64,000 bases of DNA from positions 1,672 to 65,671 of the forward strand of contig CAVPTW010000018.1 in NCBI GenBank assembly GCA_963708735.1, read 5' to 3'. This stretch comes from an uncultured Gammaproteobacteria bacterium. GTDB taxonomy: Bacteria; Pseudomonadota; Gammaproteobacteria; Pseudomonadales; Porticoccaceae. The notes under the pieces are model-generated. The model did no database searches and was not told the origin of the DNA. It worked only from the letters and a program-made list of their open reading frames with translations. Both the position numbers and the translations under genes were made by a program. Below, in pieces: positions 1-64,000 of the stretch. The number at the start of each line of letters is the position of its first letter. Within the stretch, counting starts at the first letter, position 1.

Positions 1-2
1 GC

Positions 3-362
3 GGCGGCGTGGTTGGTGGCCCGGGCGGCGCGGGCGGCGCGGGCACGTACGGCTATCCCAACGGCAGCCCAGGTACGGCGGGCAGCAACCTTGGCATGAT
101 GCAGGCGTGCGCGGGCACGTCGCTTGCGGGCAGCGGCTCCGCGTCCGGCGGGGCGGGCGTCACGCCCGACCCTGGCGGCACACCGGGCCGGGGAGGCACT
201 GTCTATGGCGAGCCCGGCTCCCAAGGCCTTGTGCGCCTCACATTCACCGTCGCGACAGCCCCTGCCACGCCCGTTCCGGCACTCGGCAGCTGGGCGCTGG
301 CGCTGCTTTGCCTGCTGGTCGCCGGGCTGGCCTGCACGCGGCTGGCGCGTGGCCGGCAATAG
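3..362 (+). CDS. Gly/Pro-rich secreted protein, 5'-partial, with IPTL/PEP-CTERM-like C-terminal sorting tail
   Basis: The frame is open to the window start. The body is low-complexity and Gly-rich. The C-terminus PVPALGSWALALLCLLVAGLACTRLARGRQ is a short motif, a hydrophobic helix and a basic tail. Confidence 0.5.
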   Translation, partial: GGVVGGPGGAGGAGTYGYPNGSPGTAGSNLGMMQACAGTSLAGSGSASGGAGVTPDPGGTPGRGGTVYGEPGSQGLVRLTFTVATAPATPVPALGSWALALLCLLVAGLACTRLARGRQ

Positions 363-652
363 ACTGGCACGGCGCGAACTCACTCTTTTAGGATCAAACC
401 CAGCTCATCGGCAGTGTTCACCACAAAGGTGTTCAAGTGCTCCAGGCATTGCCATGACAGCTTTTTCTGGCTTGAGAAAAATCACGATCAGAAATGCCAC
501 GCTGCCAATCACCATCCACAGACACACAGACAAGCTGCCATAGAAGGAGTCAAGCATGACCGCAGAGCCGGCCCTGTTCGATTGGACAGCACTCGTCACC
601 CATGGTTTGGGTTGACAATAGACCGTTACGCAGATTTTGTTACAGGCCCGCG

Positions 653-1582
653 ATGAATGATTACGCTTCCCTGATTCTGGGTGTTGCATGTGCCGGCATC
701 GGCGGTGAGCTTTTCGTTCGCGGTGCGGTCGGCCTCGCCCAATGGGCGCGGATTTCTCCGGGCATTATCGGTGCAACCGTAGCCGCATTCGCCACATCAG
801 GCCCGGAATTGTCGGTCTCAATAAATTCGGCTCTTGCCGGAGAGCCCCAAATAGCCCTCGGCGACGCCCTCGGCAGTAATGTTGTGAACGTCGCGCTGAT
901 TCTCGCGCTGGCGTTGGTAATTTCCGGAATCCAGAGTCCTCGTGACAGTGTAAAGCGGGATTTTCCCGTGGCATTGTTGATCCCGGTCATCACGGGTGTT
1001 CTGTTTCTGGATGGCGAGCTGTCGCGATTCGATGGTTTGTTGATGTTAGGCATGTTTTTCGTGTGGCTTGTGGCGGCGATTATCGAAGCGCGAAAGCAGC
1101 GAAATGTCGCGGCGAAAATACTTGGCGAACATCGAGGTTGGCTGATTGTGCTTTCGTGCGTCGTCGGCCTTGCCTTTCTTGCCGCTGCCGGCAATTTCAT
1201 CGTGGCGGGAGCAAGAGGTATCGCCATTGCCTTTGGCATCGATGAATTCATCATTGGGACAACCATTGTGGCGGTTGGCACGTCCGTGCCCGAGCTCGCG
1301 ACAACGGTCGTCGCCAAGCTCCGCGGATACGACGAGGTTGGCCTGGGAACCATTCTTGGCAGCAATATCTTCAACGGCATTTTGGTGGTTGCTGTCGCGG
1401 CCGTTATTCACCCCATTACCGTTGCATGGCGTGAGGTAGCCATTACCTTGGTATTTGGTCTGTTAACCCTGGTGTTCGCTTACCCTTCGCGCACAGGCTT
1501 CATCGAGCGCAGGCGGGGCGTGTTGCTGCTGGTGCTGTATGCTGCCTATCTCGCTACCATTCTTCATCAGCAAGCAGCCTAA
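653..1582 (+). CDS. Ca2+/cation antiporter (CaCA, YrbG-like sodium/calcium exchanger membrane protein)
   Basis: The ATG at 653 gives MNDYASLILGVACAGIGGELFVRG. The protein is polytopic and hydrophobic, with two alpha-repeat-like segments (GDALGSNVVNVALIL and GTILGSNIFNGILVV). Confidence 0.8.
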   Translation: MNDYASLILGVACAGIGGELFVRGAVGLAQWARISPGIIGATVAAFATSGPELSVSINSALAGEPQIALGDALGSNVVNVALILALALVISGIQSPRDSVKRDFPVALLIPVITGVLFLDGELSRFDGLLMLGMFFVWLVAAIIEARKQRNVAAKILGEHRGWLIVLSCVVGLAFLAAAGNFIVAGARGIAIAFGIDEFIIGTTIVAVGTSVPELATTVVAKLRGYDEVGLGTILGSNIFNGILVVAVAAVIHPITVAWREVAITLVFGLLTLVFAYPSRTGFIERRRGVLLLVLYAAYLATILHQQAA

Positions 1583-1863
1583 CCAGCCGCTGCACGCACG
1601 GCGGCCCTGCCGGACTCCGGCCTGAACCCAAACGTTAACCCGCGTTGACCACGCAGCGGATATCCTCGCCTGCGGCGGGGCCGCCGCCGCGCCGGAGCGT
1701 TGCGCAGCGGAAACACGCCATGGCGTCCGGCACATCTTCGCGCAAGGCCTCGACCAATTCAGGCGCGCCGATGTCGCCAACCGGAATTTGCCGTGCATGA
1801 TCCGGGGTTCACCAGCGCCTGCCGGGATTGCCTGAGGGCCGGTTGACTCAGGGCGCAGACGGG

Positions 1864-1889
1864 CTTGTATCGATATTTTTTGATGCAAG
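1864..1889 (+). promoter_or_regulatory. Candidate operator: inverted repeat CTTGTATC-N10-GATGCAAG containing the internal palindrome TATCGATA
   Basis: The arms match 7/8 as reverse complements. The site lies 27 nt upstream of the sahR-like ATG in an AT-rich patch of an otherwise GC-rich leader. Confidence 0.3.
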
Positions 1890-1915
1890 AGTCCCGGTGG
1901 TGTACAGTTCGCCGC

Positions 1916-2959
1916 ATGATGACGCCCGCCTCCCTTCCGACACCGCCGGGCACGGCGCCGCAAGCGCAGCCCGTCGCCGCTATCGCCGCGCTCTGCAAGG
2001 CCGTCGGCGACCCTTTGCGCGCCCTGATCCTGCGGGTGCTGGCGCGGGATGCCTACGGGGTGCTGGAGCTGTGTCAGGTGTTCGGCGTGCGCCAGCCGGC
2101 GCTCAGCCATCACCTCAAGATACTCGCCGGGGCCGGGCTGGTGGCGACCCGGCGCGAAGGCACCTTTATTTTTTATCGGCGCGCCCCGCGCCAGGACGAT
2201 GGCCTCGACCCGCTGCGCGCGCAGCTCTGCGAGGCTTTGGACTGCGGCGAGTTGCCCGCCGCGGTGACCGCTCAGCTCGGCGCCGTGCAGGCGGCCCGCG
2301 CCGAGAGCTCGCTGGCGTTCTTCCACCGGCATGCGGACGCCTTCCGCGAGCACCAGGATCTGATCGCCGGTTACGGCCAGTACGGCGACACCATTGTGCA
2401 GGTGCTGGACGCGGTGCGCCGACCGGGCGACCTCGGCGTCATCGAAGTGGGACCGGGCGAGGGCGAACTGCTCGCCGATCTGGCGCCGCGATTTTCCCGG
2501 GTGATCGCGCTCGACAACTCGCCGGCGATGCTGGCGCGGGCGCGGGATTTTGCCGGCCGGCGCGGGCTCGACCCTATCGAGTTCGTGCTGGGCGATACCG
2601 CCGCCGGGCTCCGGCGCGGACTGCGCGCGCCCCTGATCACGCTCAACATGGTGTTGCACCACAATGCCTCGCCGGCGCGCATGTTCGCCGACCTCGCCGC
2701 GCTGCTGACGCCGGGCGGCTCGCTGCTGGTGACCGAGCTGTGCGCCCACGACCAGGACTGGGCGCGCACCGCCTGCGGCGATCTGTGGCTCGGCTTCGAG
2801 CCACAGGCCCTCACCGAGTGGGCCGTCGCGGCGGGGCTGAAGGCCGGCGACAGCCAGTTCCTGGCGTTGCGCAACGGCTTTCGCATCCAGATTCGTCAGT
2901 TCATCCGTCCCGGGGCTCCCGGGCCAATTCTGCACACCATGAGGGCACCCTCCCGATGA
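1916..2959 (+). CDS. sahR: ArsR-family HTH fused to a SAM-methyltransferase-like domain (SahR-type regulator of the methyl cycle)
   Basis: The N-terminus [18 protein letters not shown]...[27 protein letters not shown] is an ArsR winged helix. The C-terminus [17 protein letters not shown] is a class I methyltransferase motif I. It is the first gene ahead of metK-ahcY-metF. The start could be 1916 or 1919. Confidence 0.65.
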
Positions 2960-4110
2960 GTCAGTACGCGATCTTCACTTCCGAATCGGTTTCCGAAGGC
3001 CATCCCGACAAACTGGCCGACCAGATCTCCGACGCCGTGCTCGATGCCATGTTGCGCGGCGACCCCGAATCGCGGGTCGCGGTGGAGACCATGGTCAAGA
3101 CCGGCATGGCGATCGTCGCCGGCGAGGTGCGCACCAGAACCTATGTGGACCTGGAGGAGATCGTGCGCAAGGTTATCCTCGATGCGGGTTACGACCATTC
3201 CGACCTGGGTTTCGACGGCGCGTCCTGCGCGGTGCTCAACGGCATCGGCAAGCAGTCCGGCGATATCGCCATGGGCGTCGACGAGGGCGACGACAAGGAG
3301 CAGGGCGCGGGCGACCAGGGCCTGATGTTCGGCTACGCCACCAACGAGACCGAGGTGCTGATGCCGGCGCCGATCTATTACGCGCACCGGCTGGTGGAGC
3401 GCCAGGCCCATCTGCGCAAGCACGGGGTGCTGCCCTGGCTGCGCCCGGACGCCAAGAGCCAGGTCACCCTGCGCTACGAGGACGGGCTGCCGGTGGCGGT
3501 GGATGCGGTGGTGCTTTCCACCCAGCACAGCCCCGACATCGGCCGCGCCGACCTGGTCGAGGCGGTGATGGAGGAGATCATCCGCCATGTGCTGCCGGCG
3601 GAATGGCTGCACAAGGACACCAAATACCATGTCAATCCCACCGGACAGTTCGTGATCGGCGGCCCCATGGGCGACTGCGGCCTCACCGGGCGCAAGATCA
3701 TCGTCGACACCTACGGCGGCATGGCCCACCACGGCGGCGGCGCCTTTTCCGGCAAGGACCCCTCGAAAGTGGATCGCTCCGCGGCCTACGCGGGCCGCTA
3801 TGTGGCCAAGAACATCGTCGCCGCCGGCCTCGCCGACCGCTGCGAGATCCAGGTTTCCTATGCGATCGGGGTGGCCGAACCGACGTCGATTTCGGTCAAT
3901 ACCTTCGGCACCGGCAAACTGTCCGACGCGGTCATCGTCGCGCTGATCCGTGAACACTTCGATCTGCGCCCCAAGGGGCTGATCGCGATGCTCGACCTGA
4001 AGCGGCCGATCTACCAGCAGACGGCGGCCTACGGCCACTTCGGTCGCGAGCTGCCCAACTTCACCTGGGAGCGCACCGACCGGGCCGAAGCGCTCCGCAA
4101 CGCCCACTGA
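2956..4110 (+). CDS. metK: S-adenosylmethionine synthetase
   Basis: Motifs [43 protein letters not shown] and [19 protein letters not shown]. Confidence 0.97.
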
Positions 4111-4140
4111 CCTCCAGTTTTGACCCTCAAGGAAATTGCG

Positions 4141-5544
4141 ATGAAACAGGCCGCCAAGACCGCCGCCACACCGGATTACAAAGTCGCCGACATCACCCTG
4201 GCCGACTGGGGCCGGCGCGAAATCGAGATCGCCGAAAGCGAAATGCCGGCACTGATGGCGCTGCGCGAACAGTACCGCGCGGCCCAGCCCCTGGCCGGGG
4301 CGAAGATCCTCGGCTGCATCCACATGACCATCCAGACCGCGGTGCTGATCGAGACCCTGCGCGCGCTGGGTGCCGAGGTGCGCTGGTCGTCGTGCAACAT
4401 TTTCTCGACCCAGGACCATGCCGCCGCCGCCATCGCCGCCGCCGGCGTCGCGGTCTATGCCTGGAAGGGCGAGACCGAGGCCGAGTACGACTGGTGCATC
4501 GAGCAGACCATCCTCAAGGACGGCGCGCCCTGGGACGTCAACATGGTCCTCGACGACGGCGGCGATCTCACCCGCATGCTCCACGACAAATACCCGGCAG
4601 TGCTTGACCGTGTCCACGGCATCACCGAGGAGACCACCACCGGCGTGCATCGCCTGCTCGACATGCTCGCCAAGGGCACGTTGAAAGTCCCGGCGATCAA
4701 CGTCAACGACGCCGTGACCAAGTCCAAGAACGACAACAAGTACGGCTGCCGTCACAGCCTCAACGACGCCATCAAGCGCGCCACCGACCACCTGCTGGCC
4801 GGCAAGCGCGCGCTGGTGATCGGCTACGGCGATGTCGGCAAGGGCTCGGCGCAGTCGCTGCGCCAGGAAGGCATGATCGTGCGCGTGGCCGAGATCGACC
4901 CGATCTGCGCCATGCAGGCCTGCATGGACGGCTATGAAGTCGTTTCCCCCTATCTGAACGGCGTCAATACCGGCAGCGCCGAGGGCATCGATCGCGCGCT
5001 GCTGGGCCAGACCGATCTGGTGGTGACCGCTACCGGCAATCTGGACGTGTGCGACCGCCACATGCTGGCGGCGCTCAAATCCGGCGCCGTGGTCTGTAAC
5101 ATCGGTCACTTCGACCACGAGATCGATACCGCCTTCACGCGCGAACACTGGTGCTGGGAAGAGGTGAAACCCCAGGTGCACAAGGTCTATCGCGCGGCCA
5201 CCAAGGCGGCGGCCAAGGGCGATCACATCCTGCTGCTGTCCGAAGGCCGCCTGGTCAATCTGGGCAACGCGACCGGCCACCCGAGCCGGATCATGGACGG
5301 CTCCTTCGCCAATCAGGTACTGGCGCAGATCCATCTCTATCAGCAGCGCTTTGCGGAACAGCCGGCAGAGGCGCGCGAGGCATTGCTGCGCGTCGAGGTG
5401 CTGCCGCGCCATCTGGACGAAGAGGTCGCTGCCCACATGGTGCGGGGCTTTGCCGGGGTCATCACCCGCCTCACCCCCAAGCAGGCGGCCTATATCCAGG
5501 TGCCGGTCGAGGGGCCGTTCAAACGCCCAGACTACCGCTACTGA
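4141..5544 (+). CDS. ahcY: Adenosylhomocysteinase
   Basis: Motifs [30 protein letters not shown] and the NAD site [16 protein letters not shown]. The protein ends in RPDYRY. The ATG at 4141 is preferred over the TTG at 4120. Confidence 0.95.
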
Positions 5545-5563
5545 ACCGGAGCCCGCCGATCCC

Positions 5564-6409
5564 ATGCGCACCCGGGTGCCCGTCAGCTTCGAGTTCTTTC
5601 CGCCCAAGACGCCGGAAGGCGCGGCCAAACTCCAGCACACCCGGGCGGCGCTGACCGCCTTCGGGCCGGACTTCTTTTCGGTGACCTACGGCGCCGGCGG
5701 CTCCACGCGCGCCAACACCCTGGCCACGGTGCTCGCCATCCACGACGCCGGCTGCCCGGTGGCGCCGCACCTGTCGTTCGGTGGCGATGATGCCGCAGGC
5801 GTGCTGAAACTGGTGGACCAGTACCGCGCCGCCGGTATCCACCGCCTGGTCGCCCTGCGCGGCGACCTGCCCTCGGGCATGGGCGGCGCCGCGCAACTGG
5901 TACACGCCAACGAGCTGGTGGCCCTGATTCGCCGTCACAGCGGCGATCACTTCCGCATCCATGTCGCGGCCTACCCGGAAATCCACCCGGAAGCGCGCGG
6001 TTACGGCGACGACATCCACTGGCTCGGCCAGAAATTCGCCGCCGGCGCCGACGCCGCCATCACCCAGTATTTCTACAATGCCGACGCCTATTTCCAGTTG
6101 CTGGACGCCTGCGCCCGGGCCGGCATCGACCGCCCCATCGTGCCCGGCATCATGCCCATCACCCACTACCAGAACCTGGTGCGTTTCTCCGCCAGTTGCG
6201 GAGCCGAAATCCCGCGCTGGCTCCAGCACAGTCTGGCCGACCGGGGCGACGACACCGAGGGCCTGCGCCAGTTCGGGGTCGAGGTGGTGGCGCGGCTGTG
6301 CGAACGCCTGCTCGCGGGCGGCGCCCCCGGGCTGCATTTTTATACGCTGAATCAGGCCGAGGCGACCGCGGATATTCTGCGGCGCATCGGGTTTGCCGCC
6401 GCGCACTGA
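5564..6409 (+). CDS. metF: Methylenetetrahydrofolate reductase
   Basis: The product starts MRTRVPVSFEFFPPKTPEG and continues FFSVTYGAGGSTR. The gene lies directly after ahcY. Confidence 0.9.
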   Translation: MRTRVPVSFEFFPPKTPEGAAKLQHTRAALTAFGPDFFSVTYGAGGSTRANTLATVLAIHDAGCPVAPHLSFGGDDAAGVLKLVDQYRAAGIHRLVALRGDLPSGMGGAAQLVHANELVALIRRHSGDHFRIHVAAYPEIHPEARGYGDDIHWLGQKFAAGADAAITQYFYNADAYFQLLDACARAGIDRPIVPGIMPITHYQNLVRFSASCGAEIPRWLQHSLADRGDDTEGLRQFGVEVVARLCERLLAGGAPGLHFYTLNQAEATADILRRIGFAAAH

Positions 6410-6417
6410 CGGCTGCG

Positions 6418-7149
6418 ATGGCAATCCCCCGAGTTTTCACCGACCAGACCATCGCCGCCGGCGCCGAGATCGGGCTTGAACCCGGCCCCAGCCATCATCT
6501 GCTCAAGGTGCTGCGACTCAGGCCCGGCGCCGGGCTGCGCCTGTTCAACGGTCGCGGCGGCAGCTTTGCGGCGGTGCTCAGCGTGCATCGCGGTCAGGAA
6601 GCACGCGTCGCGGTGGGCGACTTCGATCCGGCGGATCACGCATCGCCGCTCGCCATCGAGCTCGCCATCGGCGTCTCCCGGGGCGAGCGCATGGACTGGG
6701 TGGTGCAAAAGGCCGTGGAACTGGGTGCGAGCGCGATCCGCCCGCTGGTCACCGAGCGCACCGAGGTGCGGCTGGCCGGCGAACGGCGCGACAAGAAACT
6801 CGGCCACTGGCGCCAGATTGCCATCGCCGCCTGCGAACAGTGCGGGCGCAACCGTCTGCCGGACATCCATGCCCCGCAGCCCCTCGCCGACTGGCTGCCG
6901 GCCGCCGCCGGATTGCGCCTGGTGCTGGCGCCGGGGGCAACCGCCGCGCTCGCCGGTATCGACGTCACCGCGCCGGACGCGGTCACCCTGCTGATCGGCC
7001 CCGAGGGCGGACTGTCCGCGGCCGAGGTCGATGCGGCCATCGCCGCCGGATTTCAGGCCGTGGGGCTCGGCCCGCGCGTGCTGCGCACCGAGACCGCGCC
7101 GCTGGCGGCGCTCGCCATCTGCCAGGCGCGCTGGGGGGATTTCCGGTGA
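6418..7149 (+). CDS. rsmE: 16S rRNA (uracil1498-N3)-methyltransferase
   Basis: The N-terminus is MAIPRVFTDQ. The family motif LLIGPEGGLSAAEV is present, and the length is about 243 aa. Confidence 0.85.
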   Translation: MAIPRVFTDQTIAAGAEIGLEPGPSHHLLKVLRLRPGAGLRLFNGRGGSFAAVLSVHRGQEARVAVGDFDPADHASPLAIELAIGVSRGERMDWVVQKAVELGASAIRPLVTERTEVRLAGERRDKKLGHWRQIAIAACEQCGRNRLPDIHAPQPLADWLPAAAGLRLVLAPGATAALAGIDVTAPDAVTLLIGPEGGLSAAEVDAAIAAGFQAVGLGPRVLRTETAPLAALAICQARWGDFR

Positions 7150-7151
7150 AT

Positions 7152-7188
7152 GTCACGGGGGTCGGATCGCAAGTCCGGACCCCGTGAC
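7152..7188. terminator. Long imperfect hairpin between convergent rsmE and the SDR gene (possible bidirectional terminator)
   Basis: GTCACGGGGGTCGGA pairs with TCCGGACCCCGTGAC (one mismatch, one G-U) around a 7-nt loop. Only a short T tract follows. Confidence 0.4.
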
Positions 7189-7197
7189 GGGCCGGTT

Positions 7198-8133
7198 TCA
7201 GCGCGGTGCGGCGGGATTCACCAGCCCGCGCACCAGGGTTTTCGGCAGCAGTTTTTGCAGCTCTTCCTGGGTCCAGCGGCCGGCGGTGAACACGCTGCGG
7301 TGTTTCTCGGGCAGCGACACCAGGCTGATCTCGCCGCCGCCGACGATGAAGTCGCGACCGTTGACGTGGGCCGCGGCGTCGGTGCACAGGAACACCACCA
7401 GCGGCGACACCAGCTCGGGGGTGAAGGTGTCGGAGCCTTCGGCCATGTCCTCGATCTCGAACATGAAATCGGGCAGCGGCAGCTTGCCCTGGCGCGCCAG
7501 TTCGAGGGCTTTCTTCATGTCCACGGCGCCCGCCATGCGGGTCCCGGCGCGCGGGCGGATGGCGTTGCAGGTAACGCCGTACGGCCCGAGTTCGAGCGCC
7601 AGGGTGCGGCTGAAGCCGACGATCCCTTCCTTGGCGGCGGCGTAGTTCGACGCCGCGTAGCCGCCGAGGCCGGCTTCCGAAGCCGTGTTGACGATGCGGC
7701 CGCCACGCTGTTTAGCGAACACCTCCGCCGCCGGCTTGGTGACGGTGTAGAGCGCGCGCAGATGGACCGCGATCACGCTGTCCCACTCCTCCTCGCTCAT
7801 CTTCACGAACAACTGGTTGCGGATATTGCCGGCGTTGTTGACCACGATGTCCAGCCGCCCGAAGGTGTCGAGCGCCTGCTCCACCATGGCCTTGCCGTCC
7901 GCCGTGCTGGTGACATTGCCGCCATTGGCCGCCGCCTCGCCGCCGAGCGCGCGGATTTCCGCGACCACGGACTGCGCCGGAGAGGCATCGCCACCTTCGC
8001 CGGCGACACTGCCGCCGAGATCATTGACGAGCACCCTGGCTCCCTCGGCCGCGAGCGCGAGCGCATGGGAGCGCCCCAGCCCGCGACCGCCGCCGGTGAC
8101 AATGGCGACCTTACCTGCCAACAGATTACCCAT
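7198..8133 (-). CDS. SDR-family oxidoreductase
   Basis: The Rossmann motif VTGGGRGLGRS, the NNAG motif and the catalytic SNYAAAK (YxxxK) are all present. Confidence 0.85.
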   Translation of the reverse strand: MGNLLAGKVAIVTGGGRGLGRSHALALAAEGARVLVNDLGGSVAGEGGDASPAQSVVAEIRALGGEAAANGGNVTSTADGKAMVEQALDTFGRLDIVVNNAGNIRNQLFVKMSEEEWDSVIAVHLRALYTVTKPAAEVFAKQRGGRIVNTASEAGLGGYAASNYAAAKEGIVGFSRTLALELGPYGVTCNAIRPRAGTRMAGAVDMKKALELARQGKLPLPDFMFEIEDMAEGSDTFTPELVSPLVVFLCTDAAAHVNGRDFIVGGGEISLVSLPEKHRSVFTAGRWTQEELQKLLPKTLVRGLVNPAAPR

Positions 8134-8521
8134 AACGATTTCCCCCCTTTTTGATGATGTGAAGCGTTGAAGTCGATGTGGCGCGCCGTGGTTGCCTGGC
8201 GCGCGCCCTGGTTATCGATCCCGGATTCTACGGGGCGCCCGCCGGCGGGTCACCCGCAATGGGCTGCTGGCGCCCTGGTTCGCCACGCCGCCACAGTTCC
8301 CCGGTGCCAAGACAGTCCGAGCCCCAGCGCAGCAGGGCGGCGAACACCAGCCACAGCGACCAGGAGAGCATCGCCAGCCGGTACAGCCACAGCGGCAGGC
8401 TCAGGACCGCGCCGGTGGGCAGGGCGCCCGGGCGGTGTCCAGCTTATGTTCGCTATCGCACAGAAGCTGATAATGCATGCAGCTATGGTTAACAAGGAAG
8501 TATTCATCGCCGGGAAATGTC

Positions 8522-9796
8522 ATGGACGTTCAAAACGCTGCCATCGCGCAACCAGATAAGCTCGCACCCTGCGGTGTCGAATTGGGTTTCCGCGTCAAGC
8601 GAAATTGCCTTGGTGCGCTGGCGGGCTTGGCATTCGCGGGCTTGCTTTCGCTATCCGCCACAGCACAGGCCGCCACCGCGCCATCACTGGGTGACGCTGG
8701 AAGCTTCGCCATCCTGAGCGGGGCTTCGATTACCAACACCGGGAATACCGTCATCAATGGTGATCTCGGCATATCCCCCGGCAGCTCGATCACCGGCTTT
8801 CCCCCGGGGATAGTGACGCCGCCCGGTACGATCCACGCGGCTGACGCGCTGGCGGACAACGCCAAGGCGGACCTCGTCACCGCGTATGACGCGCTTACGG
8901 CGCAAGCGTGCGATTTCGGTCCCTTCGGCCCGACCGACCTGGCTGGAACCAGCCTCGCGCCAGGCGTTTATTGTTATTCGTCGTCGGTTCAGAACAGCGG
9001 AGTACTCACGCTCAGTGGAACTTCCGCTACTGATGTCTGGGTTTTCAGAGTTGGCAGCACACTCACGACCGGACCGGGATCCTCCGTGGTTGTTACCGGT
9101 CCCGCGCAGAGTTGTAACGTATTCTGGCAGGTCGGCAGTTCCGCAACCCTGGATACAACTACTGCATTCTCTGGAAACATTCTCGCCTTCCAGAGTATCA
9201 GCATGAACAACGGCGCCAGCATCGCGGGCAGGGCCTTGGCGCGCAATGGTTCTGTAACCCTGATCAACAACACCACCGACGCGACCGAGTGTACCGGCGT
9301 ACCTCCCTCGGGAGGAGTCGGAGTCTTCAAGGTCTTCAGTCCGACCACCATCGATGCGGGCGATCTCGCGGCCATCACCATTACCTTTACCAACACCGAT
9401 GCAGGCCCCGCCACCTTGGTGACGGATTTCATTGACACCCTGCCCGGTGGGCTGACCACCGTCGGGCTTCCCACCACGACTTGCGGGGGGGTGCCGAGCG
9501 CAACCGCCGCGTCCGTGACCTTGCCGGCCGGGACCACCATCCCGGGCGGCACCACCGCCGTTCCTGGCTTCTGCACGTTGAGCGCGCAGGTAACCGCCGC
9601 GACCGTTGGCAATTTCCTCAACACCCTGCCCGTCCTGGAGACGGACCTGGGCAGCGGTCCCGCCACGTCCCCCGGAGTAACCTTGATCGTCGTCGCCACC
9701 GCCGGTATCCCGGCGCTTTCCGAGTGGATGATGATCATGCTGACGGCGCTTCTCACCGTCGCTGGCTTGACCGCGCTTCGCAGGTCGCGAAGCTAG
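8522..9796 (+). CDS. Secreted ice-binding-like (DUF3494) protein with a DUF11-like repeat domain and an IPTL-CTERM sorting signal
   Basis: A signal peptide (LAGLAFAGLLSLSATAQA) is followed by LGDAGSFAILSGASITNTGNTVINGDLGISPGSSITGFPPG, which is typical of DUF3494. The C-terminus is GIPALSEWMMIMLTALLTVAGLTALRRSRS. The start is uncertain (8477, 8522 or an internal TTG). Confidence 0.7.
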   Translation: MDVQNAAIAQPDKLAPCGVELGFRVKRNCLGALAGLAFAGLLSLSATAQAATAPSLGDAGSFAILSGASITNTGNTVINGDLGISPGSSITGFPPGIVTPPGTIHAADALADNAKADLVTAYDALTAQACDFGPFGPTDLAGTSLAPGVYCYSSSVQNSGVLTLSGTSATDVWVFRVGSTLTTGPGSSVVVTGPAQSCNVFWQVGSSATLDTTTAFSGNILAFQSISMNNGASIAGRALARNGSVTLINNTTDATECTGVPPSGGVGVFKVFSPTTIDAGDLAAITITFTNTDAGPATLVTDFIDTLPGGLTTVGLPTTTCGGVPSATAASVTLPAGTTIPGGTTAVPGFCTLSAQVTAATVGNFLNTLPVLETDLGSGPATSPGVTLIVVATAGIPALSEWMMIMLTALLTVAGLTALRRSRS

Positions 9797-9963
9797 TCTT
9801 CCAGAATTTACGGACAGGCAAGCGACGCTCCCTGGCTTGCGGGCCAGTCCGTTCCTGCACGGTCCGCTTCGACACAGCCCGCGCCGACAATTGAGGCTCG
9901 CCACAAATCGGTCTAAGCTGCCCGCCCGCATTCCCGCTGCTCCCGACACGTCCGCGACCATTC

Positions 9964-10620
9964 ATGCAACTGGCTCTGTTCGATCTCGACAACACATTGA
10001 TCGCCGGCGACAGCGACTATTCCTGGGGCGAGTTTCTGGTGCGCATCGGCAAGGTCGATGCCGAGACCTATCAGACTGCCAACACCCGATTCTACGAGGA
10101 TTACCGGCGCGGGCAGCTCGATATTCACGCCTATCTGCGTTTTGCGCTGGCGCCGCTTGCCGCCACCGAGCCGGCGGAACTTGCGGCGATCCGCGAGCGC
10201 TTCATGCAGGAAGTGATCGCCGACCTGTGGCTGCCCCGGGCCGAAGCCCTGATCCTCAGCCACCGCGAACGCGGCCACCGTCCGGTGATCGTGACCGCCA
10301 CCAACCGCTTCGTGGTGGAGCCGATCTGCCTGAAGCTGGGCATCAGCGACATCATCGCCACCGAACCCGAAATCATCGCTGGCCGCTACACCGGTGCGGT
10401 GCGGGGCGAACCCAGCTTTGGTCCCGGCAAGGTCAGCCGGCTGCGGGAATGGCTCGCGCAACACGGCTATGCGCTGACCGGCAGCTACTATTACGGCGAT
10501 TCGATCAACGATCTGCCGATCCTCGAAGCGGTGGATAATCCCGTCGCGGTGGACCCGGACGACCGCTTGCGGGCCGCCGCCATTGCGCGCGACTGGCCGG
10601 TGATCAGCCTGCGCGACTGA
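9964..10620 (+). CDS. HAD-IB family hydrolase (SerB-like phosphatase)
   Basis: HAD motif I is in [18 protein letters not shown]. Motif IV is in [14 protein letters not shown]. Confidence 0.8.
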
Positions 10621-10674
10621 GCCGCGCCGGGCAGGCGCACAATCGCTTCATCTTCGACGAACCCAGGGCCAATC

Positions 10675-11475
10675 ATGCTGACTTACCCCGTCATCGATCC
10701 CGTCGCCGTCGCGCTCGGCCCCGTCAAAGTCCACTGGTACGGGCTGATGTACCTGCTGGGATTCGCGGCCGCCTGGTGGCTTGCGGTGCGGCGCAGTCGA
10801 CAGCCCTGGGCGCCGGTGCGGCGCGCGCAGGTGGACGACCTGATCGTCTACGCCGCCCTGGGGGTGGTGGTCGGCGGGCGGCTCGGGTCGGGTCTGTTTT
10901 ACAACTTCGATATCTGGCGCACCGACCCGCTGTGGATCTTCCGGATCTGGGAGGGCGGCATGGCCTTTCACGGTGGCTTGCTCGGCGTACTGACGGCGCT
11001 GTCGCTGTACGCGCGCAAGCTGCACCAGCCGTTTCTTGCCGTGGCGGATTTCATTGCACCCATGGTGCCTATCGGGCTTGGCCTCGGCCGCATCGGCAAT
11101 TTCATTGGCCAGGAGCTCTGGGGCCGGCCCACGGATCTGCCCTGGGCGATGGTGTTTCCCCGCGACCCGGAGCAGCTCGCGCGCCATCCTTCGCAGCTTT
11201 ATCAGGCACTGCTCGAGGGGCTGGTACTGTTCGTGCTGCTGTTCTGGTTTTCGCGCCGGCAACGCCCGGACGGTGCCATCGGCGGGTTGTTCCTGGCGCT
11301 GTACGGACTGTTCCGGTTTCTGGTGGAATTTGTGCGCGAACCCGACCGCAACATCGGCTTCGACCTGTTCGGCTGGCTCACGCGCGGCCAGCTCCTGAGC
11401 CTGCCCATGATCCTCGCCGGGCTGCTGCTGATCGGCTGGGCCTACGGCAATGCGCGACGACACGCGCACCCCTGA
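10675..11475 (+). CDS. lgt: Prolipoprotein diacylglyceryl transferase
   Basis: Motifs [23 protein letters not shown] and [16 protein letters not shown]. Confidence 0.93.
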
Positions 11476-11486
11476 GGGAGACGAAG

Positions 11487-12281
11487 ATGCGCCAGTATCT
11501 GGATCTGATGCGCCACGTCCGTACCACCGGCGTGCGCAAGGACGACCGCACCGGCACCGGCACCCTGTCGGTGTTCGGCCACCAGATGCGCTTCGATCTG
11601 GCGGCGGGCTTCCCCCTGGTCACCACCAAGAAAGTGCACCTCAAGTCCATCATCCACGAACTGCTGTGGTTCCTCGCCGGCGACACCAACGTGGAGTACC
11701 TCAACCGCAACGGCGTCTCGATCTGGAACGAATGGGCGGACGCGGCCGGCGAACTGGGCCCGGTGTACGGCGCCCAGTGGCGCAACTGGCCGGACGGTCG
11801 CGGCGGCCATATCGACCAGCTCGCTCAGGTTATCGAGCAAATCCGCACCGCGCCCGACTCGCGGCGCCACATCGTCAGTGCCTGGAACGTGGCCGCCCTG
11901 CCCGAGATGGCGCTCGCGCCCTGCCACTGTCTGTTCCAGTTCTATGTCGCCGAAGGCCGGCTCTCCTGCCAGCTGTACCAGCGCAGCGCCGACATCTTTC
12001 TCGGCGTGCCCTTCAATATCGCGTCCTACGCGCTGCTCACACTGATGCTCGCGCAGGTGACCGGCCTGCAAGCGGGCGAGTTCATCTGGAGCGGGGGCGA
12101 CTGCCACCTCTACCTCAATCACCTGGATCAGGCCGATCAACAGCTTGCCCGCGCGCCGCGCCCGCTGCCCCGGATGCTGCTGAATCCCGAGGTGCGCGAC
12201 CTGTTCGCCTTCCGCTATGCAGACTTCCGGCTCGAGGGCTACGACCCGCACCCGGGGATCAGCGCCCCCATCGCCATCTGA
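11487..12281 (+). CDS. thyA: Thymidylate synthase
   Basis: Motifs [23 protein letters not shown] and the active site [12 protein letters not shown]. The product ends in PIAI. Confidence 0.95.
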
Positions 12282-12772
12282 TGGACGTGGTGCTGATCGC
12301 CGCGGTGGCGCGCAACGGCGTGATCGGCGCCGGCAACGCCCTGCCCTGGCACCTGCCCGCCGACCTCAAGCGCTTCAAGGCGCTGACCCTGGGTCATCCG
12401 GTACTGATGGGCCGCAAGACCTTCGAGTCCATCGGGCGGCCGCTGCCGGGGCGCGCCAATATCGTGGTAAGCGGCGATCCGGCCTTTGCGCCGGAAGGCG
12501 TGACGGTGGCCGCTTCGGTGCCGGCAGGATTGGCGCGCGCGGGGGCGCTCGGCACGCCGGTGTTCGTGATCGGCGGCGCGCAGATCTACGCACAGTGCCT
12601 GACCCTCGCCGACCGGATTTATCTGACGCGGGTGGATATCGAGGTGGCGGGGGATGCCTTTTTCCCACGGTTGGACGCAAGCGAATGGCGCGAGACCGCC
12701 GGTGAAAACTGGCCGGCGGCGGATGGTCATCCGGCCTATGCGTTTGTCACCCTGGAGCGGCTGCTCGATTAG
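12281..12772 (+). CDS. folA: Dihydrofolate reductase
   Basis: The motif is IGAGNALPWHLPADLKRFKALTLGHPVLMGRKTFESIG. The ATG overlaps the thyA stop by 1 nt (TGATG). Confidence 0.93.
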   Translation: MDVVLIAAVARNGVIGAGNALPWHLPADLKRFKALTLGHPVLMGRKTFESIGRPLPGRANIVVSGDPAFAPEGVTVAASVPAGLARAGALGTPVFVIGGAQIYAQCLTLADRIYLTRVDIEVAGDAFFPRLDASEWRETAGENWPAADGHPAYAFVTLERLLD

Positions 12773-12815
12773 CGCGCTGTCCCCGGAGCCGAGCCCGGGC
12801 GGGAAAGGCTGCCTC

Positions 12816-13568
12816 ATGAAAGTGCGCGGCTATGTCCTCGGGACGCTCGCCAGTGTCGCGGTCCATGCCCTGGCACTGACCCTGCTGGCGCTGGCCTGGC
12901 GCGCGGACTTCCAGCGGCGCAATCTGTCCACCGCGCACACGCCGATCCCGGTGTGGCTGGTGGAAGATAAAAAAGCTGCGCCAACGGACATCGTCGTGCC
13001 CGCGTCCGGCCCGCGCGCGCCGCCGGTGATTCCCGACAGTCCGGTGCAGCAAATCAGTGCAAAACCGCAGCGTCCGCGCGCACCGGAACCCGTTCGTGAG
13101 TCCGCATCTGAACCCGCGGTGCAGCAGCCGGCGGACACGGCGTCGATCCCGCCCGCAACCCGCGCCGCCTCACCCGACTCCCCGACCCAAGACGAGACGC
13201 AGCCACGATCCCGGGACGACGTCGCCACAGGACAACCATCTCCAGAGCCGGCGTCCACCAACGCGGGAAAGATCACGGACGCGCCGATTGAACGGGAGTA
13301 TCGGGCACTGTCCCGGCCGGAACCGGCCTATCCACACCAAGCGCTGGCGCGTGGGATCGAGGGCTATGTGGTGCTGGAGTTCACCGTGACCGCCGCCGGC
13401 ACCACCCGCGATCTGCGGGTGCTCGAAGCCAGTCCGACGGATGTCTTTGATGCGGCCGCCCTGGCCGCGGCGCGCCAGTTTCGCTACCAGCCGCGGATCC
13501 AGGCCGGCGCGCCCGTGGATGTGCCGGGCGTGCGCAGCCGGATCCGGTTTGAGATCCGGCCGCGCTGA
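12816..13568 (+). CDS. TonB-family energy transducer
   Basis: It has an N-terminal TM helix, a Pro-rich spacer, and the C-terminal domain YPHQALARGIEGYVVLEFTVTAAGTTRDLRVLEASP. Confidence 0.8.
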   Translation: MKVRGYVLGTLASVAVHALALTLLALAWRADFQRRNLSTAHTPIPVWLVEDKKAAPTDIVVPASGPRAPPVIPDSPVQQISAKPQRPRAPEPVRESASEPAVQQPADTASIPPATRAASPDSPTQDETQPRSRDDVATGQPSPEPASTNAGKITDAPIEREYRALSRPEPAYPHQALARGIEGYVVLEFTVTAAGTTRDLRVLEASPTDVFDAAALAAARQFRYQPRIQAGAPVDVPGVRSRIRFEIRPR

Positions 13569-13595
13569 CGGCACCGGTTTTTTTGAACGTACCGA

Positions 13596-13735
13596 TTAAC
13601 AGCTTGTTGAAAAACGTCGGGGGTGCGAGGCGCACGGCGCGCAGCGACCGAGACATATCCGATAGATAGGCGAGGGAGCGAGCACCGCGCAACGAAGCAG
13701 ATGGCTGCCGCAGCAGTTTTTCAACAAACTGTTAA
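13596..13735. repeat. 140-bp element bounded by 20-bp terminal inverted repeats (TTAACAGCTTGTTGAAAAAC / GTTTTTCAACAAACTGTTAA)
   Basis: The arms match 19/20 as reverse complements and are separated by 100 nt. The right arm overlaps the ilvD stop codon. The element lies between convergent genes. Confidence 0.5.
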
Positions 13736-15564
13736 AGTTTGCCGAGATCCCGCACCGCACCGCGGTCCGCGCTGGTGGCGAGCAGGGCGTAGGCCTTGAG
13801 CGCCGCCGAGACCTTGCGCGGGCGCTTTTCGGCGGGGTGCCAGCCGATTTTTTCGCGCCGTTCCCGGCGCGTGGCGAGCTCGGCTTCGCTCACCTGGAGT
13901 TCGATGGTGCGGTTGGGGATGTCGATGCGGATGGGGTCGCCCGTTTCCACCAGGCCGATGGTGCCGCCGGCGGCGGCTTCCGGCGAGACATGGCCGATGG
14001 AGAGTCCCGAGGTGCCGCCCGAGAAGCGGCCGTCGGTGATCAGCGCGCAGGCCTTGCCGAGCCCCTTGGATTTCAGGTAGCTGGTGGGATAGAGCATCTC
14101 CTGCATGCCGGGGCCGCCGCGCGGGCCTTCGTAACGCACCACCACCACGGCACCGGGTTTGACGCGGTCGTGGAGGATGTCGTCGACCGCCGCCTCCTGA
14201 CTCTCGACCACATGGGCCGGGCCCTCGAATACCAGGATGGAGGCGTCGACGCCGGCGGTCTTCACCACGCAGCCGTTGGGCGCCAGGTTGCCGTACAGCA
14301 CGGCGAGGCCGCCGTCCTTGCTGTAGGCGTGTGCGACGGCGCGGATGCAGCCCTCGGCGCGGTCGTCGTCCAGGGTCGGCCAGCGGGTGGCCTGACTGAA
14401 GGCGACCTGGGTGGGAATGCCCGCCGGGCCGGCGCGGAAAAAGTTTCGCACCGCTTCCGCGGGATTGCGTTTGATATCCCAGGTATCCAGCGCCTCGCCC
14501 ATCGTATCGGCGTACACGGTCGGCAGATCCGTATGCAGCAGGCCGGCGCGGTCGAGCTCGCCCAGGATGCCCATGACGCCACCGGCACGATGCACGTCCT
14601 CCATGTGGTATTTGGGCGTGCTCGGCGCCACCTTGCACAGGTTCGGCACCTTGTGGGACAGCCGGTCGATGTCGGCCAGGGTGAAATCCACCTCGGCTTC
14701 CTGCGCCGCCGCCAGCAGATGCAGGATGGTGTTGGTGGAACCGCCCATGGCGATGTCGAGGCTCATGGCGTTCTCGAACGCTTCGAAACTGGCGATGGAG
14801 CGGGGCAGCACCCGGTAATCGTCGTCGTCGTAGTGGCGGCGGGCCAGTGCGACGATGCGCCGGCCGGCTTCCAGAAACAGTTGCTCGCGATCGGCATGGG
14901 TGGCCAGCACCGAGCCGTTGCCGGGCAGCGACAGGCCGAGCGCCTCGGTCAGGCAGTTCATCGAGTTGGCGGTGAACATGCCGGAGCAGGACCCGCAGGT
15001 GGGACAGGCGGAACGCTCGTACTCGGCGACTTTCTCGTCGCTGGCGCTGTCGTCCACCGCGATCATCATGGCGTCGACCAGATCCAGCTTCTGCGCCGAC
15101 AGCCGGGTCTTGCCCGCCTCCATGGGGCCACCGGACACGAAAATGGTGGGGATATTGAGGCGCAACGCGGCCATCAGCATGCCGGGGGTGATCTTGTCGC
15201 AGTTGGAGATGCACACCAGGGCGTCGGCGCAGTGGGCATTGACCATGTACTCGACCGAGTCCGCGATGATGTCCCGCGACGGCAGCGAATAGAGCATGCC
15301 GTCGTGGCCCATGGCGATACCGTCGTCCACCGCGATGGTGTTGAACTCCTTGCCGACGCCGCCGGCGCGCTCGATCTCCCCGATCACCAGCTGGCCCAGA
15401 TCCTTGAGGTGCACATGGCCGGGCACGAACTGGGTGAAGCTGTTGGCGACCGCGATGATGGGCTTGTTGAAATCCGCATCGGTCATGCCGGTGGCGCGCC
15501 ACAGGGAGCGCGCACCCGCCATGTTGCGGCCGCGGGTGGTGGTGTGGGAGCGATAGGTCGGCAT
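13732..15564 (-). CDS. ilvD: Dihydroxy-acid dehydratase
   Basis: Motifs [38 protein letters not shown] and [19 protein letters not shown]. Confidence 0.97.
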
Positions 15565-15661
15565 GGCGAACCCCTGACGGCAGCGGTTGGTCGAAACGGG
15601 TCCGGAGAATACCAGAGTCGCAGGCAGGCTGAATCGGGATGATCCCGGGGCCGGCTGTCGA

Positions 15662-16867
15662 TCAGACCGCGCCGGCCGCGCGCAGCGCCGCGATCTCCGC
15701 CGGCGCGCGGCCGAGTTCGCGCAGCACCTGATCGGTATGTTCGCCCGGTGTCGGCGGGCGGCTGCGAATCGAGCCCGGCGTCGCGGTCAGCTTGATGGCG
15801 ATTCCGGGCTGGGTCGCGTCGGGCTGACGGGGATCACCCGCGGGCAGGATCATCCCGCGGTGGCGCAATTGCGGGTCGTTGACGGCCTCGGCGAGTCCGT
15901 TCACCTCGCCGACGCAGACATCGGTCTCGGCAAAAAACGTTACCCATTCGGCGAGTGTGCGGGTGCGCATGATCGCCTCGATCTCCTGCTTGGCCGCACG
16001 CTGCGCGGCGCTGGGCGAACGCTGGAAATCATCGGTCTGCATGCCCTGGGGTTTCAGGTCCGGGCGCCCCAGGGCCTCGCAGAAGTTGCTCCACAGCCAG
16101 GGCTCCATGCAACCGACCGACAGCCAACGGTCATCGCGGGTCGGATACACCGCGTAGTAGGGATGCGCGCCGGCAAAGACATTTTCGCCGCGCTGGGCTT
16201 CCGCGCCACCGACGAAGTAATTGCGGATTCCCGGCACCGCGGTGAGCAGCGCAAAGGCGGTATCGAGATAGGCCACATCGACCTGTTGGCCGCGCCCGGT
16301 GCTCTGGCGGGCGAGCAGCGCGAGCAGGATGCCGATCACCCCGTGGAGGGCGGCGCCGGCGTAATCGGCGACGATGTTGAGCGGGATCGGAGGCGGGCTT
16401 TCCCGGGTGCCGAGCTGGCCCAGCACGCCGGCAATGGCGAGGTAGTTGAGATCGTGTCCCGCGCGGTCGCGATAGGGGCCGTCCTGTCCGAAACCGCTCA
16501 GCGAGCAATACACCAGCCGCGGGTTGATCGCACTCAGGGTCGCGTAATCCGCGCCCAGCCGCGCGCCGACTCCGGGGCGGAAGCCCTCGATCACCACATC
16601 GGACTTCGCCACCAGCTCGTGCAATATCGTCTGCGCCGCCGGATCCTTCAGATTGAGCGTCATGCTCCGCTTGTTGCGGTTGGCGAATTCCGAGCGCACC
16701 CAGAGATCGTCCTCCTTCGCGCCCATGTGTTTGCTGGCGCCCGGGCGGGCCGGGGTTTCGATCTTGAGAACTTCGGCCCCCATATCGCCCAGCATCATGG
16801 TGCAGAAGGAACCGGGCGCAACCCGGTTCAGTTCCAGAATGCGGATTCCGTCGAGCGGAGATTTCAT
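15662..16867 (-). CDS. Family III CoA-transferase (CaiB/BaiF)
   Basis: The N-terminal signature [33 protein letters not shown] is present, and the length is 401 aa. Confidence 0.85.
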
Positions 16868-16947
16868 GGGACGCTGTCCTCGATGCTGTTTTAGTGGTGA
16901 TGGTTTTTGCTGGGGGGCGCCGTTTTCAGAACGGCGAGCGCACCCGG

Positions 16948-17796
16948 TCAGGCCGCCTGGATCCGGATCAGGGCTCCGAAGGCATCTTCACGGGGCACTT
17001 CCAGCACATTGCGGTTATCCGCCGCCGGGTGAACCCGGATGCCGTGGCCGGCGAGCGACCTGGCGGTTGCCGGCAGATCGGGCGATTCCAGCACCAGCGC
17101 GTACATGCCTTCGCGCTTTTCCTCCAGATGACGTTCGATGGCGCGGGCGAACGTCCGCGATGCATCCTTGACGGCCACCAGTTCGATCACGCCGCCGGTC
17201 GGCGGCCGGCAGATGGCCGACCAGACGCCGCGCTCGGCGTCGTCCAGGATCTTGCCCACGGGCAGTTTGAACTGGCTGCCGTAGACCTCCACCGCGTGCT
17301 CGATATCCTCGACCGCCACAATGACCCGGACGATACCGGACAGACGCGGCGCGCGGTCGTCGAGCGCGCGCTTGTACTGACCCTTGAACGAATTGACCGG
17401 GTAGACGCGAATCAACACGCCGTGGGTAGAGTTTGGATGGACATCGCGGCCAAAAGCGCCGGGCATCAAGGGCATCACATTGAGGCCGCGATCCGCCAGC
17501 TCGGCGGCTTCATCGTCGGGTACCGGCGCTTCCAGCATCAGGGCAAACAGGCCTTCGCCGCGCCGATCGAGGAACCCCAGCAAGCTTTTGCTGAGCGGCG
17601 TATCCGGATCGACGGGACACATCAGTTCGATATTGCTGCCGCCGGCGGGCACGCACATGCCAAGCGCAGCGCCGTACTCCTTGCGGCTCATCTTCGAGAG
17701 GTCGAGTACGGGCATGTGAAACTTGTCCCTGAACAGGCTGACCAGGGCGCTGAAGTCGTGGGCGGCAATCGCGATGCGGGGCATTCCGGTGATCAT
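16948..17796 (-). CDS. Two-domain VOC (glyoxalase/dioxygenase-fold) protein
   Basis: The start was trimmed to an ATG preceded by AGGAGAGAA, giving MITGMPRIAIAAHDF. A repeated beta-alpha-beta-beta-beta-like module fits the VOC fold. The function is unknown. Confidence 0.6.
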   Translation of the reverse strand: MITGMPRIAIAAHDFSALVSLFRDKFHMPVLDLSKMSRKEYGAALGMCVPAGGSNIELMCPVDPDTPLSKSLLGFLDRRGEGLFALMLEAPVPDDEAAELADRGLNVMPLMPGAFGRDVHPNSTHGVLIRVYPVNSFKGQYKRALDDRAPRLSGIVRVIVAVEDIEHAVEVYGSQFKLPVGKILDDAERGVWSAICRPPTGGVIELVAVKDASRTFARAIERHLEEKREGMYALVLESPDLPATARSLAGHGIRVHPAADNRNVLEVPREDAFGALIRIQAA

Positions 17797-18008
17797 GGTT
17801 TTCTCTCCTGCGGACCGCGGCGAGGTATCGCCGGTCCGTGGTGGGCTGTTATTTGCGACCACCAGCTTACCGCCTGGAGCGGCCAATTCAACGGCCGGCG
17901 CCTTGGGCCGCGCCGGTGTCCGCCGGCAGTCGCCACTCGTCCGGGTGCTCGTGGTCATCGAACAGCACGAGCTGCCTGGCTTGCGTGGGAAGTCCGTGCG
18001 GACGGCAG

Positions 18009-19568
18009 CTATCGCGAAACGACGCCGGAATTCTTCCGCCACAGCAGACTGAACAGATCGTCCCGGCGGTCCTTGCGGTTGGTGACCGCGCCCTCGTGGC
18101 GCAGTCGGGTAAGGCGATCCAGATCGAGATCGGCGATCACCGCCATTTCCGTGTTGGGGGTGCTCTCGGCAATTATGGCGTCATGGGGAAACGCAAAGTC
18201 GGAGGGCGTGTAGACCGCGGACTGGGCGTACTGAAGATCGACGTTTTGTACCTGCGGCAGGTTACCCACGCTACCGCCAATGACTACATAACACTCGTTT
18301 TCGATGGCGCGTGCCTGGGCGCAGCGCTGCACGCGCAGAAAACTGTTCTTGGTGTCGGTCCAGAAGGGCACGAAGAGAATATCCATGCCCTGTTCGGCAA
18401 GCAGTCGCGCCAGCTCGGGAAACTCGACGTCGTAGCAGATCAGAATGCCGATGCGCCCGGCGTCGGTGTCGAACACCTGCAGGCTGTCGCCGCCGGAGAT
18501 CACCCAGTCGCGGCGCTCGTGGGGCGTGATGTGGAGCTTGGGTTGCATGGCGATGGTGCCATCGCGCCGGCACAGATAGGCGTGGTTCTGTAGTTTGTCG
18601 CCCACCATGACGGGAATGCTGCCCGCGATGAGGTTGATGTTGTAGGAGACCGCAAATTGCGCCATTGCCTCGATGCTCCGATCGGCAAAGGTGGCAAGGA
18701 AGCGAATCGCCTCGAACTGGTTGCTCTGGTCGCCCAGCCCCATCAGCGGGGCGTTGAAAAACTCGGGAAACAGCACGAAATCGGACTTGTAGTCGGCCAC
18801 GCAGTCGACAAAGAATTCCACCTGCCGCAGCCACTCGTCGAAGGAACGGCTCTGCCGCATCTGCCACTGCATCACGCCGACCCGCACCACCGACTTGCGG
18901 ATGCTGCCGATAGGGAGGTTTTCCGGTTCGTAGACGATGTTGTTCCATTCGAGCAGAGTGGCATACCCGCGCGAGCGCTCGTCCGCCGGCAGGTAGGCGC
19001 GCAGCAGCCGCTTGACCTCGAAGTCATTGGCGAGCTGGAAGCTCAGGATGGGATCGTGGATCTCGCGATGCCGAACCGCGTCGATGTACTGGATGGGCGA
19101 CAGGGTGTCGGCGTGTTCGTGGTAGTTGACGATGCGCCCGCCGGCCAGGATGGCACGCAGATTGAGGTTGCGGCACAGATCCTTGCGCACGTCGTAGAGC
19201 CGCCGCCCGAGCCGCAGACCGCGATAATCGGGGTCGACGAACACATCCATGCCATAGAGCGCGTCGCCGTCGGGATCGTGACGAATGCGATCACGTCGCG
19301 CCATCAGATCCTCGTAGGTGTGCTGACGACTGAAGCGCTCATAGTTGCAGCGAACGCTCAGCGCCACGCCCACCACCCGGCCATGGTCCTCGATCACGAT
19401 CTGCCCCTCGGGGAAATCGGCGATCAGTGAGCGGATCGAACTTTCCGGCCAGGCTCCGGCGATGTCGGCATAGACTTCATCCATCAGCTCCTTGAGCCGC
19501 GGATAGTCGTCCATCGTCAGATTGCGTACCTTCAGGTGAAGGTCGGAGGATGTTTCACTGCTCATCAC
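18009..19568 (-). CDS. GNAT N-acetyltransferase fused to a carbon-nitrogen hydrolase (nitrilase-superfamily) domain
   Basis: The N-terminal half has a GNAT core (VVGVALS...YRGLRLGRRLY). The C-terminal half has the CN-hydrolase triad context (FPEFF, GILICYDVEFPE). Confidence 0.75.
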   Translation of the reverse strand: MMSSETSSDLHLKVRNLTMDDYPRLKELMDEVYADIAGAWPESSIRSLIADFPEGQIVIEDHGRVVGVALSVRCNYERFSRQHTYEDLMARRDRIRHDPDGDALYGMDVFVDPDYRGLRLGRRLYDVRKDLCRNLNLRAILAGGRIVNYHEHADTLSPIQYIDAVRHREIHDPILSFQLANDFEVKRLLRAYLPADERSRGYATLLEWNNIVYEPENLPIGSIRKSVVRVGVMQWQMRQSRSFDEWLRQVEFFVDCVADYKSDFVLFPEFFNAPLMGLGDQSNQFEAIRFLATFADRSIEAMAQFAVSYNINLIAGSIPVMVGDKLQNHAYLCRRDGTIAMQPKLHITPHERRDWVISGGDSLQVFDTDAGRIGILICYDVEFPELARLLAEQGMDILFVPFWTDTKNSFLRVQRCAQARAIENECYVVIGGSVGNLPQVQNVDLQYAQSAVYTPSDFAFPHDAIIAESTPNTEMAVIADLDLDRLTRLRHEGAVTNRKDRRDDLFSLLWRKNSGVVSR

Positions 19569-20042
19569 GAATATCGGGTTCTATCCTGGAGATCGCCAAG
19601 GTACCGGAAGCTGAATTGAGTTCCTGAATCCGTATGTGTTCGCGCCTTACCCACTTGCGGGGGAATAGTGTACGCCGAAGTTCGCGTCGCGGCCTCCGGC
19701 GCAACCCGCCCAGCCGGCGAATGCGCGTCCGCGGAAAGTCTCGCAGACAAACGCGACCACAACCGTTTCCAATGCGTGGAAAAACGACATTCGCCGCCTG
19801 GCCGACTTTTGTGTCGCGGAGCAGTCCGATCTCGGCGGTGATCCTGGGCCTGCCCACGGCTGTTGCACTTGCTATCGAATTCACAGCGGTCACGTTCGCC
19901 ATATTCGCGAGCCGGACTCTCGTGTTGACCATGTTCGGCGCGCTTGCGGCGGCGCATTTGTTGTGAGGCGCGCACAGCGCGGCGCGACGACAGACCGCGG
20001 CCGAGTCTCCGTGCCACCCCGCAAATCCGCCTCCGCCCGCTG

Positions 20043-20076
20043 CAAAATGACAACGGCGCCCGCAGGCGCCGTTGTC
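20043..20076 (-). terminator. Rho-independent terminator of the ompA-like gene
   Basis: A perfect 12-bp stem, GACAACGGCGCC-cgca-GGCGCCGTTGTC, lies 23 nt after the stop. It is followed on the minus strand by ATTTTG. Confidence 0.75.
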
Positions 20077-20099
20077 GATCACTTCACCGGATGATTGGT

Positions 20100-21131
20100 C
20101 TAGTTAGGCGCCACTTCCGAATAGCTCAACTCCCCGATCACGCGCCGGTTTTTCGCACGGCCTTCGGCGGTCGCGTTATCCGCGATGGGCCGACTCTCGC
20201 CGTAGCCAACCGTGGAAATGCGGTTCGCCGCGATGCCATAGTCCTTGGCCAGCTTGGCCTTGACCGCAGCCACACGACGCTCCGAGAGCTTTTGGTTGTA
20301 GGCGTCGCTGCCGATCGAATCCGTGTGGCCTTCCAGCACCAGTTCGATGTCGTCATGGGCTTTCATCGCGTTGGCAACGGCTTGCAGCTCATCACCGTAG
20401 ATCGCGCGAACATCCGCCTTGTTGAACTCGAACAACACATTCAACTTCACCGTGATGGTGCGCTTGTCGGGCGCCACGACAGGCTCCGATGCCGGTGCTA
20501 CTGCCGCCGGCTTGGCAGCCGGCATCGGAGTTGCCTGAGTGACCGCCACCGGTTTCGGGCCGTTGAAATAATAGTTGAGCGCCAGATTCAGGGAGGCATC
20601 GACCGCTTTGTTGTCACTTTGTCGTACCTTGTACATGCCGCGTACATCCCCGCGGACCTCGAAGTGATCGGAGATCATTTTGGAGAGGCCGAGACCGGCG
20701 CCAACGTCCCAGCTGTGCTCGTCTTTGCTGCCATCGGTGAGGTAGGGTGAACAGCAGCCCTGCTTGTTCAGGTCAAGGTACGTGATGTCCGCGACAAAGT
20801 ACGGCCGCCATTCCTTGCTGTCGGGGTTGGCCTCGCCAAACCAGTAATACACATCGAGTTTGCCGATGTCGAGCCGCTCGCCGGTATCGCCGGAGATATC
20901 CCTGCCGAGATTCGCCTCAAGTGCCCAGTCGTTGAAAAACCGGTAACCGAGATTGACCGTACCAACTCCGGAGAGTTGAGAGCCGCCAACGAAGCGTGTG
21001 CTGTCCAGATAGTACCCGGACGCCGTGCCACCAATATAGGCTCCTTCGTTGGCCTGTACGTGACCCGCAAGTCCAGCAGTCAGCGCAACGGCCCCCGCGA
21101 TCGCGAGTATTTTGTTCCTCTTGTTCTTCAT
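20100..21131 (-). CDS. OmpA-family outer-membrane protein (beta-barrel plus OmpA_C peptidoglycan-binding domain)
   Basis: A signal peptide (MKNKRNKILAIAGAVALTAGLAGHVQA) is followed by a beta-strand-rich N-terminal half. The C-terminal half carries LEGHTDSIGSDAYNQKLSERRVAAV. Confidence 0.85.
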   Translation of the reverse strand: MKNKRNKILAIAGAVALTAGLAGHVQANEGAYIGGTASGYYLDSTRFVGGSQLSGVGTVNLGYRFFNDWALEANLGRDISGDTGERLDIGKLDVYYWFGEANPDSKEWRPYFVADITYLDLNKQGCCSPYLTDGSKDEHSWDVGAGLGLSKMISDHFEVRGDVRGMYKVRQSDNKAVDASLNLALNYYFNGPKPVAVTQATPMPAAKPAAVAPASEPVVAPDKRTITVKLNVLFEFNKADVRAIYGDELQAVANAMKAHDDIELVLEGHTDSIGSDAYNQKLSERRVAAVKAKLAKDYGIAANRISTVGYGESRPIADNATAEGRAKNRRVIGELSYSEVAPN

Positions 21132-21198
21132 AGAAACTTCCCTCTGTTGAATTGTACTTGCTAAACCTCAGCGGCCCGGATGGGCGGCAGAAGTATCC

Positions 21199-21357
21199 CT
21201 ATATCCGTCCCAATAACAACAAAACGATCAGAATTACCAATACCAAGCCAAGTCCACCGCTGGGACCGTAACCCCATCCCCGGCTGTGAGGCCAAGCTGG
21301 AATGGCGCCGATCAACATCAGCACCAGAATGATCACCAGAATTGCGCCTAAACTCAT
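21199..21357 (-). CDS. DUF3309-family small membrane protein (52 aa)
   Basis: The product is MSLGAILVIILVLMLIGAIPAWPHSRGWGYGPSGGLGLVLVILIVLLLLGRI, with the family-typical WPxSRGWGY core. The ATG overlaps the desaturase stop. Confidence 0.7.
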   Translation of the reverse strand: MSLGAILVIILVLMLIGAIPAWPHSRGWGYGPSGGLGLVLVILIVLLLLGRI

Positions 21358-22553
21358 ATCGTATCTCCCGACGATAGATCGTAACGACGCAGTACACGGG
21401 CAAATTTCCGCAACGCGCCGATACCTGTTTCCTCCGCACGCCGGCACCAATCTTCCAACTGTTTCACCAGTTGTTCCTTTGAGGCGGCAGATCGATTCCA
21501 TAAAGCAGCCAATTCTTGGCGCATGGAATAAATGGTGTCCAGCACCTTGCTTGAGCTCAAAGCCTGTGCCAGCGCAGCGCGTTCCTGCGCGGGTAATTCC
21601 CGCTCATCCCGTTGCAGAACGTACTCGACTTTATCCAACGCAGCAAACCTGACGCATTTTGCAAGCGGGCCAGCCTGCAACCTGCGCATTTCGTCCACCG
21701 TGGTCCGGCGCAAAAGTCTGGCAAATGTGGCAAGAACATACCAACGGTGTGCGATAACAGCGCGCAGGGTATCCGCATCACAGGGGAATTTGGCGGTTTT
21801 TCGACGAACCCGGGGAGCTACCTGGTTTACTTTTGCCAAGCCAAGCGCCTCCAGCATACGGATGTAGATCCAACCGAGATCGCACTCCCACCACCGGAAT
21901 GAAAACCTGGCGGAGTTGACATAGGCATGATGATTATTGTGCAGCTCCTCGCCGCCGATCAGAATGCCCCAGTGTGCGATATTCCTGGAGGCATCGGGCG
22001 GCGCGAAATTGCGGTAACCCCAATAGTGTCCAAGGCCATTTATCACGCCGGCGGCGAACAGCGGGATCCACAGCATCTGTATCGCCCAAATGGTAATCCC
22101 TAACGGACCAAACAGCGCGATATCGATTGCCAGCATGATACCGACACCAAGGCCACTATGCCGTGAGTAGAGATAACGCTCGATCCCGTCATCCGGCGTA
22201 CCCCAACCGTATTTACCAAGGGTTGCTGCGTTTTTACTTTCCCGCCGGTAGAGCTCGATGCCATCGAACAGGACCTTGCGGATTCCATGGACCTGAGGAC
22301 TGTGCGGATCTTCCTCGGTGTCGACCGTGGCGTGGTGTTTGCGATGTATGGCAACCCACTCCCGGGTCACCATGCCCGTGGTGAGCCACAACCAAAAACG
22401 GAAGAAGTGACTCGCAACCGGATGTAGAGTCAGTGCACGATGTGTCTGATGGCGATGTAGAAAAATTGTCACCGAAATAATGGTGACATGAGTCAAGACC
22501 AGCGCAACCAGAACAACACCCCACCCTGGCAAGTCGATAAAGCCAAGCCGCAT
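21354..22553 (-). CDS. Membrane fatty-acid (acyl-CoA/phospholipid delta-9, DesA-like) desaturase
   Basis: All three His boxes are present: HRHQTHR, HRKHHATVD and HNNHHAY. The ATG at 22553 is preceded by GAAGGG. Confidence 0.85.
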   Translation of the reverse strand: MRLGFIDLPGWGVVLVALVLTHVTIISVTIFLHRHQTHRALTLHPVASHFFRFWLWLTTGMVTREWVAIHRKHHATVDTEEDPHSPQVHGIRKVLFDGIELYRRESKNAATLGKYGWGTPDDGIERYLYSRHSGLGVGIMLAIDIALFGPLGITIWAIQMLWIPLFAAGVINGLGHYWGYRNFAPPDASRNIAHWGILIGGEELHNNHHAYVNSARFSFRWWECDLGWIYIRMLEALGLAKVNQVAPRVRRKTAKFPCDADTLRAVIAHRWYVLATFARLLRRTTVDEMRRLQAGPLAKCVRFAALDKVEYVLQRDERELPAQERAALAQALSSSKVLDTIYSMRQELAALWNRSAASKEQLVKQLEDWCRRAEETGIGALRKFARVLRRYDLSSGDTI

Positions 22554-23174
22554 AACGACACCCTTCAAGAGACCGCACAGCTACAGCTGGCGCCGACGCG
22601 CAACACAGAATCTTCCAAATGCTGAATGTTACTCAAATAACCACAACAATCTGTACGGTAGCGAACATATAACACGCTATTAGCCGGACCAAATGAAAAA
22701 GCGGCATCATGTCAAAGTGACGCTGCCTCATTATTTCATTCCTGATGGTCTAATGATGCACGCTCATGGCCAGCTACGCCTTCGCGAGGCGCTCTTTGAT
22801 TGATCTGGTCTGCAGAATTTAGGGGTCCATATGAATGGGTATGCGCGCCACCGTATCGATCGAAATGTTCTGGCGACCGTCGGAGCACTTGTGTCTTCAT
22901 TGCAATGCAGTGGTTGCGAAGCGCTTTTCGAGCCAGCATGAAGCGGGACCGACGCTTGATCTGAGTATTTTGGGGGGAATGCCGACTAGAAGCGTTCACT
23001 GCTGCTTCGAACAGCCTTGATCATCCCGTTGTGGTTACAACGTTGAAACCCTTGCGGCAAACGATCCAGAGCATAGGATTTGCAGACGACTATGCTGCCA
23101 ACGGACGTTGGAGCAAAAAGACGCCGTGTAGGCGCTGCTGTGTGTTCATTGCAAACCAATCCTGCTCTGCGAAC

Positions 23175-23924
23175 CTATGCGGGGACGGCGGCAACGCCTC
23201 GTGTGTAGCCTGCATCGGCCAGTAAGCGGGCATATTCTTTCTTGACCACTTGGTAGCACTCGCACGCGCGGGTCTCAAGTCCCGAGCGCTCAAGCACAGA
23301 AATATGGCCGCGCCGATAACGAATGATTCCGGCGCGCTGCAAATTGCCCGCGGCTTCCGTGATGCCCTCACGACGAACGCCGAGCATGCTGGCAACCAAA
23401 CCGTGGGTCATGATCAGTTCTCTTGACGCACCCCGATCAAGGGTCAACAGTAGCCAGCGGCACAGTTGTTGTTCTATCGAATGATGCCGATTACAGGCTG
23501 CGGTCTGGGTCATCTGCGTCATCAATGCCTGGGTATAGCGTAGCAATAACAGCTGCATGGCCCCGCCACGGTTGAACTCGTCCTTGAGCGCTTTCGCAGA
23601 TAACCGGTACGCTTGGCCGGCAGTTTGCACTACGGCCGAGCTCGGCGTGCTTTCACCACCCATAAACAGCGAGATGCCCAATACGCCCTCGTTACCCACT
23701 CCGGCAGCTTCGGTAGAGGCACCGTTTTCCATGACATAATGCAGCGATACGATGGCGGTGATGGGGAAATAGCCATACCGCAGCTGTTCCCCGGGTGCGT
23801 AGAGCATGTCGCCGAGTCGCAGTTCGGTCAGCTCCAGATGCGCAGCCATGCGTGCGAGATCGGCCTTGGAGAGTGCCGCAAGAAGATGATTTTGCTGCGG
23901 GTCAGGAAGCGACGACATTGGCAA
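23175..23924 (-). CDS. Crp/Fnr-family transcriptional regulator (paralog 1)
   Basis: It has a cNMP-binding-like N-terminus and the C-terminal HTH MTHGLVASMLGVRREGITEAAGNLQRAGIIRY. Confidence 0.85.
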   Translation of the reverse strand: MPMSSLPDPQQNHLLAALSKADLARMAAHLELTELRLGDMLYAPGEQLRYGYFPITAIVSLHYVMENGASTEAAGVGNEGVLGISLFMGGESTPSSAVVQTAGQAYRLSAKALKDEFNRGGAMQLLLLRYTQALMTQMTQTAACNRHHSIEQQLCRWLLLTLDRGASRELIMTHGLVASMLGVRREGITEAAGNLQRAGIIRYRRGHISVLERSGLETRACECYQVVKKEYARLLADAGYTRGVAAVPA

Positions 23925-23941
23925 GCCGCGAATTGGTCATA

Positions 23942-24763
23942 CTATTTCCTGATGGTGCATTCGACGCCGATACCGCGGTAGCCAATAAAGCGGCAGGAAC
24001 TGTCGAACATGGGCTCGCCGCTGACCCGAAACTGCTGTTGTAATCCATCGACGTTGATACGGCTGAAAATGAAATCCAGAAAAGGCTCGCGCGCTGCAAT
24101 CTTTGCCTGAAGCGCTGCTCGCTCCGCCTGATTCCAGCCTTTGTCGTCGTCGCTCACGGTTGTGTCCCCAAAAGCACCCACACGGATCCCAAGCATCTCC
24201 AGCACCGGGCCCGAGACCTTGGTAAAGTTTCCGTTGCTGTCCTGTTCCCAGTACCAGTCAGAGGCCAATTCGGTCAGACTTCGGAAGCGTGCTTCGCTCT
24301 CGCGGAGCTCGGCGGTGCGTTCCTCTACCCGCTGTTCCAGCAGCTTGGCGCGTCTGTCGAGCTCTTTGTAGAGCAACCTTACCTCCAGCATATTGTGGAT
24401 GCGGGTTCTGACCTCGACGAGATCAAACGGCTTGCTGATGAAATCCTTCGCGCCTGCCTGCAATGCGCGCAGTTTGTGGCCGGGTTGTGCGGTGAGTACA
24501 AGGACCGGAAGGTAACCATCCTCGGAATTTGTCTTGAGGCCTTCCATTACCTGGAATCCATCCATGCCCGGCATTTGCAGGTCGAGCAGGATCAGATCGT
24601 AGCGATGCGCGCGATGGAGTGCACAGACCTCTCGCGGATCCCGCGTTGAGGCAACACGGGTATAACCGCCCTCACTCAGTAATTGTGTAAGCAGGCTGAC
24701 ATTGGACTCCTGGTCGTCAACGATCAGAATGCTCGCGTTTAGGATATCTTGACCGCTAACCAT
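23942..24763 (-). CDS. Response regulator: REC, coiled coil and PAS, with no DNA-binding or enzymatic output
   Basis: REC motifs are ILIVDDQESNVSLL...DLILLDLQMPGMDG. The C-terminal PAS-like segment is WYWEQDSNGNFTKVSGP. Confidence 0.85.
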   Translation of the reverse strand: MVSGQDILNASILIVDDQESNVSLLTQLLSEGGYTRVASTRDPREVCALHRAHRYDLILLDLQMPGMDGFQVMEGLKTNSEDGYLPVLVLTAQPGHKLRALQAGAKDFISKPFDLVEVRTRIHNMLEVRLLYKELDRRAKLLEQRVEERTAELRESEARFRSLTELASDWYWEQDSNGNFTKVSGPVLEMLGIRVGAFGDTTVSDDDKGWNQAERAALQAKIAAREPFLDFIFSRINVDGLQQQFRVSGEPMFDSSCRFIGYRGIGVECTIRK

Positions 24764-24781
24764 TGGAATTCTGCTTTGTCA

Positions 24782-26476
24782 TCAGTTTGGGCCAGTTTTG
24801 GAAAAAGCGACCGCCAAGTCCAGCACATCCATGAATTCGTTGACTTTGATGGGTTTGGTGAGATACCGAAAGAATCCCGCGTCCAGGCCTCTGGCAATAT
24901 CGCGGGGCATGGCGTTGGCGCTGAGCGCCACCACGGGGATGTGCGCCGTAACCGGGTCTGCGCGCAGGATTTTCAACGCCTGGACACCACTGATGCCCGG
25001 CAGATTGATGTCCATGAGAATGACATCTGGCCGGGAAGCGCGCGCAATCTCGATACCACGGTAGCCGTCTTGCGCGCTCAGTAAACGGATATCGGGGCGC
25101 CGCTGGACGAGATCCTCGACCAACATGAGATTGGCAGCATTGTCTTCGACATAGAGCAGGGTGTGCGCCTGTGCGCCTGTCGAAGCTCGCGCTTGACCAA
25201 CCGCAGTGGGCTGGCCGGCCGCGGGTCGCGGCTGTGTGGTCAAATTCAGGTCTATCCAGAATACGCTGCCCACGCCGACGGTACTTTCCACGCCGATTTC
25301 CCCTTTCATCAACTCAATCAGCCGCTTGCTCACCATCAGCCCGATGCCAGTACCCTCCTCGATACTTGCTTCCTGGCCAAGTCGATTGAACGGCTGAAAA
25401 AGCTGTGCAAGTTTATCGGACGTCAAACCTTCACCGGTATCGCTGACACAAATGCGAATACGTCCTTGGGTGCTGGCCACGTAATCCACAACGACTGAGC
25501 CATTTAACCTGTTATATTTGATCGCGTTGGAAAGCAGGTTGATGAGAACCTGCTTAACCCGGGTGCGGTCGGCCTTGACAAAGTACGGGACATCGAACCT
25601 GGGAAAGGTCATACGGATGCCGCGTTTTTCCGCCTGCGGCTCCATCATGGCCTGGCACTCGTGCACAACCTCGCCGAGCGATACGGGTTCCAGCGATACC
25701 GGAAGCTTCCCGGACTCTATCAAAGCCAGATCAAGTATTTCGTTGATGAGTTCGAGTAGGTACCAACCCGCCTTGAGTATCTGATCGATGCTGCGGGTTT
25801 GGGATGCCGTCGGTGCGGGTGTGCCGGATTCCATCAGCTGGGCGAAGCCAAGGATAGCACTGAGCGGTGTGCGTAGCTCATGGCTCATGCTGGAAAGAAA
25901 CGCCGATTTCGCGAGGTTGGCTTTCTCTGCTACAGCGATGGCGTTGGTAAGTTCAAGTTCGACCTGTTTGCGCACGGAATTGTCGGTGCCGATCAACAGA
26001 TATCCGATGATTTCGCCATAATCATCGCGCAACGCTGTGATCGAAACGATGGCAGGAAACCGACTGCCATCCTTGCAGATATAGGTCAACTCGTAGATGT
26101 CCTCGATGCCTCGCGAAGCCTTGAAAGCCAGCGCTTGAAAGCCTGGCGTAATGGTGGTTGCAAGCTCCAGGCTAAGTGCGTGCGCCCGTGCCATCACTTC
26201 GTGCGGATCATGAATATCGCTGGGATTGATCTTGTTCACAACTTCTACGGCCAGGTAACCCAGCATGCGCTCGGCGCCGACATTGAATAGTTGAATAATG
26301 CCCTTTTCATCGGTGGCGATGATCGAGAAATTGGCGCTGGTAAGAATCGCGTTCTGCAGAGCGCCGGTTTTGAGCAAAGCCTCTTGGCGGCGTACTTCGA
26401 TAATGCAGTCTGCGCTGCCGCCATCGCCGGAAGGGGCGGGGTCGGGAGGGGCGGGCAGGTTTTCTGATGCGGACAT
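24782..26476 (-). CDS. Hybrid sensor histidine kinase (PAS, HisKA, HATPase_c, REC)
   Basis: The H-box is SMSHELRTPLSAILGF and the G2 box is GTGIGLMVSKRL. The C-terminal REC domain reads LLYVEDNAANL...ILMDINLPGISG. The start was trimmed to MSASENL. Confidence 0.9.
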   Translation of the reverse strand: MSASENLPAPPDPAPSGDGGSADCIIEVRRQEALLKTGALQNAILTSANFSIIATDEKGIIQLFNVGAERMLGYLAVEVVNKINPSDIHDPHEVMARAHALSLELATTITPGFQALAFKASRGIEDIYELTYICKDGSRFPAIVSITALRDDYGEIIGYLLIGTDNSVRKQVELELTNAIAVAEKANLAKSAFLSSMSHELRTPLSAILGFAQLMESGTPAPTASQTRSIDQILKAGWYLLELINEILDLALIESGKLPVSLEPVSLGEVVHECQAMMEPQAEKRGIRMTFPRFDVPYFVKADRTRVKQVLINLLSNAIKYNRLNGSVVVDYVASTQGRIRICVSDTGEGLTSDKLAQLFQPFNRLGQEASIEEGTGIGLMVSKRLIELMKGEIGVESTVGVGSVFWIDLNLTTQPRPAAGQPTAVGQARASTGAQAHTLLYVEDNAANLMLVEDLVQRRPDIRLLSAQDGYRGIEIARASRPDVILMDINLPGISGVQALKILRADPVTAHIPVVALSANAMPRDIARGLDAGFFRYLTKPIKVNEFMDVLDLAVAFSKTGPN

Positions 26477-27149
26477 GGCTATTTTCCGTGGCATACAACA
26501 ACGACATGCCCGACCCATACTGCCTTTTTCGGCGAGTAAAAGGCGGCCCGCGGCATTTAATTACGCATGTCACCGCCCGCGTAGCTAGACGACCACCGAT
26601 GATTGGGATTTACTTGACGGCTGTCTGTCTGCTGGCGCACATAAGCGGCTCAATGCCAGCAAGCGGTGTCGGGCATGGGCTTGAGAAGCCAGGTAACCCG
26701 CCGCAAACTGCCGCAGCATAAGCCCTGCCAGCCGCCGAGTTGCGTGCGGAACAATCTGGCGCGCGGGTTATGAGTGTCATCCGCCAAGCCATCGTCGACG
26801 TTAATGTCAGATCTGCAAAGCTCCTTCTAGCCGAGCGCATTTCACTTGGTCCGCACTCGAGATTAGATGTGTAGTGTTTCCCGGCGCGTGACCCCATTTG
26901 GTTTTATGCAAGCCAAAGAGCATCGTGCACAAAGCCGATATTTTCACCTCATCGCGTATTTGCAGCCAGCCTGTGGATCCATGACGACTACCCTCCAAAA
27001 ACAGGGGGCTGGATATGGTCAGGCGCTGAAATGCTTGAGCGCCAGCTTCATGTCAAACCGTCAATATTAGGAACCGTTGATCATTCACTGTAATTTCCGT
27101 CTGGCGACGTCGGTATTGAGCGATCAGACAATACGATGTCCTTTTTTAC

Positions 27150-27488
27150 CCGCAAATAGCGTATTTGTGCGCATGGCGTCGCCTATTTCGCCTCTTTCCG
27201 CACTTTTCCGGTGCGGCTCGGCAACTTCGGTTCCGGGATCCGATAAGTTGAACCAATGCTGGAGGATGTAGATCCGCAACACCCGCTCGACGCCCACCGG
27301 CCGGCGCCCTGTGGGTTGGGATAGAACGGTTCAATGGCAGCGGTCAATTCCTGCCACGGAACGGTGCGTTCGATCTCGTCGAGAAATAGTTCTTTGCGGG
27401 TCGTCCTGCAGAACTTCGCGAAGCGCTCCTTGACGAAGGTTTGCTGCCGTACGTGCTCCACTCGCCGGGTCGTTGCCGCTGCGTGCAT
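27150..27488 (-). mobile_element. IS5-family transposase N-terminal remnant (frameshifted and truncated)
   Basis: The segment RTTRKELFLDEIERTVPWQELTAAIEPFYPNPQGAGR continues after a -1 shift as PVGVERVLRIYILQHWFNLSDP. This matches the InsH-type N-terminus. No DDE catalytic region follows. Confidence 0.7.
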
Positions 27489-27779
27489 GGTCGCCTGCCG
27501 GGGGACATCATCAGAGTTTTCTTACGATGTGCGGTTCCGCACAGACGCAAACTAAATTCATGGTTATTTTTGCATGGTGTCATTGACGAATCGGGAGCGC
27601 GGCAATCTAGCCAGACTCGGGTTCAGTATGGGGTCTTGATGAGCGATCTGAAGAAACAGCGCGCAGTTAGCGAAAGAAACCAGCATGCCATTCATTCGTG
27701 GAGTTTGTTTCGTAGCATTGGCGCGCCTTTCAGACCATTTCCGGCAGGAGTCGCGGACAAGACATTGATGCGATCAGCT

Positions 27780-28022
27780 ATGGGTAAAGATGATATTGTA
27801 ACCCAGCTGGTGAAGCCGTTGCAGCCGGGGTTGGACAAGACGAAAGAGAAATGGAAGCAGCAAATTGTAGCAGCCAGGATCGCCTGGGCGAAGTTGACGG
27901 AAGATGAGCTGATCAAGCTCGATGGCGACCGACGGGGTCTGGCGGTGTTGATTGAGGAACGTTACGGTATAACGCAGGATGCCGCCGAGATGCGGGTAAA
28001 ACGTTTCTTCCAAAATCGTTAG
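27780..28022 (+). CDS. CsbD-family general stress protein
   Basis: The segment WKQQIVAARIAWAKLTEDELIKLDGDRRGLAVLIEERYGITQDAAEMRVKRF follows the CsbD pattern (xWGKLTDDDLxxIxGxRDxLxGxIQERYG). Confidence 0.65.
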   Translation: MGKDDIVTQLVKPLQPGLDKTKEKWKQQIVAARIAWAKLTEDELIKLDGDRRGLAVLIEERYGITQDAAEMRVKRFFQNR

Positions 28023-28160
28023 GCAGGCGACTGGCCCCAACACTGAAAATCTTCGGTGCAAGACCATGAGCTGGAAAAGTCGCTAAATGTTTTACGATAT
28101 GCTATCCAGCGTTGTGCATGACATGTTGAATTTACCTTCGACAAACCCACGGAGAAATGT

Positions 28161-28730
28161 ATGAAAAATCTTTGGAATCGATATTTGGCGTTCACGCTTG
28201 CAGCGACCGCGATCCTCTATGCTGGTCTATTCAGCGCAGTAGCCAAGGCTGATAACCCTACCGCTGAAGATCTGAACCGGGATGCCAAGCAATCACTTCA
28301 GGTCCTATACAAAAGCAATTCCCTGGCCCTGGAAATTTCCAAACACGCCAAGGCGGTGCTGGTGTTTCCCAACATGGTCAAAGCGGGACTGATTTTTGGC
28401 GGCGCTTACGGGGAAGGCGTTCTGTACAAGGGATCGGCGGTCGCGGGTTATTACAATTCCGTATCCGCATCCTGGGGGTTGCAGGCTGGCGCCCAGAGCT
28501 ATGGCTACGCGGTTTTCTTGATGACCGATAATGCAATTGATTACCTCAACAAATCCGAGGGTTGGGAACTGGGTGTTGGACCTTCGGTGGTTGCAGTCAA
28601 TGAAGGCGTAGCCAAAAATCTATCAACGTCGCTGCTGAAGGATGATGCCTATGCCTTTATCTTCGATCAGCAGGGTCTGATGGCTAGCCTCAGTATCGAA
28701 GGTACCAAGATTACGCGCATCAAACGGTAA
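28161..28730 (+). CDS. Secreted SYLF (DUF500/Ysc84-like) lipid-binding domain protein
   Basis: A signal peptide is followed by KAVLVFPNMVKAGLIFGGAYGEGVLY...GLQAGAQSYGYAVFLMTDNAIDYL, which is typical of SYLF. Confidence 0.75.
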   Translation: MKNLWNRYLAFTLAATAILYAGLFSAVAKADNPTAEDLNRDAKQSLQVLYKSNSLALEISKHAKAVLVFPNMVKAGLIFGGAYGEGVLYKGSAVAGYYNSVSASWGLQAGAQSYGYAVFLMTDNAIDYLNKSEGWELGVGPSVVAVNEGVAKNLSTSLLKDDAYAFIFDQQGLMASLSIEGTKITRIKR

Positions 28731-28967
28731 CCAGATGCGTTGGTTGAAGTGTGAATTGTGGAGGTGTTTCGGACCTGTCCGGCCAAGGTCTCGGCTGTTC
28801 GGTTGATTCCCACCTGGAGCAACGACATGGTGATGCTGACTGGCAAGTTGGACGCACCGCTACCGGGGTCGTTCTGAGGGTCGCGCGGGCAACCGAGCGC
28901 ATTCAGGAGGCCAAGGCCCCGAGCTTCGCCAACCTGAACCGAGCCATTACCGAGCCATTGTTGCTAA

Positions 28968-29001
28968 ACCGCTGCCAACGGATTGCGCAGCGGTCTTTTT
29001 A
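28968..29001 (+). terminator. Candidate Rho-independent terminator with no CDS immediately upstream
   Basis: An 8-bp stem, ACCGCTGC / GCAGCGGT, has an 11-nt loop and is followed by CTTTTTA. It lies about 240 nt after the SYLF stop. Confidence 0.45.
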
Positions 29002-29185
29002 TGTACGAAAGTCCTCCGTTCATCGGTTCTATGCTCCACTTACGAGCACTTCCTAACGCAACGCCACTCAAGTTTGCGGCTCGCCGAATGAATCTGCCGG
29101 GTTTGATCCGTGTTGATCAAATTCCGCTGGCGCTGTGGTTGACCCTGCTTGCCGCTTGTACCCTCTTTTGACTATTGTTCCAGAG

Positions 29186-29850
29186 ATGGCCCGGGATCAT
29201 GCGGCTTCAGCGCCGATCGACGGAAAACAGGGGCCACTGTCAGCCGAACGCAGTACAGCGATTCTCAACGAGCGGAAGTCAAGAGGTACGGAAACCAACA
29301 TCTTCGATGTGCATCTTGCGGTTGACGAAGCTATCGCCGGTAGCCCCCTGACCGCCGGTAACAAGGTCGAATTGCTGCAAGATGGCTCCGCCACCTATAA
29401 AGCGATGATTTCAGCCGTCAGCGTCGCCCGTGACAACATCAACACGGGGACCTACATCCTTAGCGACGACGAAGTCGCTCAGCGTTTCGTCACCGCCTTG
29501 ATCGCCAAGCAGCAGGAAGGTGTACAGGTAAACCCGATTCGTGACAGCGTGGGCACTCTCGGCGCACCGACGGAATTTTTCTGCACGCTCTCCGATGCCG
29601 GCATCAATATCCTGCAGTTCAACCCAGGCAACCCCTTGGCCGCAAAATCGGATGGGGAGGTGAACCAGCGCGATCACCGCAAACTTCCAATAGTCGAAGG
29701 GCGCGTGGCATTTCTCGCCGGCGTCAATATCAACAGTGTCTCTTCCGGTCGATCATTCAGTCAGCGGTGCAGAATGCGGCCCGGCGGCGCACTGCCCTGA
29801 AGGGACACCGACCTGCAGCTGGAGGGACCGGTGGTCGACGCACCAGCATG
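29186..29850 (+). pseudogene. cls: Decayed cardiolipin synthase / phospholipase D gene (first HKD domain only)
   Basis: The segment HRKLPIVEGRVAFLAGVNIN is an HKD motif with D replaced by E. An in-frame TGA at 29798-29800 sits where the conserved Trp of PWRDT belongs. The same frame continues RDTDLQLEGPVV and then stops. The second HKD half is absent. Confidence 0.7.
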
Positions 29851-30765
29851 ATGACCCGCGTGGTTCGATATGCCATATGTTCCAGACGGTTGTGGTCAGT
29901 CGTGCTTTTCATATTGTGGTGTGTACCGCTAGCGCGTGCACAGGACGCGGCTTCACTGAAGGCGCATCATGCTGCGTTGCTCGAGCAATTGGCGAGTAAT
30001 CAATTTCAGCGACCCATTTACCTCGAATCCAGCGAAAACGCTGAATTTATCAAAGGGGACACCTATGCGGAGCTGCAACAGCCCTATGCGGTAGTGGCGT
30101 CTGCCCTTGAAAACGGTGATCACTGGTGCGATGTTTTTATTCTTCACATCAACGTGAAAGATTGCGTCACCTCAGTCCGGGGGGGCCGCAAAATATTAAG
30201 CATCAATATCGGACGCAAATCAGATCAACCACTCAGCGATACCCAGCTGGTTGAATTTGTCTACCGGGTGGTGGCAGCTGGGTCAGACTACCTGCAAATG
30301 GAACTAAAGGCGGAGAAGGGACCGCTTGGTACCAGTAACTACCGGATCGCGCTTGAAGTCACCGCGCTCGACGCGCAGCATAGCTACCTCCACATGTCCT
30401 ATTCGTATGCTTACGGTAATGTCGCGCGCGTGGCGATGCTGGGTTATCTGGCGACGATCGGGCGCAACAAAGTGGGCTTCAGCATCCCGGCAATCAATTC
30501 CAGGGGCCAGCCGACCTATGTCGGTGGCATGCGCGGCGTGGTCGAGCGCAATACGATGCGGTATTACCTGGCTGTCGAAGCCTATCTCGGTGCCTTGTCA
30601 ACGCCGATGCCCGCGCAGATCGAAAAGCGCTTGAATGACTGGTACGCGGGTATCGAGCGTTATCCGCTTCAACTGCACGAACTCGAACGCGACGAGTACC
30701 TGGATCTGAAGCGCAGGGAAATTCTACGCCAACAGTTGCCGGATTCGTCAGCCGGGACAAAATAA
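29848..30765 (+). CDS. Secreted hypothetical protein (305 aa), family not recognised
   Basis: The signal peptide is MMTRVVRYAICSRRLWSVVLFILWCVPLARA/QD. The frame is open and non-repetitive. The ATG overlaps the end of the cls remnant. Confidence 0.6.
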   Translation: MMTRVVRYAICSRRLWSVVLFILWCVPLARAQDAASLKAHHAALLEQLASNQFQRPIYLESSENAEFIKGDTYAELQQPYAVVASALENGDHWCDVFILHINVKDCVTSVRGGRKILSINIGRKSDQPLSDTQLVEFVYRVVAAGSDYLQMELKAEKGPLGTSNYRIALEVTALDAQHSYLHMSYSYAYGNVARVAMLGYLATIGRNKVGFSIPAINSRGQPTYVGGMRGVVERNTMRYYLAVEAYLGALSTPMPAQIEKRLNDWYAGIERYPLQLHELERDEYLDLKRREILRQQLPDSSAGTK

Positions 30766-31317
30766 GTTCGGGAAGCGCGCGAGAATCGATCGCGGCCCAA
30801 GTCTGAGAACCTACCGAATAACCTTCGCGGTCCTTTGTCGGGGCTTTGCCTCATCGAAGCACCCGGGACCGATGCGCTGCTTGCTCATATTGCGACTAGG
30901 AGCAGCATCGATACTTTGGGTGCAGCGTGTGAAGAAACCATGACGCCGCATGATGTTCTGCTCTCGATGGCCAAACACCCACTGTTTTAGTCAGATCTTT
31001 GGTGCGGGTAACTTCCGACGAACGTTGCGGGAAAGCCCTGCGCGGGCAAACCGCAAGACGCAGACTTGTGCAGCTTGAACAACCTTCCGATTTCCATTCA
31101 ACGCGCGTTGCCGCACAGACAGTGCAGTCGCAAACGCAGAGTATGACGGTGGCTAGTCGCCGCATGGGGTCACCAAACTCACACTTTGCTGCTATTTTCA
31201 ATGAACAGTTGGTCTGGATGGGTTTGATACTCAACCATGCTGTAGGGCAGCGGTGCGCAGCTCCGGTTGCTACCCGATCTTGGGGAAAATCCGCCATTTC
31301 AGGATTTGGAGGTAACA

Positions 31318-31545
31318 ATGAGGTACTGCGTGAAGTTTGCACATCGAATTTCGGTAGGTGGGGTCGCAGTGGCATTGGCGCTCGCCGTCACGGCTTGCAG
31401 CGGAATGTCGGCGCAGGATAAGCGCACCGCGGTCGGTGCGGGCGTTGGTGCCGTTGGCGGTTCGGTGCTCACAGGCGGCAGCGCGGTCGGAACGATCGGC
31501 GGTGCGGCGGTAGGTGGCGTGATAGGCCATGAGGTCGGCAAATAG
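31318..31545 (+). CDS. Glycine-zipper (OsmB/Pcp-like) lipoprotein
   Basis: It has the lipobox LAVTAC, then GAGVGAVGGSVLTGGSAVGTIGGAAVGGVIG. GGAGG lies 7 nt upstream of the ATG. Confidence 0.7.
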   Translation: MRYCVKFAHRISVGGVAVALALAVTACSGMSAQDKRTAVGAGVGAVGGSVLTGGSAVGTIGGAAVGGVIGHEVGK

Positions 31546-31657
31546 CTCAGAGTATCCTTCCCGCCGCCGGATGCGCGGGGGAGGTCAAGCCAGGTTCGCG
31601 TTGCACTGAGCCGATAATCCGCTGGCCTGCTGGCTATCGATAATCGGTTGCGACAGG

Positions 31658-32365
31658 CTAATAGGGCAGCAGGCGATCCGTTTCCCTCTTGACCACGGCG
31701 TAGCACTCGCAACTCAATGATTCCAGTTTGGTCCGGTCCAGCACCTCGATGTGCCCGCGGCGGTAGTTGATCACACCGGCGCGCTGCAACTTGCCAGCTG
31801 CTTCGGTAACTCCTTCGCGGCGCACTCCCAGCATGTTGGCAATCAGTTCCTGGGTCATGATCAACTGGTTGCCTGGCACGCGGTCCAGGGACAGCAACAG
31901 CCAGCGGCACAGTTGCTGGTCGATTGAATGGTGGCGGTTGCAGACCGCCGTCTGGGACATCTGGGTTATCAGCGCCTGGGTGTAACGCAACAGGCGAAGT
32001 TGCAGCTCGCCGTGGCGATTGAATTCCTCCTTGAGGTATTGCGCGGGTAGCCGGTGAGCAGTGCCCGCGCTTTGGACAAGCGCCCGACTCGGCGTGCTTT
32101 CCCCGCCCATGAACAGGGCCACACCGACGATGCCATCGTTGCCCACCACCGAGATTTCCGCTGACGCGCCGCTTTCCATGACATAGAGCAGCGACACGAT
32201 GGCGTCAATGGGGAAGAACACATGGTGCAGGATAGCCCCGGATTCATAGAGAATCTTGCCGAGCGGCAGCGCAACAAGTTCGAGATGAGGAAAAATGCGG
32301 TTTTGGACTTCGACAGGCAACCCCCCCAGAAGGCGATTTTGTTGCGGCGGCGGCTGCTCGGGCAT
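31658..32365 (-). CDS. Crp/Fnr-family transcriptional regulator (paralog 2)
   Basis: It is collinear with the 23175-23924 product, sharing for example FMGGESTPS..VQ.AG.A.RL, CNRHHSI.QQLCRWLLL.LDR and GVRREG.TEAAG.LQRAG.I.YRRGHI.VL. Confidence 0.85.
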   Translation of the reverse strand: MPEQPPPQQNRLLGGLPVEVQNRIFPHLELVALPLGKILYESGAILHHVFFPIDAIVSLLYVMESGASAEISVVGNDGIVGVALFMGGESTPSRALVQSAGTAHRLPAQYLKEEFNRHGELQLRLLRYTQALITQMSQTAVCNRHHSIDQQLCRWLLLSLDRVPGNQLIMTQELIANMLGVRREGVTEAAGKLQRAGVINYRRGHIEVLDRTKLESLSCECYAVVKRETDRLLPY

Positions 32366-32625
32366 ACGCGTTTCCTTTTTTTTGGGGAGGCCATGGTAAC
32401 CTTCTGTGTGGGCAAAAATACCACAACTCCCATTTACCGTACTAGCCGGTTATGTACCGTGCCGGTCATGCCCACAAGGGGTTGGGATACCTCCGGGCGT
32501 CGCAGGTGGCCCCGTAAGCGTCATCCAGAACCCGCTGCGTGCGCCTGCGCACCGATTCGATCATTGCGTTCAGTGTAAGAACATCATGTTTTGGGCAGGC
32601 GGAAAGGGGTACGAACATACTTGAA

Positions 32626-32763
32626 ATGATTGCGGTCGTCTTGCTTATGCTGTGGGCGCTGGGACTTGTGTCGTCCTACACTCTCGGCGGATTCATTCAC
32701 CTGCTGTTGGTGGTGGCAGTCATAGTGATTCTGATTCGGGTCATTCAGGGCAAAAGAATTTAG
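32626..32763 (+). CDS. lmo0937-family small membrane protein (45 aa)
   Basis: The product MIAVVLLMLWALGLVSSYTLGGFIHLLLVVAVIVILIRVIQGKRI matches the family pattern (LWLLGxxxxxxxGGxIHxLLVIAxxxxxxxxIxGRR). Confidence 0.6.
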   Translation: MIAVVLLMLWALGLVSSYTLGGFIHLLLVVAVIVILIRVIQGKRI

Positions 32764-33171
32764 GCCCTTCGATTCAACCCCGCTGCGGGTACCGTACTGG
32801 CCTCGGTTCAGGAATTCCCGCAAGGAGACAACGAGACAACAGGACGGATTTGCGAATTCCCACCGGCCCTCAAGGGCGCTGCGCACAGGCTGTCAACGGC
32901 AGCCATCTCGCAACTGCCAGAGTCTCCAACGTGCAGGAGACGAACCGCTGATGTGTCTTCCCGCCTGTCTCTGACAGCGGACCTGGATAAGCCCAAACGG
33001 CTGATTCTCTATGTTTGATAACGTACAGACCAGGCCAACCGGAAGCTCTAAATTCACCCAGGTTCCGATCGACAGGACGCAAACGGAGAAACAGAGCTCG
33101 GCGTCGTGTGCGGGCTGATCTCCAAGAATGCCACCGTGGAGACACCCGTTCGCTTTTGTGGATTGGGGCGG

Positions 33172-33200
33172 ACCGGGTCGATCTGGCCCGGTGTTTTTTT
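33172..33200 (+). terminator. Candidate Rho-independent terminator closing a roughly 400-nt stretch without a convincing CDS
   Basis: A 6-bp GC-rich stem, ACCGGG / CCCGGT, has a 9-nt loop and is followed by G plus T7. Confidence 0.4.
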
Positions 33201-33229
33201 AAATAGACATGTCAACAAGGAAAGCAATC

Positions 33230-33295
33230 ATGATTGGTATTCTGGTCGCAGTGGCACTGGTTTTCACCATTATTTATCTGGCACAAAGAACCTGA
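33230..33295 (+). CDS. Candidate 21-aa hydrophobic peptide (not in the ORF track)
   Basis: My own translation gives MIGILVAVALVFTIIYLAQRT, one TM-length helix. AAGGAAAG lies 6-13 nt upstream of the ATG. The ORF sits between a terminator and the ABC transporter genes. Confidence 0.35.
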   Translation: MIGILVAVALVFTIIYLAQRT

Positions 33296-33319
33296 ACCAG
33301 CGGTATAGCTTCCGGTCCA

Positions 33320-34147
33320 ATGCTTTATCGGACTGAAGGCAATGCAAAGCCGGCCTCCGTGCCGGCCCCCATGTCTCCGCCGGGCCTGTTAGAGGCCGGC
33401 GGCGGCCCCAACACATCAGATCTGGCGCCATTGGAGGGAGAACGCGGTCGATCCACAGAGACTCCGGTGCACGTCGAAGTCAGAAACCTCTCCAAAGTCT
33501 ATGACGGAAACAAGGGACTACAGCTAACGAGCTTTCAGGTCCGCAGCGGCGAATCCGTTGCAATCATCGGCCACAACGGTGCCGGCAAGTCGACTCTGCT
33601 GAAAATCCTGGCCGGCTGGATCATTCCGGATACCGGCTCGGCAACAGTGGAAGGCATCGACCTCAAACACAGGTCGGCACTGGCCCGAAAACTGGGTTTC
33701 GTGCCGGAGAAAACCAACCTCTTCGATTTCTTTTCCGTTGCATACAATCTCAGGCTGTTTGCGCGTCTCTTTCATGTTCCGGACGCCCGGGTCGAAGAGA
33801 CACTGGTGCAATTTGAACTGCTGTCGTTTCGCCGCAACAGAATAGACCAGCTGTCAAAGGGACTCAGGCAGAGGGTCAGCATCGGTCGCGCCCTGCTCGC
33901 CGACCCACCAATGCTGCTTCTGGATGAACCCACCTCAGGCCTCGATTTTGACATGACAAGGCATATTTATCGTCTGCTTGGGGAAATTCACTCGAGCGGG
34001 AAGACAATCCTGTTCACTTCGCACCGGCCCGAAGAAATCAGAGCGCTGGCGACACGAATCATCGTCCTGCATCAGGGCGGCCTGGTATTTGACGGCACTC
34101 CTTCTGAATACTTCGCATCGGGCATTCACCTGAATCTCTACGCATGA
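33320..34147 (+). CDS. ABC transporter ATP-binding protein
   Basis: Walker A is GHNGAGKSTLLK, the signature is LSKGLRQRV and Walker B is LLLDEPTSGLD. The start is uncertain (33320, 33371 or GTG near 33466). Confidence 0.85.
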   Translation: MLYRTEGNAKPASVPAPMSPPGLLEAGGGPNTSDLAPLEGERGRSTETPVHVEVRNLSKVYDGNKGLQLTSFQVRSGESVAIIGHNGAGKSTLLKILAGWIIPDTGSATVEGIDLKHRSALARKLGFVPEKTNLFDFFSVAYNLRLFARLFHVPDARVEETLVQFELLSFRRNRIDQLSKGLRQRVSIGRALLADPPMLLLDEPTSGLDFDMTRHIYRLLGEIHSSGKTILFTSHRPEEIRALATRIIVLHQGGLVFDGTPSEYFASGIHLNLYA

Positions 34148-35178
34148 TGCGAAACGTTTTGACACTGACGCTGAACGATCTTGCCATCGCATTCAGGAAC
34201 AAGACGCTACAACTGGTTCTCCTCATTCCTCTGTTCGTGTTCTTTTCCCTGGAAATGGTGGACCAGGGTGATTCCGGATTGCAACGAGTCAATATCGGGT
34301 TGCTCAAGAGCGCGCACTATTCCCAGGCGTTGATCGGCGGTATTGAATCGGCTGATCGAACCTTCGACGTGGTGTGGCTGGGTGATACCGAAGCAGCGCA
34401 AACCGCGTTGCAAGGCAAAAAGATTGACGGCTTTCTGGCCAGTTCTGCGCGCGAGCCCGGGAGCGTGGAACTGTTCGTGTCGACGAAAACCTCGCTGAAG
34501 ACTCTCGCCATGGTCGAGGGCATTTCGGCGATCCAGGATGCCACCGAAGGGAAACGCAAACCATGGATCGCCGCGATCCAGCCGCTCCATGACAGCGACC
34601 TCCAGAGGCAGACGTTGCCGACCTGGATTTTGATGCTGGTCTTGCTTATCGGCTTCATCATCGTCCCGGTGCAGGTCGCGGAGGAGAAGGAAAAGCACCT
34701 GCTGCTGGGGCTCTTGCAGACGCCCATCCGCGAAATCGAGTGGCTGCTGGCGAAACTGTTGCTCGGAATAGTCCTGACGATGCTCGCCGCAGGATTGCTG
34801 CAGTTGCTGGGCAGATTCGCATTCGATGGCCGCGCCGCGGCCAGCTACCTGGCGATCCTCATCGCCGCTGGATTCTGTTTCAGTGCGATCGGAATCTTTC
34901 TCGGCTTTCTGTGCCGCAGCCAGGCAAGCGCACGCACGCTCGGGATGCTGGTCTATCTTCCCAACCTGCTCCCGGCGGCGCTCTCGGAGTTCTCCCAAAA
35001 GCTCAGCAGCGTGGCTCCGCTGCTGCCTTCATTTCACTTTTACATGCCGATGAAAGCGATCCTGCTGGAAGGTGGCAGCCTGACGACCTATCCGATCGAG
35101 TTGATCTATCTGCTCTCGGTTGGCGCTGTAATGCTGCTTTTGTCCTGGCTTCTCATGAAAAAACGCTGGCTTATGTAG
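34144..35178 (+). CDS. ABC-2-type transporter permease
   Basis: It overlaps the ATPase stop by 4 nt. An N-terminal TM helix and a large loop are followed by 5 C-terminal TM helices, which is typical of the ABC-2 family. Confidence 0.75.
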   Translation: MMRNVLTLTLNDLAIAFRNKTLQLVLLIPLFVFFSLEMVDQGDSGLQRVNIGLLKSAHYSQALIGGIESADRTFDVVWLGDTEAAQTALQGKKIDGFLASSAREPGSVELFVSTKTSLKTLAMVEGISAIQDATEGKRKPWIAAIQPLHDSDLQRQTLPTWILMLVLLIGFIIVPVQVAEEKEKHLLLGLLQTPIREIEWLLAKLLLGIVLTMLAAGLLQLLGRFAFDGRAAASYLAILIAAGFCFSAIGIFLGFLCRSQASARTLGMLVYLPNLLPAALSEFSQKLSSVAPLLPSFHFYMPMKAILLEGGSLTTYPIELIYLLSVGAVMLLLSWLLMKKRWLM

Positions 35179-35185
35179 CGGTCCG

Positions 35186-35404
35186 TCAAACCAGGCCCAC
35201 CGCCTGCACCGCCTCCGGACTCAGCCCGTCTGCGCCCCGACGCGCGTGTTCCTTGAGCTTCGCCGTCATGACTGGCGTCCAGAAGCGCCTCATGTGCGCG
35301 GCGGCGTTTTCGATGCGGGCCTCGGGAGTGAGGGCGGGCACATTGGCGACGATCTGGTTGGCCATCTTGACCAGGTGTTCCACGGACGACTCTGACACCT
35401 TCAT
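35186..35404 (-). CDS. fdsD: Formate dehydrogenase delta subunit
   Basis: The family core LVKMANQI....RRFWTP.M is present in this 72-aa product. It is the last gene of the fds cluster. Confidence 0.75.
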   Translation of the reverse strand: MKVSESSVEHLVKMANQIVANVPALTPEARIENAAAHMRRFWTPVMTAKLKEHARRGADGLSPEAVQAVGLV

Positions 35405-36258
35405 TCACTCCCGATGATGCGTTGCGGATGGGTATAGACCATGTGGCGGCCGGGGCGGGCGAAGCCGACCAGCGTGAGGTTGGCCGCCTCGGCCAGCTCG
35501 ATGGCGAGCGCCGTGGGCGCGGACACCGCAGCCAGGATGGCGATACCCTGGCTCGCGGCCTTGACCACCATTTCGTAGCTGGCCCTGCTGGAAATCAGTG
35601 CGAAGCCCGCATCCCAGGGCGCCGCGAGTCGGCAGCGCGCACCGATCAGCTTGTCGAGGGCATTGTGACGGCCGACGTCTTCACGCAGCGCGAGAATCTG
35701 GCCCGCGACATCGCACCAGGCGGCACCGTGGACGGCGCCGGTGTGCGCCTGCAAGGGTTGATGGGCGGACAATTGCGCAACCGCGCGTTCGATGGCGGCG
35801 TGGTCGATCCGGAAATTTCCGGCCACGGGGGCTGGCTTGCGCACCGCCTGTTGCAGGGATTCGGCTCCGCACAGACCGCAGCCGGTGCGGCCGGTGAGGT
35901 TGCGGCGCACGGCCTTGAGCGCCGCCAGACGTTCGGCGGCGATGGTCATGGCCACTTCGATGCCGCTGGCTTGCGGCAGCACTTCAAGATCGTAGAGTTC
36001 GCGGGGATCCGCGAGGATGCCTTCGGTCAGGCTGAAGCCGAGGGCGAATTCCTCCAGGTCGGCGGGAGTCGCCATCATCACCACATGGGAGATGCCGTTG
36101 TAGACCAGCGCCACCGGCAGCTCGCAGGCGACGGTATCGGTCACCTCCGCGCTGCCGCCGCGGCGCCAGTCACGGGCGCCGACGACCTGGCTGATCGGGA
36201 CGTCGGCTAGCGGTGCGGCACCGACTGCCTCCTCAGCCTGCGGGACTGGGCGTTTCAT
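35401..36258 (-). CDS. fdhD: Formate dehydrogenase accessory sulfurtransferase
   Basis: Motifs TGRTGCGLCG, VGRHNALDKLIG and ISSRASYEMVVKAA. Confidence 0.9.
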   Translation of the reverse strand: MKRPVPQAEEAVGAAPLADVPISQVVGARDWRRGGSAEVTDTVACELPVALVYNGISHVVMMATPADLEEFALGFSLTEGILADPRELYDLEVLPQASGIEVAMTIAAERLAALKAVRRNLTGRTGCGLCGAESLQQAVRKPAPVAGNFRIDHAAIERAVAQLSAHQPLQAHTGAVHGAAWCDVAGQILALREDVGRHNALDKLIGARCRLAAPWDAGFALISSRASYEMVVKAASQGIAILAAVSAPTALAIELAEAANLTLVGFARPGRHMVYTHPQRIIGSE

Positions 36259-39151
36259 CCCGCTGCCTGGCGCGGCGCAGCAGTTCGCGCTGCTCGGTAT
36301 CGAAGGCGCGCTGGCGGCTCTGCCAGTTCGAGGGCGCGGTGACCTTGCTCACCTGCACCGCGGTCACCTTGTACTCGGGGCAGTTGGTGGCCCAGTCGGA
36401 GTTGTCGGTGGTGACGACATTGGCGCCCGAGAAGGGATGGTGGAAGGTGGTGTAGACGACGCCCGGCTGCACCCGCTCGGTGATGCGGGCGCGCAGCACG
36501 GTATCGCCGACACGGCTCTGGATACCGACCCAGTCGCCCTCGGCGATGCCGCGCTCCTCGGCGTCGTGGGGATGGATCTCCAGAATGTCCTCGGGATGCC
36601 AGGTGCTGTTGGCGGTGCGCCGGGTCTGGGCGCCGACGTTGTACTGGCTGAGGATACGCCCGGTGGTGAGCAGCAGCGGAAACTTGCGGTTGGCGCGCTC
36701 TTCGGTGGGCACGTATTCGGTCATCACGAACAGGCCCTTGCCGCGCACGAATTCGTCCTCGTGCATGGTGGGTGTGCCCTCGGGCGCCGCGTCATTGCAG
36801 GGCCACTGGATGCTGCCCAGGCGGTCGAGCTGGGCGTAACTGACGCCTGCGAAGGTGGGCGTGAGGGCGGCGATCTCGTCCATGATCTCGCTCGGATGCG
36901 CGTAGTTCATGGCCATGCCCAGGGCGCGGGCAAACCCCTGGGTCACCTCCCAGTCGGCCAGCCCGGCGAGCGGCGGCATCGCCTTGCGCACCCGCGAGAT
37001 GCGGCGCTCGGCGTTGGTGAAGGTACCGTCCTTTTCCAGGAAGGAAGCACCGGGCAGAAACACATGGGCGAACTTGGCGGTCTCGTTCAGGAACAGGTCC
37101 TGCACGATCAGGCATTCCAGTGCCGACAGCGCCGCCTCGACGTGGTGGGTGTTGGGATCGGACTGGGCGATGTCCTCGCCCTGGCAGTAGAGCCCCCTGA
37201 AGTCGCCGTCGATGGCAGCGTCAAACATGTTGGGGATGCGCAGACCGGGTTCGTCGTCCAGCTTCACGCTCCACCGAGTCTCGAAACTGGCGCGGGTGGC
37301 GGCGTCGGAAATATGCCGGTAACCGGGCAGTTCGTGGGGGAAGGAGCCCATGTCGCAGGAGCCCTGCACATTGTTCTGGCCCCGCAGCGGGTTCACCCCA
37401 ACGCCTTCGCGACCGATGTTGCCGGTGGCCATGGCGAGGTTGGCGATGCCCATCACGGTGGTCGAACCCTGGCTGTGCTCGGTCACTCCCAGGCCGTAAT
37501 AGATGGCGGCATTGCCCGCCGTCGCATAGAGCCGGGCGGCGGCGCGCAGGTCGGTGGCGGGAATGCCGGTGACCGACTCGGTGGCCTCGGGCGAGTGCCT
37601 TGGGTCGCTGACGAAACTGCGCCAGGCCTCATAGGCCGGCTGCTCGCAGCGCGCGGCGATGAAGGCGCGATCCTCGAGTCCTTCGGTCACCACCACATGG
37701 GCCATGGCATTGATGAAGGCGACATTGGTGCCCGGGCGTACCGGCAGGTAATAACTGGCTTTGACGTGGGGCGAATCGACCAGATCGATGCGGCGCGGGT
37801 CCACCACGATCAGCTTCGCGCCCTCGCGCAGGCGGCGCTTGAGCCGCGAGGCGAACACCGGGTGCGCGTCGGTGGGATTGGCGCCCATCACCAGGATGAC
37901 ATCGGCGCTGGCCACGGAGGCAAAGGTCTGGGTGCCGGCGGATTCGCCCAGGGTGGTCTTGAGGCCATAGCCCGTGGGCGAGTGGCAGACGCGCGCGCAG
38001 GTATCCACATTGTTGTTGCCGAAGCCCGCCCGCACCAGCTTCTGGACAATGTAGACCTCTTCATTGGTGCAGCGCGAGGAGGTGATGGCGCCGATGCTGT
38101 TGCGGCCGTATTTTTCCTGAATGGCGCGCAGCTTGGCGGCGGCGAACTGAAAGGCCTCGTCCCAGGAGACGGCGCGCCAGGGCTGGTCGATGCGTTCACG
38201 CACCATGGGGGTGGTGATGCGGTCGGCGTGGGTGGCGTAGCCGAACGCGAAGCGACCCTTGACGCAGGCATGGCCCTCGTTGGCCTTGCCGTCCTTCCAG
38301 GGCTTCATGTTGACCACGGTGGTGCCGCGCATCTCGGCCTTGAAGCCGCAGCCGACGCCGCAGTAGGCGCAGGTGGTGATGACGCTGTGCTCGGGCTGGC
38401 CGAACTCGATCACCCGGTTTTCGATCAGGGTCGCGGTGGGGCAGGCATTCACGCAGGCGCCGCAGGACACGCACTCGGAATCGATAAAGGGCTGGTCCTG
38501 GCTGGCGCTCACCCTGGACGCGAAGCCGCGGCCGTCGATGGTGAGTGCGAAGGTGCCCTGGGTCTCCTCGCAGGCGCGCACGCAGCGGGAGCAGACGATG
38601 CATTTGGCCGGGTCGAAGGTGAAATAGGGGTTCGAGGTGTCTTTCTCGGCGTCCAGATGATTGGCGCCGGCATAGCCGTAACGTACCGCGCGCAGCCCGA
38701 CTTCGCCCGCGGTGTCCTGGAGTTCGCAGTTGCCGTTGGCGGCGCAGGTGAGGCAGTCGAGCGGGTGATCGGAGATGTAGAGCTCCATCACGTTGCGGCG
38801 CAGGCGCGCCACGGCGTCGGTCTGGGTGGTCACCACCATGCCGTTTTCCACCGGCGTGGTGCAGGACGCCGGATAGCCCTTGCGACCTTCGATGGCCACC
38901 ATGCACATGCGGCAGGAGCCAAAGGGCTGGAGCGAATCCGTCGCGCACAATTTGGGCACCTTGATGCCCAGCTCGGCGGCGGCGCGCAGCACCGAGGTGC
39001 CGGCCGGGACGGAGACTTCGCGGCCGTCGATCAGCAGCGTAACCGTCGCCTCGCTCAGGCTGGGCGGCGTGCCGTAGTCCCGTTCGGGTCGATCCTGCCG
39101 GGGGTCGTAGTACTGGGGTTCGAAGCCCTTTGCTTGATGGTGCTGGAGCAT
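36233..39151 (-). CDS. fdsA: NAD-dependent formate dehydrogenase alpha subunit (Mo-bisPGD, Fe-S)
   Basis: It has an N-terminal 2Fe-2S and 4Fe-4S Cys-cluster region (CRMCMV, CDTCARVCH-like motifs) followed by molybdopterin oxidoreductase domains. The length is 972 aa. Confidence 0.93.
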   Translation of the reverse strand: MLQHHQAKGFEPQYYDPRQDRPERDYGTPPSLSEATVTLLIDGREVSVPAGTSVLRAAAELGIKVPKLCATDSLQPFGSCRMCMVAIEGRKGYPASCTTPVENGMVVTTQTDAVARLRRNVMELYISDHPLDCLTCAANGNCELQDTAGEVGLRAVRYGYAGANHLDAEKDTSNPYFTFDPAKCIVCSRCVRACEETQGTFALTIDGRGFASRVSASQDQPFIDSECVSCGACVNACPTATLIENRVIEFGQPEHSVITTCAYCGVGCGFKAEMRGTTVVNMKPWKDGKANEGHACVKGRFAFGYATHADRITTPMVRERIDQPWRAVSWDEAFQFAAAKLRAIQEKYGRNSIGAITSSRCTNEEVYIVQKLVRAGFGNNNVDTCARVCHSPTGYGLKTTLGESAGTQTFASVASADVILVMGANPTDAHPVFASRLKRRLREGAKLIVVDPRRIDLVDSPHVKASYYLPVRPGTNVAFINAMAHVVVTEGLEDRAFIAARCEQPAYEAWRSFVSDPRHSPEATESVTGIPATDLRAAARLYATAGNAAIYYGLGVTEHSQGSTTVMGIANLAMATGNIGREGVGVNPLRGQNNVQGSCDMGSFPHELPGYRHISDAATRASFETRWSVKLDDEPGLRIPNMFDAAIDGDFRGLYCQGEDIAQSDPNTHHVEAALSALECLIVQDLFLNETAKFAHVFLPGASFLEKDGTFTNAERRISRVRKAMPPLAGLADWEVTQGFARALGMAMNYAHPSEIMDEIAALTPTFAGVSYAQLDRLGSIQWPCNDAAPEGTPTMHEDEFVRGKGLFVMTEYVPTEERANRKFPLLLTTGRILSQYNVGAQTRRTANSTWHPEDILEIHPHDAEERGIAEGDWVGIQSRVGDTVLRARITERVQPGVVYTTFHHPFSGANVVTTDNSDWATNCPEYKVTAVQVSKVTAPSNWQSRQRAFDTEQRELLRRARQRDETPSPAG

Positions 39152-39166
39152 ATTCGCCTCCCGGGG

Positions 39167-40699
39167 TCAGGCCCCGAAATCCTCCGGAAATTTTTCCACG
39201 GCGCTGCGCACCGGCATCGGCGTGAGTCCACCCATGGCACACAGTGAACCGTATTCCATGGTGTCGCACAGTTCTTTCAGCAGCAGCAGGTTGTCGGCAC
39301 GCTCGGTGTCGGCGCGGATGCGGTCGATGACCTCGACGCCGCGCACCGAGCCGATACGGCAGGGCGTGCACTTGCCGCAGGATTCGGCGACGCAGAATTC
39401 CATCGCAAAGCGTGCCTGCTCCGCCATGTCGACGCTGTCGTCGAACACCACCACGCCGCCGTGGCCGAGCATGGCGCGCTGGGCGGCAAAGGCTTCGTAG
39501 TCGAGGGGCAGGTCGAGTTCGTCGGCGCGGAGATAAGCCCCGAGCGGCCCGCCCACCTGCACCGCGCGCAGCGGCCGGCCGCTGGCGGTACCGCCTCCGA
39601 AGTCTTCGATCAGCGCGCGCAGACTCATCCCGAACGGCACTTCCACCACCCCGCCGCGCTTGATATTGCCGGCCAGCTGCATCGGCAAGGTGCCGAGCGA
39701 ACGGCCAGAGCCCAGGGCGCGATACCAGTCGGCGCCACGCGCGAGGATCGCCGCCGCGCTGGCCAGGGTCAGCACATTGTTGATGACGGTCGGTTTGCCG
39801 AACAGGCCCTGAATGGCGGGCAGCGGCGGCTTGGCGCGCACCAGCCCGCGGCGGCCTTCGAGGCTTTCCAAGAGCGAAGTCTCCTCGCCGCAGATATAGG
39901 CGCCGGCACCGAGGCGGGCTTCCAGTTCGAAGGCGCGACCGCTGCCGCACACATCCGGGCCCAGATAACCGTCTTCGCGGGCCAGCGCGATGGCGGCGCG
40001 CAGCACGGCGAAGGCGCGCGGGTACTCCGAGCGCACATAGACATAGCCCCGGGTGGCGCCCACCGCGAGCCCGGCGATGATCATGCCTTCAATGAGCTGG
40101 AGCGGGTCCGCCTCCAGCAGCAGGCGGTCGGCGAAAGTGCCGGAATCGCCTTCATCGGCGTTGCAGACGATGTACTTCTGATCCGCCGCCGTATCCAGCA
40201 CCGTCTGCCACTTGATGCCGGCGGGAAATGCCGCGCCACCGCGACCCCGCAGCCCGGAGGTCTTGATGGCATCGACGATCTGCTGGCTGCTCAGCGTCAG
40301 CGCGCGGTCGAGCCCGGCGAAGCCGCCGGTGCGGCGGTAATCGGCGATGCTCAGGGGGTCGATCACCCCGGCGCGGGCGAAGTTGATCCGGGTCTGTTTT
40401 TGCAGATAGGGAATCTGTTCGGTTGGACCCAGCGCCAGGGGATGCTCACCCCCGGTGAGCAGGTCGCGGTCGAACAGCTCGGCGACATCGGCGACGGACA
40501 CCGGTCCGTAGGCGACGCGCCCGGCGGCGGTTTCGACTTCGATCAGGGGTTCGAGCCAGAACAGGCCGCGGGAGCCGTTGCGTACCAGGTCGATGTCGAG
40601 GCCGCGGGCGCGGGCCTGATCCACGAGGGCGGCGGCCACCTGGTCGGCGCCCAGGGCACAGGCGGTGCTGTCGCCGGGGACAAACACCCGCACGTTCAT
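39167..40699 (-). CDS. fdsB: Formate dehydrogenase beta subunit (NuoF-like, FMN/NAD-binding)
   Basis: The FMN site is GLRGRGGAAFPAGIKW and the 4Fe-4S motif is ESCGKCTPCR. The ATG at 40699 overlaps the fdsG stop by 4 nt. Confidence 0.9.
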   Translation of the reverse strand: MNVRVFVPGDSTACALGADQVAAALVDQARARGLDIDLVRNGSRGLFWLEPLIEVETAAGRVAYGPVSVADVAELFDRDLLTGGEHPLALGPTEQIPYLQKQTRINFARAGVIDPLSIADYRRTGGFAGLDRALTLSSQQIVDAIKTSGLRGRGGAAFPAGIKWQTVLDTAADQKYIVCNADEGDSGTFADRLLLEADPLQLIEGMIIAGLAVGATRGYVYVRSEYPRAFAVLRAAIALAREDGYLGPDVCGSGRAFELEARLGAGAYICGEETSLLESLEGRRGLVRAKPPLPAIQGLFGKPTVINNVLTLASAAAILARGADWYRALGSGRSLGTLPMQLAGNIKRGGVVEVPFGMSLRALIEDFGGGTASGRPLRAVQVGGPLGAYLRADELDLPLDYEAFAAQRAMLGHGGVVVFDDSVDMAEQARFAMEFCVAESCGKCTPCRIGSVRGVEVIDRIRADTERADNLLLLKELCDTMEYGSLCAMGGLTPMPVRSAVEKFPEDFGA

Positions 40700-41172
40700 G
40701 AATTCCCCCTGAGCCTGGCGAGCAGGTTGTCGAAGGACTGGGGCGACACTCGCGCGTGGAGCTGATCGTCGACCTGCATCGAAGGACCACAGGCGCAGTT
40801 GCCCAGGCAATAGACGGGTTTCAGGGTCACTTTGCCGTCCGCCGTGGTGGCGCCGAACTCGATTCCCAGACGTTGCTTCACATGAGCCTCCAGCGCCCGG
40901 GAGCCCACGGCCTGGCAGGCTTCGGCGCGGCACATCTGGACCACATGCTCACCGGCGGGAGAAGTGCGGAAATGGTGGTAAAAACTGATGACGCCATGGA
41001 CCTCGGCGCGCGACAGGTTGAGCGCGGCAGCGACGGCCGGCACCGCTGTCGCCGGCACATGACCCAGTTCGTGCTGGATTTCGTGGAGGATCGGCAGCAG
41101 CGCCCCGGGCAGGTGCCGCAGCCGGTCGAGTATGCTGGCAACCCGGAGATCAACCGTATCAGCGTCCATCAA
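40696..41172 (-). CDS. fdsG: Formate dehydrogenase gamma subunit (NuoE-like 2Fe-2S)
   Basis: Motifs LLPILHEIQHELGHVP, CRAEAC and CLGNCACGP. Confidence 0.88.
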   Translation of the reverse strand: MMDADTVDLRVASILDRLRHLPGALLPILHEIQHELGHVPATAVPAVAAALNLSRAEVHGVISFYHHFRTSPAGEHVVQMCRAEACQAVGSRALEAHVKQRLGIEFGATTADGKVTLKPVYCLGNCACGPSMQVDDQLHARVSPQSFDNLLARLRGNS

Positions 41173-41323
41173 GGTTCCTCACGCAAGAAAGCCCCTCGCA
41201 AAACCATGCAACGCCATGAAAAAATTTGGGTTTTCAACACAACAGGCCTTGCTTGGCGCAGCGCTGGCCGGGTTGCGATGATAAACCATCCCTTCCCACC
41301 AAGTCTGCCGGAAACGGCCCCCC

Positions 41324-41920
41324 TCAGGGCGCGGCCGGCGCCGGTTCCACTGACTTTTCTGGCCGGTGTTCAGGGCTCGCCTCGGGCACGAAAACCAGCG
41401 CAGCGGAATTCAGGCAGTAGCGCAAGCCGGTGGGCGGCGGCCCGTCCTCGAACACATGCCCGAGATGCTCGCCGCACTTCGACAGCACCTCGGTGCGGTG
41501 CATGCCCCAGGCCCGGTCGGGTTTCAGCACGACGTTGCCCCGTTCCAGCACATCGCGAAAACTGGGCCAACCGGTCCCGGAATCGTATTTGTCTCGGGAG
41601 TGAAATACCGGCAGCCGGCAACCGGCGGTGAGGTAAGTGCCGACCTGCCTGTTGTCATGGAGCGCGCCGGTGAACGGGCGCTCGGTCGCTCCGCGCCACA
41701 GCACATCGTATTGCTCCGGGGTCAGCAATTGCTTCCACACCGGTTTGGGAATGGTCTCCAGATGTTCGCCCTTCGCGATCAGCTCGCGCGCCTGCGCCAC
41801 CGTCATCTCCGCCACCGTCATCGCGGACTCCGTGCTCCAGGCGACCCGCCCGGCCATCAACGCACCCGCCGTCAGCGCCGCAATGGTCGCGCCGGCCAGT
41901 ACCCGCAACCTTTTGTTCAT
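41324..41920 (-). CDS. msrB: Peptide-methionine (R)-S-oxide reductase with an N-terminal signal peptide
   Basis: Motifs GTGWPSF, HLGHVFEDGP and the catalytic RYCLNSAAL. The N-terminus MNKRLRVLAGATIAALTAGALMA looks like a signal peptide. Confidence 0.88.
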   Translation of the reverse strand: MNKRLRVLAGATIAALTAGALMAGRVAWSTESAMTVAEMTVAQARELIAKGEHLETIPKPVWKQLLTPEQYDVLWRGATERPFTGALHDNRQVGTYLTAGCRLPVFHSRDKYDSGTGWPSFRDVLERGNVVLKPDRAWGMHRTEVLSKCGEHLGHVFEDGPPPTGLRYCLNSAALVFVPEASPEHRPEKSVEPAPAAP

Positions 41921-42039
41921 GCCTCTCGGCTCCCGCCCTATCGCGTGCCTTGGGACGCCGGAAAATGGATGCCGGTTCCGGCACTGGTCCTGGCTGTGAT
42001 TGAATGTGGCTCACCCATAACCGATAAGAGGCAAGGCCC

Positions 42040-42933
42040 ATGGCGCGCAAAAAAGTCTGGATCGAAGTGGCGCTGAACGGCGCCTGGCCCCGCGCCCTGC
42101 AACCCAATATCCCGGTCACAGCTGCCGAAATCATCGCCGAAGGCGTGGCTTGCGTGAAGGCGGGGGCGGCCATAGTCCACGCCCATACGCTCGATCCGGT
42201 CAGTGGTCGCCAGAATGCCGATCCGGACAACTGCCAGGCCTTCATCGCAGGTATCCAGCGCCAGGTGGACGCCATCGTCTACCCTACCGCTGTGGGCTTG
42301 CCGATGCCCGAGGATGCCGCCCTGCGCTGCGCCACCACCGACGAGCTGACCCGGCGCGGCGCGCTGGAATGGGGCGTGCTCGACCCCGGTTCCTGCAATT
42401 TTTCCACCCGCGAGAGCGCGGCCAATCTGTTCGGCAGTGACGGCGATGTCTATATCAACGGACCGCGCGTGCTGCGCGCCAGCGCCGAACGCGCCGCCCA
42501 AAACGGCTGGCGCCCCGCGTATGCCTGTTACGAGCCGGGCTTCATCCGCGAAGGCGCCAAGTTGCACCGCGACATCCCCAGCCTCAAAACCCCGGTGTTC
42601 CGTTTCATGCTGTCGAGCGGTTTCACGTTCTGCTTTCCGCCGCGCGACTGGGCGGTGGAAGCACTGGCCAGGCTGATGGCCGAGGAAGCGCCGGGCGCAC
42701 CCTGGATGGTGGCGGGGTTGCATGTGGATCTGATCCCGCTGATTCCCGCCATCGTGGCCCTGGGCGGCCATGTGCGGGTGGGACTGGAAGACGCGCCATT
42801 CCATTGTCAGCGTCGCAATGTCGAGCTGGTTGCCGAGGCGGCGGCCGCGATTCGCGCCGCAGGAGCAGAACCGGCCAGCGCAGCGGATGTGCGCGCCAGT
42901 CTGGAGATGGCCGACGCGGCGCGGGCGGCCTAG
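42040..42933 (+). CDS. 3-keto-5-aminohexanoate cleavage enzyme family (BKACE/DUF849) protein
   Basis: The N-terminus VWIEVALNGAW......PVTAAEIIAEGVACVKAGAAIVHAH is characteristic of BKACE. The length is 297 aa. Confidence 0.75.
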   Translation: MARKKVWIEVALNGAWPRALQPNIPVTAAEIIAEGVACVKAGAAIVHAHTLDPVSGRQNADPDNCQAFIAGIQRQVDAIVYPTAVGLPMPEDAALRCATTDELTRRGALEWGVLDPGSCNFSTRESAANLFGSDGDVYINGPRVLRASAERAAQNGWRPAYACYEPGFIREGAKLHRDIPSLKTPVFRFMLSSGFTFCFPPRDWAVEALARLMAEEAPGAPWMVAGLHVDLIPLIPAIVALGGHVRVGLEDAPFHCQRRNVELVAEAAAAIRAAGAEPASAADVRASLEMADAARAA

Positions 42934-42948
42934 CCGGCTGCCCGGCAC

Positions 42949-43776
42949 TCACAGACGGCGATGCTCCAGCACCGGCATATCGGTGCGGATGCGGGCCAGC
43001 CGTTCGGTGTCGATGTCCGCCAGGATGACGCCTTCGCCGTCTTCGAGCTCCGCCACCACCTCGCCCCAGGGATCGACGATGGCGCTGCCGCCCCAGATGG
43101 GTCGCGTGGGGTGCTCCCGATGGCCGAGATCGGCGCCGATCACATAGCACTGGTTCTCGACCGCGCGCGCCCGCAGCAACAGGCGCCAGTGCGCGGCGCC
43201 GGTGGTGGCGGTGAAAGCCGAAGGCACCGCCATCAGGGTGGCGCCGCGCGCGGCATAACCGCGATAGAGCTCGGGAAACCGCAGGTCGTAACACACGCTG
43301 ATGCCGAGCTTGCCGAACGGCGTGTGGACCACCACCGGATCCTGTCCGGGGCGGAAGCTGTCGGACTCGCAGTAGCGGCGACCCGCGGCCGCGACGGTGA
43401 CATCGAACAGATGAATCTTGTGGTAGCGCGCCACTTCCTCGCCGCTGTCGTTATAGAGCAGCGCGGCGGCAAAGGGTCGCGGATCGGTATCCCCGGCCAG
43501 ACCGCTGAACAAAGGCAGAGTGCCGCCCAGGATCCACACCCCGTGGCGCCGCGCGCGCTCGGCCAGAAACGCGCGGGCCGGACCGGCCGCGTCTTTTTCC
43601 GCACCGGCCGCGGCGGCCAGTCCGGCGGCATCCGCGCCGTAATAGGCGAAGTTCTCGGGCAACACCAGCAGCCGGGCGCCCTTGCCGGCCGCCTCGTCGA
43701 TCAGGGCTCCGGCCCGCGCCAGCTTGTGGTCGCGATCGCCGTCGCCGCGCAGTTGAATGGCTGCCAACCGGTGCAT
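42949..43776 (-). CDS. Carbon-nitrogen hydrolase family protein (Nit-like)
   Basis: The catalytic contexts [15 protein letters not shown] and [14 protein letters not shown] are present. Confidence 0.85.
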
Positions 43777-43790
43777 GGCCGCGTCCTCCG

Positions 43791-46700
43791 CTATTTCGCC
43801 GAATCGCTGAAAATGCGCTCGACTTCGATGTGGGGATCCTCCCAGGGACCGGTGACCCGGTACCCCAGGCTGGAAATTTTATCGACCTGACGATCAAACA
43901 CCCGACTCGTGAGATACACGCCGGCCGCCGCCGGCAGTCCGCCCGCCAGGGCGGCGATCCAGGGCAGGTTGGTGCCCACCGGCAGGGTCGCCACCAGGTG
44001 CGCATCGATGGTTTCGTCCACCAGGTTGGCACGGCCTTCCAGACGCATCCTGCCCGAGGGTAAATCGACTTTTACAGGATTGGCAAAAATCAGGGTGCCG
44101 GTGTCGAAGGTCAGGGTGGTTTTTACCGCGTCGAAAGCCACTCCGCTGGCGAACAGGTCGGAAAAATCGAGACGCAGGCGACGCAACCAGGTATCGAAGT
44201 TGATCAAACCGATCAGTTTCATCGCGACGCTGGAGGCGGCGCCCGACGTCCGGTGAAAGGAGCCCTTCAGGATCTGTATCCCCACATCGCCGCGCAGCAC
44301 CCGGGCACTGAATTTCCAGGGTTTGTCGTCCCATTCCAGCACGGTCGTGAAGGTCGAGTGCGCGCTCTCGATGGCGCCCGGCAAACCCCAGGCGCGCAGC
44401 ACTCCGGCCAGATCATCGCTCTCGAGGACGCTCTCGAACCGGGTCTGGTCGTGCTCGCCGAGCCGACGCCATAGCAGCGTGGAGGAACCCTCCCCGCTAC
44501 CGACCGCGAGGCCGGTGATCTCGCCACGCAGCGCGCTGGCCTGGATGCCGTCCGGCACCCGGCGCAGGGCAAACCCGAGATGGCCCAGCTCCCGCTCGCC
44601 GACGCGCAGGCCCTGGGTGGAGAAGTCCAGATCCGGGAGCGACCGGGGATCGAATTGCGTCAGCACGCCCTGGTCGCCGGCGAAATCCGGTTTGGGCAGC
44701 ACCAGATGATCCAGATGCAACCCGACCGGGCTGCCATCCAGCGGGACCACCAGGTCGCCCGCCGCCGTGGCGCTGACGCCGTGCAGGCGCCAGGCGCCAT
44801 CCGCCACTGCTCCGGCAACCCTGATGCCATCGAGTTGCAGCCCCATTGCCTGCAACCTGTCTATCTGCAAGCTCAGGCGCGGCGCAGGGGCGCTCATGAA
44901 ATCCCGCGGTCCCGCCCCGGCGGGCAGGCGTGCACGCCAGGCATCGACATCCAGCGCGCCGAGGTGGCCGCGCACGCTCAGGCCCGGCGTGGACGGCAGC
45001 TCTGCCGCCACGCCGCCAAGGGCCACCTCGGCACGCTCGATCCGGCCATTCCCGAACCGGGCGCGGGCCGCCAGATCGGTGCCCAGATGGGTGTCCACGT
45101 CGATATTCTTGGCGCCGAAAGTCAGGCGCGTGGTCAAGGTCAGCGGCGCATCGGGATTCACTTTCGCGAACGGCGCCGGCAGGCTGGAACGGACACCCTG
45201 GAGACTGGATTCCAGCACCAGTTGCGACGGCTTCCCGTCGCCGGGAATGCGATAACTGACGGAGTAATCTGTGTCTCCCGCTACCGTGCCCCGCAGCCAG
45301 TCTGGCCACACCGGCAAATCTTCCACCGCGACCTGGCCGCGTGACTCGATCCAGGTCTGGCCGTGCAGGTCGCCGTGAACGGTCGCCTGCAGTTCCTGAC
45401 CCCAGAAGCGCGCCGTAAGCCCGTTTGCCGTCAAGCCATCGGCCTCGGAAAAAGTGAGGTCGCCACGGATGCGTTCGAATTTCAGGCCGCTCGCGCGGTG
45501 CGTCAGTGCCGCATCCGCGAGTTTGGCGGCGACCCGATAACGTTCGCCGGTGCTCTGTTTCGACAGCGGAATCCGCAGATCCAGGGCGACCGCGACCGGA
45601 CCCTCGGCCTGCCAGTCGCGCAGCGGTTCGATCCGGCTCCGCAGGGGCGATTGCGCCAGTACCCCGAGCGCCCGTGAAACCTCGGTCGCGGCAGTGGCGG
45701 TGACCGCCAGCAACGGCTTGCTGTTGCCCGCCACCTCGATAGTCCGAAACCGGATGTCCCGCACCGGGACACCGGCGATGGTCGCGGCCTCCGCCCGGCC
45801 GGACACATCGGTATTGTCGACCACGACATAGGCATTCACATCGGTCAACCCCGGCCACCCGGGATCGTAGTCGATCGCTGCTTCCGCCACCCGGGCATAA
45901 ACCTCGATGGCCCGGTGCGGGCCGGCCTCCTTCGCGATGGTCCCGCGCCAGATGAATCCCCCTTCGACCACGCGCATGTCGCCCAGGGAGCGGTCGAGCC
46001 ACTGCAACAGCTCCGGCTCCAGCACCCGGGGAATGTACTGTCGCGCATACGCCGCATCGCTGTTGCGGATGCCGGCGCTGAGCCAGAGTTCGCCGTGGGC
46101 GCCGTGGACCAGCGGCTGGTACAGGCTGAAGGCCGCGCGAATGCTGCCCGCGTCGCCGCTGGCGTCGATGTCGAGCGGAGCACCCTGGATCGTCAGCGCC
46201 GAATAGTCGTCATTGAGCGCGAAATCCACGCGGCCACGGACTTGCCCCACGCGGGAAAAATGGTCATAGGCCTCGGGAAACAGTATCGCCAGCTCGGTCT
46301 TGCCATCCAGGGTCAGGACACCATCGTGGCCCGTCGCCGCCAGCGTTCCGGACACACCGGTCAGCGCCGGGCTGCCGTGCCAGGACGCGACCGCCACATT
46401 TTCGAGTGTCGCTCGAAATCCGGTCACATTGCCGGGGCGGCCGAGATCGATGTCCACCCGGGGATACGCCAGCCGCCCGGTCGGATTCAGCGCGGCAATC
46501 ACTTCAGCGGCGGGCTTTGGAAGCAGGTCGCTGGCGAGTGCCATGGCGTTGAGCGTGCCCAGATCGAGATGATCGGCGGCCAGACTGAATTGGGGGCTAG
46601 CGGCGCCCAGGCGCTGGCGAAACTCCAGGGTCAGTGGCGCGATGTCGCGCCCATTCCAGGTGAAGGCAAGCTGCTGCAGACGCAAGCCCCAGTCGTCGGG

Positions 46701-47627
46701 GCCGAGCCAGCCGGTGATATCGGCCTTGAGATCGCGCAGCGGGCTCGCCGTGGGCGCTGCCCCCAGCGGCACACTGTCGGTGGCGACCCGCCCGACGATC
46801 TCGGCTCGGCCGTCCCCGGCTGCGGTCAACCATATCTCGGCATCTACGGGCGCCGCGACTGGCACCAGCCGCTGCACCCAATCCGGCGTCAGACCGCGCA
46901 ATATCACCCCGAGCGATCCGGCGAGATTGAGCCGCGACAGTTTCAGGTAGCTGCTGCCCTCCAGATCGCGCCAGTCCGCAGCGTTCGCGCCGACGCCGCG
47001 CCACTCCGCGAGGGCCGTCGCAAACTCTTGCCCGGCAATTTCCAGAGTAGCGCCGGCGCGATGAAAATCACCGCTGTTTTCCAGCAGCAGATTGTTCGCC
47101 GCGATCAGCTCACTGGCGCCGGAGCGGAAATGGAGGGTGATTTCAGCCCGCGCAACGCGCGTCCGCCGACTTGCCAGCAGCATGTCGATCACCTGCCTCG
47201 CCGCGCCCTGCGTATTGGGTGCGCCGCTATCCAGGGCCCAGCCGGTGGGCGTTTCCGTGAGACGGATCTGCAAACGGGCGAGCGACAGGTCGGACCAGAC
47301 CGGCCGGCGGGCGAACAGACTGTGGAACAGATCAACCTCTGCGTCCAGGGCATCCATCACCAGAAACGGCGGCTGGCCAGATGCAGCGGCCACACGCACT
47401 GATCCCGCCCATAAATGCGGCGACAACCGGGTCCAGGCGCCGTTCAGTTGCCGGGCCTCGGCGACGGCGCCCAGACGTTCGGACAGGACGGAGTCGAGCC
47501 GCGGTTGCAGATGGTCCAGCCGCGGCAGCAACTCCCGGCCCACCCCCACCAGCAGGGCATAAGCGATGACGAGCAGCGCCGAGCATGCCCAGACCCAACG
47601 CACCAGACGTCCCGCCATGCCCGCCAT
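43791..47627 (-). CDS. yhdP: YhdP-family (AsmA-like) envelope lipid-transport protein
   Basis: It is a 1278-aa protein with an N-terminal TM anchor. It lies immediately downstream of rng on the minus strand, the conserved position for yhdP. Confidence 0.8.
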   Translation of the reverse strand: MAGMAGRLVRWVWACSALLVIAYALLVGVGRELLPRLDHLQPRLDSVLSERLGAVAEARQLNGAWTRLSPHLWAGSVRVAAASGQPPFLVMDALDAEVDLFHSLFARRPVWSDLSLARLQIRLTETPTGWALDSGAPNTQGAARQVIDMLLASRRTRVARAEITLHFRSGASELIAANNLLLENSGDFHRAGATLEIAGQEFATALAEWRGVGANAADWRDLEGSSYLKLSRLNLAGSLGVILRGLTPDWVQRLVPVAAPVDAEIWLTAAGDGRAEIVGRVATDSVPLGAAPTASPLRDLKADITGWLGPDDWGLRLQQLAFTWNGRDIAPLTLEFRQRLGAASPQFSLAADHLDLGTLNAMALASDLLPKPAAEVIAALNPTGRLAYPRVDIDLGRPGNVTGFRATLENVAVASWHGSPALTGVSGTLAATGHDGVLTLDGKTELAILFPEAYDHFSRVGQVRGRVDFALNDDYSALTIQGAPLDIDASGDAGSIRAAFSLYQPLVHGAHGELWLSAGIRNSDAAYARQYIPRVLEPELLQWLDRSLGDMRVVEGGFIWRGTIAKEAGPHRAIEVYARVAEAAIDYDPGWPGLTDVNAYVVVDNTDVSGRAEAATIAGVPVRDIRFRTIEVAGNSKPLLAVTATAATEVSRALGVLAQSPLRSRIEPLRDWQAEGPVAVALDLRIPLSKQSTGERYRVAAKLADAALTHRASGLKFERIRGDLTFSEADGLTANGLTARFWGQELQATVHGDLHGQTWIESRGQVAVEDLPVWPDWLRGTVAGDTDYSVSYRIPGDGKPSQLVLESSLQGVRSSLPAPFAKVNPDAPLTLTTRLTFGAKNIDVDTHLGTDLAARARFGNGRIERAEVALGGVAAELPSTPGLSVRGHLGALDVDAWRARLPAGAGPRDFMSAPAPRLSLQIDRLQAMGLQLDGIRVAGAVADGAWRLHGVSATAAGDLVVPLDGSPVGLHLDHLVLPKPDFAGDQGVLTQFDPRSLPDLDFSTQGLRVGERELGHLGFALRRVPDGIQASALRGEITGLAVGSGEGSSTLLWRRLGEHDQTRFESVLESDDLAGVLRAWGLPGAIESAHSTFTTVLEWDDKPWKFSARVLRGDVGIQILKGSFHRTSGAASSVAMKLIGLINFDTWLRRLRLDFSDLFASGVAFDAVKTTLTFDTGTLIFANPVKVDLPSGRMRLEGRANLVDETIDAHLVATLPVGTNLPWIAALAGGLPAAAGVYLTSRVFDRQVDKISSLGYRVTGPWEDPHIEVERIFSDSAK

Positions 47628-47687
47628 GGTTACTGCTGCGCGGGCAACTGCGGCGGGACGCGTTGGCGGCAGCGGCGTCCCGCCAGG

Positions 47688-49169
47688 TCAGAGCGGCACA
47701 ATGTCGAATTGCTCCTGCGAATAAAGGCTCTCCACCCGGAATTCGATCGGCCGCTTGATGAAAGCCTCGAGATCGGCAACATCGGTGGAGTTCTCGGAGA
47801 GCAGGCGGTCGATCACGCTGTGCGCGGCCATCACGCGAATTTTCTGGCACTCGAACGTCCGTGCTTCACGCAGAATCTCGCGGAATATCTCGAAGGTGAC
47901 GGTCTCGGGCGACTTCATGTAGCCCCTGCCGTTACAGACACCACAGGGCTCGCAGAGTTGCTGCTGCAGGTTCTCGTGGGTGCGCTTGCGGGTCATTTCC
48001 ACCAGGCCGAGCTGGGATACGCCGGAAATCGTGAGTTTGGCGCGATCCGTGGCGAGCGCGTTCTCCAGGGCGCGCAACACCTGGCGGCGGTGTTCGGGAT
48101 CCTGCATATCGATGAAGTCGAGGATGATGATGCCGCCCAGGTTGCGCAGGCGGATCTGGCGGGCGATGGCGCCCGCCGCCTCGACATTGGTCTTGAAGAT
48201 GGTCTGTTCGAGGTTGTGACGACCGGTGTAGGAGCCGGTGTTGACGTCGATGGTCGTCATCGCCTCGTTCTGATCGATGACCAGATAGCCGCCCGATTTG
48301 AGGTCCACGCGCCGCTCCAGCGCGCGCGATATTTCCTCTTCGACGCCGTACAGCGAAAACAGCGGGCGCTCGCCCCGGTAGCGCTCGATCAGGTCCCGGA
48401 CTTCGGAATTGAAGTAGGCAGTGAAGCGCCCGAGCAGGTCGAATACCTCGTCGGAATCCACCCGGATACGGTCGATGCCTTCGGGATTTAGATCGCGCAA
48501 GGTGCGCAGGGTCAGCGGCAGGTCTTCGTACAGACAGCCAACGGTCTCGCTGGAAGCGATCTTGTCCTTGACGTAGGCCCAGAGCCGGTGGAGAAACGCG
48601 ACTTCCGCGCTCAACTCCTCGCGGGTTGCGCCTTCGGCGACGGTGCGGATGATGTAGCCGCTGGGTTCCTCGCACACTTCCTGCCCGGCGATCGCCAGTT
48701 CGAGCGCCTGCCGCAGGCGCTCGCGCTCGGCTTCGTCCTCGATCCGCTGCGAAATGCCGATGTGATCGGTCTTGGGCATGAACACCAGCAAGCGCGAGGA
48801 CACCGAAAGGAAGGTGGTGAGGCGCGGCCCCTTGGTCCCGATGGGGTCTTTCAGCACCTGTACCGCCAGCAGGTCGCCCTCGTGCAGCAGCTCGCGGATA
48901 TCGCGCTCGCCGCTCGCCCAGCGGTCGACCGTCTCGCCGGCGCGCGGGCGCAGGTCGTTGATGTGGATGAAGCCGGCCTTGTCGCGCCCGATATCGATGA
49001 AGGCAGCCTGCATTCCAGGCATCACCCGAACCACCTTGCCCTTGTAGATATTGCCTACCAGGCCGCGTTTTTGCGCGCGCTCGATGCTGATTTCCTGCAG
49101 CACCCCGTTGTCGACCCGGGCGACCCGGGTCTCCGAGGGCGTGATGTTGATCAGTATCTCTCCGCTCAT
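47688..49169 (-). CDS. rng: Ribonuclease G
   Basis: It has an S1-like N-terminus (NIYKGKVVRVMPGMQAAFIDIG) and the RNase E/G catalytic core (GGIIILDFIDM). Confidence 0.93.
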   Translation of the reverse strand: MSGEILINITPSETRVARVDNGVLQEISIERAQKRGLVGNIYKGKVVRVMPGMQAAFIDIGRDKAGFIHINDLRPRAGETVDRWASGERDIRELLHEGDLLAVQVLKDPIGTKGPRLTTFLSVSSRLLVFMPKTDHIGISQRIEDEAERERLRQALELAIAGQEVCEEPSGYIIRTVAEGATREELSAEVAFLHRLWAYVKDKIASSETVGCLYEDLPLTLRTLRDLNPEGIDRIRVDSDEVFDLLGRFTAYFNSEVRDLIERYRGERPLFSLYGVEEEISRALERRVDLKSGGYLVIDQNEAMTTIDVNTGSYTGRHNLEQTIFKTNVEAAGAIARQIRLRNLGGIIILDFIDMQDPEHRRQVLRALENALATDRAKLTISGVSQLGLVEMTRKRTHENLQQQLCEPCGVCNGRGYMKSPETVTFEIFREILREARTFECQKIRVMAAHSVIDRLLSENSTDVADLEAFIKRPIEFRVESLYSQEQFDIVPL

Positions 49170-49822
49170 ATCCGGCTCGGTCCGCAGTCGATGGCAAAAT
49201 CACACAACAGTTTATAGGTTTCAGCCACCGGGAGCCCGACCACGCCGGAGTAGCTGCCCTCGATGCGGGTCACGAAGATACCGCCCATACCCTGTAGTGC
49301 GTAGCCGCCGGCCTTGTCCGCCGGTTCGCCGCTGTGCCAGTAGGATCGGCATTCGGCGGTCGATAACTCACGGAAGGTCACCGCGGTCTCTACCAGGACG
49401 CCGGCCGCGGCCGCGCCCCGGACCAGCGCGACCGCGGTGAGGACCTGATGGGTGCGTCCGGACAATGCCATCAGCATGGCGACCGCCTCGGCTTCACCAG
49501 CGGGTTTGCCGAGCATACGGCCCTCGCACACCACGGTGGTGTCCGCACCCAGCACCGGCAGGACAGCGCCGATGGCGTCGGCGACGGCGCGCGCCTTGGC
49601 AAGCGCCAGGCGCGCCACATAGTCGCGCGGCCGTTCGGCGGGTTTGGGGGTTTCATCGAGATGCGCGGGAACCACGGCGAAGCGGACGCCGATACCCGCC
49701 AGCAGGGCGCTGCGCCGTGGCGAGGCCGACGCCAGCACCAGATCCGCCGCGGCGAGGGCTACCGCGCCGCCCTGTGCGGGGTTCGCAGCCCTGCGGTCGG
49801 CTGCATCACCAGCTCCGGTCAT
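49166..49822 (-). CDS. maf: Maf-family nucleoside triphosphate pyrophosphatase
   Basis: Motifs LVLASASPRRSALL and GKPAGEAEA; the product also contains AYGIQ-like YALQGMGG. The start is uncertain and a later GTG is possible. Confidence 0.85.
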   Translation of the reverse strand: MTGAGDAADRRAANPAQGGAVALAAADLVLASASPRRSALLAGIGVRFAVVPAHLDETPKPAERPRDYVARLALAKARAVADAIGAVLPVLGADTTVVCEGRMLGKPAGEAEAVAMLMALSGRTHQVLTAVALVRGAAAAGVLVETAVTFRELSTAECRSYWHSGEPADKAGGYALQGMGGIFVTRIEGSYSGVVGLPVAETYKLLCDFAIDCGPSRI

Positions 49823-50285
49823 GCAGCCGACCGAGCAAAAATACCAGCAGCGGCCATACCAGCATCGCACCCAGCGCCGAATAGAACTGGGCGAGGTGCA
49901 GGGTGCCACCCCGTTCCAGCAGGCCAAAGGCCACCATGATCAACTGGAACACCAGTGTCAACGCGCCGGCGACCAGGCACTGATAGGGGATGGTGAAATG
50001 ACGCACCCGGTGTTCGAGCCGTTGTGCCAGGTAGGCCGTGACACAGAACGCCAGGGCGTACTCACCGCCCGGAGTGCCGAGCATCAGGTCGAGCAGCAGG
50101 CCGATCAGAAACGCAAACCCCAGCCCATAGAGGACAGGACCAAACAGCACCCAGTACAGGGTTACCAGCAGGACCAGGGGTGGCATCAGATACTGCGTCC
50201 AGGACCGCGCCCCGTTGATGGTCAGCACCAGCGCGACGCACAGCGAGCCGGCAACCTGCAGCACGGCGTTGCCCCTAGCCGCCAT
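49806..50285 (-). CDS. mreD: Rod shape-determining protein MreD
   Basis: It is a 159-aa polytopic membrane protein directly after mreC. Confidence 0.8.
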   Translation of the reverse strand: MAARGNAVLQVAGSLCVALVLTINGARSWTQYLMPPLVLLVTLYWVLFGPVLYGLGFAFLIGLLLDLMLGTPGGEYALAFCVTAYLAQRLEHRVRHFTIPYQCLVAGALTLVFQLIMVAFGLLERGGTLHLAQFYSALGAMLVWPLLVFLLGRLHDRSW

Positions 50286-51120
50286 GGGGGGCCCCGGACG
50301 CTGGCTCGGGAAATACCAGCAGCAGATGCCGACTGCGATCCAGCTCGGCTGCCGGCGTAACGGTGACCTCGACAAATGGCTGTCCGGGCTGGAGCTCGAT
50401 GCTCGCCACCCGACCGACCGGATAGCCGGCGGGAAAGTGACCCCCGAGGCCCGAGGTCAGCAGCAGATCGTTCACTGCAATCTCCAGCGTCGGCTGCACA
50501 TGGCGCAGCCGCAGACGCCGGTAATCCCCGGTGCCCTCCGCGATGGCGCGCATGTCGGTGCCCGCCACCCGCACCGGCACCGCGTGGCGCTCGTCGCTGA
50601 CCAGCAGGACTTCCGCCCGCTCGGCCGACACCTGCACCACCTGGCCCATCAATCCGCCGCTGTCGAGCACCGCCTGACCGATGAAGACCCCATCGTGCTC
50701 GCCGCGATCGATGGTGATCTGATGGCGTCGGGGATCGGGAGAGACCCCGATCAGCTCCGCCATCAGCAGGCGCAACTTGGGCGTTTGGTGTGCATTGAGG
50801 AGGGTGCGCAGCCGGACATTCTCCGCGCCGAGTTCGGCGAGCTGCTGGAGCTGGCCTTTGAGTACCAGCAGCTCGGCCTGCAGCTGCCGGTTTTTGACGG
50901 CGAGTCCGCCCGGACCGGCGACGTTGGTCCGGCTCCATTCCACCATCTGACCGGGCAGATTGCCCAGCCAGGACAGGGGCCGCGCCGCGGTTTCGAGCCA
51001 GGCGCGCGCCGGGGCGAATACCGCGGTGTAGTGGTCGGCCAGGAGGAGTATCACCGCCAGCGTCACCAACAGCAGCATCCGTGGCGCCGATACCGGTTTG
51101 GTGAAAATCTTGTTCTCCAT
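50275..51120 (-). CDS. mreC: Rod shape-determining protein MreC
   Basis: It has an N-terminal TM helix, a coiled coil (LQAELLVLKGQLQQLAEL) and a beta-rich C-terminus. It lies after mreB. Confidence 0.88.
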   Translation of the reverse strand: MENKIFTKPVSAPRMLLLVTLAVILLLADHYTAVFAPARAWLETAARPLSWLGNLPGQMVEWSRTNVAGPGGLAVKNRQLQAELLVLKGQLQQLAELGAENVRLRTLLNAHQTPKLRLLMAELIGVSPDPRRHQITIDRGEHDGVFIGQAVLDSGGLMGQVVQVSAERAEVLLVSDERHAVPVRVAGTDMRAIAEGTGDYRRLRLRHVQPTLEIAVNDLLLTSGLGGHFPAGYPVGRVASIELQPGQPFVEVTVTPAAELDRSRHLLLVFPEPASGAPHGG

Positions 51121-51169
51121 GGCGCTCCGCGACCGTTCGGCGCAGGGACAGAGAGCTCCCCGAACCGGC

Positions 51170-52222
<1,053 letters not shown>

Positions 52223-52367
52223 CTAAGGGGCCCGGCGGCGGTGCCACCGGACGGCGAATAGGGGTGTGACCGCAGACCAATTCCCGCACCGGGATTCAGC
52301 TCGGGAGGTCATCCGTGCTACCCTGTGGGCGTTGCCGGAAGCTCGTGAAACAGGCGGAAACTATAGC

Positions 52368-52655
52368 ATGTCGATCCAACGCGCCGACATCGAAAAATTG
52401 GCCGAGCTGGCGCGTATCCACGTTAATGAGGATACCGTCACTGCCACGACACTCGGCATCAACCGGGTGCTGGAGTTGATCGATCAGCTGCGCGCCGCCG
52501 ACACCACCGGCATCGCCCCCCTGGCCAACCCCCTCGACGCCACCCAGCGCCTGCGCGAGGATGTGGTCTCTGAGTTCGTCGATCGGGATGCACTCCAGGC
52601 CGTCGCCCCGGCGGTCGAGGGCGGACTCTACCTGGTGCCCAAAGTCGTCGAGTGA
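52368..52655 (+). CDS. gatC: Asp/Glu-tRNA amidotransferase subunit C
   Basis: The product starts [17 protein letters not shown], is 95 aa long, and precedes gatA. Confidence 0.9.
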
Positions 52656-52713
52656 GCGTGCGCACGCCGCCAGCGCTGGCGGCACCCCGCAGCCCTGTAC
52701 CGGACCCTGTTCA

Positions 52714-54180
52714 ATGCATGACCTGACCCTAGCCCAGATGTGCCACGGCCTGGCGCGCCGGGACTTTTCCAGTGCCGAACTCACGCGTCATCTGCTGACC
52801 CGCGTCAAGGCGGCCAATCCGCACTACAACGCCTTCATTACCATCGGCGAAGAACGGGCGCTGGCCCAGGCCGCCGCCGCCGACCGGCGCCGCGCGGCGG
52901 GGGATGCGCCGGCACTGTGCGGCCTGCCCATTGCCCACAAGGATATTTTCTGCACCCGGGGTCTGCGCACCAGCTGCGGCTCGCGGATGCTCGACAACTT
53001 CGTGCCGCCCTACGACGCCACCGTGGTCGAGCGCTTTGCCGGCGTCGGTGCCGTGGTACTGGGCAAGACCAACATGGACGAGTTCGCCATGGGCTCGTCC
53101 AACGAGACCAGCTACTACGGTCCGGTCAAAAATCCCTGGGCGATCGACTGCGTCCCGGGCGGCTCCTCCGGCGGCTCGGCGGCGGCCTTGGCGGCGCGTC
53201 TGGTGCCGGGCGCCACCGCCTCGGACACCGGCGGATCCATCCGCCAGCCGGCGGCGCTGTGCGGCGTCACCGGACTCAAGCCCACCTACGGTCGCGTATC
53301 CCGCTGGGGCATGATCGCGTTTGCTTCCAGTCTCGACCAGGCCGGCCCCATGGCCCGCAGCGCCGAAGACGTGGCGCTGCTGCTCCAGGTCATGGCGGGC
53401 TTCGACGAGCGGGACTCCACCTGCCTCGACCGCCCCGTGCCGGATTACTGCGCGACCCTGGAGCAACCCCTGGCCGGACTGCGCATCGGCGTGCCGGAGG
53501 AATATTTCGGCGCCGGCCTCAACCCCGGCACCGAGCGCGCGGTACGCGAGGCGCTCGCCGAATTCGTGCGCCAGGGCGCCCGTCTGGTGGCCATCAGCCT
53601 GCCCCATTCCGGACTCGCAGTGCCCGCCTACTATGTGATCGCGCCCGCCGAAGCCTCGGCCAACCTGTCGCGCTTCGACGGCGTGCGCTACGGCCACCGC
53701 TGTGCGGACCCGGTCGATCTGCGCGACCTCTACATGCGCACCCGGGAAGAGGGCTTCGGCGACGAGGTCAAACGCCGCATCCTGATCGGTACCTACTGCC
53801 TGTCCGCCGGCTACTACGACGCCTACTACAACAAGGCGCAGCAGGTACGGCGACTGATTCGGCAGGATTTTCTCGACGCCTTCGCGAACGTCGACCTGAT
53901 CCTGGGCCCCACCTGCCCCAACCCGGCCTTTGCGTTCGGCGCCAAGGGTGACGATCCGGTGGCCATGTATCTCGAGGACATCTACACCATCGCTGCCAAC
54001 CTCGCCGGGCTGCCGGCACTGTCGGTGCCCTGCGGTCTGGTGGATGCCAAGCCCGTGGGCCTGCAGATCATCGGCAACTACTTCGACGAGGCGCGCATGC
54101 TGAACGCCGCCCATCGCTACCAGTTGGCGACCGGCTGGCATCAACTGGCGCCGCCCGCGCTGGCGGAGGCCGCCGCATGA
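52714..54180 (+). CDS. gatA: Asp/Glu-tRNA amidotransferase subunit A
   Basis: The amidase signature [13 protein letters not shown] and the motif [12 protein letters not shown] are present. Confidence 0.95.
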
Positions 54181-55619
54181 GCTGGGAAACCGTGATCGGA
54201 CTCGAAGTCCACCTCCAGCTCGCCACCCGCTCCAAGCTGTTCTCCGGCGCCGCGACCGCGTTCGGCGCCGCGCCCAACACCCAGGCCTGCGCCATCGACC
54301 TGGCGCTGCCCGGTACCTTGCCGCTGCTGAACCGGGCTGCGGTCGAAATGGCGATCCGCTTCGGGCTCGCGGTCGATGCCGAGATCAATCCGGTGTCGGT
54401 GTTCGAGCGCAAGAACTACTTCTATCCGGACCTGCCCAAGGGCTACCAGACCACCCAGCTCGCGCATCCCATCGTGGGGCCGGGCCATCTCGACATCGAG
54501 CTCGCCGACGGGCGCGAGAAGCGCATCCGCATCCACCACGCCCACCTGGAAGAGGACGCCGGCAAGTCGCTGCACGAGGACTTCCACGGCCTGTCGGGGA
54601 TCGACCTCAACCGTGCCGGCACGCCGCTGATCGAGATCGTCACCGAGCCGGACCTGCGCAGCGCCGAGGAAGCCGTCGCGTTCGCGAAGAAACTCCACGC
54701 CATCGTTACCGCGCTCGGGATCAGCGACGGCGATATGTCCCAGGGCTCGATGCGCTTCGATGTCAACGTCTCGGTGCGCCGCCCGGGCGAACCCCTGGGC
54801 ACCCGCACCGAGACCAAGAACCTCAACTCGTTCCGGTTCATGGAGCGCGCCATCGCCAAGGAGGTCGCGCGCCAGATCGGCGTTCTGGAGGACGGCGGCC
54901 GGGTGATCCAGGAAACCCGCCTCTACGACGGCGACACCGACAGCGCCCGCGCCATGCGGAGCAAGGAAGAGGCCAACGATTACCGCTACTTTCCCTGCCC
55001 GGACCTGTTGCCGGTGCAGGTCGAGCCGGCCCTGATCGAACGGCTGCGCGCCACCCAGCCGGAGCTGCCGGAAGCGCGCCGGGCGCGCTTCGTCACCGAG
55101 TACGGACTGTCCGACTACGACGCCGGTCAGCTCGCCGCCGACACGCCCACCGCGCACTACTTCGAGGCGGCGGCCAAGGCATCCGGCGATCCCAAGCTGG
55201 CCGCCAACTGGCTGATGGGCGAGATTGCCGCGCGCCTCAACAGCACCGAGACGGTCATCGCCGCCTGCCCGGTGAGCCCGGCCCAGCTCGGCGGCTTGCT
55301 GCAACGGATTCTCGACCGCACCATCTCCAACGCCATTGCGCGCCAGGTGTTCGAGGCGCTCTGGAACGGCGCCAGCGACGCCGACACCGTGATCGCGGCC
55401 AAGGGGCTGCAACAGGTCTCCGACAGCGGCGTCATCGCCGCCCTGGTCGAGCAGGTACTGGCGGCCAACCCCAAACAGGTGGCCGACTACCGCGCCGCCG
55501 CGGACGACAAGAAAGCCAAGATGCTCGGCTTTTTCGTCGGTCAGGTCATGAAAGCCTCGGGCGGCAAGGTCAATCCCCAGCAGCTCAACGAACTGCTCGC
55601 CACCCAGCTCAACGGATAA
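54177..55619 (+). CDS. gatB: Asp/Glu-tRNA amidotransferase subunit B
   Basis: Motifs [27 protein letters not shown] and HLEEDAGK. Confidence 0.96.
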
Positions 55620-55635
55620 TGCAGAGGACATCGCC

Positions 55636-55926
55636 ATGGCGCTGAAAAAAGACAAGGTGCAGGTCATCGGCGAAGTCTTCGACGCGGCGCGGCTGCGCAG
55701 CTTCCTCGACTATCAACCGCCCGCCGGCGTCGACCCCGACTACCATGTGCTGGAGAAAGCCTACCGGGGCATGGGTGCCGAGAATTTTGCGGACTTCCTG
55801 GCGCTGTTCATCGCCGCCGGCCGCAACCCGCACGCCACCAATCCCGCCGGACAGACCCTGGCCGAGGTGATCCGGAACCAGCGCCACGCCGAACCCTATC
55901 TGGCGGCGCTCGAGCGTCTTGCCTGA
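55636..55926 (+). CDS. Conserved hypothetical protein (96 aa) downstream of gatB
   Basis: The frame is open with plausible composition and lies 16 nt after gatB. I do not recognise the family with confidence. Confidence 0.5.
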   Translation: MALKKDKVQVIGEVFDAARLRSFLDYQPPAGVDPDYHVLEKAYRGMGAENFADFLALFIAAGRNPHATNPAGQTLAEVIRNQRHAEPYLAALERLA

Positions 55927-55985
55927 GCCGCGCGCCGCCGGCCGCTTCCCCATCCTGAAACCCGCAACTCACTGAGGAATCCACC

Positions 55986-58070
<2,085 letters not shown>

Positions 58071-58170
58071 CTTTTTTGCGGCCCGCAACAACGCCACGCC
58101 GGCCGGTGACCGTCAGCCTCGCCTGACGGCCCAGCGGTGCCGGCAGGCGTTGTTGGCGTAGGAGCGCGTA

Positions 58171-61100
58171 ATGCCCGAAAAAGAAGCCACCGCCCGCATC
58201 AAGATCAACCGGCTGCTGGAAGCGGCCGGCTGGCGGTTCTTCGCTGACGGCGCGCTGCCGGCCAATATCAGGCTTGAGCCCGGCGTCGCGCTCAAATCCC
58301 ACGATCTCGACGCGCTGGGCAACGACTTCGATAAAACGAGCAAGGGCTTCGTCGATTTCCTGCTGCTGGATGCCAAGGGCTTTCCGCTGCTGGTGCTGGA
58401 GGCCAAGGCCGAAACCAAAAATCCGCTGGCCGGCAAGGAGCAGGCGCGCAAATACGCCCGCGCGCAGAACTGCCGCTTCGTCATCCTTTCCAACGGCAAC
58501 CTGCATTACTTCTGGGATCTGGAGCGCGGCAATCCCCATGTCATCACCGCCTTTCCCACCCCGGAGTCGGTGGTCGGCTACCAGAAGGTCACGCCCAACC
58601 CGGCGCGGCTGACGGACGAAAAAGTCGCTGACGACTACATCGTCCTCACGCAGCGCCCGACTTACGCTCTTGATGCCGGCTGGAAGAGCGCGGCTGAGCG
58701 CCCGGCCTACATCCAGGCCAACAAGCTGCGTTTCCTGCGGCCCTACCAGCTCCAGGCCATCCATGCCCTGCAACGGGCGGTCGGCGAGGGCAGGGACCGC
58801 TTCCTGTTCGAGATGGCCACCGGCACCGGCAAGACGCTCACCGCCGCCGCCATCATCAAGCTGTACCTGCGCTCCGGCAACGCCCGGCGGGTGTTGTTTC
58901 TGGTCGATCGCCTCGAACTCGAAGACCAGGCCAAAAAGGCCTTTGCGGGCCTGTTGTCTGCCGACTTCCAGACCGTCATCTACAAGGAAAACCGCGACGA
59001 CTGGCGCCGCGCCGAGATCGTCGTCACCACTGTGCAGTCGCTGCTGTTCAACAACAAATACCAGCGCCTGTTCTCGCCCACCGATTTCGATCTGGTGATC
59101 TCGGACGAGGCGCACCGCTCCATCGGCGGCAACGCCCGCGCCGTGTTCGATTACTTCGTCGGCGACAAGCTGGGGCTCACCGCCACGCCGCGCGACTACC
59201 TGCGCCGCTTCGACAGCGCCAAACCGGGCAGCCGCGATCCGCGCGAGGCCGAACGCCGCCTGCTGCTGGACACCTACCGCACCTTCGGCTGCGAATCCGG
59301 CCAGCCGACCTTCCGCTACTCGCTGCTCGATGGCGTGAAGGACGGCTATCTGATCAACCCCACCGTGGTGGACGCCCGTACCGACGTCACCACCGAACTG
59401 CTTTCGGAAGAGGGCTTCGTCGTCACCGTCACCGACGACACCGGCGAGGACCAGCAAGAGGCCTTCAAGCAGCGCGAGTTCGAGAAGCGCTTTTTCTCGG
59501 ATGCCACCAACCAGCTTTTCTGCAAGACCTTTCTGGAACACGCCCTGCGCGACCCGGTCAGCGGGGAGGTCGGCAAGTCCATCGTGTTTGCCGTCAGCCA
59601 GCACCACGCCGCCAAGCTGGCGCAGATCCTCAACCAGATGGCCGACCGGATGTTCCCCGGCAAGTACCAGTCCGACTTCGCCGTGCAGGTCACGTCGCAG
59701 ATTCAGGACGCCCAGCAGTTCACCATCAACTTTGCCAACAACAACCTGCTCGGCGCCGGCAATTTCATCTCCGCCTACAAGACCAGCAAGGCGCGGGTGT
59801 GCGTCACCGTGGGCATGATGACCACCGGCTACGACTGCACGGACATCCTGAACCTGGGCCTGCTGCGGCCGATCTTCTCGCCGACGGATTTCATCCAGAT
59901 CAAGGGTCGTGGCACCCGCAAGCACGACTTTCGCGAGCAACTGTTCGACGACGCCCTCAAGGCCGGCGTCACCCGGCCCGAGAAAACCGCCTTCAAGCTG
60001 TTCGACTTTTTTGCCAACTGCGAATACTTCGAGACCGAGTTCAATTACGACGAAGTGCTGAAGCTGCCGCGTCCCCGCATGCACAGCGCCGACGACGGCC
60101 GCGATACCGGCGCGATGGCAGTACGACGGCAACTACGAGCACCTGGGCAGCGACATCCTGGCCGGCATCAAGGAAGAGACCATCGGCCACGACGGCATGA
60201 AGATCGACCGCATGTTCTTCGCGCGCTTCGAAGACGCCGTGCGCGAGAACGCCGACATCGTCGCGGCCGTGGAGGCCGGCCAGTGGGATCACGTCATCGA
60301 CTACCTGAGCGCCCGGCCTACATCCAGGCCAACAAGCTGCGCTTCCTGCGGCCCTACCAGCTCCAGGCCATCCATGCCCTGCAACGGGCGGTCGGCGAGG
60401 GCAGGGACCGCTTCCTGTTCGAGATGGCCACCGGCACCGGCAAGACCCTCACCGCCGCCGCCATCATCAAGCTGTACCTGCGCTCCGGCAACGCCCGGCG
60501 GGTGCTGTTTCTGGTCGATCGCCTCGAACTCGAAGACCAGGCCAAAAAGGCCTTTGCGGGCCTGTTGTCCGCCGACTTCCAGACCGTCATCTACAAGGAA
60601 AACCGCGACGACTGGCGCCGCGCCGAGATCGTCGTCACCACCGTGCAGTCGCTGCTGTTCAACAACAAATACCAGCGCCTGTTCTCGCCGACCGACTTCG
60701 ATCTGGTGATCTCGGACGAGGCGCACCGCTCCATCGGCGGCAACGCCCGCGCCGTGTTCGATTACTTCGTCGGCGACAAGCTCGGCCTCACCGCCACGCC
60801 GCGCGACTACCTGCGCCGTTTCGACAGCGCCAAGCCGGGCAGCCGCGATCCGCGCGAGGCCGAACGCCGCCTGCTGCTGGACACCTACCGCACCTTCGGC
60901 TGCGAATCCGGCCAGCCGACCTTCCGCTACTCGCTGCTCGATGGCGTGAAGGACGGCTATCTGGTCAACCCCACCGTGGTCGACGCCCGCACCGACGTCA
61001 CCACCGAGCTGCTTTCGGAAGAGGGCTTCATCGTCACGGTCACCGACGACACCGGCGAGGACCAGCAGGAGGCCTTCAAGCAGCGCGAGTTCGAGAAGCG

Positions 61101-62322
61101 CTTTTTCTCCGACGCCACCAACCAGCTTTTCTGCAAGACCTTTCTGGAACACGCCCTGCGCGATCCGGTCAGCGGCGAGATCGGCAAATCCATCGTGTTT
61201 GCCGTCAGCCAGCACCACGCCGCCAAGCTGGCGCAGATCCTCAACCAGATGGCCGACCGGATGTTCCCCGGCAAGTACCAGTCGGACTTCGCCGTGCAGG
61301 TCACGTCGCAGATTCAGGACGCCCAGCAGTTCACCATCAACTTTGCCAACAACAACCTGCTCGGCGCCGGCAATTTCATCCCCGCCTACAAGACCAGCAA
61401 GGCGCGGGTGTGCGTGACCGTGGGCATGATGACCACCGGCTACGACTGCACCGACATCCTGAACCTGGGCCTGCTTCGGCCCATCTTCTCGCCCACCGAT
61501 TTCATCCAGATCAAGGGCCGCGGCACCCGCAAGCACGACTTTCGCGAGCAACTGTTCGACGACGCCCTCAAGGCCGGCGTCACCCGGCCCGAGAAAACCG
61601 CCTTCAAGCTGTTCGACTTTTTTGCCAACTGCGAATACTTCGAGACCGAGTTCAATTACGACGAAGTGCTGAAGCTGCCGCGTCCCCGCATGCACAGCGC
61701 CGACGACGGCCGCGATACCGGCGCGGTGGCGTACGACGGCAACTACGAGCACCTGGGCAGCGACATCCTGGCCGGCATCAAGGAAGAGACCATCGGCCAC
61801 GACGGCATGAAGATCGACCGCATGTTCTTCGCGCGCTTCGAAGACGCCGTGCGCGAGAACGCCGACATCGTCGCGGCCGTGGAGGCCGGGCACTGGGATC
61901 AGGTGATCGACTACGTCAACCGCGAGGTCTTCGACAAGCCCGAGGAGTTCTACAACCTCGACAAGCTGCGCCGGGCCGCCGCCGTGGATCGCCGCCTGAC
62001 CCTGCGCGAGATTCTGGAGAAAATCTTCGGCCTGATCCCGCGCTTCAAGTCCAGGGACGAGTTGCTGGAGGAGGAATTCGCCAAGTTCGTCGCCGACGCC
62101 AAGCCCGGCGAGGCCGCCGCCATGCCGGCCATCAAGACCTACTTCAAGGCCTACGTCAGCAGCGGCCAGATCCGCGACATCATCGACCGCAAGGACTTCA
62201 CCGTTCTGGCCACCCACCCCATGTTCTGCACCCGCGACTTCAAGGCGGTGCCGGCCAGGTACCGCGCCCTCATCCCCGATTACGTCAAGGACTACGTTTC
62301 GCTCAACCAGTTCGCGCCATGA
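58171..62322 (+). CDS. hsdR: Type I restriction endonuclease R subunit (COG4096/EcoEI-like) carrying an internal tandem duplication of the helicase motor
   Basis: The N-terminus is an HSDR_N PD-(D/E)xK nuclease (DFLLLD...LEAK). The SF2 motifs MATGTGKT, SDEAHR, LTATPR and QIKGRGTR each occur twice. The C-terminus is an EcoEI_R_C-like tail. The product is 1383 aa, against 846 aa if one repeat unit is removed. Confidence 0.8.
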   Translation: MPEKEATARIKINRLLEAAGWRFFADGALPANIRLEPGVALKSHDLDALGNDFDKTSKGFVDFLLLDAKGFPLLVLEAKAETKNPLAGKEQARKYARAQNCRFVILSNGNLHYFWDLERGNPHVITAFPTPESVVGYQKVTPNPARLTDEKVADDYIVLTQRPTYALDAGWKSAAERPAYIQANKLRFLRPYQLQAIHALQRAVGEGRDRFLFEMATGTGKTLTAAAIIKLYLRSGNARRVLFLVDRLELEDQAKKAFAGLLSADFQTVIYKENRDDWRRAEIVVTTVQSLLFNNKYQRLFSPTDFDLVISDEAHRSIGGNARAVFDYFVGDKLGLTATPRDYLRRFDSAKPGSRDPREAERRLLLDTYRTFGCESGQPTFRYSLLDGVKDGYLINPTVVDARTDVTTELLSEEGFVVTVTDDTGEDQQEAFKQREFEKRFFSDATNQLFCKTFLEHALRDPVSGEVGKSIVFAVSQHHAAKLAQILNQMADRMFPGKYQSDFAVQVTSQIQDAQQFTINFANNNLLGAGNFISAYKTSKARVCVTVGMMTTGYDCTDILNLGLLRPIFSPTDFIQIKGRGTRKHDFREQLFDDALKAGVTRPEKTAFKLFDFFANCEYFETEFNYDEVLKLPRPRMHSADDGRDTGAMAVRRQLRAPGQRHPGRHQGRDHRPRRHEDRPHVLRALRRRRARERRHRRGRGGRPVGSRHRLPERPAYIQANKLRFLRPYQLQAIHALQRAVGEGRDRFLFEMATGTGKTLTAAAIIKLYLRSGNARRVLFLVDRLELEDQAKKAFAGLLSADFQTVIYKENRDDWRRAEIVVTTVQSLLFNNKYQRLFSPTDFDLVISDEAHRSIGGNARAVFDYFVGDKLGLTATPRDYLRRFDSAKPGSRDPREAERRLLLDTYRTFGCESGQPTFRYSLLDGVKDGYLVNPTVVDARTDVTTELLSEEGFIVTVTDDTGEDQQEAFKQREFEKRFFSDATNQLFCKTFLEHALRDPVSGEIGKSIVFAVSQHHAAKLAQILNQMADRMFPGKYQSDFAVQVTSQIQDAQQFTINFANNNLLGAGNFIPAYKTSKARVCVTVGMMTTGYDCTDILNLGLLRPIFSPTDFIQIKGRGTRKHDFREQLFDDALKAGVTRPEKTAFKLFDFFANCEYFETEFNYDEVLKLPRPRMHSADDGRDTGAVAYDGNYEHLGSDILAGIKEETIGHDGMKIDRMFFARFEDAVRENADIVAAVEAGHWDQVIDYVNREVFDKPEEFYNLDKLRRAAAVDRRLTLREILEKIFGLIPRFKSRDELLEEEFAKFVADAKPGEAAAMPAIKTYFKAYVSSGQIRDIIDRKDFTVLATHPMFCTRDFKAVPARYRALIPDYVKDYVSLNQFAP
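58694..60304 (+). repeat. Tandem duplication unit, copy 1 (1611 nt, contains one extra base at 60120)
   Basis: It starts with CTGAGCGCCCGGCCTACATCC and ends with ATCGACTAC. It is collinear with 60305-61914. Confidence 0.95.
60305..61914 (+). repeat. Tandem duplication unit, copy 2 (1610 nt)
   Basis: It has the same start and end strings as copy 1. The offset from copy 1 is 1611 nt up to 60119 and 1610 nt after it. Confidence 0.95.
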
Positions 62323-62434
62323 AAATGCGGCGGCCGGCGACAGGCGAGGGTGCGGCGCAAGAATCGGGGTCGCGCGGCCACGGCATCCGGCGTAGACTGA
62401 TGTCAACGACATTGATTGAACTTCGGGGGCTGCC

Positions 62435-62656
62435 ATGAGCCAGATTACCGCCCGGCTGCCGGATGAGCTGGTGGCCGAACTGGACCACGCCGCCAGGCAG
62501 CTTCGGCGCACGCGCGCCGAACTGGTCCGCCAGGCCGTCGAATACTATCTGGACGATTTCGAGGACATTTCCCGCGCCATCGAGGTGCTCAGGGACCCCG
62601 CCGATCCGGTGCTCGACTGGGAAAGCGCCAGGCGCGACCTGATCGACCAACCGTGA
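62435..62656 (+). CDS. Ribbon-helix-helix (CopG/RelB-like) antitoxin
   Basis: MSQITARLPDELVAELDHAARQLRRTRAELVRQAVEYYL is an RHH fold. The stop overlaps the toxin start (GTGA). Confidence 0.8.
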   Translation: MSQITARLPDELVAELDHAARQLRRTRAELVRQAVEYYLDDFEDISRAIEVLRDPADPVLDWESARRDLIDQP

Positions 62657-62907
62657 CCTACCGGGTCCACATCAAGCGCAGCGCCGCCAAGGCGCTGCAA
62701 ACCATCGCCCGGGACGAGCGCCTTCGCCTGATCGAGGCCATCGACCGGCTCGCGGACAATCCCGGCGCCGGCAGCGTGCTCAAGGGGGAGTTCTCCGGCC
62801 TGCGCCGCCTGCGGGTCGGCAATTACCGCATCGTCTACGAAGTGCAGGCGCAGCAACTGGTGGTGCTGGTCGTGCGCATCGGGCACCGCCGCGACATCTA
62901 CCGCTGA
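62653..62907 (+). CDS. RelE/ParE-family type II toxin
   Basis: The segment LKGEFSGLRRLRVGNYRIVYEVQAQQLVVLVVRIGHRRDIY is the canonical RelE/ParE C-terminal pattern. The start is GTG. Confidence 0.85.
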   Translation: MTYRVHIKRSAAKALQTIARDERLRLIEAIDRLADNPGAGSVLKGEFSGLRRLRVGNYRIVYEVQAQQLVVLVVRIGHRRDIYR

Positions 62908-63064
62908 ATACCGCCGAAGATCGCAAGCCCTCGGGGCCTGCGCATTGTTGGAAGCGGTGCGCGCCCAGGCGGCCAGGGAAAGCTTCGTGCGATGATTGCA
63001 GGGCGATTCTGACCAGACTAGACTAAGCCAAATCAAACCATAGATAGACCTGCCGAGGTGGCCC

Positions 63065-63313
63065 ATGACGACCCTCAACATGCTTGAAGCCAAGACCAAC
63101 CTGTCCCGCCTGGTGGACGCCATCGAGCGCGGCGCCGAGCGCGAAATCGTCATCGCCCGCAACGGCAAGCCAGCCGCCCGGCTGGTGCCGATGGCCGACA
63201 GCCCGGTTGAGCAGCGCATCGGCGTCGCGCGCGGCCTGTTCGAGGTGCCGGACGACATCGACACCCACAACGCCGAAGTCGCCGGTCTGTTTATCGGCGG
63301 CGCTGCCCGGTGA
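63065..63313 (+). CDS. Phd/YefM-family type II antitoxin
   Basis: The product starts MTTLNMLEAKTNLSRLVDAIERGAEREIVIARNGKPAARLVP. Confidence 0.85.
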   Translation: MTTLNMLEAKTNLSRLVDAIERGAEREIVIARNGKPAARLVPMADSPVEQRIGVARGLFEVPDDIDTHNAEVAGLFIGGAAR

Positions 63314-63323
63314 CTGTCGCCTG

Positions 63324-63710
63324 ATGAATCTGCTGCTGGATACCCACGTCGCGCTGTGGGCCATCGTGGACAGCCCGCGGCTGTCCGATGCGGCGCGGGA
63401 GCTGATTCTCGCGCCGCGCGCGGTAGTCTGGATCAGCGCCGCCACCGTGTGGGAAATCGCCATCAAGCACAGCCTGGCGCGTGGCGACATGCCGGTGTCC
63501 GGCAGTGCAGCCATCGGCTACTTCCGCGCCGCCGGCTACCGCTTTCTGCCTATCGAGCCGGAACACGCCGCCGCAGTGGAAACCCTGCCGCCGCATCATC
63601 AGGATCCCTTCGACCGCCTGCTGATCGCCCAGGCCCAGGTCGAACCCATGCGCCTGCTCAGCCACGACGCCCACCTGGCGCGCTACGGCGAGTTGGTCGT
63701 CCCCGTCTGA
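63324..63710 (+). CDS. vapC: PIN-domain (VapC-family) type II toxin
   Basis: MNLLLDTHVALWAI carries the first acidic residue, WEIAIK the second, and HQDPFDRLLIAQA is the PIN C-terminal motif. Confidence 0.85.
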   Translation: MNLLLDTHVALWAIVDSPRLSDAARELILAPRAVVWISAATVWEIAIKHSLARGDMPVSGSAAIGYFRAAGYRFLPIEPEHAAAVETLPPHHQDPFDRLLIAQAQVEPMRLLSHDAHLARYGELVVPV

Positions 63711-63726
63711 CCACCGCCGAGCATCC

Positions 63727-64000
63727 ATGGCTCGGCGACACAAGCAGAACCCCATGCTCGACACCGCCACCAAACGCCGCATCGACACCGCCCGCGACAT
63801 CCTGGTCGGCAAGGTGCCCGACCCCAAGAGCCAGGTCGAGCAGATCACCATCGCGCTGATCTACAAGTTCATGGACGACATGGACCTTGAGGCCGAGGAG
63901 CTGGGCGGCCACCGCAAGTTCTTTGCCGGCGATTTTGCCCGCTACGGCTGGGCCAGGCTGATGCGCTCAGGTTTAGGCGGCCACGAGACCCTCAACCTCT
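63727..64000 (+). CDS. hsdM: Type I R-M DNA methyltransferase subunit, 3'-partial (runs off the window)
   Basis: My own translation gives MARRHKQNPMLDTATKRRIDTARDILVGKVPDPKSQVEQITIALIYKFMDDMD..., the HsdM N-terminal domain pattern. It is absent from the ORF track because no stop codon falls in the window. Confidence 0.75.
   Translation, partial: MARRHKQNPMLDTATKRRIDTARDILVGKVPDPKSQVEQITIALIYKFMDDMDLEAEELGGHRKFFAGDFARYGWARLMRSGLGGHETLNL

Follow-up and report, generated by a model that had tools for sequence, protein, structure and literature searches.

A tandem motor repeat in an hsdR gene of a Porticoccaceae-like bacterium that joins alleles of two strains

The window analysed here, a stretch of 64,000 nucleotides, contains a gene that its sequence identifies as hsdR, encoding the restriction subunit of a type I system in a Porticoccaceae-like bacterium, and in this gene a 1.6-kb segment containing the motor occurs twice in succession. 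The two copies are alleles of two strains, and it is precisely at the junction between them that one haplotype gives way to the other. The structure looks like the product of a one-off recombination (or assembly) event rather than an evolved two-motor enzyme. Our preferred reading, to which we assign a probability of roughly 0.55, is that a foreign patch of the second allele (B) was spliced into an hsdR gene of the first type (A) via homology-facilitated illegitimate recombination (HFIR); a chimeric read or an assembly join is the less likely explanation.

Results

Geometry of the repeat and its reading frame

The gene is divided by the repeat and its associated frameshift into the following segments.

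58171..62322, + strand: hsdR open reading frame of 1383 amino acids, native in residues 1-650, out of frame in 651-712 and equal to native residues 176-846 in 713-1383
58171..58693, + strand: unduplicated N-terminal PD-(D/E)xK nuclease region, residues 1-174, A-type allele
58694..60304, + strand: copy 1, A-type allele, with SF2 motor 1 and, now out of frame, the 61 codons that open the C-terminal domain
60115..60121, + strand: cluster of changes that includes an extra A, GATGGCAGTAC, where strain A' has GGTGGC-TTAC and copy 2 has GGTGGC-GTAC
60121..60306, + strand: segment read in the wrong frame, residues 651-712, 62 residues, rich in arginine
60304..60305, + strand: illegitimate junction, GACTAC joined to CTGAGC, without microhomology
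60305..61914, + strand: copy 2, B-type allele, 1610 nt, SF2 motor 2 in its native frame
61915..62322, + strand: unduplicated C-terminal tail, B-type to 62229 and A'-type from 62268

The copies are direct, head-to-tail and abutting, with lengths of 1611 and 1610 nt. The anchor CTGAGCGCCCGGCCTACATCC occurs exactly twice, with starts at 58694 and 60305 (0 occurrences are expected by chance), and global alignment of the copies gives an identity of about 97.5%, with 39 mismatches and one gap. The repeat coordinates in the initial annotation were therefore correct, as was its description of a single 1383-residue open reading frame that spans both copies in the order nuclease-motor-motor-tail. The motifs GTGKT, DEAH, TATP and QIKGRGTR are present in each copy, and the Pfam families ResIII, DEAD and SWI2_SNF2 each match the open reading frame in two stretches. 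The canonical gene predicted to result from the removal of one unit is likewise confirmed: subtraction leaves 2541 nt, or 846 amino acids and a stop codon, which is an ordinary member of a family with lengths of 840-866 amino acids that is conserved at 75-89% identity. The window contains no further long repeat, and a search for inverted repeats found none.

A second unit of 1610 nt would shift the reading frame, its length not being a multiple of three. The reading frame stays open because copy 1 carries an extra A at 60120, which restores the frame and accounts for the length of 1611 nt; in its absence the open reading frame would stop at about 60707, after 845 amino acids. This A is the sole indel in 14.3 kb relative to strain A' (the sister metagenome-assembled genome, MAG, GCA_049663945.1), and it lies 184 nt upstream of the junction, within a cluster of five differences from that strain (60078-60121). 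Residues 651-712 are a nonsense linker between the motors: the four allele differences within 60121..60306 fall at position 3 of the native frame, and not at position 3 of the frame that is now read. The duplicated-motor protein proposed in the initial annotation thus retains its domain order, but it is not the clean fusion that had been envisaged, since 62 frameshifted residues separate the motors.

Domain content and family assignment

At the N-terminus, Pfam HSDR_N_2 matches residues 55-120 with 26.7 bits (cut-off 25), while HSDR_N scores 24.9 bits over the same residues, slightly below its cut-off of 25.1. The residues D62, E77 and K79 do not vary across 27 homologues, and the N-terminal PD-(D/E)xK nuclease expected of an HsdR subunit is present. 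ResIII scores 255 bits over its two stretches, and motifs I, II, III and VI of an SF2 dsDNA translocase are all found. The nearest solved structure is the Vibrio vulnificus HsdR (PDB 3H1T), to whose residues 180-557 a profile alignment matches residues 190-598; beyond residue 598 there are no sequence matches in the PDB. The C-terminal 199 residues have no Pfam match even at E<=10, and an AlphaFold model, poor overall (pLDDT 47), is confidently helical only for about residues 755-844. The tail had earlier been described as EcoEI_R_C-like, which is not borne out: PF08463 is listed neither for the full open reading frame nor for the isolated tail at E<=10.

With its N-terminal PD-(D/E)xK nuclease, SF2 (ResIII) motor, probably helical C-terminal region and downstream methyltransferase gene, the locus resembles those of type I systems, the nearest branch being the EcoAI/FtnUII-like (type IB) R subunits. 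It differs from these in that its scores lie under the NCBIfam cut-offs, both for the EcoAI/FtnUII equivalog NF046051 (225.5 bits against 550, with only residues 47-342 aligned) and for the hsdR model TIGR00348 (45 bits against 285), and in that the EcoEI_R_C match is absent. Relative to a canonical HsdR, the motor module and 61 tail codons are doubled and a 62-residue out-of-frame linker lies between the motors.

The copies are two strain alleles

If one ancestral unit had been duplicated in one genome and its copies had then diverged in place, a head-to-tail tandem layout like the one observed would be expected. The pattern of substitutions contradicts this explanation, which we regard as barely credible. 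Codon position 3 accounts for 33 of the 39 substitutions between the copies (p=6e-11), the copies differ by only 7 amino acids in the native frame, and this bias persists in the part of copy 1 that is now read out of frame, where the changes are still synonymous in the native frame. The divergence is, moreover, strongly asymmetric. Copy 2 agrees with the same-species MAG L001 at 37 of the 40 differing sites, so that 37 differences are specific to copy 1 and 3 to copy 2, and branch lengths of 37 and 3 do not fit a clock.

Copy 1 is also known as a stand-alone allele in another strain. Contig 2 of GCA_049663945.1 carries copy 1 as its allele and is 99.84% identical to the window from 45986 to 60248; copy 1, the N-terminal region and the 12 kb upstream all match this genome at about 99.8-99.9%, with a single mismatch in 58171..58693, and copy 1 is near-identical to two of its loci (L081 and L082). 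Over the end of copy 1, contig 165 of the same genome shows 100% identity, and it continues from there directly into the tail, so that the A allele is present as an ordinary gene with one unit. Copy 2, together with the tail to about 62229, represents a second allele close to that of L001, a Porticoccaceae MAG with one unit at this locus, and the B-type tail is also found in L095, which belongs to the same MAG or sample as GCA_049663945.1. The parental alleles thus exist independently of the repeat, and A and B both occur in the sister sample or MAG. What had been taken for the duplication of one sequence is, by comparison with L001 and GCA_049663945.1, a juxtaposition of alleles from two strains.

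The mosaic has a second boundary, which lies outside the repeat. The divergent tract continues beyond the repeat into the tail, another feature that duplication in place does not predict, and it ends at a crossover: the window differs from strain A' at 38 sites in 61890-62229 but at only 6 in the 1400 nt that follow. B-type sequence in the tail extends to 62229, the A' background resumes from 62268, and the sequence downstream of the crossover interval is 99.6% identical to strain A'.

The junction and the origin of the mosaic

The assembled sequence at the junction reads GTCATCGACTAC followed directly by CTGAGCGCCCGG, whereas GTCAACCGCGAG is the continuation to be expected of copy-1 reads if two one-unit strains were present. 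There is no run of N at 60304/60305. The flanking bases disagree on both sides (G at 58693 but C at 60304; G at 61915 but C at 60305), which leaves 0 nt of microhomology at a joint that is out of register and hence illegitimate. Neither the GTDB representative genomes nor the JGI metagenome contigs contain the junction 26-mer, and no protein in a collection of 5.8 billion sequences covers the linker or junction.

HFIR would account for both ends of the B tract. The donor of the B allele would be a co-occurring strain whose DNA entered by uptake or transfer and contributed about 1.95 kb, from 60305 to about 62250, comprising the motor and most of the C-terminal tail. The right end of this patch would be an ordinary homologous crossover within 62230-62267, and its left end the illegitimate join at 60304/60305, 1610 nt out of register; with the left join so displaced, the A-type motor would be retained and the B-type motor added behind it. 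Such a join would break the frame, because 1610 is not divisible by three, and the 1-nt insertion 184 nt upstream, either pre-existing or acquired, would return motor 2 and the tail to frame at the price of the 62-residue nonsense linker. HFIR and related duplication products are documented, and HFIR or one-sided integrations are known from Acinetobacter, S. pneumoniae, P. stutzeri and E. coli conjugation (PMC3240628). The present structure resembles these cases in having a homology anchor at one end of the foreign DNA and an illegitimate join at the other, and in that the target gene can end up partly duplicated (PMC3240628). It differs in that it was found in an environmental genome rather than under laboratory selection, and in that donor and recipient are alleles of one gene, which yields a tandem repeat within that gene.

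Several observations weigh against HFIR. The junction lacks the few bases of microhomology (3-10 nt) that HFIR joints usually carry, and its 26-mer occurs nowhere in the genome and metagenome collections named above. The co-occurrence of both alleles in the sister sample would serve an inter-strain chimera equally well. Tandem repeats of 1.6 kb are unstable, which makes it improbable that a frame-restoring insertion arose afterwards, and an indel that is the only one in 14 kb and lies 184 nt from the junction could reflect local trouble with the consensus at a haplotype switch.

Some of these observations would also fit an assembly artefact. In this alternative, which we consider possible but distinctly less probable than HFIR, two strains each carry a one-unit hsdR gene (A in one, B in the other), a chimeric read, mis-join or merging of contigs has placed part of A before B, and the extra A would stem from a faulty consensus or from a frameshift carried by only one of the strains. 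The two copies and their respective flanks belong to different haplotypes, a feature that typifies heterotype false duplications (PMC9516828), and haplotype-specific sites are found in each of the two diverged copies lying side by side. The contigs of the sister MAG, in which both alleles are present, break one 127-mer past the last allele-specific site, at window-equivalent positions 60248 and 61732. The zero microhomology, the singularity of the junction in the collections searched, and the cluster of differences, including the sole indel, that adjoins it would also be explained.

The details of the junction are nevertheless difficult to obtain from an assembler. Gaps between the copies are typical of false duplications (PMC9516828), but no run of N separates them here, and only part of the divergent region is covered by the copies: copy 1 breaks off midway through it, before the divergent A-type tail, so that the structure is not a linearised bubble. 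There is no shared sequence across the junction, and a de Bruijn or overlap path would therefore need a read containing it; the copy ends, 9 nt and 37 nt from the closest variant, fit no k-mer size. Perfect phasing across identical stretches of 204, 159 and 129 nt implies long-range read information, and a single indel in 14.3 kb relative to strain A' implies an accurate consensus. It is very unlikely that a random ligation or pore chimera would link two strains within one and the same gene, in direct orientation but shifted by 1.6 kb, and the absence of any other long repeat from the 64-kb window also counts against an artefact. The concatenation of two strain haplotypes, named in the initial annotation as a refuting outcome, is half right, as regards the allele content; simple concatenation by an assembler does not explain the junction. 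From these features of the sequence we infer that the join probably formed in a cell rather than in a read or an assembler.

Functional consequences

The R subunit is expected to be dead or crippled, both because copy 1 loses its presumed helical C-terminal domain and because the nuclease is placed 537 residues further from the motor that is joined to the putative docking tail. In EcoR124I, the C-terminal domain has a role in ATPase activity, translocation and cleavage (PMC5248579).

An active 1383-residue R subunit, with two SF2 motors or with one active and one auxiliary motor, is an unlikely alternative in which selection would have favoured the insertion because, with motor 2 and the docking tail translated, restriction is restored or altered. 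It would explain why the open reading frame is uninterrupted with all helicase motifs kept in both motors, why motor 2 keeps its native link to the C-terminal domain, and why the only indel in 14.3 kb is a +1 insertion that offsets the 1610-nt unit from 184 nt upstream, which would otherwise be a coincidence. Had the frameshift come first, however, an in-frame join would have a chance of 1 in 3 without selection. The linker consists of 62 out-of-frame residues, the C-terminal domain of copy 1 has lost its start, and the nuclease has been moved away from the motor that docks. Repair by simpler means, RecA-mediated collapse or allele replacement, is far commoner than this route, and related populations are losing hsdR. 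The structure also occurs only once: the best 120 of 8000 scored protein matches and all 162 related loci are single-unit, in agreement with the earlier remark that no type I R subunit with a duplicated motor is known to have been described. The more specific proposal, that a working subunit with tandem motors arose in one step by inter-allele recombination and had its frame kept by selection for the +1 insertion, is slightly less probable still.

There is no sign that the architecture has evolved as such or been conserved. Two-cassette helicase polypeptides, such as those with Brr2-type tandem Ski2-like cassettes, and single-polypeptide type ISP enzymes such as LlaBIII (PDB 4XQK), to which there is a weak match, are conserved, evolved architectures with structured linkers. 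These share with the present protein the presence of more than one SF2 module, or of extra modules, in one chain, but the protein described here is unconserved, occurs once and has a nonsense linker.

The repeats are, as the initial annotation pointed out, a substrate for RecA-mediated deletion, which would regenerate an intact 846-residue chimeric hsdR for about 89% of crossover positions (those upstream of 60120). Its further proposal that the locus could flip between forms of 1383 and 846 residues fails, since recombination between the repeats only deletes a unit and cannot rebuild the junction. A reversible phase-variable restriction switch is for the same reason rejected, there being no sequence from which the junction could be recreated, and collapse is a one-way change.

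Neighbouring genes

Three features follow hsdR in the window.

62435..62907, + strand: RHH antitoxin and ParE toxin pair, between hsdR and hsdM
63065..63710, + strand: Phd/YefM antitoxin and PIN (VapC) toxin pair, within 62909-63750
63754..64000, + strand: 5' end of a methyltransferase gene (hsdM or an M-S fusion), which runs off the window

The segment 62909-63750 is absent from L001. The hsdM and hsdS partners of an R subunit are encoded at the locus: the methyltransferase N-terminus begins at 63754, with the specificity part lying outside the window, an N6_Mtase gene follows the PIN gene in L095, and in L003 and L046 a fusion of N6_Mtase and Methylase_S directly follows hsdR, the partner in these relatives being a fused M-S protein. 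In related contigs and populations, hsdR at the same locus is deleted or truncated. With toxin-antitoxin pairs between R and M and loss of hsdR in neighbouring populations, the picture is one of a restriction locus in flux.

Discussion

The protein described here is a single instance, with no conservation and with a nonsense linker between its motors, and it does not establish a new enzyme class either way. If the junction is an artefact, then the locus is a warning that two strain haplotypes can yield an intact-looking giant open reading frame. If the junction is real, then this is a rare case from uncultured bacteria in which both parental alleles of an illegitimate-plus-homologous event can be identified, and inter-strain exchange at a defence locus would have produced, in one step, a partial gene duplication and a new domain order. 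Should the two-motor subunit work, it would show a type I enzyme undergoing innovation at the level of its domains in nature, observed at its very start, and the gene might also collapse frequently to a canonical hsdR of chimeric sequence.

The repeat and its reading frame

The abutting direct copies that the initial annotation described inside the type I restriction gene hsdR are present as claimed, and the string on which it anchored them occurs exactly twice in the window, with 0 matches in 100 shuffles. The gene is laid out as follows.

58171-62322: single ORF of 1383 aa, spanning both copies
58694-60304: copy 1, 1611 nt
60305-61914: copy 2, 1610 nt
60120: extra A in copy 1 (GATGGCAGTAC, against GGTGGC-GTAC in copy 2)

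Global alignment of the copies gives 39 mismatches and one gap (about 97.5% identity). In Pfam searches of the 1383-aa ORF, ResIII, DEAD and SWI2_SNF2 each match two stretches, and the HSDR_N nuclease is matched weakly at aa 55-120. Removal of one unit restores, as had been predicted, a canonical gene of 2541 nt encoding 846 aa.

The repeat unit of 1610 nt is not divisible by three, a point which the initial annotation overlooked. It is the extra A at 60120 that brings copy 1 to 1611 nt and preserves the frame of copy 2, with the consequence that the final 184 nt of copy 1 are read in the wrong frame and residues 651-712 are Arg-rich nonsense. Native sequence restarts at E713 of the 1383-aa ORF, corresponding to E176 in the canonical protein, and the first 61 residues of the copy 1 C-terminal domain are lost; if the extra A were absent, the ORF would terminate at about 60707, having encoded 845 aa. 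The proposed order of nuclease, motor, motor and tail therefore stands, but the motors do not join cleanly, since a 62-residue nonsense linker lies between them, and no EcoEI_R_C domain was found in what had been called an EcoEI_R_C-like tail. The observation is thus confirmed, and its interpretation is partly supported.

No nearby template for the GATGGCAG change, of the kind that templated mutation would use, was found within 57-64 kb. Five of the 23 differences from strain A' (the strain of the sister MAG GCA_049663945.1) are packed into the 44 nt at 60078-60121; copy 1 has the copy-2 base at three of these sites, while G>A at 60115 and +A at 60120 are unique. Such a cluster may be a short patch converted from copy 2, with error-prone synthesis, or it may reflect local consensus trouble.

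Two alleles in one gene

The differences between the copies are concentrated at synonymous positions: 33 of the 39 substitutions fall at codon position 3 (binomial p=6e-11), and translation of both copies in the native frame leaves only 7 differing residues. Even the four differences within the out-of-frame segment occupy third positions in the native frame and not in the current one, which indicates that the divergence arose while both sequences were normal hsdR genes. The same-species Porticoccaceae MAG contig JBFXFL010000052 (L001), which is collinear with window 48171-62908, has one unit at the locus, and at the 40 sites that differ between the copies it agrees with copy 2 at 37 and with copy 1 at 3. 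This asymmetry and the synonymous pattern make divergence in place after duplication very unlikely.

The copy-1 type (allele A) is found in GCA_049663945.1. One contig of this MAG, L081, is 99.84% identical to window 45986-60248 and carries the copy-1 allele, with 38 mismatches to copy 2 and without the extra A. A second contig, L082, begins at the position corresponding to 60122 and matches the end of copy 1 at 100% identity, the four copy-1 variants among the matching sites; it then passes straight into the tail (GTCAAC...) with no second unit, so that the canonical A join is GTCATCGACTAC followed by GTCAACCGCGAG. A strain with flanks nearly identical to those of the window therefore carries allele A as a normal one-unit gene.

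In the window, GTCATCGACTAC is followed instead by CTGAGCGCCCGGCC, GACTAC meeting CTGAGC with no microhomology. Between 61890 and 62229 the window differs from strain A' at 38 sites, many of them non-synonymous, against only 6 sites in the next 1400 nt, and a five-way alignment places the tail with the copy-2 type (allele B, as in L001 and the related contig L095) up to 62229 and with A' from 62268. These allele switches and tail boundaries show an A-type chromosome into which a B-type patch, from 60305 to about 62250, has been set; the patch ends on the right in a homologous crossover and on the left at the junction, which is out of register by 1610 nt.

The window and L001 differ at 41 sites (8%) in the N-terminal 500 nt of hsdR (58171-58670), and by 0.4-2.8% per 500-nt bin in the adjoining gatB and fadB. 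Alleles of hsdR appear to be mosaics whose divergence is much deeper than that of the core genome. In the fadB-like gene, six substitutions from strain A' lie within 52 nt (57779-57830), where the surrounding sequence is 99.9% identical; this cluster looks like a short recombination patch.

Real structure or assembly artefact

A real two-unit molecule has to be weighed against a false joining of two strain haplotypes. In favour of the latter, two-haplotype content is typical of heterotype false duplication (PMC9516828). Both allele types occur together in GCA_049663945.1 (L082, L095), whose contigs stop and begin exactly one 127-mer around a segment common to A and B, which shows strain heterogeneity there. 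Other points favour a real structure. There is no N gap between the copies, and the sequences share nothing at the junction, so that k-mer or overlap paths would need a read containing it; the nearest variants lie 9 nt and 37 nt from the copy ends, distances that match no k-mer size. Linearisation of a strain bubble by the assembler is rejected, because the divergent A-type tail is missing from copy 1 and the N-terminus occurs only once.

The copies are also perfectly phased despite identical runs of 204, 159 and 129 nt, which implies long-range read information that would cover the 3.2-kb structure as well. The 64-kb window contains no other long repeats, and it would take a strong coincidence for a chimeric read to join the same gene of two strains in direct orientation. 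On the side of an artefact, the junction 26-mer has no exact match in GTDB representative genome contigs or JGI metagenome contigs, and a search of 5.8 billion proteins with the linker-plus-junction peptide retrieved nothing but ordinary N-terminal motor fragments of HsdR (coverage <=30%), none spanning linker or junction. Furthermore, the sole indel in 14.3 kb relative to strain A' lies 184 nt from the junction, within the five-difference cluster. On balance a real molecule is favoured, with a probability of roughly 0.55-0.65, and false joining is considered rather unlikely.

Mechanism and stability

If the molecule is real, one end of the incoming B-type DNA may have been anchored by homology and the other joined in an illegitimate event, which is the geometry of homology-facilitated illegitimate recombination (HFIR). 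Such events and related partial target-gene duplications have been documented (PMC3240628); the hsdR locus resembles them in having one homologous end, one illegitimate end and a partial gene duplication, but its lack of microhomology is atypical. Had the frameshift already been present in the recipient, the chance of an in-frame join would have been 1 in 3, while a +1 insertion after the join would have had to precede the far more frequent RecA-mediated collapse of the repeat. Campbell-type integration of a circularised unit is rejected, because every variant in copy 1, down to the last, is A-type and the B tract extends beyond the unit into the tail.

Deletion between the repeats, with the crossover upstream of 60120 (1426 of 1610 positions), would yield a chimeric 846-aa hsdR. 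It runs one way only, which removes the reversible flip between 1383-aa and 846-aa forms that had been suggested. The locus is best read as a single recombinant allele of hsdR.

Variation around the locus

In four metagenome contigs (L084, L087, L088 and L089), which are 95-97% identical to the window, the whole of hsdR (58150-62328) is gone and fadB directly adjoins the RHH/ParE pair, while in L083 an internal deletion from about 59013 to 62370 leaves only an N-terminal stump. The presence of hsdR is therefore polymorphic at this locus. Two toxin-antitoxin pairs lie between hsdR and the methyltransferase gene.

62435-62907: RHH and ParE
63065-63710: Phd and PIN

These pairs vary among close strains, L001 being without 62909-63750 (Phd/PIN) and L095 without RHH/ParE. 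In the distant relatives L003 and L046 no more than about 10 nt separate hsdR from the methyltransferase gene behind it; the HsdR partner (L003 12551-15067, L046 12546-15068) is one protein of about 840 aa with N6_Mtase and Methylase_S, which indicates a two-gene system of R and an M-S fusion. In L083 (1045-1638) and L085 (1301-1813), MLDTATKRRI, the first 10 methyltransferase codons (window 63754-63783), is fused to a half-size Methylase_S protein, a further rearrangement of the modification and specificity genes.

Elsewhere in the window, the region at about 20000-34000 has a GC content of 55-57%, against about 66% outside it, and is probably an acquired island. It contains the following features.

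Within about 20000-34000: OmpA-family gene
Within about 20000-34000: hybrid histidine kinase with response regulator
21354-22568: fatty-acid desaturase domain joined to an ISL3 transposase fragment in one ORF
23287-23416 and 31734-31863: 130-nt direct repeat pair, 72% identical

Protein family and function

The canonical HsdR family is very strongly conserved, extending across many phyla at 75-89% identity, and the best 120 matches listed are all 840-866 aa long. The R protein keeps this identity in Nitrospirota, Chloroflexota, Desulfobacterota, Verrucomicrobiota, Bacillota and Gammaproteobacteria, which implies that it has spread horizontally very widely and recently; NCBI records often label it simply as 'DEAD/DEAH box helicase family protein'. 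The nearest family model is EcoAI type IB, with a score below its cut-off, and the nearest solved structure is 3H1T. An AlphaFold2 model of P0001, an 85%-identical homologue, built from a 27-sequence alignment, has a mean pLDDT of 47 and is unusable for placing the breakpoints on domains.

The initial annotation knew of no type I R subunit with a duplicated motor, and the relatives agree with it: a near-full motor occurs in 162 of 175 fetched loci, exactly one in each of the 162. The 1383-aa protein has no record under exact look-up, and the two-motor structure is unconserved. In EcoR124I the C-terminal helical domain has a role in ATPase, translocation and cleavage (PMC5248579). In the 1383-aa ORF an extra motor and the nonsense linker stand between the nuclease and the docked motor. 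An active two-motor enzyme is accordingly improbable. Given the displaced nuclease, the unconserved structure and the loss of hsdR in relatives, the protein is expected, as judged from sequence, to be a dead or weakened R subunit.

Follow-up and report, generated by a model that had tools for sequence, protein, structure and literature searches.

The gene at 58171..62322 of the window (the whole stretch of 64,000 nucleotides that was analysed) raises the question of how a restriction subunit came to carry its motor segment twice within one uninterrupted open reading frame. The sequence-only reading of this DNA had put forward a selected second-site rescue, in which one extra base offsets a duplication of non-triplet length, and had named a sequencing error as another possibility. 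Here, we set out what the two copies are, where each of them comes from, and which of a natural rearrangement, an assembly artefact and a selected fusion accounts best for the locus.

The gene and its neighbours

The ORF listing, Pfam and a pairwise alignment of the two copies with each other divide the gene into the following parts.

58171..62322, + strand: continuous ORF of 1383 aa (ORF listing and Pfam), a type I-like restriction subunit (HsdR-like) with the motor segment present twice
58171..58693, + strand: unique 5' part, predicted HsdR N-terminal nuclease-type domain (aa 1-174), X-type, with 1 mismatch against the sister assembly GCA_049663945.1
58694..60304, + strand: copy 1, the 'X' allele, 1611 nt by pairwise alignment, with a complete SF2 motor (aa 175-650) and then a shifted stretch
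60304..60305, + strand: junction GACTAC/CTGAGCG, where gene position 2133 is joined to gene position 523 (pairwise alignment)
60305..61914, + strand: copy 2, the 'Y' allele, 1610 nt by pairwise alignment, like the type in the related loci L001 and L084
61915..62322, + strand: unique 3' part, a Y/L001-type C-terminus that differs by 8.3% from its counterpart in the sister X allele

In the 1383-aa ORF, Pfam places ResIII, DEAD and SWI2_SNF2 in two stretches each and HSDR_N(_2) in one. The SF2 motor has motifs I to VI; ResIII reaches 255 bits over its two stretches (aa 189-341 and one in copy 2), and the SWI2_SNF2 match of copy 2 lies at aa 729-879. The putative N-terminal PD-(D/E)xK nuclease domain scores close to the Pfam cut-offs, with 26.7 bits for HSDR_N_2 (cut-off 25) and 24.9 for HSDR_N (cut-off 25.1). 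The best relative of solved structure in the PDB is a type I R subunit, 3H1T, with a match spanning aa 190-594 of the single-copy protein. Domain boundaries were taken from the Pfam and PDB matches; an AlphaFold2 model of the single-copy homologue P0001, built on a 34-sequence alignment, was poor (mean pLDDT 46.8) and was set aside.

The window protein shares with type I R subunits (HsdR; EcoAI/type IB-like; 3H1T) an SF2 ResIII/DEAD motor, preceded by a predicted N-terminal HsdR-type nuclease domain, and its best NCBIfam and PADLOC matches are type I R subunits. It differs from them in scoring far under the equivalog cut-offs, and the single-copy relative likewise stays below the curated NCBIfam values, both for the EcoAI/FtnUII equivalog NF046051 (221 against 550) and for TIGR00348 hsdR (45 against 284.55). 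These scores point to a related but distinct R-subunit family, to which PGAP gives the name 'DEAD/DEAH box helicase family protein'. As family context only, a plasmid search returned single-copy relatives, 73% identical, that are carried by IncF plasmids of E. coli beside an N-6 methylase and a TrlF-like ATPase.

As in type I restriction-modification loci, the gene stands upstream of a type I methylase gene, and the intervening region holds two toxin-antitoxin pairs.

62435-62656, + strand: RHH antitoxin, between hsdR and the methylase gene
62653-62907, + strand: ParE toxin, between hsdR and the methylase gene
63065-63313, + strand: Phd/YefM antitoxin, of a module missing from L001
~63324-63710, + strand: PIN/VapC toxin, of the same module missing from L001
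63754..64000, + strand: first part of the methylase gene, which runs off the end of the window, its DNA 85-90% identical to the stretch after hsdR in relatives

The 82-aa methylase fragment alone gave no Pfam match. In relatives, a fused HsdM-HsdS protein of 838 aa (L002; N6_Mtase and Methylase_S) is encoded directly after hsdR, and this gene, with its conserved start at 63754 in the window, accounts for the adjacent methylase and specificity genes expected beside an hsdR. The locus differs from other type I systems in that the partner in its relatives is this single fusion (~838 aa), in that the motor segment is duplicated, and in the two toxin-antitoxin pairs between R and M.

Two alleles, one junction and one extra base

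Copies 1 and 2 lie head to tail and are separated by only 39 substitutions and one indel (97.6% identity by pairwise alignment). Judged on that alignment, a 1.6-kb repeat of such identity cannot be a product of chance, and no other large repeat was found in the 64-kb window. The duplication starts at the nuclease/motor boundary (aa 175; Pfam ResIII begins at aa 189). At its end, the junction (21-mer ATCGACTACCTGAGCGCCCGG) shows 0 nt of microhomology, both against the window's own sequence and against L001 and L084 as proxies for the Y allele. The allele-diagnostic SNPs nearest to it lie 9 nt before and 37 nt after, the sequence being X-type to 60295 and Y-type from 60342. Base 60306 is T and still X-like, Y-like external alleles having C at this position, so that the switch from X to Y lies somewhere in 60306-60342.

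The origin of copy 1 was read from a sister MAG, GCA_049663945.1, in which the X allele of hsdR is single-copy and in frame on contigs L082 and L083. These contigs overlap by exactly 127 nt, which is taken to be the final k-mer size of the assembler. The flanks of the gene are 99.84% identical to this assembly, with differences of 0.13% upstream and 0.46% downstream, as against 8.3% at the hsdR 3' end. Copy 1 agrees with the sister allele at 38 of the 39 sites at which the copies differ. At the same sites, the outgroup L001 carries the state of copy 2 in 34 cases, that of copy 1 in three and neither in two (binomial p = 1e-7 for 34 v 3).

The differences between the copies are biased towards synonymous change, with 32 of 39 synonymous and 33 of 39 at codon position 3 when counted in the ancestral frame. 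In the linker, all four differences are third-position in the ancestral frame, which is not read there, and first-position and amino-acid-changing in the frame that is read. A test for purifying selection after fusion, on the copies and on the linker in the read frame, therefore came out against it. Since copy 1 is the sister X allele and copy 2 is L001-like, the divergence was inherited from two alleles and did not evolve under constraint on the fusion. Mosaic hsdR alleles were found across the clade.

The features that bear on the reading frame are given below.

60078..60121, + strand: 44-nt cluster in which lie 4 of the 5 substitutions that distinguish copy 1 from the sister X allele, together with the sole indel between the two (60078, 60105, 60115, +1 nt at 60120, 60121)
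60120, + strand: extra base A (equally the G at 60121), the only indel between the copies
60121..60306, + strand: shifted stretch VRRQLRAPG...SRHRLP, 62 codons (651-712) out of the ancestral frame, 24 of them for Arg, with a predicted pI near 12
60197..60709, + strand: ancestral-frame ORF across the junction, reading ...GQWDHVIDY LSARPTS... to a stop at 60707-60709 (ORF listing)

The arithmetic of the sequence-only reading held up throughout. The frame is lost through the 1610-nt unit (60305-61914) and regained through the extra base at 60120, the sole indel against copy 2, which lies 185 nt before the junction, so that copy 2 is entered in its own frame. The Arg-rich out-of-frame linker, put at about 61 codons, was recovered as codons 651-712 with their 24 Arg, and the ORF at 60197-60709, which passes through ...GQWDHVIDY and runs on to a stop at 60707-60709, is indeed what is read when the extra base is left out. 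The comparison with the matching position of copy 2, which that reading had called for, gave GCG-TAC, without the extra base. If the base were not real, the product would be an 845-aa protein with a 135-aa out-of-frame tail, ending at 60709.

At the site itself, copy 1 has GGC-A-GTACGAC and copy 2 has GGCGTACGAC; which base is the 'extra' one is ambiguous, GC(A)GTAC and GCA(G)TAC being equivalent. The codon states are GCA-G-TAC in the window, GCG-TAC in copy 2, GCT-TAC in the sister X allele, ACC-TAC in L001 and ACT-TAC in L086. The extra base falls exactly on a codon that varies among alleles, relatives having GCT, GCG, ACC and ACT. It is the sole indel against the Illumina contigs L082/L083 over the ~16 kb compared, and the sole one inside an identified gene against L001, the others lying at 52658-52700 and at 58074, just beyond the stop of a fadB-like gene. 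Within the 44-nt cluster, positions 60078, 60105 and 60121 have the copy-2 state, and two features, A at 60115 and the extra base, are private; the cluster is bordered by 167 and 159 nt without differences between the copies. The shifted stretch supplants a helical-domain block, YEHLG...MKIDRMFF...WD.VIDY, that is conserved in the 34-sequence alignment.

From 58698 up to the junction, no stop interrupts the frame in which the linker is read, and the unshifted one remains open as far as 60709. With alternate frames open over ~2 kb, any +1 insertion in ~2 kb of the 4.15-kb gene yields an uninterrupted ORF. The continuous ORF is far less improbable than it appears.

Natural rearrangement or assembly artefact

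The explanation that we prefer, tentatively and at somewhat less than even odds, is a recent and private rearrangement, in a Porticoccaceae-type genome, of two pre-existing alleles, with a fortuitous restoration of the frame, leaving a disrupted or decaying hsdR in a population that often loses this gene. In this event, an X-type body, from the 5' end to position 2133, would have been joined without homology to a Y-type body running from position 523 through the 3' end. The likeliest route would pair illegitimate joining with homologous exchange among co-occurring strains. This might have taken the form of one single import, one-sided as in homology-facilitated illegitimate recombination, or else of a tandem duplication of X on X, with a Y allele then taking the place of the second copy and the 3' end. 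Exchange of the latter kind, which makes alleles mosaic, is seen throughout the clade. The junction would then have broken the frame, and a private extra base in a hypervariable inter-domain codon, within the 44-nt patch, would merely happen to have restored it, the 1383-aa ORF being called as a consequence.

Homology-facilitated illegitimate recombination is known, as are partial duplications by one-sided or single-crossover integration (PMC3240628). The window resembles these in that the sequence type switches at, or at most 37 nt from, the non-homologous joint, and in that homology is available on the other side, its flanks on both sides being 99.5-99.9% identical to the sister strain. It resembles them also in the net outcome, a partial tandem duplication of the target gene. 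It differs in that the window's joint has no microhomology, which is reported to be unusual at junctions made by homology-facilitated illegitimate recombination (de Vries and Wackernagel 2002). An origin of the junction within X sequence is consistent with the X-like T at 60306. As the simplest route, Campbell-type integration of a circularised fragment was discarded, since it would call for donor sequence on each side of the junction or else for a crossover in the first 37 nt.

A close rival, and a quite possible one, is that the structure is an artefact of assembly and consensus, in a metagenome contig from a population with both X-type and Y-type hsdR alleles. The assembler or scaffolder would have placed the two haplotypes in tandem over an unmerged 1.6-kb overlap, and the extra base would be a polishing error at a strain-heterogeneous position. 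In a weaker version, the duplication is real and only the extra base is a consensus error, so that the true product stops at 60709. The copies map one-to-one onto two natural alleles, as this account would have it, and the duplication lies at most ~9 kb from a contig end (67,507-nt contig, 64,000-nt window). The Illumina assembly of the sister breaks exactly at 60121/60122, a SNP beside the extra base, which suggests co-occurring variants there. The extra base itself sits on a polymorphic codon, in a patch with copy-2 states, where mis-placement of reads between copies or strains is to be expected. The fusion protein has no NCBI accession, which means that the record carries no annotation or that the gene was not taken up as a protein; frameshifted fragments of the gene family also occur in other ENA contigs.

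Several features of the contig argue against an artefact. The junction lies off the boundaries of allele divergence (9 and 37 nt away), and no pair of single-copy alleles supplies a sequence that spans it. Graph-path chimerism of two single-copy alleles was rejected as its source, because without a k-mer shared at the junction and away from an allele boundary such a path could not yield it. Neither the X nor the Y allele has the extra base or the A at 60115, so that simple mixing of alleles does not generate them, and base 60306 (T) differs from the known Y-like alleles. The contig is otherwise clean, with 60120 as its sole indel against L082/L083 (~16 kb) and no other large repeat in 64 kb. 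Compared with false (haplotypic) duplications, the window shows the same placement of two diverged versions of a segment next to each other in one contig, at a site near the contig end and in a population with several alleles; it differs in that the breakpoints are off the divergence boundaries, in that there is no gap or run of N, and in that the rest of the contig is unaffected.

The rearrangement that we favour has points against it in turn. The junction and the extra base occur in one contig only, and a mixed-strain assembly with a false duplication would likewise show two haplotypes side by side. In a cell proficient for recombination, a 97.6%-identical tandem repeat of 1.6 kb would be expected to be unstable. 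It is also improbable that a +1 should fall by chance in the right zone, with odds of a few percent by a rough neutral estimate that was not computed from the data. What counts for a real event is natural rearrangement at the same locus in relatives, namely deletions, the L084 lesion and the Immundisolibacter fusion.

If the junction is real, inter-strain recombination at a restriction-modification locus would have been caught here in nature at an intermediate stage. The non-homologous joining of two alleles, within a clade whose hsdR is mosaic and repeatedly deleted, would illustrate the turnover of defence genes, still as a single private event. If it is an artefact, the locus serves as a warning that strain-mixed metagenome contigs may combine a two-haplotype duplication with a single-base consensus error and so mimic a 'rescued' fusion ORF. 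In that case it would also caution that, unless an outgroup and a sister allele are compared, a synonymous bias in the divergence of repeat copies should not be taken for selection on a fusion.

Proposed selection on the fusion and the fate of hsdR

An improbable alternative to both is that the duplication is real, that the compensatory +1 insertion was selected, and that a double-motor HsdR is functional and useful. Its layout would be nuclease, motor 1, basic disordered linker, motor 2, helical domain and C-terminus. The restored frame is what such an account predicts, and the insertion occupies a hypervariable stretch between domains, immediately ahead of the conserved helical block, so placed that motor 1 keeps all helicase motifs and only an incomplete sub-domain becomes linker. 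The start of the duplication at the nuclease/motor boundary (aa 175) would suit it as well. The bolder form of the idea, slightly less probable again, is a natural double-motor type I restriction subunit. Illegitimate recombination between alleles would have added a second complete SF2 translocase module, the +1 would have turned a leftover, incomplete helical sub-domain into a disordered poly-Arg tether, and a putative 155-kDa protein would be made and would restrict with the fused M-S.

Against a selected fusion stands, firstly, its absence elsewhere. Genome loci with relatives numbered ~590, and the best 80 of these all consisted of one ~2.5-kb match over the ~845-aa query. The best 120 proteins were all 840-866 aa long, in a database clustered at 90% in which the fusion itself sits under a 303-aa representative, so that the absence of long proteins is weaker evidence there. 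The sole 1383-aa member listed in two 90% clusters was the window's own protein (15 of the 27 members of cluster 5 being listed), and the cluster look-up placed it on the window's own 67.5-kb contig only; an exact look-up of the fusion protein found nothing.

Similarly, JGI metagenome contigs gave 0 matches to the junction DNA and 0 to a gapped pattern built to detect close alleles around the extra base. When the Arg-rich linker with its flanks and the unshifted junction peptide were searched against proteins, the matches covered only the flanks (at most 29% coverage) or out-of-frame fragments of other genes (at most 32%). The fusion architecture thus appears to be conserved nowhere among the relatives searched, and no independent relative with it was recovered.

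Secondly, the apparent purifying selection between the copies reflects allelic history, and the four linker differences are all first-position and amino-acid-changing in the read frame. The target for restoring the frame is ~2 kb, and, were restriction under selection, RecA-mediated collapse of the repeat should bring the gene back at a much higher rate than a +1 insertion would. Thirdly, hsdR is dispensable in relatives, being often missing or decayed: it is precisely missing in L085, L088, L089 and L090, and it carries an internal 1.6-kb deletion and a premature stop in L084. The locus also rearranges, Immundisolibacter proteins showing an hsdR-hsdM deletion fusion. With the differences inherited from alleles, a target of ~2 kb, a unique architecture and loss of hsdR in relatives, the proposed selected rescue found no support, and nothing indicates a part for selection in shaping the locus.

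An in-situ tandem duplication of one allele, with the copies diverging by 2.4% in place, would fit the head-to-tail order and the high identity, but is very improbable and was rejected on the L001 outgroup states and the GCA_049663945.1 allele, given extremely asymmetric branch lengths (34 against 3), 'derived' states of copy 1 that are all found in an independent single-copy allele, and substitutions that respect the ancestral frame even where it is not read.

The private rearrangement of two alleles, as preferred here, places the gene beside the decaying R-minus, M-plus loci of its relatives, which have at the same chromosomal site either a precise deletion of hsdR or an internal deletion with a premature stop. 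The window gene is also structurally disrupted, and differs from these in that its lesion is a duplication and its ORF is formally continuous.

Repeat structure and reading frame of hsdR

The restriction-subunit gene hsdR was listed as one uninterrupted ORF, within which self-alignment of the gene revealed a head-to-tail repeat:

58171-62322, + strand: single ORF of 1383 aa (hsdR)
58694-60304, + strand: copy 1, 1611 nt
60305-61914, + strand: copy 2, 1610 nt
60121-60306, + strand: linker (codons 651-712), out of the ancestral frame when the extra base at 60120 is present

The copies differed by 39 substitutions and one indel, the extra base at 60120, where copy 1 reads GGCAGTACGAC and copy 2 reads GGCGTACGAC. 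When this base was removed, the frame passed from ...GQWDHVIDY into LSARPTS... and stopped at 60707-60709; when it was present, copy 2 was entered in frame after a linker of 62 residues, 24 of them Arg (pI ~12). Alignment and translation thus confirmed what the sequence-only reading had described (the repeat, the extra base, the Arg-rich linker and a stop at 60709 without that base), and its frame arithmetic was right.

Pfam placed in the 1383-aa ORF one HsdR-type N-terminal nuclease domain (aa 55-120) and two stretches each of ResIII, DEAD and SWI2_SNF2, with the best ResIII stretch at aa 189-341 and the best SWI2_SNF2 stretch at aa 729-879, in copy 2. By NCBIfam and PADLOC, the protein was nearest to the EcoAI/type IB group of type I restriction subunits, and its nearest relative of solved structure was 3H1T. 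The curated scores of the EcoAI and TIGR00348 families were not reached, and it was therefore filed under a related R-subunit family rather than as an equivalog member. The hsdR product is a predicted type I-like R subunit, encoded within a type I-like operon.

The restored frame has to be seen in a genome of ~65% G+C with long alternate frames. That read by the linker was open from 58698 to the junction, and the unshifted frame up to 60709. A +1 insertion anywhere in ~2 kb of the 4.15-kb gene yields a single uninterrupted ORF; by a rough estimate, an indel in hsdR would bring about such a 'rescue' in about a quarter of cases.

Allelic identity of the two copies

A search of one-genome-per-species contigs returned ~590 loci with relatives of hsdR, the best 80 of which each gave one match of ~2.5 kb spanning the ~845-aa query. 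The closest relative among these 80, a Porticoccaceae MAG (L001), was syntenic with the window over 52171-62908 and carried the gene in single copy. We used it as outgroup for polarising the 39 differences between the copies: its state was that of copy 2 at 34 sites, that of copy 1 at three and that of neither at two. The 34 versus 3 split (binomial p = 1e-7) ruled out symmetric in-place divergence of the copies. Mismatches to L001 numbered 47 in copy 2 versus 80 in copy 1.

Exact-sequence look-up of two neighbouring products, the fadB-like protein and ParE, led to a sister assembly, GCA_049663945.1, with contigs L082 and L083. These overlap by exactly 127 nt, from which we infer the final k-mer size of the assembler, and when joined they gave a single-copy, in-frame hsdR of 846 aa (the X allele). 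L082 was 99.84% identical to window 45986-60248, and copy 1 agreed with the X allele at 38 of the 39 sites that tell the copies apart. The 3' end of hsdR, however, differed from that of the X allele by 8.3%, against only 0.13% for the upstream flank and 0.46% for the downstream flank in the comparison with the sister MAG. Copy 2 and this 3' end of hsdR are a second ('Y') allele type, and the instructive point is that the two repeat copies are different alleles. Further proteins from the 90% cluster of this gene product showed that the hsdR alleles of the clade are mosaics, in which two C-terminal types recombine freely with middle types.

Most of the differences between the copies were synonymous (32/39) and at codon position 3 (33/39). 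All four linker differences were so counted, in the ancestral frame, which the linker does not read; in the frame actually read, the same four are first-position and amino-acid-changing. Because the copies are two pre-existing alleles, their synonymous bias is inherited allelic history, and the selection that the sequence-only reading had suggested is unsupported.

Origin of the junction and the extra base

We tentatively consider the repeat a real, private inter-allelic rearrangement of hsdR. The 120 best-scoring proteins were 840-866 aa long, and among the matches listed the 1383-aa protein, which has no NCBI protein accession, was confined to the 67.5-kb contig from which the window comes. 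JGI metagenome contigs gave no match to the junction 21-mer or to a gapped pattern covering the site of the extra base, and a search of 5.8 billion cluster representatives returned no counterpart of the Arg-rich linker or of the junction peptide in the unshifted frame.

An assembly or consensus artefact is only a little less likely. A false duplication likewise shows two haplotypes side by side, the population demonstrably carries several alleles, the contig ends at most ~9 kb from the site, a tandem repeat is expected to be unstable in vivo, and the codon under the extra base is heterogeneous. Against this, the junction shows no homology and is not placed at an allele-divergence boundary, the remainder of the window contig is clean, and base 60306 is T (X-like) in the window versus C in external Y-like alleles. 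A de Bruijn path chimera of two single-copy alleles was ruled out, as it cannot produce the junction.

If the rearrangement is real, the junction may have formed in an X context, which fits the T at 60306, copy 2 and the 3' end then being replaced by allelic sequence. Microhomology is usual at joints of homology-facilitated illegitimate recombination. The window junction has none, unlike such joints, but shares with them a switch of sequence type at a non-homologous joint. Equally possible would be a one-sided import in a single step, as described under that name (PMC3240628).

Given a real rearrangement, the chances that the extra base is also real are roughly even. Copy 1 differed from the X allele at only five substitution sites and the indel; one substitution lay at 58715 and all others within 44 nt (60078, 60105, 60115 and 60121, with the extra base at 60120). 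Copy 1 has the copy-2 state at 60078, 60105 and 60121, while the A at 60115 and the extra base were seen only on the window's contig. This patch is bordered by 167 and 159 nt of identity between the copies. The codon concerned, situated in a hypervariable inter-domain stretch, was polymorphic:

Codon at the extra base
Sister X allele: GCT
Copy 2: GCG
L001: ACC
L086 (a related locus): ACT
Window copy 1: GCA-G

The identity of the 'extra' base is ambiguous within GCA-G, and it is at a site where reads of different strains or copies would disagree. It was the sole indel relative to the Illumina contigs L082 and L083 (~16 kb compared), others relative to L001 being at 52658-52700 and at 58074, just beyond the fadB-like stop; the window contig is therefore not noisy in general.

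The locus in relatives and its surroundings

Structural variants were sought on contigs carrying the same downstream RHH antitoxin. In four independent metagenome contigs or assemblies of related strains (L085, L088, L089, L090), the whole of hsdR (window 58150-62328) was precisely absent: fadB-like position 58149 abuts 62329, shortly upstream of the RHH antitoxin, the joint falling between short repeats that resemble each other (..GGCAGGCG / ..GCGACAGGCG). Thus hsdR alone is polymorphic for presence or absence. At positions 1-520 of L084 (JGI 3300057101), what remains of hsdR is Y-like and contains a premature stop (VIY*); it has also lost ~1.6 kb internally, so that DDWRRA runs into LIPSYVKDY across 7 nt of microhomology (CCGCGCC). 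RHH-ParE and a Methylase_S gene come next. Furthermore, three truncated hsdR products (P0127, P0163 and P0171, from Immundisolibacter and JGI) ended in ...QPTFRYSLPATAGPG. Their tail PATAGPG is the 5' end of the methylase gene out of frame (compared with window 63701-63960, frame 2), which points to a deletion running from the middle of hsdR into that gene in the genomes concerned.

In these populations hsdR is therefore dispensable and often rearranged, which makes a real structural lesion plausible and selection for a long hsdR ORF less so. Although the frame is restored, a selected functional fusion is very unlikely, and a double-motor HsdR that is expressed and active, with poly-Arg as its tether, is about as unlikely. 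The locus is a private structural lesion or an artefact in a dispensable restriction gene, an event of an ordinary kind.

Several homologues on ENA contigs of up to 452 kb (P0125, P0132, P0136, P0183-P0185) were annotated in pieces whose beginnings or ends are out of frame. Within these assemblies, the gene family therefore often shows frameshifts, whether genuine or due to consensus errors.

The R subunit recurred at 75-85% protein identity across very distant phyla, including Nitrospirota, Chloroflexota, Planctomycetota, Bacillota and Verrucomicrobiota (loci L002-L080), and on a plasmid (L081, NZ_CP034592.1), which implies very recent and wide horizontal spread. The same identity range applies to its partner where this was examined, at L002 (fused M-S) and L081 (methylase); on E. 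coli IncF plasmids the R subunit adjoins a TrlF-like ATPase. Within type I R-M systems, the partner gene in relatives of this hsdR encodes a fused HsdM-HsdS; the window differs from these relatives in that its methylase gene, starting at 63754, stands behind an RHH-ParE pair and then a Phd-PIN pair. These toxin-antitoxin cassettes are inserted within the R-M operon. The VapBC-like Phd-PIN module, situated at 62909-63750 between the ParE and methylase genes, was absent from the syntenic L001, which passes from 62908 almost directly to 63751 (window coordinates).

Six of the 16 upstream SNPs relative to L082 fell within 52 nt (57779-57830) at the 3' end of the fadB-like gene, which looks like a small recombination patch beside the R-M locus. 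A further stretch, at ~20000-36000, had 55-59% G+C versus 65-68% elsewhere and probably represents an island that carries a gene disrupted by an IS. It contained:

21357-22568, - strand: 404-aa ORF with a fatty-acid desaturase domain (aa 14-229) and an ISL3 transposase fragment (aa 283-396)

Two paralogous Crp/FNR-type regulator genes (23178-23924 and 31661-32365, - strand) are the source of a 130-nt direct repeat of 72% identity (23287-23416 and 31734-31863).
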